A stretch of 54,053 bases of DNA, the filler included, from Sphacelaria rigidula (taxonomy: Eukaryota): the NCBI GenBank assembly GCA_964200075.2. It is 4 parts of 4 records of this genome, joined end to end, with 100 filler letters (N's around TTAATTAATTAA, not from the genome) between each part and the next. Parts side by side here need not be neighbours in the genome. Positions count along the whole stretch, not along the records: positions 13,542 to 26,981 come from CAXNAA020002885.1; 3 more parts are not named here. The stretch is one strand, 5' to 3'. The notes beneath the pieces were generated by a model. It saw only the letters and a list, made by a program, of their open reading frames with translations. It was not told the origin of the DNA and did no database searches. Made by a program: the position numbers and the translations under genes. This document shows positions 1-54,053 of this stretch, piece by piece; position 1 is the first letter of the stretch, and each line of letters starts with the position of its first letter.

Positions 1-1297
1 GGCAACGCTCTCCACGGCCTCCATCAAACTGGTCATGGCAGTGGCAGTTCAGGAAGAGTGGCCGCTATACCATTTTGATGTGACACAGGCTTTTGTTCAA
101 GCGGAAATGGACACTGATGTGTACATGAGATTGCCTGAAGGATGCTCCGTTCTGACAGACGTGACCGTGAAGCTTGAAAAATCTATTTACGGGATCAAGC
201 AAGCGGGCAGGCAGTGGTCTCGTCTTCTGTGTAAAACTTTACTGGAGGATGTCGGGATGGTGCAGTGTGAAGCTGATCCATCTGTTTTTGAGATGGAGGA
301 TGCAGGAGAGGTACGTGTGAGTTTAGTTGTCCATGTGGACGACGTCCTCATCAGTGGTACTGAGGAATATGTAGGAAAGGTGGGCCAAATCCTCGATAAA
401 AAGTTCCCCACGAACAATCTAGGAGAAGTAACCTGGTACATGGGGTGCGCTGTGGATAGAGACTGGGGTAGAGGCACGCTGTCTGTGACGCAAACCACGT
501 TCACGGACACACTCCTGGAGCGTTTTGAGGTGAGGGGGTACTCGGAAATCCCTGTCTCTGTTTCTGCAAAGTTGGGGCCGACAACGGGCGAAGACAAGAA
601 GGTGAATCGCCCATACCGTAACGCAATGGGGGGGTTGATGTGGCTGGCAACAGTCACCAGACCCGACATCGCAAATTCAGTACGAGCGCTTGCTCGGCAG
701 TCGCATGACCCATGCGAGAGGCACTGGGAAGCTGTTGTGAAAGTGTCGAAGTACCTACATGAGACGAAGGGTTTTGGACTTCCGTTCGAGAAAGGTCACG
801 ATAGGCTTTCAGTTTTCTGCGATGCAGATTACGCGAAGAAGGAAACGGATAGGCGCTCGGTATCAGGGGTAGCCGTGATGTACATTGGCGTGGTTGTGTC
901 GGCAACGAGCCGCACGCAACACTGCGTAACTCTGTCGACTACGGAAGCAGAGTATGTTGCGATGGCCGAGGGGGCAAAGGAGGGCTTGTTTGTGAAGGCA
1001 GTGTTGACGTTCCTGCGACCGCAGATTGTGTCGGGAAACAGGGAAAACCAAGGTATTGTTTTGTACGAGGATAACGAGGGAGCAAAAGCTCTGGCCGAGA
1101 ATCCTCTCAGCTCCGAAAGGAGTAAGCACATGGACGTGAGATATCACTTCATTCGAGAGCTGGTGGGGACGGGAAAGATCAGGGTTGTACATGTAGGCTC
1201 AGGATGGCAGCATGCAGATATTTTGACGAAGCCTCTTTCGATCAGCCTGTTTACGAGGCACAGACGTTTTTATATGAACTTGGAAGGTAACAAGTAG
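1..1297 (+). mobile_element. Ty1/copia retrotransposon pol, 3' part (RT + RNase H), 5'-truncated by contig end
   Basis: ORF 35..1297 has the copia RT motifs DVTQAFVQA, KSIYGIKQAGRQW and VHVDD, and the RNase H motifs FCDADYA, STTEAEY, YEDNEGA, RSKHMDVRYHFIRE and ADILTK. Confidence 0.97.
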
Positions 1298-1591
1298 GTA
1301 CGACTTTTTGTGTGTACCATTGTGCTCGTGCCGGGTATTTTTAGATGTTCGAGTGATGCATTTATGCGCATTTTGGGTTAAGCCACCCACGCTACTTTGA
1401 GGGGCATGGATTTTGTAGGGCGTTTCCTGACATGTCGTGTATCTGCCTTGACCGGCGTCCATGAATTATCTAGATGGAGCACAAGCTGTTGAGGGGAGGG
1501 GGTTTTGCCCGGATGGCCGGGTTTCCCCCTTGAAACATTTTTTTTGTTGAGAGGAAAGGCCACGACGACTGATGTACCGGTTCAGAGGGGG

Positions 1592-1730
1592 TGTTCATGT
1601 GAACAGGTACACTGAGTGAACATGCACACGTGCGGATAGAATGATGCGGACGTGCGGGTACTGGTAGTCGAGTGTGTGTAACTACAGTATCCCGCTCATG
1701 GCAGCTAGCCATGAGCCCTCATTCTCAACA
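1592..1730 (+). repeat. Putative 3' LTR of the copia element
   Basis: A purine tract (AGAGGGGG, 1584-1591) is followed directly by TGTT...AACA termini. The partner LTR is not in the window, so the right end is tentative. Confidence 0.55.
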
Positions 1731-4083
1731 TCTGATCCCTCAGTCATAGGGTCGACTCAGTCTAGGCACCCTCCAATAATACAAGAGATAAAACTATCTA
1801 TCCTTCGCCATGGGCCACGGAATACGAAACCGCACTACATCCTGACTGCAACTTTTGTGCTCGAGGCATTCAACTGTTCCCCGTGCGCATCAAGTGCAAA
1901 CGATGTATCCACGAGCACTTGGTCGAGAATAAGCGGCGTAATTGTTTTTCGGAGATTCACTCAAACTAAATATTTTGCACTTTGAGACTCTCTGTTTCGC
2001 ACGTCCGAAGCGCCCCATCACGGCCCGGCACTGGGAAAAGAACTCACATCACATTGGTCTTTATATACTGAGGAGCATCTGCATGTTGTCTCGATCTGTT
2101 TCGTGTGTGTGTAGACAACGTTGGCTGACAAAATTTCGAGTTTCTTCCGCGGACCAGATCTTGAACACGCTAATGCGGCGTAACGATCTGGAACACTTGA
2201 CTGTTCTACTGTCAGTACCTTTGCACTGGAGCACCCTGCGCGGTCGAGAGGCCCCCCACCCTGCCACGGCCGGTACGAAGTCAGTTTTCATATTCCCTGA
2301 GTTGTAGGCGGATGGTGTTGCTTCCGATAGGGGTTGCAGAGAGGCTGATCTGAATACTTGCTGAGCGGCGCAGCTACAGCTGCGCAGCTAAGCAGATACT
2401 TCAGACACTCCGCCATACGGGTCACCGTGGAACAAAAGGACACATGAACACACCTCTTCTCCGAGCTGGCATCAAAGCAACCGATTACTGAAGCGCTGAG
2501 GGCAGATGTACGCAGCCCGTAGCCATTTTTCACGACAATACGGTCGATAGCTAGCCCTTGCTCCACAGAAGTCATTTCCACTTCGGTGACGAGATCCAGC
2601 TCAGCGGCAGTACTAGTACGAATCCTCGGATAGTGGTAACCGAAAAAGCAGTCCCGCCGACGGACAAAACGGTTCACCTACTAGTATGTGCTCCCAACCG
2701 CAACTATAGCAAGCAGAACAGTTAAACATTACAGTGCTGCTATCTCGCCTGTCGCCTCCATGTGCAGCAATTGGAAACATATACGATTGAAGTGGCCATT
2801 AAGTGCCGCATCATTGGACAGAGGGGAGAACGGAGGGACAAGCCTTATCAAGTTGAGCTTGCTTGAATGAGCAATCCTTTCGATCGAGGTTGCATCGAGG
2901 AAGTAGAAAGCGCGACTGCAGTGGCAGCGCAGCATGATCAGACGATCAAGATTCGGCAATCCCAGGTAGAACAGCCAATAGAATATCATGCCCGTGAGCA
3001 CGTGCACGTGCGTCTGTATAGTCACTATATGTGTCGCGAGAGACCACATTCCCACCAGCTTTTGTTCTTTCAGGTGCTACAGCAGGCTCCCAAGCAGCGA
3101 CCGAAGAGCTTGTGGTCCTCACATCATCAGCATCTCATATGAGCCCTCGCAAACGAAATAAACCCACCGTCATGACGCGCTTGTTTTACTTTGTACCTTA
3201 CACCGCCCCATTTCTCAACAATGCAACACGTGATACAGCCAGCGCCCGGCGGGTGATGGAGTTCTGTGTTCCAGATGTGCATCACCGACGGGTGTCACAT
3301 TCAGGGGTGATATACAACGTAGCTCGACAGAGTATAACAATAATAAGTATGGCATACTTTTGGTGCAGTAAAACTTTTCCGAGATTATGCCAAAAATGCA
3401 CAAAAATACTGAAAAAAAATATCGTTCGCTCTTTTTCTCAGGGGATTTCATTCAACGTGTGGATGCCTTAGTACCGCCACACCATACGGTGACAGCGTAG
3501 TGCTTGCATTGCATGCTTCGATACGGGTGTTCAGTGCTACCTCAACATGCAGTAGCTGTGTGGTGGCATTTGTACTTCATTTCAAATGTCTCGAACAACC
3601 ATTTGCTGCGCTGAAATTTCAGTGAGGCAGATTTCCAGCACGAACACGGACACTCGTTGGATGGATACTATTTGCTTGCGGTTGCTCACCTCGCTACTCT
3701 GGTCATGTAGTCTGAGACGTTATTTCCATTTCTTGACTACGTTGGACACATAAAGAGCGCAGCGAAATTGTACTTCACCGCGTGTTTTTCCTTCATAGGT
3801 ACGAAAATTAGTGTTCGTATATATCCTTAGCCCTGCATTCCTGTCAGTTTATTCGACCTTGTTTCTTCCTTAATTTATGTTTTACTCTTGATTTGCTTTG
3901 ACGCCTTTCTACTGAAGCTTCCTCAACACTTACTCCGTTCACTCACTTTGGGTGCGTCTACATTGTGACAACGGCAGACTTCGTAGCGGGTCAGTTAACT
4001 GTGAGACACATTAGGCAATTCATTAGATAGTTGCGTGCGCTGCCAACATCCTCATAGAAACCTCATGCCCGCTACCCCTGTGG

Positions 4084-7000
4084 TTGCACACCCACCCACG
4101 CATTCACGTAAAAAAACAGAGCTTGGTGCCACCGACCGTGGTGAAACAAACACGCACACATGTAACCTTCTCCTGGCGAGCAACTCGTGGGCCATGCTCC
4201 ATCCGAACCGAGCGACGCGTGAACTCGATCAGTCACGATGACGAGTGGGCGGATCTCGAAAAGGATATCAAACGCGATGAGGAAAATGCAGTAATCAAGG
4301 CATCACAAAGAATCAAACGAGGAAGAAATCGTACTACCGAACGGAAGAATACCGGGACAGAAACAACCAGAGTGATCTCGAAGGCCGAGGTGCTCGAAAT
4401 CGACCACGTCGAGCTCCAGACATGTTCGTGCGGATGTCCGCGATGCGTCCCCGGCCGCGGAGAGGCAGAAGAAGAGCAACCGACCACGCAAATTGCGACG
4501 ACCGGACGCGACGACAGCAATAGTAATGGTCACCGAGAGTGTTCTTTATGTCTGCGCTGTGCAAAAAAAGGAGGCGAAGTAACAACTACGCGCGGAGTAG
4601 GGTGCTGGCGACCTGTATATTGGGGCAACGAAAGATGCTGCAAGGTCAAACTGGAGCACAGGAATGCGCTGCAGCACTTCCGGCTGTTAGTCCGCGCGCG
4701 CAAACCCCCGCCGGGGAGACGAAACTACCTGCGGCCGACGGGCCGGGAATTGCATTCGCCACCATTGTCAGCAGAAACAAACAATCGTCCTTCTCCTCAC
4801 GGAGTTATCTCATCGCGGGCGGCTGGCGCGATCATTCCGCGACGAGAAAAGCCTAGCAGGACGGTGCTCTACAACAACGTCATAGATTCGTGCAACGCCG
4901 GATCACAAACAATATCAACAGGACCACAGGGTGGACATATTGATCACAGCAGTGGTCATCCGCAGGCAGCGGTTGATGCTGCGGTACTTCACCGAAATGT
5001 CAACAGTACTTCCCTATCCGACAATGAGGAACCGCCAAGATGGTTTGTATCCGCGCCTGTGTTTATAAATACACACCCTCCTCCGGTCAAGCTTCATGGG
5101 TTGGGCACGACGCTGGTCATAACTTGGCCGTCCCTTACTAGCTTCTCGGGGTCGGAATGCGTGTCGTACGTCTTGGAACAGCGGTCTCGCCCGGTGCGAT
5201 CAGCACGGTCGGTCAACGGTACAACCGCGGACATCTTCCACAGTCGACAGCTAAATCATTTACCTACTGCTAGTGCGGGTGGTGTCGGCGACGGTGGCCT
5301 TCGCGGCAGTAGCCATTGCGCCCAGAATAAGGTAGGAAAGAGAAGGGACTGTGTCACTCGCCAACACCCCTGTCCGGGCAATAAAAACAGCAAACGCCGT
5401 CATTGTCGACATGCGGCGCACCAGAACGAGTCGAAACAGGTATTTTCGGTTGGGACTCGATGTTGGTTTGTTCCTACCTCTCTCGCGCCGGGGCACCTGT
5501 ACCGATATCGGCTGAGGCTTGTTCACGAGGGCGAGTGGAGCATCGCAGGTCAGTGGGTTTCTCACATGACTACCGTGCCCCCACCTCGGTGTATAGGAGC
5601 TGCCGGTGCGCAGGGCGTAGTGATTTCTCTCCCGAAAATCTCCAGTACGCGCAGCGGGGCCTCCAGAGACGATGGTACCAGAGGCGAGGGGGTATACTCA
5701 CGTGGGGTTCCAGAGGTCACTGCGGATCTGGGAACAGAAGCCTTTTCTCAAGGGGAGATCGATCTTGCACGAGCAAAGGATTCTTCTGGGGGAGAGTATA
5801 CAGACGGAGCGAGCAGTGAAGACGATGGCGAAGCCCCGAAAGATGAGGAAAATCCACTGACTTCGCCAACCCACAGTCCCTGTGGTAGTGAGGCATTTTC
5901 GAGAGAGGGGGGGGAGGAAAAGAGCCATCAGGCGGGGGATGTGCCGCAAGAGATGGAAGAGATGGGGACACCGGTGGTATGGTACAGGCTGACGGGTTCG
6001 GATATGCCAAATCGGTGGCGAGTGGTCTACGAAGGACCGAGCTCTCAAGTTGCTGTACAGGTGAACTACCGTTTCCGGAAGGGAGAAAACAACTTGTAGA
6101 AATCAACTAAAGCTGGAATGTGTGGGTAGTGAAACGGAGTATGAATGCACCTCTTTGCGTTTAACGAGCGCATTTATCTGGCGTTTTGTTCATAATACAA
6201 CGTGTGTTATTTCCTCCCCGTGCATGCTAGTCGCAGTTTGGATGCATCGCTTCCGTAGGGATCATGGGTGAGAGCTCATACCCAAAACAGTGTAGCCGAA
6301 CTAGATGACTCGCACTCTGTCCCCACGCACTCCTTTTTCTTCTCGATTTGGTATGGATGCGTGTACTGTGCGCAAGACCGTCTTTACCAGAAGCTATGTT
6401 GCCGACGCCCGATGCGTGTGCTGTGCGCAAGACCGTTTTCACCTGAAGTTATGTTGCAGACGCCCGTCATTTCTACTTGACTTTCGTCTCTGTCTTTGTT
6501 ATGTTTTGTTTTGTTTTGTTTTGTGCTTTTTAGAGTACGCCTTGTGCCTGTTCCACCTTTTTGTTGTCTTCACGTTCCTTCAGCAAGTGCTTCCGTTTTT
6601 TTCATCTCCGGTACGTCTATCATATGAACATGACTGGATCCCTAGGGGAGGACTAAGCATGCAATCGTTACTCAATCAATTGATTAATCAATTAAGTGGG
6701 AAAACTCAGTTCTTTGTCGTTGGCTGAATCAAGTTTTATCGCAGGCACTTAGTGCAGTGTTGTTGAGCCGCGACCGATCGTACGTGTCGATTCTGCAACT
6801 GCCTCTCGCAAAATGTCGCTCATGCGCTGCTCCCCCTTCGTGTTATACCGGCTGCTCCGAACCCCGCTCGGCGTGCACCTCAAAATAAGGGTCTTGAACC
6901 CAATGCGCTGTTCTCGTTCCGAGTAACGGTGGACGTCGACCTAACAGAGCTGAGGCGGCGTGCTCTTAGCTCCCTCACATCCCTGGGTCTTGAAGCACCA

Positions 7001-10000
7001 CCAAACTCGGTGCTCTCGACACCTTCGGCTCTCATTGGATCCTGCAGCCCTACACATAATGGGAAGGATACCATAGCCGACACCACCATCCTCAAGGACG
7101 CAACCCGATCGGAAACTGGTCCTATACTTGCTGCTTCAACAGCCAATACTAGACACGGGTCAGGCAGGGCGCAATCGTGGCGTTGGACAGTTGATGACAG
7201 TGCGCCGTCACCGAAATCAATAGTTGTTCAACCAGCTGCCCGGAAGGGGACGGTCGGCGGTGCCGGTCCCGGCGCAAGCAGCGGGTCAGCATTATCAGCA
7301 GTGCAGTCGGGGATATCTTCCCCCAAAAACACCGGGTTGAACGGCAGTTTTTGTGCACAGCGGCAGAGGATACGGTCTTGGAGTCCTGCTACCAGCCCCG
7401 TCATGTCGCAGTTGAAAAAGGAGGGGTTCGCGATCCATGATGTGGCTTTTGCCACAGACAGCGGGTATTTTCCTGAACCGCCAGCACGGTCCTCAAGACG
7501 GTGGGGAGATACCAAAAATCGATTGGGGACGAGCGAGTATGAACCTCTGGATCGATCGGATCCAGCTGTATTCGCGACCGCACCGCGAGCGCCATTTTTT
7601 ACAAGTTTCGTCTTAGATGGAATTTGCCAGGTGATAAGCACGCCGATGTCTTTGAAGTGAAACTACAACACCTAATATCGACTTCAACCCTATGCCGTTT
7701 ACACTTGGGGGTGACGAAATCGTTTATGGGATTGACATCACAGATCTCAAACACTCTGTCCAGGAACCGATTCCGCGGGGTAACGTTTACCCGAGAGCAG
7801 CGCTGCCTACGCGAACCTGGAAGCAGTCATGCAACACTACCATATGTAATTATCAACTGTCTCGTCTTCACCGTACTCGAAACACCTCTGCACCCTACCG
7901 GTTTTTTATCACAACACGATTTCTGCAGGTTAAAGTATGGTGGGCACCACCTCAGCAAATCGTCGACATCCACGGGGAAAGGGCTTGCCCTTCGACTGCT
8001 CACGTTATCTCCAACACAACCGAGGCAACCGTCACAGCCATGCCTGCTTCGGACTTGGCTATGGCGAAGGACGGCTGCAAGCGACAGTCAGGCACGACCA
8101 ACATGGGATCATCCAAGCGAAGCACGCACTCCACGCCAAAAGGGCACGACGCGAGAGGAACTGTGAGTACTGCACACTTGTCACCCCTTTCTCAGCAGCA
8201 GCAGCAGCAGCAACAGCAACAGCTACGACAAAAACAACAATACCCTGTGTACGTGCTGCAGGCATTCGATCCGGTGTCTGGAGACGCTCGGCCGTTGTAT
8301 TCTGGTACCGACCGGTGGACTGATCTGCCGCAAATATTCGCCAATTTACCAATAGCGCCAGCGACTGCCTACTTCCTGACACTCTCCGCGAAGGTATCTG
8401 CCGAACAAGCTGAGAGTAAGGCATCAGGAGTCATCTTCACAGCTCCCCCAGCTCCCGTTCTAGAGCTGGTCGGCGGCGGGGTAGTCCCTCCGCTCGCACG
8501 GACCTTCCAAGGCGAGGCAAACGTAACAGGAGAAGACTCGCCGGTCGGCGTTAGATTGAGGGCATTCTGGGTCGATACTTTTGACACCATGTTTTTGCCC
8601 GCAGAAGAAAAACAAGGGAGCCACAAAGAAACAGACGTACATTTGCCACCGATATCTGTAGCCCTCGAAATGTCGCGGGCATGGACGGCCGGTCCACCGG
8701 ACCGTGGCGCGGGCGGAATTATGGCCGGGACAATACCTAGGTCTGGCCCAACCGGCCTGTCTGGGGCTCATCCGTCGCGGGAGCTCGACCTGAAACGGCT
8801 GGGAACTGTTGGTGGTGGTCGAACACAGAGGGGTAGGTCTTTGCTACCGGGCAATGCAAAGAAGGGAGAGTCCGGCAAACTTGCGAACAGCGAAGACAAC
8901 AGCGGGATCGTGAAAGGAGATGCGGGCGGAGGTTTGTGTTGGACGCTCGATTCCAGCACATGGGACCGGCCTCCAGGGGGGACAACAGCCGGAGGGTTCC
9001 GCGATGTTTGGAGGGGTTTCGACGGGGAGACTGAAGCATTCACGCCTAGCTTGCCTCCCGGAGTTCGAGTAGCTTTTCGCGTGCGTGTGGACTGTCGCTT
9101 TGGGGTTGCGTATTCTGCGGCCACGGTGTACCAGACTGCATCGGTCGTGCCTCCACCCCCAACGGTAAGTAAGCTGCGCTGAGGATTTGGAGAAAAAGCA
9201 CGATGAGATGGAGGGTTTTCGGAATATATTCGCCCACCGATTGGGCACAGCAACAATTCTGTCGCATGTTTCTGGTCAAACTTTGAGCCTTGGCGACAAT
9301 AGAGCATTACTGTTGCCCACTGACGGTTGACAGATGTACTCGTTCAGTCGGAGAGCGGGCCACTCAATTTCTCCACGTTGGCGAAATGGACGTCACCCTT
9401 GATACGCCCATCTGGCCACGTAACGAGGACCTCCTCATTGCACCTTCTACTAGCACCGCTGCCTGGACTAGTAATGTGCTATCGATGCAGTGATTGCGTC
9501 GGTCCTATTTGCCAAACATGCCATGCTCACGCGAATATGAATTCATGTTGACAAACACCAGGGCCTTCGAGCGAGCGTGACTACCCACGAAAGCAGGGTA
9601 GGAAAGACAAGCAGCTGCTTGTGTCTGACGTGGGACCTGGCTGCCCCCGGTCATGGCAGAAATATCGCCACGTCTTTTACTGTTCAGGTAAGTAAGTATC
9701 GCATTCAGAAGCTCCCGTAACATCGTGAGTGACAGCATTACACAAGTACTTACACTTGCCTGCCACGCACATTCCTGGACACTACTCTGCCGTCTATGAG
9801 TCTATGGGGTCAACGTAGAGGCTTCAGCTCAAAACACGTCAGAGCGGTGAAATGGACCGCATTCCCTCCTCCGTCACCGCTTCCACTTACCTTCAGGCGT
9901 GGTATATCCTGAGTCTCCCTGGAAAATTCCAGGGCCAGCCGAAGCTCACACACTCTCATTCGCCCTCACACCTGCCCTATTACACATAATTCGCTCCGAA

Positions 10001-11079
10001 CACCCAATGAAAAATAAGGTTGACCCCACTCCTTTTGCGTGCGACATTCCACCCAGGCGCGTCGCTGCGGGAGCAACACCACTGAACAGTCATGGCACAA
10101 TGTATGCACCTGCCCGGCACCCCCATGCGTCGACCCGAACACCCTCGGCACGCCGCGCGTAGCTGCCCACTATCGCGTGCGGGGGCATGGTCCCGGGGGT
10201 TCGGGTGATTGGTGCAAACCTCTACCAGTCGACCTGCTCGTAGCCGGGGAATCTCTTGACGTCGACACGGCCGGGGATGGATGCACGATTTCGGTTATTC
10301 CAAAGGAGGGGTCAGTTGTGACGATGGACGACAAGATCATGGTGGCCGACAGTAGCAAGAAATACTGCGGACGCTCTCCGATGCCCTACCGTGCATCAGG
10401 CTCGCGAGAGCGCGACTCGCTCACGGGCGAAGTGCGTCGAGCGTGGCACGCGCGGGGAAAACTGATGAAACGGCCGTTGCAGATGCATCCGCCGTCGGCG
10501 GCCGTCGCGGCCGCTGTGTCGGGGGCGCCTATATCAGCGGCGATACATCTGAAGTACTCGCCATCCGACTATCGCCACAGACGCGCTGGCGGCAGCAAGC
10601 AGTTGCTCTGGGGTATGCTCGCTTCTCCACGAGAGTCTCGAATGTGTCGGGCCGCAGCGGCGATGAAACGAGGGGAGAGGGGTGCTGGGAGATCTGGTGG
10701 TTGTGTTGGCCGTGACATTCCGACGTGTATGGGCATCCGCCCTCTGCAGCTAGGTTGTAGTGGTGATGGTGCTATTGAAAATGGTTTAGATGGTGTAAAA
10801 GGTGCAGGTGGAGAGGATGCGAGAAGTGATTGGCAGGCTAGCATGAGGGTGGTCGATGGGTCTGGGTCTTCGGCCCAGCAGCCGTGTGGATATCAGCGGC
10901 TGGGGAAGATGTCGAGCAACGCTATGCCACAGGCGTTAGCGCTGGTTTTACGTGAACAGTTGGACATATCTCCATCGTCAGCTATCCCAGGTTTTGCCGC
11001 GCTATCGGATACAATGGAAAAAGAAAGAGGGCGGCATTTGGTCGATGGTGAAACATCTGTCCCCGGTCCCGATGGGTGA
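4084..11079 (+). CDS. Multi-exon fibronectin type III domain protein (partial model). Exons ~4231(?)-6060, 6890-7630, 7929-9164, 9562-9687, 10057-11075/11079
   Basis: Phase-0 GT-AG introns join split FN3 motifs: YEGPSSQVAVQ|GLEPNALFSFRVTV, LPPGVRVAFRV...PPPPT|GLRASV..LCLTWDL..SFTVQ|ARR..HYRVRGHGPGGSGDWCKP, and LAPGHLYRYRLR. The start codon and 3' end are uncertain. Confidence 0.8.
8193..8223 (+). repeat. (CAG/CAA)n polyglutamine tract inside exon 3
   Basis: cagcagcagcagcagcagcaacagcaacag encodes Q10. Confidence 0.9.
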
Positions 11080-11368
11080 GATATGGAGTGATGAGTGTCA
11101 GTAGTGTCGGAGAAACACACCCTGTCTATGCCGAGGCAGAGCTATAGTACCTCGACGTCTTTGTGAGAGTTGAGTCGTGCACGCCCCGGTCGTTCAGCTG
11201 AAGTGTCAACCACGAGCTCAATGGACGTGGCAGTGAACTGAGCAACGTTGTACAAGCTGATGCTTGCCTGCGACGCTGATCTGGATTTGAGACTGCCCCC
11301 CCCCCCGTCCTCAACCGAGGTGGCAACAGCGCGAATCAGCGCGCTTGCCAACCTGAAGCCGCTTAGAC

Positions 11369-11373
<5 letters not shown>

Positions 11374-11406
<33 letters not shown>
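11374..11406. repeat. (GA)n microsatellite
   Basis: Directly visible perfect GA run. Confidence 0.95.
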
Positions 11407-11411
<5 letters not shown>

Positions 11412-13441
11412 TGGCACGTAGTTTTTTTACTTCCCAAAAGTGAAATGCTATGGAATATGACGGGGCAGTACTCCTTCTTTGATGACTGATGTCATCCGTG
11501 GCCCTTCGGAGCGGACGAACACTTCGACAATCAATGGCAATCGTACTCCGCACGGAAAATGTTTTTTGCACTACCCCCGCCCATGTCCGTGCAATGTCGA
11601 CAAGCAGCCCAGCGTCGCGGAATCCCGGTTGTCCAGTCGTTACATGGAATTCGTCGAGCCACTCACCTACGCGGGCTGTGCATGAGGACACTGGCTTCAG
11701 CCAACGGCGACCTCAAGGACGAGAGAGGCGAAACACACGTGTGAGCGCATCCCGCGCAACCAAGAAATATAATCGTAGCATAATCCCCGACGGAGTCAAC
11801 AGGAGTACTAGCCATGACTCCGCGCGGAGGAATGGGAGCTCAAAATGCAGACGACAGCGACGGGGTTTTCGAATTGTTCGAGACAGGGATGTTGATAGCG
11901 GACTCGAAAACCAGATCGTTTTGTGTTGAAAGTTCGCCTGAACCGAAGAGTGTACACGTTGGATGGACAAAAGTGTACCACGAGTGTGTCTGTGATGAGT
12001 AGAGTTAGGCCAGGCTAAAACGAAAAAAGGCAAACCCCGTGGAAATATCCCTGCGAACAATCCCACTCACTCCCTGTGGCGCTTGAACTGTCGGCGAGCC
12101 TGAGCTTCATATCGCTAGATTACCTGGGATATGTTGTCTCAATGTCTTGCATCCACGCAGCGATAATCTTTGAAGCAGACAACACAGGCACGGTGGCTTT
12201 GACCGCTGGGGTTAGGTGCGTGCTCCTATAGTGAGTGTCAGGCACGCTGCGGCTCTCCCCCTGGTAAAAGATGCGTTTTGGATGCTGAGCTTTCGATATG
12301 TCGTATGTCGAGGGTTGCCTCTAGGCTACCTATTAACCAAGCAGACCGCACGTCCCGGAATCCACCTTGTATAACGTAGGGTCACCAAGACCATACTTGT
12401 GTACCGCGGAATTGCTTATTGGGCGCTTTGATGGTAAGTATTGGGGCATTCAAACGCCTTCGCTCCCGTGATAAAATTTTGCTGGGCCACGGCGCGCTCG
12501 GTCCTGAGTTTGCCTCGTAAAAATCCGTCTCGCTAGAATCTCTTTGAACGCTCTGAAAAAAGTGGTCACGTTGAAAAGGGCTTTAGACTATTGCGTCTCC
12601 GTGAATTTTTTGGATACCGGATTTTTACGTTCGTTTTTTTTTCTTCTTGTGTTTCCCTTTTCTTCTTCCCTTTTCTTCTTCATTTGTTTTATTTTCTTAT
12701 GTCCTTTACCCTTGTGCTTGGTAGTACTTGTTCCCCTTTTCTTAATACAGAGTGGTTGATAACTTTTGGCGCGAGTGGCCGCACGGAAGAAGCTTGGCGC
12801 CGAAATCGGCATTTCCTGGGTTTTGGTGGAGTTTGCAACGTGTGCACAACACACCAGGAAGTTGCCGTGTGTTTCACCAATGTGCGCAATACCTACAACA
12901 CCACAACACATACTTGTATACATGTTGACAACCCCGTCAACGCGTGATGGGCCTTGTAATGTCCGCATCAAGAACACTTGGGGCCACCCGTGTGCCAAAG
13001 TGATGCGGTTTTCGGGTAAGTGCGACGCCTTGTCTGCGGGGGGTGTCCGGGTTTACGAAGGCGTCGTTCTTAGTCCGGCCGCGTCTTCCAGTCTCCTTTT
13101 GAGTGTCAAATACGTATTTCTGCATTATTTGCTTGTCCTTCATCTAGTCGGGTTTTGCTCAGCACACGTTTCCGTGTATTTTGCCTGGGGCAAATCTACT
13201 TTTAACCGCGGTTGGGTTTGCAGCGGGGTATTTAATGTGAGACAGTCAATCAACCGATCAGTCATAAAGACTATTGTCGCCAGGATGACCCCGAAGGTCA
13301 TTTCATGGAATGGAACCGTAGTCGGTCAGAAAGCTGAAGTACGCATGAGATCAGGGGGGGGGGGGGGGGGGGGGGGGGGGCTGACGTCGTGCTTGTTTGG
13401 GGGGGTGGGGGGGGCTTCACGCCGCCCCCCCTCGGGGGAGG

Positions 13442-13541
13442 NNNNNNNNNNNNNNNNNNNNNNNNNNNNNNNNNNNNNNNNNNNNTTAATTAATTAANNN
13501 NNNNNNNNNNNNNNNNNNNNNNNNNNNNNNNNNNNNNNNNN
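13442..13541. other. Artificial contig linker (N44-TTAATTAATTAA-N44)
   Basis: 100-bp spacer with a core giving stops in all six frames; identical at 26982-27081 and 40519-40618. Confidence 0.98.
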
Positions 13542-15320
13542 GCCACTTCAGCCCCATATTTTGTATGAACCCCAAAATATAAAATCGGCTGTTAATTGCT
13601 AAGGATGCTTTCCGAAAGGCCGGTACTCTGCTTCCCTGATTGGGAGGCAGTACAAGATGGCTCTCGCCTTTTTTAACTCCACGCTGACGCCAGCACGAAC
13701 AGATTTGGAGGAGTTTTGAATCAACCTCAGGTTGATGGCTCCGTCCGAGCCATCCCCTATATCAGCCGCGCCACCCTGCCGAACGAGGCCAATTAGAGCC
13801 CGCTAGAACTGAAAGGCGGAGTAATCACCTGTGCCATCAAGCGCTTTCGACATTATCTGTTTCACGTGCCCTTTCAGATTTATACGGATCATGGAGCACT
13901 CGAACAACTCGCCAAGATTAGCGTAAACAACCCGAATGTAAACGATGGTTGGAGTTTTCAACAGCATGCCAGTATACTATCAAGCAACGTCCAGGCAAAA
14001 CCAACGGGAACGCTGATCTTCTTTCTCGACTACCCCTGCCGTCTACGGTCGCAGATTCCAGCCTGGCATGCCATTTAACGGAACCCGATGAACCTGGAAT
14101 TTACCGAATTAGACGTTTTTCAACGCCCGTTTACGCCCTCGACCTTCAGTGCCCAGAAACTGGTATGCATATGGGAGGACCTCGCCCTCTAACATATGAC
14201 GCCGTCTTGGGTGGGTTAACACCCACCACTACCTTCGATTTTGTCGCATTTTCGGTACTCGCGCGAAGCTCTTCACAGAGACACCTACAGTCACCCACCT
14301 AATCTCCGACAACACGCGCTCCCGGTCTGCTGCCCGCACCACCACCCCGAGTGCCCCGCCGCCACCGATAACACTTGCAAATTCCACGAGCCACGTAGCA
14401 CCAGTCCCACGGACCAACACGCAACGAACGCTCCACGAAAACTCCTGCAACGTGCACCAGCCGCCGCGGACAATCTTGGCCGCGCACTGATACATCCCGG
14501 CTGCCCATAACGGCGCCACCAACATCTACCGCTCCCGAGCATGGAGCTGACGACTCAGTTCCTGCTCCCGCGGCAGATATTGACGTCGGCATTCTTGCCC
14601 CGTCGCCTATTTCCCCGCTGCCTACCCCACCATGTTTGGTCGGCTCGCCAGCGGAAGATCAACTACGCGATTATGTCGCCAGCTACTCTCACCGCGATTG
14701 GGGTCGCAAACAAAACACGGAACCGTTATGTTGCGCAGCCATCCGGTACTTACAACTTGACTGCCCAGTCCCTTTTCCATCCGCCCTTGACTTCGGTTGG
14801 CACACTGCCCCCACCAGATATCTCTGACGTATACGAACTCGTGCGTAAAGGCACCCTTTTTACTACGGATGTAGGTGTACAACTACTCGTGCGTCGCCCC
14901 ACACCTTTGACGGGGGCATTTTCCGTCTTCACCACGGGACGCCACGCACGGCTACTCGTTGACGAACCAACGCGCATCTATGTCCCATTATTAATGTGCT
15001 CCTGGGTCATGACAGGCTGTCACACAGACTTGTCGAGTCACCTTGACGTCACCCGCACCCTAGCGCGCTTAGAACGCTTCTACTGATGGGTTGGCACGGA
15101 AATTGCCACCCGCTTCTGGATTCGGCGATGCTTCAAATGCCAAGCTCGAAAAACTTCACGACAGGCAGTACGCTGGCCCGTCATCTCTATGGGACTTCCC
15201 AACGCGCCAGGCCACATTGTGCCCTTTGACTACTTTGGCCCTCTACCGATCACAGGTCGTGGCAACACCTGCATCTTACTCTTCACTGACCGCTTCAGTC
15301 ACCACGCGTCCATGTACGCG

Positions 15321-16464
15321 GGCGCGACCTATTTGCAGGTAGGTGGGGTATGCAAATAAGAGCGTGCAGTTCGCGAACGCCTCCAGAACCAATTCCACGA
15401 CATACCCAATTTCAAATGCTGAAGAGCACACGAAGCAACAGGAGGCGTACTTCACAGTAGCGCCAAGCAGGGCTGTAACACCTATCATATTTATTTTGTT
15501 GCAGAGCAGGATGATGTAAACGTAGAGCTAGGCGGCGATGAGTGTCTGCTCCATATTACCGGGAATCGTAAAATCAAATGTTCTTTTTTGGGGCGGGCAC
15601 TTCTTCAAGGCAATTTCTTAACGAAAAATATGTTGATAGTTGATAGTTGCTGCGGGATGGACAACAAGATATTAGCTGGGTGTTCAAGTGTAATCCTCTC
15701 ATGAGAGTGTGCATTACGTAATGGCAACCGTTCACACCCGTCGCAGTCCATGCACAGGAACGCAGTGCATCCGGGCAGATAACGACATTTGGATGCTCTG
15801 AGTACTATACACGGCCGTATAGCCGCAAGTACGGAAATTTGTGAAGTCACAACATCATTGTAATGCAAGTACCGTTGTCTGCTGCCTGCTGTGAGGACTG
15901 TACACTCACCATGTACAGTGGGCAACAGACAACAGCAGTAGTACAGGAGTACTACTGTACAGGGCCTATACTGAAGTGCTCTGAATAGTTGACAAGTGGT
16001 GCGATACAGGAATACTCCCACTACTCGTGCTGCCACTTGAATAACCTGCACAGCACACAGACACAGTGTACAGACAGGGTGGTGTCTTGTACAACAGCAG
16101 TGCAAAGTACGATATGGCGGTATTGTCGATGGCAAGCAGCTGATGGATACTGTAAACAGTCCGTGTCGTCAGGGCATCCATACAACCGAGCATGCGCGGT
16201 GCTTGGCTGGCCAAGAACACAAGACGGTTGTTTGCTCGTCAATATCGAGCAGAGCGCTCCTCGCTGCAGGCGTGTGTGGTCCCCTGCTTTACGACAAGAT
16301 GTTTTCTTTACTGCCCTGCTGTGGACTGCCGTGAGGCGTGATTGACCGTTGTTTCGTGCGCCCAGCATTTCGATTTGAAATTTGGTTTATGGTGGGTTGC
16401 TTCTGGAGGCGGTTGCGACCTGAACGTTCTTATTTGCATACCCCACTTGCAAATAGGTCGGGCC
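15321..16464. mobile_element. Non-autonomous Mutator-like (MULE) element nested in the gypsy A integrase
   Basis: Imperfect ~115-bp TIRs (GGCGCGACCTATTTGCA... / ...TGCAAATAGGTCGGGCC) and a 9-bp TSD ATGTACGCG (15312-15320) / ATGTAGGCG (16465-16473). Removing it restores the integrase peptide MYAVTAADFTAAGTADILIHDYI. Confidence 0.88.
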
Positions 16465-17130
16465 ATGTAGGCGGTAACCGCTGCAGATTTCACTGCCGCC
16501 GGAACGGCCGACATACTGATCCACGACTACATTGAGCACTACGGTTGACCGAAGCGACTCCTTTCAGACAATGATCAGCAATTTTTCTCAGATCTCTCTG
16601 ACGAGCTTTACAAGCTACTGGGCATCCGCAAGATTGCCACGAGCGTCTACCCTCCGAACGGTAACGGTGGTACCGAAAGAGTTCATCACACCATGGCCCA
16701 GATCCTCTCTAAGGTTGTCAATTACCGCCAAAATGACTGGGACCTACACCTCTAGCACATCATGTTGTTCTTCAACAACTCGTTTACCACCGCCACAGGC
16801 CTTTCTCCGAACGAGCTCTATCTTGGACGTTACCCTCGGCTGCCCATCACCGTGTTTGAGCGACACACGTTCGATGGCCACCAAGGATTGGATCAGGATC
16901 AGATATCCTATCACGAGCTAGTGCATTCACGACAACGCAAAGCGTTTACCCTCGTGCGCGAACAACACGTTATCAACGCCTGACGCCTGGAGAGATCTAT
17001 CACTGCTCTACAACTTCATGCACAAACGCCCCAACTGGAAAGTTGGTGATTGGGTTTGGATCTACAGCAGTTTGTCGACCATCCGCCAAGGCACCAGCAA
17101 GGCAGCCAATGAAAACATTTCAAGACAAAT

Positions 17131-18036
17131 TTGTCCCTCAATTGGACAAGACCATTCAAGATCCTGACAGCCGGACCATCGCCATCATCACCGGATGATA
17201 CACCCGTTGGTGACAAGCTGCTCTATCTCGACCTGCCTCGCGACTTCCAGGGCAAGGACACCAAACCCCGCGTCTCCGTGCACAGATGCAAACCCTGCAC
17301 GAACCCACATAATACAAGCGACATGCCCAAGTACCTGCCGGCTGGACTCACACAGTATGTTGTCAACAGCTACTCGACCAAGTCCCCGCCGTACCATATT
17401 ACCACCGAGGACGTGACGGAACAGCCCCTCCGCTTGACCGTGTCTACCATCTCCGGCCACCAGATAACCTGTGGCCGAGGTGGTAAAATTGCTGTCATGT
17501 ATAAGACCCACTGGCACGGTCTTCGGAGAGCGTCTTGGAAACGCGAATCCGACCTTGAATGGCATTGCCGTGCATTCCTTCTATACTGGACGAAATCCCA
17601 ACATCAGCATCTCGCTCACAGCAAGAAACATCGCAACATGCGTCGTGGCGCAGCAGCCCGCGAACTTCACCGCGGCCAGGGACTACGATTTGTCGCCGAT
17701 GGTGACGAACTTGTACCCACCAAGACTTGTAAGGTGAAGTTCTTTGCAAACCAGCGAGTACTACCCAAGGGCAGCTACCTTAGGTTCAAAGGCAGCGACA
17801 ACCTCTGGTGGTTGGGTCAGACCCACTCCGCTAACCTGGTTTCTGCCGACACATACATCGTGCGCTTCATCGATGACCCTGGACCCATACAGCTCAAGCT
17901 CCAGCCAGCACTATACACCACCAGCCCATCTGCACCACGCAGATCCTGGTGCCTTCAGCGCCTCAAGGCCGAAGGACTTCACCGCGGTCTCCAGCGCAAC
18001 ATCGACCACACCCATGACGTCCACGCACCGCTTTGA
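17131..18036 (+). CDS. Integrase C-terminal region of gypsy A: GPY/F-like motif, chromodomain and a further Tudor-like segment
   Basis: WTRPFKI; ISGHQ...VMYKTHWHGL..SWKRESDL (chromo-like); YLRFKGSDNLWWLGQ...TYIVRFIDDPGP (Royal-family-like). Confidence 0.7.
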   Translation: MSLNWTRPFKILTAGPSPSSPDDTPVGDKLLYLDLPRDFQGKDTKPRVSVHRCKPCTNPHNTSDMPKYLPAGLTQYVVNSYSTKSPPYHITTEDVTEQPLRLTVSTISGHQITCGRGGKIAVMYKTHWHGLRRASWKRESDLEWHCRAFLLYWTKSQHQHLAHSKKHRNMRRGAAARELHRGQGLRFVADGDELVPTKTCKVKFFANQRVLPKGSYLRFKGSDNLWWLGQTHSANLVSADTYIVRFIDDPGPIQLKLQPALYTTSPSAPRRSWCLQRLKAEGLHRGLQRNIDHTHDVHAPL

Positions 18037-18483
18037 ACCACGCTCCTTCGCTGCAACGTGTCCTCCCTTCTTTCGTATTGTTTTCCCACCCTTCTTCACC
18101 AGGACCCTACTCTACAACATCCACAACAGAACCACCTACATCGGACGACGATCGAAGAACTACTGAAGCCACCCACCATCTACACTACTGCAGCTCTAGT
18201 ATCCCCTTCCGGCTGGCGCTCGATTCTGTTGGATCACCGATTTTCAGTACTGATCTTGCCGTTTTTTCTCTTTGGATTCCCCCAGGTTGAAGCTCTGCTC
18301 CCTGTTGTACCTCCCTGTTTCCCCCCTCAGTTTTGCTGAGACGCCGAAGCAATTTTTACTTCTTCGTTGATCGCTAGCATGCAGAAGCAGTCTGTGCTTC
18401 CGGGTTTCGAAGCAGTTTTCCTGCTCCTCGAAGCAATGTATATATGCTTCCCTAATTTTGAGGTGTTGGAGTGGGTACGGGAG

Positions 18484-18939
18484 TGTTTCCTTACGTATGC
18501 TTTAATACTCGCTTATGACTTTACGAGTAAAGCAAAACCTTGAGTTTTAGCTGCTTCGAGGGTAAACTCCTCGCAGCTGTAATAGAGGTTCGTCTGGGTG
18601 GGTTAGTCTCATGAGGGAGCATACTAGCCTGTTGTCAAGCCGCCTCAGACCCGTCGATGAGTCTGGCTTTTATATTTGGTCCAGGCTAGTTTTAAGACTG
18701 TTTTAAGACTGCAGATCTGTTTACAGTTGGTCAGGTACGAGTGTGAACTTATATATGGCAGAGATGGTGATGGCTTGGGTGTATCTCTGACGACCAAGCA
18801 ACCCTACCTCACTACCATCTACCCCCTTCTTCCAGCAAAGAAGTCTAACACCAGTGAGACTGATCGATTGAGCTTGAGAGATTGGATTGAAAGATTGGGT
18901 ACTGTAAGGTTGAGACCAAGCAAATAAGAAGTGATAACA
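18484..18939 (+). repeat. Putative 3' LTR of gypsy A
   Basis: A G-rich PPT-like stretch (GGAGTGGGTACGGGAG) precedes TGTTTCC...GATAACA. No partner LTR in the window. Confidence 0.55.
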
Positions 18940-20949
18940 TCTACCTACGCGTGACATTTTGGTATCCTTGGACACATCAGTGTGAGACTGGTATACAGTG
19001 CGAGCGTACACTGAACAGTACCTTGAGGCTTTGTTGTACGGTATGTTGACTGTCCTCTTGCCTGCCTGGTGAGCCTGAGCTTGCCGTATACAGTAGCATA
19101 CCCCATCGCATCATGCGCGTTGCTTTCTGATGAGAACGTCAAAAACTGCCGATTTCTGTTCAGTTCTGTACTGATTGCGGTATCCCCATGTCAGGAAAGT
19201 TCGGCAGTGCTGTTCGACAGTATCTTTGCACGTTTGGCTGGATCCAAAGCGGCCACTTTCCGTCAGGTAACAAGAGTCATTTCAATCATGTGGACGTAGT
19301 TTAGAAACTCAAACTGTTTTGTTTATTCAGTCTTTGACCAATTCAGTACATGTTCTTACGGTGAGTGGCCTCTCTGCAGACAGCAGTCAGTAGAGCAGAA
19401 GCTAGCTATGATCGGGTTTGCCTGCCGCATTGCCGTCAGCGTTGCTTGAAAGCCATAAGACCTTTGCGGTCGGCGGTTGATGGCGTGGGTGTCAAATGCA
19501 ACGACAAGTGGTTGATCATGGAACCCTCTTCTTGTTCCCTCGTTGAGTCATATCTCACCCCGGCTTGTCATGCATGACCTCCTCACATCGGAATTAATTC
19601 TGGGAAGCTACTGTACCGAGGTGTTCACGCGGCCAGTGTGTGCTCGAAATTGCAGCATTGACGCACCCCTCTGCACCACGCTAGCAACAGTTACATCACC
19701 ATAGGTATATTTTTTCATTCCGCATGTCAACAAGGTCTCCACAAGTGTTTGATCTCTCTCTCTCACACACACACACCCCAACTAGCCTGTGGCACCTAGA
19801 TGGTCACATGTCGGGTAAAATCAACGATGAATAACACACCCCAAGTTCAAAATTGGATCTGTTGTTACTGGCGCAGCACCGCCCTTGCTGGCCTGTGTGT
19901 GACAGAGAACAGTAGTAGCGGTGACGGGAACATTGCTCTGTTTGCCAACGACATGTTTTTCAGCGCATAGAGGCGCGTCCTGTCTACAAAAGAGAGGCAG
20001 AGATATATCGATCTTCGCATTGATGAGGTCCATAGACAAGAATAGACGAAATTCATCCGCAGCTCGACGTTTTGGGGGGGAGCTGTGCGCAGCAACACAA
20101 TAAAATGCTTACCGGCACATGAGAAATTGGGTACATGCTGGTAACACCCATGATGCCAGTCTTTCGATCGATTAGTGATCGCCGAGCGAGGACACACAAA
20201 GGATGCGGGCGAGGAGCTTTCTCTCTGTCGTTGCTTCTCTCTCTCGTGATTTCGTCATCGACACGCGTGTACACCGCATTCGTTCGGAGCACCTTGCCAC
20301 AACTGATTCACTGCTGCAGAGTTTTGGGGGGGAAATGGTTTCGCCCTGTGTAACTGTTTCGCGTCATCCCTGCAAAACGATATGCCACTTGAACCTCATT
20401 TTAGAGATCGATCACATTTTGCAGGATCCACTGTTTATATATATATATATATATATCACGTTGAATCGACGAGGACATACTGATTTGAGAATATGTGTAC
20501 TGACTAGACGCAACAGCCACTTTCTACAATAGCCCTCCCTCACAAAGTGCCTGGTTTGGGGAGCCAAAATCTTCACGTAAATCTAAATGGGAAAAGCCGT
20601 GCACAACGAGCAGCTGGCAATTCCCACGATTGCGTTTGTTTTTTCGCCAATGCCGCCCATATGAGGCGCTTCATGCAGCCTGAATCCAAACATCAGGCGC
20701 TGTATGACCAATTTTTTCGCGACACTTTTGGGCTGGTTTGGGCGGGGGGCTGTCGTAGAAAGTGTCAACATCCACCCCAATCAATCGATACAGACAGGCG
20801 GCCGATGAGCACGGACGCGCTGTTTGACATGTTGTGCTGTGTATACTAACCTACTGTGTCTGCTGTGAGTGTGGGCAGGCGGATATGCAGCACAGGCTCC
20901 TGAAAAATGTGGTTGAACATTCAAATGGGGTTGAAGTCGCTTTCCAGGA

Positions 20950-21255
20950 GATCACATTTTACGTGAGACACTTTTGCACAAACAGCTGAACATTTCGCCG
21001 CAAACTCGGCAGTTCCATCGGCATTGATGCTTCAAATGAAAACATGTGTACTTGATGACAATATTTTACAGTTTCTCCGTTTTCTACCGGCTTCCGGGAG
21101 TCCCAGAGTGAAGAGCCCCGGAAGGCGCTACCGAATACCTCAAGAGAAAAAAAACGAGCGTCCCGGGGCATTCCGAGGAACATGTACAAATGTTGGACGA
21201 GAAAGTCGAAAACCTCATACAGCTTTTCACACCTTGACCGTGAATACCCTTGAAG
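20950..21255 (-). repeat. Dispersed repeat family R1, copy 1
   Basis: Its reverse complement aligns by eye with 44640-44960 and 53740-54053 (shared blocks GGGACGC, CTTCCG.GGG, CCCGGAAGCCGGTA, ATCAAT, GGAACT, AGTTTG). Confidence 0.8.
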
Positions 21256-21299
21256 GAGGCGTTCTCATACCAAACCCGACTGGTGAGGAATCTACCAGG

Positions 21300-21700
21300 G
21301 GTGTACACGTTACACACTATACGTTCACGTTCACGTTACGTTTATCAGGTGAAAACAATGTTACGTTAACGTTTCATTTGAAATTTAACATTACGTTCAC
21401 GTTACGTTCATCACGTGAAAAAACCATAACGTTACGTTACGTCACATATAACGTGATATAAAACATTTCATGTAACGTGTAACGTCTAGTATAACCTTAC
21501 GTTGACACGTGTAACGTTCGAATGTAACGTTTCATTCTGGTCATGTCGTGGCTGATTCACCAACAAGGCGTTGTAACGTGTCGTATAACGCGTGGCGTCA
21601 CCGTGTATGTGACAATGACGGTGGCCCATCCTATGTTTGAGCGTAGGCGCATGATCTGGTTGTGTAACGTTACTTCCTCTACCGTGTAACGTTCGTATGT
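21300..21700. repeat. Low-complexity ACGTT/GTAACGT array
   Basis: Dense (T)TACGTT / TTCACGT motifs followed by TGTAACGT motifs in the opposite orientation. Confidence 0.7.
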
Positions 21701-22162
21701 TTTTGATCGTATTATTTTCATATTTCCTCTTTTCGTTTAATCTTTTTGTTGCCGACCTTCAATTTTCAATTTTCGAATGCTCGGTCATTCCCACGACAGC
21801 ACATACCGTACATACAAGAGTTCGTTAACATAATTGAACGCCGGCTTGCGTCGTCCTGGTATTTCGCCGACAGAACTATATCGGGTACCCTAGTTTTTCT
21901 ACATACTTATACTGTACATATATTGACCCTTTTGGGACCGGGCCTCTAGAACAACCAATGAGGCTGGTTAGGAATGTACGAAAGTTCCATCTAATCTATG
22001 TTCAGGTTGTGACGAAAATACGCCGTCACGTTGAGTATATCATGGTGATGATTGGAGCATACCTTGGGATTTGTAGTGATGATATGGACGATGACATGGA
22101 CACACGGGTGATACCTGATATAGTTCATGAAGCCGCCTGGATGGCACTCCTGACTAATGGAA

Positions 22163-22470
22163 TGTTGTAAAGGCTGACAACTGAAACTGAGGCCAGTAAG
22201 ACTGGGGAGTCCCTCAACGGCAGTGCTCCAACAGTGCTTCCACTGACTGGCGTCACAATATCGTTATTAGTGCCAATGCAAGTGAGTGCTAGAAATCTGC
22301 TGAAAGGATCTCGGCGGAGTGAGTCTGGCAGCTGGGGACAACCTGGCATCACGGACGCGTGGAGAGGGTTTCAGCTAAGGCGGCTGCAGAAAGGCGGATG
22401 CCCTGTGATTGATCTAGACTGGGGGCTGAAGCTGCGTGCAGCGGGAGTTTGGAGGCAGGCTTCTACGACT
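22163..22470 (+). repeat. Putative 5' LTR of gypsy B, followed by a PBS-like TGGTGCGGCGACG at 22474
   Basis: TGTTGTAAAG ... CTTCTACGACT form imperfect inverted ends; a TGG-initiated motif lies 3 nt downstream and the gag ATG is at 22498. Confidence 0.5.
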
Positions 22471-25400
22471 GTGTGGTGCGGCGACGAAGCAAGGAAAATG
22501 CGATTCGCGAAGGTACGCTGGCCTGCAGAGGTTCGCAGGTAGCCGGTTACAGCTACAGCTGTGGCTACCAGCTCACGAGGTACGTCCACAGTGACACCCG
22601 TGATCATGCGGGAAGAATTGCGACATCCTCAATACGGGGACAGGTACTCAGAGAGTGCATCTCGCACTTTTTATACAACATACTTACAGTGTAAGAAGCG
22701 TGTGGAGCACGCTGGGTGCCGTGCGGTATCAGGTGGTGACTATGGCTCAATGAGTGCCGACTCATGTACAGAGAGTGTTCGCTCGTTTGGAACATAACGA
22801 GAGCACCATCACCTCGCCGCAATTGGTTGCGGCGATCAACAAGCATGCTGGGCATGCGGCGGGCGCCGAGATAGATCTGACCCAAGCGTCCGCGGCCGTG
22901 GCGAAAGCTGTTGCAATGGATTCTGGGGGGAAAACGGTGTTGGAGCGTGTGGAGCCCATCTTGGCTAATTTGGAGAATTACTTCACGGAAAATCCGAACG
23001 TAGAACTAGTATACCGTTCCCCCGATGGTGAGTTCATTCCTGGCCCGGCAGCAGTAATCACTAAGGCTTTGGTGGAGGGGTTGGCATCGGAAACTTTCAA
23101 GCAAGTCGTGCTTGTCAAGCTGCAGAACCAATCAGATTGGAAGGACGACCCGTACCTGGTGATGAGCACCGTCGTCGCCGAGGCCAAGGAGTGGCGGAAA
23201 ATAGAGATGTTCAGCCAGTCGTCCACCTCTTCGCTGAAATCTTCGCGCAACCATGGCTCGAAATCGGCTGGTCGCGCCGCGAGTATTACTTGCTACCGCT
23301 GTGGTCAGGTCGGCCATTACGCGCGCGATTGCCCAACGTCTTCCGGTGGAGAGTCTGGGCAGTCTAGTGACGCGCGCCTTCAGCGATCGTCAGCACAAGG
23401 GCAAAAGACGAGGTAATCATGGTGGCGGCGGCGGATCCTCCGGCGATGGAGGGTCGCAGGCGAGCCCTCCGCAGCAGCAGCCGCAGCAGCAGTAGACCCA
23501 GCAGCAGCAGGGGCAGCGGCGTCAGCATGGGCCTGGCTCTGGGTCCGGCGCCGCCGTAGGTGCTGCTGCTCCGCAGCGGGCGGTGCAGGTGGGCCTGACT
23601 TCTACAAAATCGAACATTGCGCCGGCGCCGATGGTTGCGCCGATGGTGGCGCCAGCGGCGACACCGGCAGCAGCACCAGGCGCGACGCCCGTTGACGCGC
23701 TGGTCGGAGGGTCGCCAAATTCTTGGTTTGCTGGCTGGGGGGCGTACCCGCCGGCGGTGCCGTTTGAACCTGCCGGGGCGTCATCACCTGCGCAGCTTGC
23801 GCAGCCGTGGCGTCAAGTGGGATTGACGGCGCATAGGTCAGCGGAAGAAGTTCCCGTGGAGCTTGCCGACAGATACATTGCGGCGGAGTTATGTCTTCCG
23901 AATCAACGGCAGCGTGGGGCCATTGTGGTTCGATCTGTGTTGGATTTTGGCGCCCACTTCACTAGTCTGCCGGTGCAGATGGTTGAGATGCTGGAGCGAC
24001 AACTCCCGGGTGTGCCGCTGCGCATCCTTTTTTCGCTCGGGTCGCGGCAGGCAGTCACAGCGTCAGGTCAATATGTTTCAGTCACGGAGCGTACTGTTCC
24101 GTTGCAGCTAGCCTTGAAGATTGCTTGGGGGCTGGCGCCGTTGCCTCCGATCTCGCTCGCGATTATGCCAGGGTCGGAGGGCGTTGTTATTCTGGGGCTG
24201 CCGACGCTACAGGACCTAGGAGTAGACCCGTATGAGCGGTTGAAGGACCCCATCAAGACGCGGATGTCTCCGCCTGGCCCGCACGTGGAGACGCCCGCCT
24301 TTTTGGGCAGTCGTCGCGTGAGCTTGTCGGTGGATGCTTTTCAGGAGGCTGGGGGGCAGGTGACCGAGAAGCGGGATGCGGCGGTGAAACGCTTAGTAGA
24401 GCGCGGCCCTTATATGTTCATGGATCCGGCGGAAGAGGAGTCCGCTCGGAAGGTCGCGCTGGAGGAGAGCGTGCCGGATGCTGTGGCGATAGGCCTCAGC
24501 ATCCCCAAAGCGGAACGCCTGCGCGGCATCTTGCATCGCCGCGTCAACGCGTTTCGTCCTGCGCTGCGGGGTGATCCTCCTGCGCGCGTGGAGCCTATGC
24601 GTGTTCAGCTGAAACCTGGGGCATCCGCGGTGAAAGTGAAGCCGCGGCGGTACGATCCGGTGAAGTCGAGCTGGTTGGCGTCGTGCATGGCGGCTCTTTT
24701 GGTGCTTGGGTTGATCGTCCGGAACCTGCAGGCGGTATGGTTCAGTCCGGCGATGGCGGTTCCCAAGAAAGATTCGTTTTGCCTGGTAAGCGACTACAAG
24801 GCCGTAAATAATCAAGTTGAGAAGTCGCCGGGTGTGATGCCCAATCAAGAGTCGGACATGCGTGATCTCTTAAGTGCTCGTATTTTTTTGGCAAGTTGGA
24901 CCTCGTCTAAGGTTATTGGCAGATGCCGTTGGTGGAGGAGGCGCAGGAGATTTTCACAATCACGACCCCGTTAGGCTTGTTTACTCCGAAGCGAGTACCG
25001 CAAGGCGTGTTGAATGCCACGGCATATTTTCAAGGTGTCATGACAGAACTACTTGTCGACTTGAAATGCAAGATATGGGTGGATGATGTGTTTTTTTTCA
25101 CGGATACGGAAGACGAACTTATAGACACGCTTGATGCTATCTTGGCCTGTTTAGAGAATGTTGGTTTGTTTGCGGCGGCGTACAAATCCACTTCCTTCGC
25201 TAGTGAACTCGTATGGTGTGGGAAGGTGTACTCACACGAACGCGTATCTCATGACCCTGTCAGATTGCAAGGCTTGTCTAACATGCAGCGCCCGGCGACA
25301 GCCGCAGAATTCGTGCAATTTCTGCAGGCCTTGAATTGGCTGCGTACCTCGTTGCCGCGTATGGCAGAAGCCGTAGCTCCCTTGCGTGTTTTCCTCGAAT

Positions 25401-25482
25401 ATCTCATGGCGGGTGCTGCGAGGCGGACGAAGCGTGTTGCAAAAATCCGCGCTATTCCGCCTGCATCGTGGACGAAGGGTAG

Positions 25483-25745
25483 GTGAGCCATGCTATACGG
25501 TAGGGATGCACTTTTTTCGCACGATCTTGTTTGGTTCAGGGTATCCTAACGATTCTAGATGCACAATAATATGGATCAGGGCATCCCCGCTTACACGGTT
25601 TATTCGGGATGTCCCTAGCATAGTGGAATAGTAATCCTGGCGTGCTCTCACATATTTCATAACTTGTGTTTCGGATGAGATGAAGGGCTCCTAACAATTC
25701 GAAGCTCAGAAAATATTTGTGCACCTCTACCGTAGCATCACTCAG
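25483..25745 (+). mobile_element. 263-bp TIR-bounded insertion with exact GT...AG ends (introner-like MITE) in gypsy B pol
   Basis: Left end GTGAGCCATGCTATACGGTAGGGATGCAC; right end GTGCACCTCTACCGTAGCATCACTCAG. Removal gives in-frame WTKGR|SQALAAAKGLMDHAVTLFHP. Confidence 0.8.
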
Positions 25746-26981
25746 ATCGCAGGCGTTGGCGGCAGCGAAGGGTCTGATGGATCACGCCGTGACGCTGTTC
25801 CATCCTCTCCCTGATCGTCAGGTGCTAATGTTTTCGGATGCATCTGAGTGTCATTGGGGTAGCTTCGTTACGCAGTTGCCTAAAGCGAAAATGCAAATAC
25901 ACCTGCCAGTTGAGGACATGACGCATGAACCGCTAGCTTTCCTCAGTAGTCATTTTAAGGGTTCGCAGTTGCGTTGGACCACAATTGATAAGGAAGGTTT
26001 TGCTATCGTAAGCACTTTTCGTCGTTTGGAGCATCTTTTGTGAGATGGCGTGCACATTTTCACCGATCACCGAAAGCTCGTGTATATTTTCAAACCGGAA
26101 GCGTGCGTGACATCTGTGTCGAAAGCATTGGCACAACGTTTGGAAGGTTGGAAAGCTGTTCTTGGCCAGTACCCTTACTTGATTTGCCATATTTCGGGTG
26201 ACCGTAACGCGTGGGGTGACTTGCTTTCGTGTTGGGTGAATATTCCGGCTTAGCCTGCGCGCGCTGTGGCTGTGTATGGTCCGTGTGAACCTGATGACTG
26301 GATGCCGTCCAAATCTGTTATCCGCCAAGCGCAACGGAAAGACTTGGGGCCGAAGATGCGGATGTGCAATCTTTTGAGTCGGACTCGGTACTTCTATCTT
26401 GGACAATGAAGGTCTGTTTCGTGTGCATGTGCGTGGCCGAAACGTTTTGTGGATTCCGAGGTCTGACAATCAGTTGCAGGTACGTCTGATGATTTGCGCG
26501 CACATGCGCGATGCTGGGCATCGTGGTGTGGCTGCGACGCTCGTGCGTTTGCAAGAGTTTCGTGTTTGGCAGGGGATAGAAAGTCATGTGCGCGGATTTT
26601 TCCGCCAGTGTCTGCACTGTGCTGACTCGAGGGCGGGCGATATTGTTCCCCGCCCGCTCGGCGAAACGGTCCATGGCGCCACGCCGAATGAAGTCGTTCA
26701 TTTTGACTTCTTGTACGTGGGCGAAAGTGGCCCGCTAGCTTCCCAAGGTTTGTCGGAGGATGCTGGGTTTCGATATATTTTGGTAATCATGGATGATTTG
26801 AGCAACTTTGTGGCTCTGGAACCAGTAAATAGGGAATTCTATAAAATGAGGTTGATTAATGAAATTAAGTTTGAGGAGGCTAGTCAGTATGCGACAAGAA
26901 CCCGAGGAAAGTACCGTCCGTAAGTGCCTTCGATCTATACCGGGGGGGGGGGGGTGTACTCATGATCATGCATAGATACCG

Positions 26982-27081
26982 NNNNNNNNNNNNNNNNNNN
27001 NNNNNNNNNNNNNNNNNNNNNNNNNTTAATTAATTAANNNNNNNNNNNNNNNNNNNNNNNNNNNNNNNNNNNNNNNNNNNN
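26982..27081. other. Artificial contig linker
   Basis: N44-TTAATTAATTAA-N44. Confidence 0.98.
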
Positions 27082-27274
27082 GGGTTGGGTGAGGGTTTGG
27101 GGGGCGGGAAGGGTGTTTGGGTTCCCCCCCCCCCCCCCCCCCGCCTGCGGGGTCAATGATCATATTAAGATCATGTGTACACCCCCCCCCCCCGCCCTTG
27201 AGCGGTCCAGAATAAGAGAGTGGGCACACTGGTGTAGAGAAAAATAATTCGTGCACCCTCAGAAAAACCCGAAT

Positions 27275-27350
27275 GTATCCGCCGGAAATAGAACCCGTAT
27301 TTCTGCTGACCCGAGCAATGGTTTCAGCTGTATCATTGGACCACCAGGTC
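27275..27350 (-). mobile_element. Degenerate tRNA-derived SINE head
   Basis: On the minus strand: A-box-like TGGTCCAATG and B-box-like GGTTCTATTTCC; no acceptor stem. Confidence 0.5.
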
Positions 27351-27899
27351 GCAGCGGTAACCATATCAACTATCTCAAGCCTCCAACTTTCTTCGCGGAA
27401 AAAAATGAGCCTGTTCAAGGGGTTGGTCGTCAGGGTTCTGCGGCGGATGTGATGGAAAAACAATCGGAAACAAAGTAGCAGTTTACGTCGAAACTGTCCG
27501 CGCTGAAGAGGGCTCCGGCCTCTCAGAGCCGAGGAAACGTTTTATGATGAGAGTGTTATGTAGATGGTTATAACTTCCGGAACGCCGGTCCTTTTTCTGT
27601 TCTGAGTTCCCGGATCGCTCCTTTTTGGCGAGTTTGCCGCCAACACTGCGAGCAGCCCCGCGTGCCTTGGGGTCTCGGTCAGCCTTTTTGACCTTGCGCC
27701 AGTCAGCCGCTGTCTCACGCATCGTGTGCAATACCAAGTCAGGGTTATGGGTCTACTTGCCCCGCATCTGCAGGGAGTAATCTACCGTCGACTTAAACTC
27801 ACGGGGAAGGGAGGGGAGGAGGGGGGCGTACTCATTTGTTGTTTACATTCCGGCGCTCATCTTAGGTTGTCATCCAAATGCAAGGTAATCAATAGGCTT

Positions 27900-27975
27900 C
27901 GGGGGGGGGGATAGTACTCATTCGTTGCTTGCCGTAGTGGTTTGACCGTTGACCACGCATCCCTTTCGAGACGAA
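27900..27975 (-). repeat. Short dispersed repeat R2 (also at ~29440-29505, ~38112-38175 and ~39128-39210 on +)
   Basis: Shared core GAAAGGGATGCGTGGTCAA.GGTCAAAC.ACTA.GGCAAGCAAC.AATGAGTAC followed by a C-rich tract. Confidence 0.85.
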
Positions 27976-28519
27976 GGGTGGGAAGCCCGTTGACTAAAGC
28001 TTCCGTGATGACCTGCGCAGGGCCCGGCAGCTATTCATCCGCGAGTTCCGAAAACGTGCTGACACATTCGGGTTTTTGGCTAGAGAGAACTCCAGCGCGC
28101 TGTGGAGTCCATCGACTCGTGCGGGCGCCAAACCACCATGCTGCATGGTGGCTGCCCGGGGCACGCTCAATGCGGCGAAAACAGGGTCAAGCTGGTTGTC
28201 TCCAGTATTCCCCGCATGTCGTGAGATACCTGCTCTGAGCTGCGTCTCCGACAAATCCCTACAGCCGGCAACATACTTACGAGCAAGGCACTTCCTCGTG
28301 TGTTTTGGCAGCAATTCTGATATACGTGGTCATTCCTTGCCGCGCCAACGCCTGCCTAGCTTTGCCGAGTTTCATGACGCGTTCGCATTCTTCATGTCGC
28401 AAAAAAAACGTCGTAACGCCGATTCTTCACATTGCAAATAGAAAGTGCTGTGTCCCACTATATTCCACATGACCACGGCTGGATCCCTGGGAGATAAATT
28501 CAAGTGCAACAATACTGCC

Positions 28520-28833
28520 GCACCACGGTGGTGTAATGGTTCGACTGTCGCCATTAGGGTGCAGAGAACGGGGGTTCGATTCCCGATGCGTTGAGTTTTT
28601 TCTTCGTAACGTATGATTTCCAATGTGGAACGCGTGAGAACGTGAGTGAACAAAGTAGTCGACTGGGTTTGTGTGACGTGAGTTGACGCGGTGCGGGAGT
28701 GGTGGTCATGATCCAATCCGCGAGACCAAAATGAAAAATGGGTACCGGAGGAGAGATGGGTTGATCCCTCGAGACCACAGACTGATCCCGACGAAGGGGA
28801 GGGGTTCAAAGTGTGAGAAAACAAAACAAAACA
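28520..28833 (+). mobile_element. tRNA-derived SINE
   Basis: A box TGGTGTAATGG (28529), B box GGTTCGATTCC (28573) and an (AAAAC)n tail at ~28817-28833; no proper acceptor stem. Confidence 0.7.
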
Positions 28834-29679
28834 AGTACTAAATCAGTTGTCCCACATAAACTAGTCGGCTGCGGATCTGTACGTGGTTGAAACATAGACG
28901 CGCACGAGGTAAATGAATTGTAGCACTCCCTAAACAAGACTCAAGACTTAAGGTTTGATCTAAATAGGTATCAGGAACTAAATCACGAAAAAACAATTAG
29001 TCCTTTGAATGCTCACGGTTTCTATTCCGAGATGATTCCGTGACATTCCAACGGTTTGTCTTCAGAGATGATTTCATTGGCGACGGTGAACGCTAAACGA
29101 ATATGGGCACTCAACAGGCGTGATGAAAAACTGAACAGCCATGTCCACAAAACGCGCAAGAGCGTTTTCGTACGGTCGAGGGAAGAGAGTGTGCATTCTC
29201 CACCTACATGGATTATTTTCTCTGCGTGTTCTGACATCTCCGTTCACGCATGACCACACGTACTGCCCACGCGATGACCTCTAGTGTTTCGAAAAGTACC
29301 GAGTCGACCATATGCTGCTGGTCTCAGCTTATGTTCGAATCACGATCTCCACGATGTGCTGCATATGCGTGGCAACACCCTTTTGTACAGGGACTGTTTC
29401 CACCAAAAACACAATACTCCTCCCATCCCCGCCACGCATGCGTCTCGAAAGGGATGCGTGGTCAATGACCGAACGACTAAGGCAAGCAACAAATGAATAC
29501 GCCCCCGCCACGCATGATCATGAGGACCCCCACCCACCCCCACTTTTTTTTCGCTAGCGTTTTTCTTTAGGTAACCTGGGTCAGTTGAGGTGCGACAATC
29601 AATCAACCAGCCAACCAATCGGTCAACCATGATGGTGGTCGAACTAGACCATATTGTGCGAGGTGGAAATCCCGAACTC

Positions 29680-29985
29680 CGCGCAAAGGAGATGATCGTA
29701 CTGCGTAGTGTCTACACGGCGAGACACCCATGAGGCAGTGTGTAACCCATGGCTGTCCCTGCAAGTTGCGATGATAGAAAATGAAGTAACTCATTCGAGG
29801 CTGTCATCCAAATGCAAGATCATCGGTAAGCTTCGGATCGAAAAATCTTAGCAGGATGCAGCTCACCCTTCATGCGACTCGCCGAACACATCACGGCGCT
29901 TCGCGCTTTGGTGATTGAGTGTGAGCCTGGTCCGGCGAAAGTTCGGTATTCTCCGTTCCGGCTTTGTAGGGATGCGAGGTCGACG
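29680..29985 (+). repeat. Dispersed repeat R3, copy 1 (copy 2 at 40183-40441)
   Basis: Near-identical block GCGACTCGCCGAACACATCACGGCGCTTCGCGCTT.GGTGATTGA in both copies, with flanking similarity. Confidence 0.85.
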
Positions 29986-30121
29986 GTCTTATGACTATGG
30001 CATGCATGATCAAATGTACTCCCCTCCCTGCCCCCCCTAGATACCCGTTATGCTGGCGTTCAAGTAGGGCTCTAGGCCCTTCACCGGTTACTGTACATTG
30101 TACATGGCGCATCCACCTCAC

Positions 30122-33100
30122 CTGAGCTGCTCGTCGCTGCTTCTGCTGCGCTACTTTGGCTTCTCTCGCTATTCTCCGTCTTTTATCTCGAGCCAGCGCC
30201 TGTCTACCTTTTCCTCTGGTCGAGCCCGCGAGGACCTCATCTTTGCGCCTCGTCGCTTCCGCCGGCTCCAAATCTTGGTCGTTCCTGCTTGCTGTATCAT
30301 CGTACAGCCGGTGTGGGGAGAATTTTGAAGAGCAAAACAGATTTTCGGGAAAACGCAACGACGGGGAGTCAAAAGTGATGCTCACGAACCTGTGTCTCGA
30401 TTCATTTGATTGAATAATTGATTGATGTATTGATGGATTGATGCGCTGGTTCGCTGGTTCCTTGATCTCTTTGTTGTCGTACATCAGCTGATCCCGGAGG
30501 AGCCCAACCATGGTTATTGGACAGATGTGCTCATGGTTAAAATAAGGAAAATGCGCGCTGAAAAAAACTCGAGAAAGTCGGTGTATGGAGGGAGAAGGAT
30601 AGAAGAAGCAGGGTAATCCGTGGGAGCGATAGGCATAAAAATACAAGAATAAGGGGAAGGGAAGGCGAAAAAGAGAGGAGAAGAAGCAAGGAAAAACGCC
30701 AAAGTAGCTTGCTTTATAGAATTTGTTGACGCGAAAAATACAAGGACAGCACGCCTCACGCTCAGGCGACGAAGCCAAATCCGAGATTCCCGTGAGACCT
30801 TGTTGCGGAGCTGAGTGGACTCTTGCGTGACGCTTAATCGCCGCCCGGTGGCCTGTTTTGCTGAACCCCCTTTGGGGCTGGAGACCACGAGTCGCCGCGG
30901 TGCACGCGGTGGACAAGACTGCCTTGAAGAACAAACGTGCAGACGTTGCCGTTGCCCGATCAAGGTACCACGTTGAGGCTGTTCCGAAGATGCTTTCGCA
31001 TCTATATATTTTGCGGATAACTATTGAGAGGAAGCGAAAGCAACACACGTTATACCCCCAAATGCTCTTGAGATTCAACGCTACCAGCCACTTGCGACTC
31101 TTGTGATATTCCCAGGAAGGACAAGCTGAGGAGGGAAAAAGTAGGGAGTGGGCGGAGCATTGAGGCGGCCTTGTCTCATTTCAACGCCCGCCGTACCTGG
31201 TTCCTCTTCCAGCGTGGTGATCAATTCCGACGGGGGTCCGTATGGTCCAAATCCAACGGCGTTCACCGCTGCCACCTTCGCGGAAGCAGATCGCAGGTTA
31301 CCGGACAGCAGTTTATGGCGTGACGTAAGTGGTTGTAAGGAGGAAGTCTCGGCAAGACGCTTGAGCCCCCTGGCAAATCGTCATCGATCATTGGGTGGGA
31401 TGGTACACACGAGGCGCCGATAAGGTCATGCATGCGGCGTGGTGCGACTTCAGGTATTATCGCCACGAACACTGCCCGAGCGCGAGAGAGCGTGCATGCA
31501 GTGACTTTGATGACGTCGAGTATGTGTTTTTGCGTCTGGCTCACTTGTCAGGACTTCCTCCTATAGTACCGTGACCTGTTTTTGCAACGATTCGAAAGTT
31601 TCAGTCGCGCTAACGCCACTTCAAGCATGGCATTGAACCACTGTTAAATCATGGCAAAAAAAACGTATTCACCAGCTTTTCCGTGATCATTGCTACTCCT
31701 TTCCACGCTGTCGCCGTACCTATGTTGGTTTTCAAGCCTTATAGAGTCGTAACATGGCCTGATTTTATCGTCTTAAGTCACCGATGCTTCAGCAAAAACG
31801 AGCTGGATCTCAACCTCGCACCTGAACGGTGTAGCGGCAGCCTGGTTTCAGGCCGCGAACCGGAACTACGATGTTCCCGTTGCAGCCAGATCTTTGCATC
31901 CTGCCATTGGGGACAAGGATCAACTCTGTCAGTTGCCCCGACGCCTTCTTGCCGTGGTCGACGTTGGCACTGGTCCGTTGTGGAGCGGTGGTAGAAGCAG
32001 CTTTGCGTGTCTCCTTTGAAGAGTGTTTAGTCGGCGTTGCCTTCTGCGTAGACCTCGGTGAAATCCGGTTGTTGTGTAGCTGCACCCTGACCTTGTACCG
32101 CGATATGGGGAGCTCTCCGCTAGCCGATGAAAAAGAAGAAAACGCCACCTGTGTATGTGGAGAGAGGAAGAAGAGATAGGGGCTGTGTATTGTACTTCGA
32201 TCATGGGATGGAGGTCGACTACTACCTGAGGTAGGCCGCTTTCACCGCTGCAGTCGACCAGCAAGCCTGACATCACTAGCCAGTTGACGTTAGCATGAGC
32301 TACATCAGGTAGGCTAGAAGCGCGGAACGGGATAAACTCATGTTCATTTGTTTTGGGGGGTGTCACACGCGGAGGGTTTTGAGGATACACACCTCAACCG
32401 TGGCGATTTCGAAATGAATCATATCGCTAGGTGCGTTGTTCAGTGTCCCCTCACACGCACTGCAGCCCATGCCCAAGACCTTTGCACCACAACTCTTGAG
32501 ATACGATGAGGAGCTGTCGTCTTTCCTTCCCGATTTTGATTTTCCCACCTGAAACGAAGATGTTCTGACCCTAGAAGCCACCGCGACACAGTCCGGCGCT
32601 AATGGAACCTTGAAGCCTCCTTTCTTTGCGATCAGATCCAGGATCTCAGGGTAGTCTTGTCCGACGTCCGCAGTGCACAAGCCGTTTTCGCTGTCGCAAG
32701 CTGCGGGATCAGCACCCTTAGCTCACAAACAAGACAGTGGGCCGGTTGGCGTGGAATGAATAGCACGCGAAGGGTGAGAACAGACGGGAGGCGGGATGCA
32801 TTCTACGCTCTCGGCACGCTTTCATATATTTCTTGAGCATCTACAATCGCGGTGACACCTTGCACACAAGTCGTGCGTGCTCTGGACGATGACATGGACA
32901 TCAAGCAAAAAATGGAGGCCAATGTAGAGAAGCCCCTTCTCTCTCGTTCTGCTTCTGCTCCATCGCGAATGTTGTGAGTCTTCACGCATGGTGCACACAT
33001 CAGCTGGCCGGCAGAAGAACTATACGCTTCTCACCAGATCAAGCAAAAATTGAACAACGTCCAATTTCCCCGCTTGAGCCGCGAGAAACAGGGCCGACAC

Positions 33101-35244
33101 CCCATTTTCGCCGGCGGCCAAAGAGCGCGCGCCCGCCGCGTGGAGCGCCTCGCACACGTCCAGAAATCCCCCATACGCGGCGTAATGCATCGGTCGATAG
33201 CCTGTGCCGAACTCTGAAACATCGGCGGCATTCGCTAGGGCCGGGTCGTGCTCCAGGAAACTCTTGAAATGTTTGAAGAGCGCGGTGGGGTGCGGCGAGG
33301 GTAAACAGGCTGTACAATCGTTTGTTTTTCGCCTTTTCGCATACGTGATAGCTCATTGATCATGCAGACTTCATATAGTTTGATGCTGCTTGTACAGGGA
33401 TCGTGAATGCGAAAACACCAGCACCTGTGAGTTACGCCAAGTTTACGCTTATCTCTCCTGCATATTCGTGATACACGGCTGCTGCCGTACGGAGCTTCAC
33501 CTCCAAGGATGACATGGGCGTCATACCGTCGCCCCTCAGCGGCTCACATGCAACGGAGCATTGACCGAAACAGAATCCGGCAAGAGAATATATACCTTGA
33601 CCAGCGCGAGGTCGCCCCTCCACGCCGCGGTATGAATGTCCGTGCCCGCTCGTCGTCGCCCCTGCCTAGCATCGGCCGTAAGATTTGGCACAGACGATGC
33701 TGGCGCAGGAACTTCGTCGCGGCCATCACGCCCGCTGTCAGTACCGTCACGGAGGTTGTGGTAGCGCTTGTCGTTGGTGTGCTTGTCCGGCTTTGTGCCG
33801 GTTGTCTTCTCGACCCACCAGCGGACAAACTGTATGCGGTAGAAATCAATATCACGATGGGTTCAACGACCAAATCAATCTACAAGTAATTGGTGCTATG
33901 ACGCGATCATTTTCGCGTGTCTACTGGGTTAAGTGGATAAATTACGGTAGTATAGAAGTGACTCAGTCGCTCCTGGAGAACGAATGCCGTGACAGCGCTA
34001 ACCGTGCGCTACGCCTACATTGACGAAATACCTTGGCCTTTGCCCACACATCATGATCCCATCGCGTCAAGTCTTGCACTAGTCACCTGCTCACGTTCAA
34101 CCACGTCGCCATCGGCAATAAGACCTAGGTTTTTGGTAGTGTCTCCGTCCAACCTCTCGTCATCGTTTGCTACACCGTCACCCGATATTGATCCCAACCC
34201 GAGCCGTTGGCACAAGGTCAAAATCTCCGATTGGTCTAGAGTCGCGTCATCGCCGCCATCACCCTTATTTTCGCAAACGCTGTTGAAGGCGTTTCGCGCG
34301 GCGACCTGATGGTCCAGCAAGAATGAAGCCAATGGATAAAAGAGAGTTCGGGGGTGTAGAGACGCTGAAATGCGGTAAGGGTCGCACCCAAAAGCGTGCT
34401 GACTGAACCTCGAAGAGGTACATGGTTCTAATGGACGCCCCTTCTCACCTCTTGCTGTTTCTCTGGCGTAGCATTCTCTTCGCTTCGCTTGACCCACCAT
34501 CGGATCCACTTTTCACGGTCCAGAACGCCATCACCCTCTGCGTCCAGCTAGATGTGAGGCACCCGGAGAGTGGATAGTAACGCGAATAGGTTCACATCAG
34601 GTTGCGGCAACGACTAACGAAATATGTTTATCGCGATGGACAACGTTTCAACGAAAGTTTCATCCTGGTTGCATGTTCTGCTTTCGTTGTCCCGTGAAGG
34701 AAAATTCCAGATTTCAGTATCTGACATACACCGTCGGTGAACGGTAGCCTTTGCTTTTTGTATAGTCACAACATCGCCTAAATGGGGACGTACCGCAGAA
34801 TAAGCTCCATATTATCGACGCAGTATTTTCGGAGATCCCCGAAGATTTCAGACATTGAGGGCTCTTAAAAGCTTGCGAGTGCTATGGCGTACACACAGGG
34901 CAGCTATTCCAAGAACTAGGTTGCAGTCCTAAAGTCAGGCTTGTCCAAAAACGAAGATTTGGAGAAAAAATAGAGCCGCTTCAATGTTACCAAAGCCCGA
35001 ATGGTGAACAAGTCTGACATGTCCCAAAATTCGGAGGTCTCCGAAAAAACGTCGACAATAATGGTCCTAACAATGCAGCGAACTTCACCTCGTGCTGTAC
35101 AGCACGCGCAACTACTTCTCCCCTCTCTCTTACCGCTGCTACGACGTCATCGATTTCCTCCGATGCCGATAGCGGAAGGCCCAGCACCTGGATCAAGCCC
35201 TCCAGGTCGTCGAAGTTTACGTATCCATTGCCGCCCTCGTCTAT
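30122..35244 (-). CDS. Multi-exon EF-hand + ankyrin repeat + FN3 protein (partial). Exons 35244-35089, 34547-34449, 34305-34087, 33829-33596, 33262-33035, 32716-32549, 32148-31822, 31275-31197, 30291-30122
   Basis: All exons are bounded by AG/GT with consistent phases. EF-hands IDEGGNGYVNFDDL and LDAEGDGVLDREKWIRWW; ankyrin repeats IHTAAWRGDLALVK, PMHYAAYGGFLDVC and SALFLAAQAGKLDVVQFLL; FN3 GLKPGCRYTVQ|VAAVNAVGFGPYGPPS. The 5' and 3' exons are not resolved and the last listed exon is less certain. Confidence 0.85.
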
Positions 35245-35304
35245 CTGGTTACCAACGGATGAACAGACAACGAACGTGGCCCGTGTCTTGATATTAAAGC
35301 GCCC

Positions 35305-35625
35305 GTGATCATCCAAACATCACGTAACCACAACGCTCTACTTGTTGCTGACTGCACGTCGCACCTCTCTCCTGTTGTCATGCTGTCAGCCCCCACATTG
35401 ATCATCTGACGTGCTGCGACTGCGGGGTACGCTGTAACGGTTCTGTGTTCAACCATAATCGGTTGTTTTCTTGTGATCATCGAAACATCACTCAACCACT
35501 TCGTTCTACTTGGTGCTGACTGCACGTTGCACCTCGCTTCTGTTATCATGCTGTCAGCCCCCAAATCGGTCGTTTTGACGTGCGGTGACTGCGGAGTACC
35601 CTGTAACGTTATATGTTCAACCGGC
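35305..35625. repeat. Tandem duplication, ~168-bp unit x2
   Basis: GTGATCATC.AAACATCAC..AACCAC...CTACTTG.TGCTGACTGCACGT.GCACCTC...CATGCTGTCAGCCCCCA occurs at 35305 and 35473. Confidence 0.85.
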
Positions 35626-37100
35626 AGTTGTTTTTGCGACGATCTACAATTATTACTGATGGCAGTTCGGAGAAGCGACAAGAACACACGTGACAAGCAC
35701 GTGAACGTATCCAGGTTTTCCATTGGACTTCACATCGACACGCGAAGCGTTCGCTCCTTGCCTATCGGCCAGCCAGATCTCACGAAGTCATCGAGGCCTC
35801 CACAACATGATGGTGGTACACGTACAGCGTATCTCTGATGGTACTCAAATTTGTTGTGACACAATTGTCTAGATCAGATACCGTAGACCCTTACATTATC
35901 GAACGCGTTGGCCGCGGCTGATGCTTGCTGCTCTATAGCACCGTTCGGAGGCATTGTCTATCTAGTCGCACTTCTCCTGTTGATGTTAGCATTCGCCCCC
36001 CCAAGTCGAGGTCAAGCAGCACAGCATAAACCTGCCCTTGTCGTCCCCCAATGATGACACCCGAGATCTTTAGTGTGTGACAAGATTTGGGCCATGATGA
36101 CATCGGACAAAGATATTGAGGGGAATTCTACGACGCCTCGAAAAAATGAAACCCCGCGGACGTACGTGGAATACTGCAATTGAGTATACAATCGAGGTGA
36201 AAAACACCGACACCCGCTTTGCCTGTGGTCCCACGCACACATACCGCGGAACACAGGCGGCACGGGACCCAGCTTGCAAGAGCGATATACTGCTCTTGGC
36301 CAGGGATTCAAACTAGCGCCTTGGATCAAACCAGAAGGCACTCGTGACAAAGGTTGAATTGTGCCAACAAAAAGCTGCGAGGGTGGTGTATACAGACGGG
36401 AGCGCAGGAGTTTAGATGGGGAGATTACAGACGGTGCTGTGTGTGGGGGTGCTGTGCCTGGCTACCCCTCCAGGCGCATCTGCCCAGCGTGGTGACGGGT
36501 GGGTGGCTACACGGTAGCTTTTGAATTGCCGTGACTTTTGAGTCGGCCATATGTCGTCGATTTCTCCCTACGGTACAGTCTCGGTTTTTTGTGTCAGGAG
36601 AGCTTACAACACTGCACCACAGTTTGTCGTGTTTTTGAGGCTGGGTCGAAATGGTCTTGACAGACGGTGGCAATTGGAGGGAGCGACACGTAGCGGTGGG
36701 ATATTGTCTGTACATACCTTGTATGCATACCCGCGGATCATTTGCAGCTGCGCTAATCGTATCCGTGTGTCTGCTTTATGCATTCTAGCACACAAGTTCA
36801 GCAGAAGTCCTCTTCCACGGTGACCGCCCTTGTGCTTTAGACGATGCGTACATAATAGCCAGGTCTGCCGTGCAACCACACCCCCTTATCACAGCTGGCG
36901 TTTATGGGGGTATATTACATGACTGCAACAATGTAACATGAGCCTCCCCAATCTTTTTCTATGTCCGTCATTAGGTAAGCAGTCAAGAACAGTCGAGCTA
37001 CCGGTTCTCGTTGAACCTGATGCGAACATCTCCTCATGCCGGAGAGAACATTACATACAACAATACCGCAAAAACACGGCATCCGGTACCAGCACAAGCT

Positions 37101-37101
<1 letters not shown>

Positions 37102-37145
<44 letters not shown>
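37102..37145. repeat. Poly-C homopolymer
   Basis: About 44 consecutive C. Confidence 0.95.
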
Positions 37146-37989
37146 ATCCCCTACAGTTACCCCTCCGAGGAAAGGTCATCTGAGTATCTACAGTACAACA
37201 GTCGCGTCCGCTTCATCTTTGCTCTACAGCCCGTACAGTCAGAGCAGTACGAAACAGTACCATACAGCTCGAGGGTGTATGCTGGGCGGCCGTTGCGTGC
37301 ATGGTCCGCTTCGCTGTCGTTTTCATGCATTTCTCCTGGGTTGTTCGGCACTAGCCCTACGAACGAAGTAGGTTTGCGGCGGGGAGGGAAGTGATCCTGT
37401 ATTTGCTGTTGAAGCGTACAAGAGAGTTTTTTCGTAACCTGAGGCACGGCTTCGTATGTGCCATGACCCATAACCCGATCAGTCATGTTTTCCGATTCTC
37501 GCGCCTCGCGCATCACCAGCTGTCCCGCCCGTGCTGGCGATACTGCCTGTCCTGTACTGCCGTGTACTGTAGTTGCTGATAGTGCGATTGCAATACTGTA
37601 CTACTGCATCCTAGGAGCTTTTTCCTGTTCGTTTGCCAGTCAACGTACCATTCTAGTTCGGAGCGATCACGTGTGCAGTTCGTACGATAGGCCTCGAGTA
37701 TCACGGGAAGGCCGCGCTACTAACAGTACTCTGCACCACATGAAACCATATACTTCGTGTCGAGTAAGTCTTACTTGGCAAAAACCACTGCGAGGTAAGT
37801 AAGCAAGGAGTGAGAAAACGACTTCAGAAGTGGGTGCAGGGTCCGCCTCGGCATCTCGACGACGCCTCTTCGAGTAGGTTGTGTTACTGTTGTCGGGCAT
37901 CATCCATGATTTCAATCTTGGTCCCTGTGCCCTTGTACGGCATCTGTTATCGTCATCATCTACGGTATCCTGAGGGTACCCACACTCAA

Positions 37990-38295
37990 CCCCCCTCCCC
38001 CCCCATCCCTTTAGACCTCGCCCATTATGAGCATGTCCAAAAGTCTAGTGGGGAGGTCTACAGTCGGAGTTGCCCCTGGCCTGAGCATATTGCAAATTGT
38101 ATTTGCTCCGTCCCGAAAGGGATGCCTGGTGGATGGTCAAACGACCAAGGCAAGCAACCGATGAGTACGCCTCCCCCTCCAATCCCCCCCTCTCTGCAGG
38201 CCTTGCCCATTATGAGCATGTCCAAAAATCGAATGGGTAGGTCTACAGTCGGAAGTGCCCTTTGCCCCTTGCCTGCGCATATTGCCATTTGTACT
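37990..38295. repeat. Tandem duplication (~185-bp spacing) flanking an R2 copy
   Basis: GCCCATTATGAGCATGTCCAAAA...GGTCTACAGTCGGA...GCATATTGC occurs twice. Confidence 0.8.
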
Positions 38296-40182
38296 GAAAC
38301 CATTGATGGAAACTTGTGCGGCGCCATCACTTGTTTCGGGTCACCTACTACACTTGCGTGTTCATGGATTCTCATTCAGTATCGTTTACTATCCATCGAC
38401 CACGCGGACCCGCGGTCAAAAGCCAGTGCTGTCATGATGAAAGATCTTGCCGTCAGCCATCTTCGTTGAGCCGTAACGGCGGGCACACTTCCTGTCTGTT
38501 TTCAGCACTAATCATCGCCAACTACAACAAATCTCTTGAAGCTTGATCTCTTGTGGTGGTCGCTTCTATAAATCCTGGAGGTCCCGTATTGATGTCCAAC
38601 TGACGGAATGTGCCATGTACGACGTGTCGCTTAGATTCGCGATATAAAGTGTTGGTGATTAAAAGCATACTCCAGCTTTCCCCCCCTACTGTATGTGCAA
38701 TGGTTCCAGCAGCCTCGGCTTCCTGCCGCACCCCACTGCACGAACAGTAGGAACTATATATTTTGGTTTGTTTTCTGATTTTCTCCATTTTGGAGCACGC
38801 TGTACCTGAAATCGGCGAAGCAGCTTTGTTTTTAGAAGAAGCGAGCATTTATTGTAATTCCTGCTTTCATGCAACCGCCAGCCAGCTTGCGCTGCACGGC
38901 GTTGATCGTCCTTTCCGCGATAATGTTTTGTTTGTTTGGTTGAATATCGCACATTAACCAGCCCCCGAGGGACCCGACCATGGTCATCATCCACAAGATA
39001 GACGTTCCCAAGGTGAACAAAACGAAAACACTCGCTGAAGAAAAGTGAAGGAAACAGAAGAGGTACAACAGAAAAATACAGTAGTCTGAAGAATAATAAA
39101 AATGCAGACACCCCCTCACCTTGCTCCGTCTCGAAAGGGATGCGTGGTCAATGGTCAAACAACTAAGGCAAGCAACAAATGAGTACGCCGCCCCCCTCCC
39201 ACCCCCCCTCCCAACATGACGTTAGGTGGAAAAGGTCTTGTGCAAAAGCAAATTCACTCGTACACAATTGAATAGAGAGAAGCTGTGAGAACAGGTTGCG
39301 GCTCAGCTGCGTTGGTCGCACTAATTTGGGTATTCCCATCCATGAACGTTTGGAAGCGATGCACCAAAGTGCGGCTTGCATACACCGGGAGGAAAGCATA
39401 AGCACACGTAAAGATAGGGAAGAGAACAGAGAGAACAGACAAGAATGGAACTGCGGAAGTGATGAAGCCGAAGGATACAGTACAAAAGAACAGGTACAAC
39501 CGCACAACCAGAGGACACTGCAAGACCACCGATCAAAAAAGGTGTTGAAAAATTGCAATGGGGTTTATTCCGTACACCATAGGTGCGCGGACGATTTGCG
39601 CAGGCGTGAAGATTGCTCCTACGACGTCGAGTCGTGGGTGATGTACTGACAGATGAGAAATATGCTGCGTACCAGTGTGTACTTGTACGGAGCTGTTCGT
39701 TCTTTATATCTGTCTCTCATGTACACTCGATATGCCGCAAAATGACAAGTATACATGGTACAGTATATAGGGCAAAATGATAATCTTCCACCGGTTGTCT
39801 GAATCATCATTGAGCACAACTGTACTGTGTCTCCATACATATCGTCAGTAACCTTGATATTTTACGGCGCCATCCATGGTTCGAAATTTCATGTTTTCGG
39901 CAAATTGCTTCTTCTCATCAGTATCATTCCAGCGGACGCACAGAGTACTCCTTGAAAAGTACTTGCCGCGTCGAAGCCTCCTTGGTCCGTCGGGCGAGCC
40001 TTGCCTTTCCTCCACCTTCCCCTTCATGAGCATGAGTACTCCCCCCCCCTTTCTCATTCGAATTGCATGGGTGTGAATACGTAGGAACGGGTTCAACTCT
40101 CCGACGTGCAGGTTCTTGGTAAAAGTTACTCCCTTTTGTTCCCCAGAAACATATGACCCCCTTACCCCCTCACCCCCCCGCG

Positions 40183-40441
40183 CGCGCAAAGGGGATGTTC
40201 GCACTATGTAGTGCTGATATGGTGAGACGCCTATGAGACTGTGAAACTCGTTGTAGGCTGTCATTCATATGCGTGATGAACCAGTACGTTTCGGGCCGAA
40301 CAATCTTGGAAGGATGCAGCTTTACCCTTTTCGCGACTCGCCGAACACATCACGGCGCTTCGCGCTTGGTGATTGATTGCGAGCCTGGTCGGGCGAAAAC
40401 CCGGCGTGCTCCGTCCGGCGCTCTGTAGGGATGCGAGGCGA
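40183..40441 (+). repeat. Dispersed repeat R3, copy 2
   Basis: Matches 29680-29985. Confidence 0.85.
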
Positions 40442-40518
40442 ATGATCTCACAAGTACGGGAGGCGAGATCATGAGTAACTCACGGCTACCCCTCGTCTGC
40501 CGTCTCCGGCTTGAAAAA

Positions 40519-40618
40519 NNNNNNNNNNNNNNNNNNNNNNNNNNNNNNNNNNNNNNNNNNNNTTAATTAATTAANNNNNNNNNNNNNNNNNNNNNNNNNN
40601 NNNNNNNNNNNNNNNNNN
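40519..40618. other. Artificial contig linker
   Basis: N44-TTAATTAATTAA-N44. Confidence 0.98.
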
Positions 40619-40862
40619 ATGTCGTGGGTACACAAAATTCGACTTGACGGTCGACGAGGGAAAGGGACTGCTGAACCCCTTTCGCGAAAAAAAATCAAGG
40701 CAAGTACCGCAGAAGCAGAGTGGGGAACTAAAAACAAATATGAAAAGAACAAGCTCCTATGTTGACCTTCCTCCTGTGTGACCCCGGCTGGTGCGCCCAC
40801 ACATATATACCGAAAGGTGTAGACCGGCGTTCAGAAAAGAAGGTACGACAACACACACACAT
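40619..40862 (+). mobile_element. 3' body of a SINE, same family as 48196-48525
   Basis: Shares GTACACAAAA..GACTT...AGGGACTG.TGAAC...GGCAAG.ACCGCAGAAG...CCGAAAGGTGTAGACCGGCGT...ACGACAACACAC. Confidence 0.85.
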
Positions 40863-41787
40863 CAGACGTTTTTCTCGCGGGGGGTATTCGTCCATGTGGT
40901 CCGTCATAATCACAGTATATGCAGTCGTGTTCTTTTCGCTTACTCAAGTTCTATAGCTTTTTTCGTGAAATATCGAATGTTGTATAGGTATATGTTGGAG
41001 CGAATTTCAACCAACAGTTGTACATAGAGATATTTTGTCAGCTTTAAAAAAAAAATCACAACGCATTATCTGTGACACATTCGGGTCTTCCGCGTTCTTC
41101 ACACTTTTAATACGTGGAACAAAATTCAGTGTGTTTCATCCACCATTTCGCGTTCTCAACGTTCGCGTTCCTTAATACCCATCATTCCACACCCATGCCA
41201 GATCTTTCTTGTTCTACTGATCACATATAGCACAGTTTCATAACCAATACACACGTCAGATCTCTGGCTCAACCTCTTGGTAGGAGTCATACCCTCTACC
41301 ATCTCCCGGTTGAGATTATTTCCTTTCCACGCCTTTCGTGGAGGACGGGGTCGATCCTTTTATGACTTACACATGAGTAATTTATGAAATGAAATTAATT
41401 TAAATGTTATTGCCCCCACCTAGTTTTGGAATTACTGAGCTAAAACCTGCATGTGCATGTTTATACCCATTGCGCAAACAGTGGTGCTATGTATGACTTT
41501 CATATTGTCCCGACTTGACGTCCTACTTCTTCGAAACAGACCAGAAGTCTTAACCAACCACTGAATCACCACTAAATCAGCATGTGTGAAGGCTTATAGC
41601 TCTGGAACTGAGTATGGTAAAAGCTTGGGAAAGCGTATCGTGTTTTCCATGGGGCAAAATTAGATTCCAAAGGGTAGCCCATGAGTGAATGATTGCACGA
41701 CGCCCCAATTGTACAACACGACAGTTTTTGTCGGAGCCCAAATTTTGGGGGCGGGCACTCCACGTCCAACTTATTAAGCTACCATGA

Positions 41788-42773
41788 CTAGTCAGACCTC
41801 CACGACTGAAGTTGGTTCACATGTCGAGAATATCTTACTGGACTTGGGGCAGGGGTATACTGTATTGCACTGTATTGCACTCTACTGCACTGTACTGTGA
41901 TTTCGAGAAGTTGGTGGGAGTTGATGCGGTGAGCAACGCCGGCGGAACGGCTGTTCGGAGTTCCCTGGGCCACCCCAAGCCTAATAGAAGCGATGTAGGA
42001 CAACATCAGCCCACCAGACGAGTTAGTCACATACAATAACGTCACTCCTGCAGCTGTCGCACAGGTATTCAGGGTGCTTCTCCGGTAGTTTTGCATCTTG
42101 TCGAATACTCGTGCAAGAGCGAAAACAGGGAGGTGCAAGTGGAACTTGGTGATGTGCCGGTTCTTGTGTAGGATGGAGTTCATAGCACTCACAGCGGGAA
42201 AGTGTCCGGTGGATCTATCCAGAACCCTGTGACAGATCTGTCCTAAGAGTGCGCATCAGCCAACGCTTGCGATGCACCGAATGGCCATTTTCAGGCACTC
42301 GCACAGAGATTCGCGGCCGCAGGTGAAATGCGGCGACACCTGGCCATTTAGCTCCGCGTGCAGAAGGACCATACCGCACCGACTACGGGGGAAATTTTCA
42401 CAGTCGTAGTAGCGTTCGAAGGGGTTTGGACACGCCGCTGTACGTACAATATTTTCGGGCGAGCTCCTATCTTTCATTTTCCCCTCGGGCCCCACAAGCT
42501 CGACAGTAGTTGCTGTAGCTCTGTTTCTACCCGGTATAGTAAACCAGGCAGCTCAAGAATCCGCTGGGTAAATGTCGAGGTTGTCGGTTTCTGCCGTGGG
42601 GTACTCGGGGCAATTGAACGCGGCTTTGAGAAGAACACAGCTGGGAAGACCGGAAACATGACTGAACATGATTGTTTTACGGATGAACACACACAAGGCA
42701 AACAACGGCACGAGCCCCCTGCGCTACAATCAAAAGTAGTGTGACCAGCATGCGGCTGTTTATGTATCGCCAC
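41788..42773 (-). pseudogene. Decayed coding region, possibly a transposase remnant
   Basis: ORFs 42256-42495 and 41788-42192 lie in the same frame and are separated by one stop; a Cys/His-rich upstream segment (42474-42773) is joined by a frameshift. Confidence 0.35.
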
Positions 42774-44639
42774 CTTCTCCTATTTCGTGGGGTTAGGTGT
42801 GGCTCTGGCGGTGAACATGGGGATCTGTTGCACTGAGTAGGGAGGGTGCAAGCGCTGGAACGAACAGTGGAGCAGAGCTGGTTGCATTACAGGAAGCTGT
42901 ACAGCTGCACCTTTGCAGTACGTCAAATATACGTAGGGGTCCGCGAGGTCTGCAGCCATGCTGTTGCTCCGGTGTCGGGGTCTCTGACCACGACCATGCC
43001 AGACGCTGGCAATTGTGCATGGAGTATTTTTCTGTGTGGGGACGTATAATCGAACTGTACTGTACGGCGCCGTCTAAGCACCGCCATGCTTGAACATGTG
43101 TGCGAGTTTATGCGTCTGCGGGAGTTGTTGATGTTCGCTATGCAAAAGATTCTGTGCAGTTCGACTGAAATCTTCGGTGTCCTCATACGGGTCCCTGGCA
43201 TGCAGTGATGCAGCTATATCTGTGCATGGTAGCTCGATTCAAAATATCAGAACTCGAGAGATATGCGGGGCGAAATCATTGGTTCTGGCTGACGGAAAGC
43301 TGGGGACCTCACTCTAATTTTGCTATACAAAAGAGCCGTTGTTGTCTCGGCGTATCGAGTACGTCCCCGTCAGAATCGCCTTCCTGCTTGCCATCCGTGA
43401 CGTGGCGAGTTCTGGCTCCACCCAGCAGCCACTGCGAAACCGTGGGGTACCTCGGCAACCTACTGTACTGGAGTTCGAGTCAGGTTGCTACGCATTTGGC
43501 ACTGCTGCCCTGAAATATAGAGTAACCACGTTGTATTTCTATAGAAAACGTCGAAACATTTTGTGAATCAGCGAGAATGTAATTGAAAACATGGAACCAA
43601 CTGTCCTTGACGCAGAAGTTTCAGCTTTCTTGACCTAGACCTTGACGGATGCATGGGGCAAAGTCTGTTCTTTCTGCTTGTCAGCACGCGAGGTGCGGGT
43701 GAGGGAGGACACTTTCTTGGCTGATGAGTAATAATGCCGAACTTTTGGGAGTGCCCTTCTGGGACCCCCGGAAACTTGCGAAAGATGAAAATCGCAACAC
43801 CCCATTCAAACCAGTTTGTGTGCAAAGGTTTGGAGTCTAACTTCAACAATCAGCGCGAACTTTTGAGGACGAGAGAATAGTGGGTGATGAGCATGAAGCA
43901 GCCTGTAGAGCACTTGAGTGTGCGTCATCCTGTCGGTTTGATGTCAACACCTTCAAGCAAACTCACATCAGCACGATGCCGCTAGGCTGGAATCGTGGGG
44001 GTGAAAAACCTTGCTACCTATCGTTCGTACGGGATCATGAATTCAAACACATGCGAGGAAAGTGTGCACTTGCAGGGTGTAGGAGAAACACGCCATTATC
44101 TGTATCGTCTATTTTGACTGCCTGTCCGCGTCGGTTCGTGCAGACGTGACGACCGTTTATAACATGTACCAAAAGCCGCACACAACAAAATAACACCGAG
44201 CTGGTGGTAATCTGACCCTGCCTCCAGTCCGTCCTTGACGTAACCTTTTTCTATTTCCATTTTCCGTCCGTAGGCCAACATATCTCAACGTTCAAGACGT
44301 GACCGCGGAGATATTTCCTAGATCTTGACCCCAAACACCGATGGGCACTAAAATCATGTGAACGTGACGTTGGTAATCCAACGCTTCTTGGTCAGGATAG
44401 GTGGCAAACACAACAGCGTCGCGGGTATTCGTGTCCTTGGAGCTCGTCTGGACAATGACTCCTTACGCACACTGTAACGCACGTCTATGCATCTATTTGC
44501 TTGTTCTTGGTATGAGATAATTTGCCTTGTGAACTCCGCGTTGAGCTCAGTACGAGACTCCGAAAATTGACGTGAAATACATTCACTTTTGTGTGATCAA
44601 GGTAGCTGGAAACATACACATTCCTCACTCCTTGATTTT

Positions 44640-44960
44640 TGTCTAAAAATGTCTTTTTCAGGTATGTTCAAATGCGAGAAAAAGTGCATGAGGTTCTCGA
44701 GTTGCGCAACCAAACTTTGTACATGTGTTCCTTGAACTATCCTGGGACGCATGATTTTTTTCTCTTGTATTCTGAGGCATCATGCACCGGCTTCCGAGGG
44801 TCCCAGCGTGAAGACCCCCGGAAGCCGGTATAGAGCAGAGAAACTTTGGATCATTTCAACAATACTTCTTCCATTTTAAGTATCAATACCTCCGGAACTA
44901 CCAAGTTTGAGGACAATCTGAGCTTTCCTACGACAGTTATAAGAGAAATCGTCAGGGGGC
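44640..44960 (+). repeat. Dispersed repeat family R1, copy 2
   Basis: Aligns with 53740-54053 and the reverse complement of 20950-21255. Confidence 0.8.
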
Positions 44961-46587
44961 TTTCTGGGTCTTTTGTGCATATCATCGGTGGAAATTCGAC
45001 GACGCCAAAGTCCCACTTCACCAAAATACCACAGTTTTGGGTGTAACTCGAGCCCATTGTACACCATTTTCGAATCTGTGTTTTAGTCAGATTCCCAAGC
45101 TGATGGCGGGTACTACGATTTGAAACACGTGGAGATTGAATACAAATTGGTTGAGAGTTCGTGTTTTCAATCCCAAAACAATTTCAAGGGCGCTCATTGG
45201 TCGAGGTACCTTTTCGCCCTTAGTGCCACCGCTACGGCCTTGAACGCAAATCTGGCCTTGAACACACATCCGGCTGTCACCCTCTTCGTTTGTTCGTTTC
45301 GGTCAATATGATACCATATATGCGACGATTGGGTAGGAATTGCGGGAGACATTCGCTGATGACACATCTTTGGGTGATTAGCGTGAACCAGCCTGTAGTT
45401 CGGTACAGACGGTCATTGTTGCTAGAGACGGCACGCTACCCGGAACACGAAGCTGCAAGAGGACGACAATGTCATTCTCAGTACCATTAGCGCCACTGCT
45501 GACGTTAATAATTGGCGATGTTGATGCCCTATGGAATCACGGGTACAGCTTCCAAAACTGCTCGGAAGGCAGGTACCGCCACCATCCGCGTGGCATTTGG
45601 CATGAATGCTCTGGGCATCAATATATACTGGAGGTAGCCCTTCGCTCGTTGGCGAGGCGAGTGTCACCATACCCTACACTGACTAGGTGGTCGGAGCATA
45701 CACCATCCCCTCATTGTCAGCGAATTTTACCCTGACTCAGTCACCCACACGATGTTCATATTTCCGATCTCAGGTGTAAACAAGTGAAGAACATCACAGG
45801 AGCTTTTTTACGTGTGCCTAACATTGTGACCTCCAGTATAGAGTTGCTGGTGTGAAAAGCTGGACGATGATGGGTACTTGCGATACGATTTCAGCCGCAG
45901 ACGGTTCCAAAGTTGTACGGAGTGGCGTCGCTGAGGCCGGTGTGGACACGGTAGCAGGTGAGGCGGGTCTCGACAAGCAATGGAATGTGTGCATGTCATT
46001 GAGAACATAACGCATGCAGTTGACACCATTGTACAAGGCCTACAGCTGAGCGCATTGTTGCATTCTCGAGCACGAACGATTACGCGCGAAAGTAGTTTCA
46101 TTCATTTTGCAATTTGCGGTCGATGGGCGTACCAACGCGCATACAACAGTAATCAAGTGCGCATGTTCGACAGGCCGCAGATACACAACACAGCGAACTA
46201 AACGTCCAGTCTACCTCATCGCGTATGATCAAACCTGCAGTGAGTTGAAGTGGTGGGAATATCGCGTGTCACCATGGGCAATTCGAAAGTGGTCCGACGA
46301 TGAATTTACATTACCCTTGCCCCCAGGCACGTGGTGTCGGAAAATGGTTGAGGAATACCTACGATGATTTCCCATCATTCTGTCCCGTTCTTCGCCGTAC
46401 GTGCAGTATTTTTACCGACCTAGGTTGCGTCATGAGCTCGCGATGAATCGGGCGTTTTCGATTCTTAATGATTTACTCAAGTTAAACCGGCAAGTACTCG
46501 TTCCGTAATTTCGCCCCAGGCAGCGACCTTTGTCTGGAGGCTTTCATCATTGCCCTCAACCAGACCTCCCTCACGGGTGAGCTGTAC

Positions 46588-47607
46588 TTGCCGACGAAGC
46601 AGTTACAGCTGGCTTCACTACAGCTCTGCATCGCTTGTCGCAGCCTTTGCACCCTGCGTGTGACATGTGATGGATCTACACCGCGCAGGCTATGGACGGA
46701 TAACGCCGAGCAATCTCCGACTTTTATAGCTGATAGTAGGGGCCGCACTGGTGGAACTCGAGTGCCGTCATTACGAGCACGTAGCGTTGTCTGGATGTCG
46801 ACTGCTGATGCAGCGCTCATGTCTTGCGAGACCAACCGCTTGGCCAATGTGCAAAGCGTGTTCTTTGACGAGTTCAATCGTAGTCTGGACTATGTGGTCT
46901 GGCCACCGCAACTCAGGAAGATTGTGTTTTCGAGGAGCTACGTAGTGGAGGGTTTTAATCAACCGATTTCGAAAGTGGTTTGGCCTGTGTCGTTGCAGCA
47001 GCTGATGTTTGGGAAAGCCTTCAACCAGCCGATCGAGGGTGTAGCATGGCCTGCGACGTTGCAGCAGCTGGCGCTCGGAGTGGACTTCAACCGGCCGATC
47101 GAGGATGTGACATGGCCTACGTCGCTGCAGCAGCTGACGTTCGGAATTAGCTTCAACCAGCCGGTCGGGGATGTGACATGGCCTACGTCACTGCAGCAGC
47201 TGACATTCGGATATTCCTTCAACCAACCGATCCGGGGTGCCTCATGGCCTGCGTCGCTGCAGCAGCTAACGTTCGGATATTCCTTCAACCAGGCGATCGG
47301 GGGTGTGGTATGGCCTGCGTCGCTGCAGCAGCTGTCTTTCGGGAAAAATTTCAACCAGCCGATCGAGGATGTGGCATGGCCTCCGTCGCTGCAGCAGCTG
47401 ACGTTCGGAAAATACTTCAACCAGCCGATCGAGGGTGTGGCATGGCCTGCGTCGCTGCAGCAGCTGACGTTCGGAGAATACTTTAACCAGCCGATCGGGG
47501 GCGTGGCATGGCCTGCGCCGCTGCAGCAGCTGACGTTCAGAAAACACTTCAACCAGCCGATCGGGTGTGTGGCATGGCCTGCGTCGCTGCAGCTGCTGAT
47601 GTCCTGA
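46588..47607 (+). CDS. FNIP-repeat protein (11 in-frame 22-aa repeats), probably prematurely terminated
   Basis: 66-bp tandem unit encoding FNQPIxGVxWPxSLQQLTFGxx. The repeats continue past the stop at 47605-47607, and the true start is unclear. Confidence 0.85.
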   Translation: MPTKQLQLASLQLCIACRSLCTLRVTCDGSTPRRLWTDNAEQSPTFIADSRGRTGGTRVPSLRARSVVWMSTADAALMSCETNRLANVQSVFFDEFNRSLDYVVWPPQLRKIVFSRSYVVEGFNQPISKVVWPVSLQQLMFGKAFNQPIEGVAWPATLQQLALGVDFNRPIEDVTWPTSLQQLTFGISFNQPVGDVTWPTSLQQLTFGYSFNQPIRGASWPASLQQLTFGYSFNQAIGGVVWPASLQQLSFGKNFNQPIEDVAWPPSLQQLTFGKYFNQPIEGVAWPASLQQLTFGEYFNQPIGGVAWPAPLQQLTFRKHFNQPIGCVAWPASLQLLMS

Positions 47608-47860
47608 TACTCCTTCATCCAGCCGATCGGAGGTGTGCAATACCCTGCGTCGCTGCGGCAGCTGACGTTCGGGAAACATACAGCCAGCCGATCGAGGGTC
47701 TGGTATGGCCTGCTTCGCTGCAGCGGCCGACGTTCGAAGTTAGCTTCAACCGGGCGATTGAGGGTGTGGCATGGCCTGCGCCGCTGCAGCAGCTGGCGTC
47801 GGATAGCACTTCAACCAACCGATCGAGGGTGTGTCATAGCCTGCGTTGCTGCGGTGATTG
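47608..47860 (+). pseudogene. About 4 degenerate FNIP repeats
   Basis: Same 66-bp unit with frameshifts and stops. Confidence 0.85.
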
Positions 47861-48195
47861 ACGTGCGGGGTAGCCTCCCGTTGGAATATTCAAATAAAAC
47901 ACAACGAATTAGCGATACGACTCGTTACGTTTCAGCTTAGCAGTTACGGTAATCATTAGGTTGAAAGAGAGTGGACATCTAATATGTAGAAAGTTAAGAT
48001 AAAACAGGTCAGACCCAAAGGCGCATAGTAACGAAGGCTTGGACACAAAAATACCTAGGAGACAAATAATTCGCGACCAATAGGTCGAGTACAGAAGTGT
48101 CGAAGCAATGAAAAGTCAATCGTACAGTCTCGAGAACGTAGTCAGTCGTGAGGTCCTGAGACGAAGACTCTGTTGAGAAAGATGAAAACGTGGTC

Positions 48196-48525
48196 GCCCC
48201 GGTGGCTCAGTTGGTAACCTCGAAGCCTTCTGACGGTTGGGTCGTGGGTTCGAATCTCGGAGCGATCTGGGATTTTTCTCACACAATATCCAATAGTGGA
48301 GAGCGACTATGCCGTGGTACACAAAACGTGACTTCATGGTCTACGAGGGGTAGGGACTGTTGAACACCTCTCGCGATAAAAAATAAAGGCAAGCACCGCA
48401 GAAGAAAGTGGAGAACTGAGAAAAAAAATCCCGTGTTGGCCTTCTTCCTGTGTGTCCCCGGCTTGTGCACCCACATATCCGAAAGGTGTAGACCGGCGTC
48501 CAAAATAAATGGGACGACAACACAC
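48196..48525 (+). mobile_element. Apparently full-length tRNA-derived SINE between the two FNIP blocks
   Basis: A box TGGCTCAGTTGG (48203), B box GGTTCGAATCT (48247), body shared with 40619-40862, and an ACAACACAC tail. Confidence 0.85.
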
Positions 48526-48811
48526 TAGTCCCTACTGTCATCACTCTTCTGACTCTCTATGTTCATCAACTCTTCATCAGCTTCCTGTTTTGAGAAGGAA
48601 CTGAGTGTTTTATTCTGTGTTGGCCAAATAAGCGCCTGTCAAAACTGCCGACTTCTTTAATTTACTGCAGGGCGCACGTGTGCTTCACCGCCACTGTGCA
48701 CGCCCTGCGGTGTCCTCATCACTGATATAGTCGAAATAGCTCCTGCATGTGGGACAGTTGAGCGACTGAGCCTGTATTTTGTCTTCAGAAGGCTAGATTA
48801 TTTCCATTAGC

Positions 48812-49690
48812 TTCAGGCAACCGATTGAGGGTGTGGCATGGCCTTTGTCGTTGCGGCAGCTGGCGTTCGGGGAACATTGCAACCAGCCAATCGAGTATGT
48901 GGTGAGACCTGCGTTGCTGCAGTTGACTTTCGGGGAACACTGCAACCAGCTTATCGAGGGTGTGGCATAGCTTGTGTCGCTGCAGAAGCTGGTGTTCGGA
49001 AAATACTTTCAAGCAGCCGATCGAGGGCAAGGCGAGGCCTACGTCGCTGCAGCAGCTGACTTTGGGAAAATACTTCAACCAGCCGATCGAGGGTGTGGCA
49101 TGGCCTACATCGCTGCAGCAGCTGACATTCGGATATTCCTTCAATCTACCGATCGAGGGTGTGGGATAGCCTACGTCGCTGCATCAGCTGGCGCTCGGGA
49201 AACACTTCAACAAGCCGATCGAGGGTGTGGCATGCCCTGCGTCACTGCAGCAGCTGACGTTCGGAATTAAGTTCAACCAGCGGATTGAGGGTGTGGCACG
49301 GCCTGCGTCGCTGCAGCAGCTGGCGTCCAGAAAACACTTCAACCAGCCAATCGAGGATGTGGCATGACCTGTGTCGCTGCAGCAGCTAACGTTAGGAAAA
49401 TATTTCGACCAGCCGATCGAGGCTATGTCATGGCGTGTGTTGCTGCAGCAACTGACGGTCGGATATTTCTTCAACCAGCCGACCAGTAGTGTGGTTTATC
49501 CTGCGCCGCTTCAGCAGGTGAGGGCCGGAGATTACGTCAACCGGCCGATCGAGGGCCGACTGAGGGTGTGGCATGACCTACATCGTTGCATCAGCTGACT
49601 TTGGGGAATTTCTTCAATCAGGTGATCGAGGGTGTGGGATAGCCTTCGTTGCAGCAGCTGACGTTCGGAAGACACTTTAACCCGCCGATT
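48812..49690 (+). pseudogene. Second block of about 13 degenerate FNIP repeats
   Basis: 66-bp units (TTCAACCAGCCGATCGAGGGTGTGGCATGGCCT...GCTGCAGCAGCTGAC) with in-frame TAG/TGA at several W positions. Confidence 0.88.
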
Positions 49691-49902
49691 GTGTGTGCAT
49701 CAGGACAACATGAGTTTTTTGAATTCGTACCTCTCGGCGCCTTCTTTGGATTATCCCTCGCCAACGCTGCAGCTGATAAGTTCCAGTGCCCGTAACGTCT
49801 TCCCGCGACAATGGGAAATATATTTTCTCGACTATGACAAAGAAGCTATGATCGCGCTGAGAGTCGAACTCGGGTTCACTTCTACGGAAGAGGCGATTCC
49901 GC

Positions 49903-50106
49903 TGTAATGCGTGAGAGGGCCGCGTGCTTCGGGGACCGCGCCCTAGTTCAAAACACCTCAGGATCGACGTTTTTCAAAGCCAATAAGGCGAATCCCTGCA
50001 GGACCACGCTCCTGACCCTAACGCCAAAACTAACCCTAACCCTAACCATCGGGGTGTTTCAATTTTGATGCGGTCCCCGAAGCACGCGGTCCTCTCACGC
50101 ATTACA
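49903..50106. mobile_element. 204-bp MITE with TGT...ACA ends, ~37-bp TIRs, 4-bp TSD (CCGC) and internal (CCCTAA)n
   Basis: TGTAATGCGTGAGAGGGCCGCGTGCTTCGGGGACCGC / GCGGTCCCCGAAGCACGCGGTCCTCTCACGCATTACA; CCGC at 49899-49902 and 50107-50110. Confidence 0.9.
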
Positions 50107-52580
50107 CCGCGACAAAACCAACTACTTCGCGCTGACTGAGTGGCTTAGTGGTGATGTTCGTTCTGGCGAACAAGAGGAGTGCGAGCTCGATTCTCGGCCC
50201 GGTCACTTCTTATTTCGCGTTTTCGTGGAAATATCTCAGAGTGGCCTCGCCTCCCTGATCACCTTGGTAGCGTTGGTGAGGGGCGTCCCGGGGAAGACAC
50301 CGAGAGATACGAACTCAAGAACACTTCTTTCGTTCGTTCTGACGAAACCTATCTACTGTTGTGTTGACCTGTCACACAAGAACGGCGATGTAAGTCAACA
50401 CACCAACGCGTCAATAGAACGTTGACACAATAATGTAGGTATTCCCGACCTCCTGTTTCTCTCCATTCGGGGATCAAATCGCTGTAACCCCTCCCCAAAC
50501 ACGATGGGGGGTGGTATATACCGTTGTGGCCCGATACATATGGATTTACACACAAGTGACAATGCCCCTGAACACGTGCGAGACATCGCTCAAACGTGTT
50601 CACCCTATACACTAGTTTCATGACCTCCCCCTCCCCCCATCTGGGTTCCCAGGGGCAAACTCAATGCATCCCCTACCCGAACAAACTAAGCGGGAAGGAG
50701 GTGTTGTCCGAGATCTTATTCATTTGCGGATACCGATAAAACTGAACACGTGACCGGTACCGATAGGAAGCCTACAATCTACCCTAGGCAGTGTTACATT
50801 CCAGCATTCTTAGCGGGACTATATACACTTCGGGGAAGACCTTGTTACATACGAATGGCGATGCTCCGGAACACGCGAGAGGCAACGTTCAGATGTACCC
50901 ACCTTACCCCACTGCTTCATCACCCCTGCCCCTGGAGGAATAAAATAAACTCATCATCTCCCCGAAAAGAGTGGTTTGACGGAAGGAATGCGCTTTTTTT
51001 CTGAGGCTCTCTGCACTGTCGGAGCGTCTGGATGACAAACATCTGGGCCTTAGTGTGTAGCCTCAGAATGGTTTTGAACTATAATGTGCATCCCTACCGT
51101 AGAATCCCTCAAAATAACAGCAGAAAGGGGTGTTACCCGATGCATGGTTCATTTCCGGCCGGACAACAATTTATCCGAACACGTGAACGATACCAATAAA
51201 CAGCCCATCACCTACTGAAGGTAGTGACACATGTTCTTGTGTCACAAGAATCCAGACACCCCGGTCATATCGTTCCATCTCCGTCACAAGTACGCGCTGG
51301 GAGCGAAATCAATCGTCAGGGCCTGTTATGGGGATGTCCATGAACACACGAGGGTTGTGTTCACGTGAACTTTTACATCCTCCTTGCTGATTTGAGATCA
51401 CCCTTCTCCCGCTTCCCGACCATGATAAGAGTATATCTCCTCCGCAAACACCCTCACCCGAGGGGTGGGGTTATGTGACCGTTTGCAGGCGAACTACACG
51501 ATGATGCTTCTGAGCGCATGACAGGTATCGTCAAACATCGACACCCTCACTATGTACTCCTAGGAGGATCAGGAGCACCACCGTTTGCGACAGGACAAAA
51601 CGGTGGATACCACGGCCAGGTACGGCTACTTCTCTATCCCTGGAAAATCCTGTTCCACCCTCCATGCCAAGAAAGTCTTGATGGTCATGGGTTCCCCACT
51701 ACATTACCCCAACCCGAATGTGAACGACTACTGTAACAACGTTTTCGTGAGATTGAGAGTCTAGCATACGGTTGAGAGTGAGAAGCGATCAGCCAATGAC
51801 GGGAATAGTGTCCCTTCCAAAATACTACTCCGAGTCTTACACGAGGCCTGATACGCTTTCTCTGTAGTAGCGTGTCACTGGAGCCTTCGATATCCCTGCG
51901 TAGGGTATCGACATGTAGTAGCTGAAACCCAACCTCAATCAAAGCTAGACTCTCGTTCTCACGAAAACACTTTTTAGATATTATCACCCGACATACGCGA
52001 TTCGATCTTCACACTGTTGCTGCAGGCGCGAGGGGTAAGGCCTTTTATTACTGGAAGTAAACAATCTCCACCTGTACGCAGATTGGGGGAGCTCAAATAG
52101 GGAAACACATTCTGCGGACCCCAATGTGGACCAGATCGTGGAAGCTCAAACCGGAATGTCACGATTTGAAAACGATCTCCCCCGAGTTTCCGCCAAATTG
52201 GGGGAAAGTTAATCTTCACCCAATCTGTACGAAGTGACATACGTGCAGTGACGTACGGCGACAGGGCAACAGACGTTTGATATTTTGCGACCACAGCAGC
52301 AGACAGTCTCGCGACAGCGCGCAGGCGATTCCTCTCCGCCGGCTGCTGCAGGAGCTGCGCATGGGTTTGACGAGCGGATAAGAAGTGTTGACGCCGTACG
52401 TTGCGGCGATGGCAATATTACAGGTGCACTGCGCTGCCGTATGTATCACCATAACCAACGGTATTATACTGTCCTTCCCCCTTATGTCCCTGTACTTGCA
52501 GGATGATGTACGGCGCTGCACTACTGAACTCTTCTTGCACACTATTGGCTGTTCTCAACACGAGATCTCACAAATTAGTG

Positions 52581-52979
52581 GTGGATCTTTTATTGGGAAT
52601 GAGAAACCCGGAGGATCAAAATCTCCGTATCCACACCAAATCTTCGAAATATGGTTCCATTTCTTCACCTACTGATAGCTTTTGACAACTGCTACGTCTC
52701 ATACAAATAAATTTGGATCTCGATAGCCGAAATGTTGGGGTCCTAGGTGAAAAACTAATTTTGGAGAGTTCTGGGTGTCCGAACGGACGCCAAAATGGTT
52801 CCGAAATTGGTTCTTCACCTAGGACCGCAACATTTCGGTGATCGAAATCCAAATTTCTAAGGCTTGTAGCAGTTGTCAGTAGCTATTAGTAGGTGAAAAA
52901 TGAAACCATATTTCGAAGGTTTGGTGTGGATACGAAGATTTTAATTCTCCGGGTTTCTCGTCCCCAATAAAAGATCCAC
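52581..52979. mobile_element. ~400-bp foldback (whole-length inverted repeat) element
   Basis: GTGGATCTTTTATTGGG...GTCC-GAAC-GGAC...CCCAATAAAAGATCCAC; the two ~200-bp arms pair along their whole length with scattered mismatches. Confidence 0.9.
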
Positions 52980-53194
52980 ACGTATGACAGCTCATGAGCT
53001 AGCTCATCTGCGGACGGTAGCTCACTTGTAGTCAAACATGTACATGTGAGCCACGTCCGATAGCTCAACACAAGGTAACCGTGCGCTGATGAGCTACGAG
53101 TTGGTAGCTCACCCAGGACAAACATGCGTAGCTCATGCAGCTCTCATACAGGCTGGTTCACGAATATCACCCAAAAAACACTCATCGGCAAAAC

Positions 53195-53672
53195 TTCACG
53201 CCGTTTAAAGGAGTTAGACCCTGAAATTTTGCACAAATGTTCTATGGGTCATCGCGAAACTTTGAAGGAACGGGGTTTTTCGATTTTTAAAAAAACCTTT
53301 TTCACCATTTCTCGGGGATCTCAGTTTTTTGGGGGAAACCTCGACCCAATCGGGCCCCCGTAAAACGAAAACAAACTTCATGGAAATTCAAGCATCAATC
53401 GATCGAGTTTTGCGACGAAAATTTGTGGAGCCTATGCTTGGGTTATGCAGAGGCAGATAGTACGCGAAAAAATGAAAAAAAAAAACGTAGTGCCCTTTTT
53501 CTGGGGTCCCAGAATGAAGACTACTTCGAAAAACGACTTCGATCCCGTCGGACCCCCGAAAAACGTGAAAAACTCGAGAAGTACGAACAACATCGTCCGT
53601 AAAAAGTTACGTAATGATACATGGCATATTTATGCGAAGTTTCAGGATTTAACTCCTAATGACAGCGTGAAA
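53195..53672. repeat. AT-rich segment bounded by ~45-bp imperfect inverted repeats, with an internal direct repeat
   Basis: TTCACGCCGTTTAAAGGAGTTAGACCCTGAAATTTTGCA versus TGCGAAGTTTCAGGATTTAACTCCTAATGACAGCGTGAA; direct repeat TCGA.CC..TCGG.CCCCCG.AAAACG at ~53341 and ~53539. Confidence 0.65.
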
Positions 53673-53739
53673 ATTTGCGCGTTTGTGGAGGACGTGGGCT
53701 TGAAACGTGCAACTCCTAACTACTTGGTTTTAGTATAGA

Positions 53740-54053
53740 AAGGTCTTTCAGGGTGAATTTGACGAGAAGGGAAGAAAAACCGTGTGAGGTTTTCGAATGT
53801 TTCCACCAAACTCTGAACATGTGTTTCTTGGACTCTCCCGGGACGCATCATTTCATTCTTATTTTTCTAGGGCATTCTGTACGGCCTTCCGGGGGTCTTC
53901 ATCCTGAAACCCCCGGAAGCCGGTAGAGAACGCAAAAAACATGATATATTTTCAAGAATACAACTTTTCTATTTTGAGCATCAATACCTGCGGAACTGCT
54001 GAGTTTGAGGGCGATCTGAGCTTTTCTGCAACAGATATAGGGGACACCGTCAC
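53740..54053 (+). repeat. Dispersed repeat family R1, copy 3 (truncated by window end)
   Basis: Aligns with 44640-44960. Confidence 0.8.

Follow-up and report, generated by a model that had tools for sequence, protein, structure and literature searches.

An intron-like insert in a Ty3/gypsy-like pol of Sphacelaria rigidula, probably a MITE at a duplicated AGGT target

A 263-nt stretch inside a retrotransposon of the brown alga Sphacelaria rigidula begins with GTGAG, ends with CTCAG, and can be removed without breaking the reading frame around it. Does it belong to a transposon family that generates introns, or is it an ordinary transposon whose target site gave it the look of one? The window, meaning the whole stretch of DNA that was analysed (54,053 nucleotides, filler included), consists of four pieces, each about 13.4 kb long, with linkers of the form N44-TTAATTAATTAA-N44 between them (N runs at 13442-13541, 26982-27081 and 40519-40618). 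The joining is artificial: there is no physical linkage between features of separate pieces. The insert lies in the second piece (13542-26981). The answer we consider quite likely is that the insert is an ordinary MITE of high copy number, lodged in a decaying gypsy element, with intron-like ends that come from a duplicated AGGT target.

The insert and its host retroelement

The insert is real, with the boundaries AG/GTGAG and CTCAG/A that a sequence-only reading had assigned to it (slashes mark the boundaries). Its left edge reads ...GGGTAG/GTGAGCC at 25482/25483 and its right edge ...CATCACTCAG/ATCG at 25745/25746. The branch-point-like CTAAC motif said to lie about 50 nt before the AG is present at 25691-25695, and a further CTAAC occurs near 25546, also inside the insert. 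Taken together, GTGAG, a CTAAC 50 nt upstream and CTCAG make a good-looking putative intron. With 25483-25745 left out, the reading frame becomes ...WTKGRSQALAAAK..., and the translation aligns without gaps, over 282-289 residues, to all 15 of the homologous polyproteins compared. The in-frame fusion that had been proposed is thus borne out, and so is the placement within a retrotransposon pol: the insert interrupts a Ty3/gypsy-like pol at the point where RT passes into RNase H (Table 1).

Table 1. Coordinates of the insert, its parts, its host and a second element with the same terminal repeats
Feature	Position in window	Strand	Basis or remark
Degenerate Ty3/gypsy-like LTR retrotransposon, cut by contig end 26981	22579..26830	+	Pfam, tblastn of P0002, in-frame stops
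gag zinc knuckle PF00098	22754-23416	+	Pfam
RT PF00078	24911-25483	+	Pfam
RNase H PF17919/PF17917	25684-26043	+	Pfam
Integrase zinc-binding domain PF17921	26378-26923	+	Pfam
GT..AG interval of the sequence-only reading	25483..25745	+	263 nt = 2 + 259 + 2
MITE proper, GAG...CTC, non-coding, 259 bp	25485..25743	+	Right edge: contig divergence; left edge: repeat symmetry and alignment to the second element (both orientations)
Left terminal inverted repeat	25485..25511	+	Arm alignment; core ACGGTAGGGATGCAC recurs at 51086-51100, minus strand
Right terminal inverted repeat	25719..25743	+	Arm alignment, repeat-core search
Left target-site duplication copy, AGGT	25481..25484	+	Ends in the GT of the putative 5' splice site
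Right target-site duplication copy, AGAT, 3/4 identical to left	25744..25747	+	Starts with the AG of the putative 3' splice site
Second, shorter element, 142 bp, same terminal repeats, other interior	50969..51110	.	AAAA flanks at 50965-50968 and 51111-51114

The host has the domain order of Ty3/gypsy elements: gag zinc knuckle, RT, RNase H, integrase. Its best pol homologues, 80-82% identical, are polyproteins with the same domains plus PF00665. The named homologues come from Ectocarpus sp. CCAP 1310/34 and from S. rigidula itself, apart from one, the gypsy-type polyprotein P0006, which is 69% identical to the host pol and filed under a Marinobacter MAG; stray algal sequence in the bacterial bin is the probable explanation there. 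The public runs that contain the stretch are labelled with one coded organism, 'algae metagenome' or 'protist metagenome', and none of those listed is on record as RNA. Together with the named homologues, these labels make a brown-alga-like source plausible, whereas protein-atlas clusters of Mollusca, Basidiomycota and Oomycota gave similar scores and did not discriminate. In a tblastn of P0002 along the host element, the alignment passes through frames 1, 2, 3, 2, 1 and 2. Besides the insert, the frame changes near 22710, near 24880 (in a T run) and at 26340-26384, and stops interrupt the frame at 24908 (TAA), 26041 (TGA) and 26251 (TAG). Some of the frame changes could be assembly errors; the three stops are not. 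Judged by its sequence, the host pol is a pseudogene. Because frameshifts and stops lie elsewhere in pol, a transcript spliced free of the insert would still not encode a functional protein, and since the host pol is dead, nothing would select for a spliceable insert.

Several other features of the window were observed in passing. A copia-type reverse transcriptase (RVT_2, E = 1.3e-28) at 2-1294 (+) runs off the start of the first piece, where open frames at 4027-6096, 7656-9179 and 10024-11076 (+; 690, 508 and 351 aa) have no Pfam match at E <= 0.001. Open frames at 13922-18036 (+), ahead of the gypsy element, resemble by eye the end of another retroelement pol and have no Pfam match, and a 42-nt ACGTT-rich repeat is present in three partly overlapping copies at 21327-21434. 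A long open reading frame with FNIP repeats (PF05725, E = 4.3e-45) spans 46486-47604 (+), with more such repeats at about 48785-49495; the periodicity of the repeats accounts for overlapping long open frames in other frames and on the opposite strand there. Long G and C homopolymer runs at piece ends (26943-26957, and from 27127 onward) may mark assembly breaks.

Terminal repeats, target site and the origin of GT and AG

The imperfect terminal inverted repeats (TIRs) of about 27 bp described from sequence hold up, with 22 matches, 4 mismatches and one 2-nt gap over 28 columns. The arms pair 25496-25511 with 25719-25734 (16 nt, 88%) and 25484-25495 with 25733-25744 (12 nt, 83%). None of 5000 shuffled versions of the insert, and one of 4848 random 263-nt windows, gave an alignment score as high as theirs, 15. 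The ends also pair when the insert is folded as single-stranded DNA (z = -2.83; 2 of 200 shuffles fold as well). Rfam gave no match to the insert at E <= 1. A search of the 54,053-base window for the repeat core, allowing up to three mismatches, gave six matches and no autonomous partner; four of the six belong to the two elements of Table 1, and the remaining two, with three mismatches each, lie at 6242 and 42263.

The second element, located in the fourth piece of the window, carries the same repeat core as the insert. Aligned in either orientation, the two have in common just their ends, GAG to CTC, and their interiors are unalignable. There may accordingly be several MITE subfamilies that use the same ends around different interiors. 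The bases outside GAG and CTC differ between the two elements. In both copies examined, a target-site duplication (TSD) lies directly outside the repeats, AGGT/AGAT for the insert and AAAA/AAAA for the second element. The latter matches at four of four positions with no fifth matching base; as it is a homopolymer, its length is bounded, at most 4.

The shared repeat stops at GAG (25485) on one side and at CTC (25743) on the other, and the GT and the AG therefore lie outside the element. The splice dinucleotides would thus be pieces of the duplicated target. A TIR transposon was correctly recognized from sequence, but its own ends are not the exact splice sites that they had been taken for. The suggestion that the flanking AG could be a 2-bp TSD was right in tracing the AG to a duplicated target and wrong in the length, which is 4 bp and takes in the GT as well. 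We considered a 2-bp AG duplication around an element that itself starts at GT, and rejected it: the GT is absent from the second element in both orientations and is unpaired in the right repeat.

An AGGT target, an element running from GAG to CTC and a 4-bp duplication together give AG/GT-GAG...CTC-AG/GT, from which removal of GT...AG leaves AGGT. Removal of any transposon together with one TSD copy restores the reading frame, so in-frame restoration is no evidence of splicing. The residues GRSQ result from either excision, whether GT..AG or the element plus one TSD copy is taken out, since Arg is encoded by AGG as well as by AGA. Of the five excision windows, which are equivalent, a GT..AG interval arises only if the duplication is AGGT. 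This tetranucleotide is expected at about 1 in 256 random insertions and has a frequency of 0.0033 in the window; finding it at one of the window's two copies is a mild coincidence.

The course of events that we propose is as follows. A non-autonomous cut-and-paste element of 259 bp, with TIRs of about 27 bp, would have been mobilised by a transposase acting in trans. A 4-bp staggered cut would have opened an AGGT that lies, in one Ty3/gypsy copy, within the RT/RNase H linker, and AGGT would have been duplicated on repair. The left copy, joined to the element's GAG, would read AG/GT and then GAG, while the right copy, following the element's CTC, would read AG/(G or A)T. The boundaries GTGAG...CTCAG would then be a by-product of one target site and not something that the element carries.

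Copies, empty sites and rival readings

Logan contigs of four public runs were aligned to 24400-26950 at 80% likeness. Run X4 is labelled 'DNA?', the kind of X1 is off record, and X6 and X7 are RNA by guess ('RNA?'). Contigs that match the insert up to 25743 (...CACTC) and then diverge number 381 in X1, 399 in X4, 54 in X6 and 55 in X7; X1 and X4 may have loci in common, so that 381 and 399 are not independent counts. Beyond 25743 these contigs carry unrelated sequence, 255 letters at the median, with a flank agreement of 0.32-0.37. By these contigs, the family numbers at least several hundred copies in the alga. Mean word depth in X1 is 0.69-1.13 million over the bins of 25518-25775 against 0.03-0.08 million over 25346-25431 and 25432-25517, a 7- to 38-fold ratio, although word depth is no copy number and is similarly high in places elsewhere in the retroelement. 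In the public-run contigs, depth over the right repeat (25690-25775) exceeds that over the interior (25518-25689). A repeat pattern and a central-consensus pattern had no matches in public metagenome_contigs, and two repeat patterns had none in public genome_contigs and viral_contigs; these searches are not informative on the alga's own genome.

The left edge of the family was set by repeat symmetry and by alignment to the second element, not from read data. Near that end, contig depth in the bin 25432-25517 is low, and several alignments are interrupted at about 25527; the loose letters past this break still show the terminal repeat. At the right end, the divergence point is two bases before the AG. 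Most copies do not have splice sites at a fixed offset, for similarity ends at CTC. A match that continues to 25745 is found in a single row, of 7 contigs in X6, against 54 in that run that stop at 25743. The flank consensus after CTC starts with T, not AG, in four of four runs, and its next letters disagree, which gives no basis for calling a TTAA or TA target. Nothing here suggests that AG-type targets are preferred.

Insert-free copies of the retroelement are present in X4, in X1 and in both 'RNA?' runs. Their joints lead from 25478, 25483 or 25484 to 25749, 25750, 25752 or 25760, skipping 264-275 nt; each has 1-12 replaced letters, and the net length is mostly unchanged. In most, seven letters stand between AAGG and GCAGGCG (ACAGGCT or GTAGGCT, for example), the same spacing that the window has after removal of the 263 nt (GTAG+ATC). 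These joints come from diverged copies without the insert and not from spliced products. One uninterrupted paralogue (X1, X4) matched through 25484 and resumed at 25749 with a single T between; the uninterrupted site would carry a single AGGT, as read from the joint table rather than from the contig itself.

These data bear directly on what the insert could be other than a MITE at a chance AGGT. That it is an ancestral intron of the host retrotransposon family, and no insertion, is a reading with GT..AG boundaries and in-frame removal in its favour and nothing else. The uninterrupted pol of all 15 related proteins and the insert-free paralogues in X4 and X1 led us to reject it, the insert sequence being moreover a repeat at hundreds of other loci, and we regard it as next to impossible. 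Another reading keeps the family ordinary and has this one insert spliced, at 25482/25746, from read-through transcripts of the retroelement. The canonical AG/GTGAG and CTCAG/A with CTAAC 50 nt upstream would suit it, as would the presence in the 'RNA?' runs of contigs from related retroelement copies. However, the exact 25482 to 25746 joint is absent among the 15 of 90 joints listed (the RNA kind of X6 and X7 being guessed), contigs at least 99% alike to the window copy are just 3 of 520 in X6 and 6 of 574 in X7, and the stops and frameshifts elsewhere in pol leave such splicing no functional consequence. We think it unlikely.

The reading that would matter most is that GAG...CTC ends, a 4-bp TSD and some AGGT-like preference make the family a recurrent source of introns, with both splice sites co-opted. 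The window copy has exactly the geometry needed; with TIR ends, either orientation in a sense-strand AGGT should give GTGAG...CTCAG, and such architectures have been published, in the account of Symbiodinium and Florenciella introners in PMC9860276. The X6 contigs that reach 25745 are 11% of the total, as an upper bound, where chance would give 6% (1/16), an excess that is not significant (binomial P = 0.085). Against the reading stand the copies that diverge directly after CTC, most of the family, with T and not AG next in the consensus; the AAAA flanks of the second element; and the place of the sole intron-like copy, in a dead retroelement with no selection for splicing. Brown algal introns are moreover described as mostly ancient and stable in a preprint (10.1101/2024.02.19.579948), in the main text of which 'introner' and 'MITE' have no occurrences. 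We judge such a family very improbable. Hardly less doubtful is a latent form of the same idea, in which any hit on a sense-strand AGGT, in either orientation, would produce a canonical intron, GTGAG...CTCAG, whose splicing would restore AGGT, and a minority of copies would be recent brown-algal introns.

An ordinary MITE in a decaying gypsy element accordingly remains our preferred explanation. The sequence-only reading had a non-autonomous TIR element, a repeated family and a secondary insertion right; its further suggestion, that the insert may belong to an intron-generating MITE family, is not supported, with hundreds of copies stopping after CTC and the second element flanked by AAAA.

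Comparison with known systems

The locus serves as a worked example that GT..AG ends and in-frame removal do not suffice to call an introner, because any element with a 4-bp TSD that lands in AGGT shows both. If copies flanked by AGGT were spliced in genes, they would be the first reported transposon-driven intron gain in brown algae, and a generic MITE devoid of splice signals could then give rise to introns. Among the papers listed by full-text literature searches, none reports an introner family or transposon-driven intron gain in brown algae.

A 2025 survey (PMC12130899) traces the majority of classified introners to TIR DNA transposons. Gozashti et al. 2022 (PMC9860276) describe introners of Symbiodinium microadriaticum that have TIRs and a 4-bp TSD and draw one splice site from the duplication, and introners of Florenciella sp. 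that carry neither splice site and recruit both from the sequence at the point of insertion. The window copy resembles these in that the duplicated target supplies its splice dinucleotides and its removal keeps the length of the mRNA. Theirs, however, are many near-identical copies that are introns in genes, whereas here other copies are without AG at that offset, the intron-like copy sits in a pseudogene, and its splicing is putative.

The likeness to MITEs is closer: the elements are short (259 and 142 bp) and non-coding, with TIRs of about 27 bp, a short TSD, hundreds of copies, and subfamilies that have common repeats and differing interiors. The family here has a 4-bp duplication that is not TTAA and the ends GAG...CTC. 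The insert is also like other nested insertions in LTR retrotransposons, being a DNA transposon in a decaying Ty3/gypsy pol of which the paralogues keep the empty site; among such insertions, only its AGGT target is unusual.
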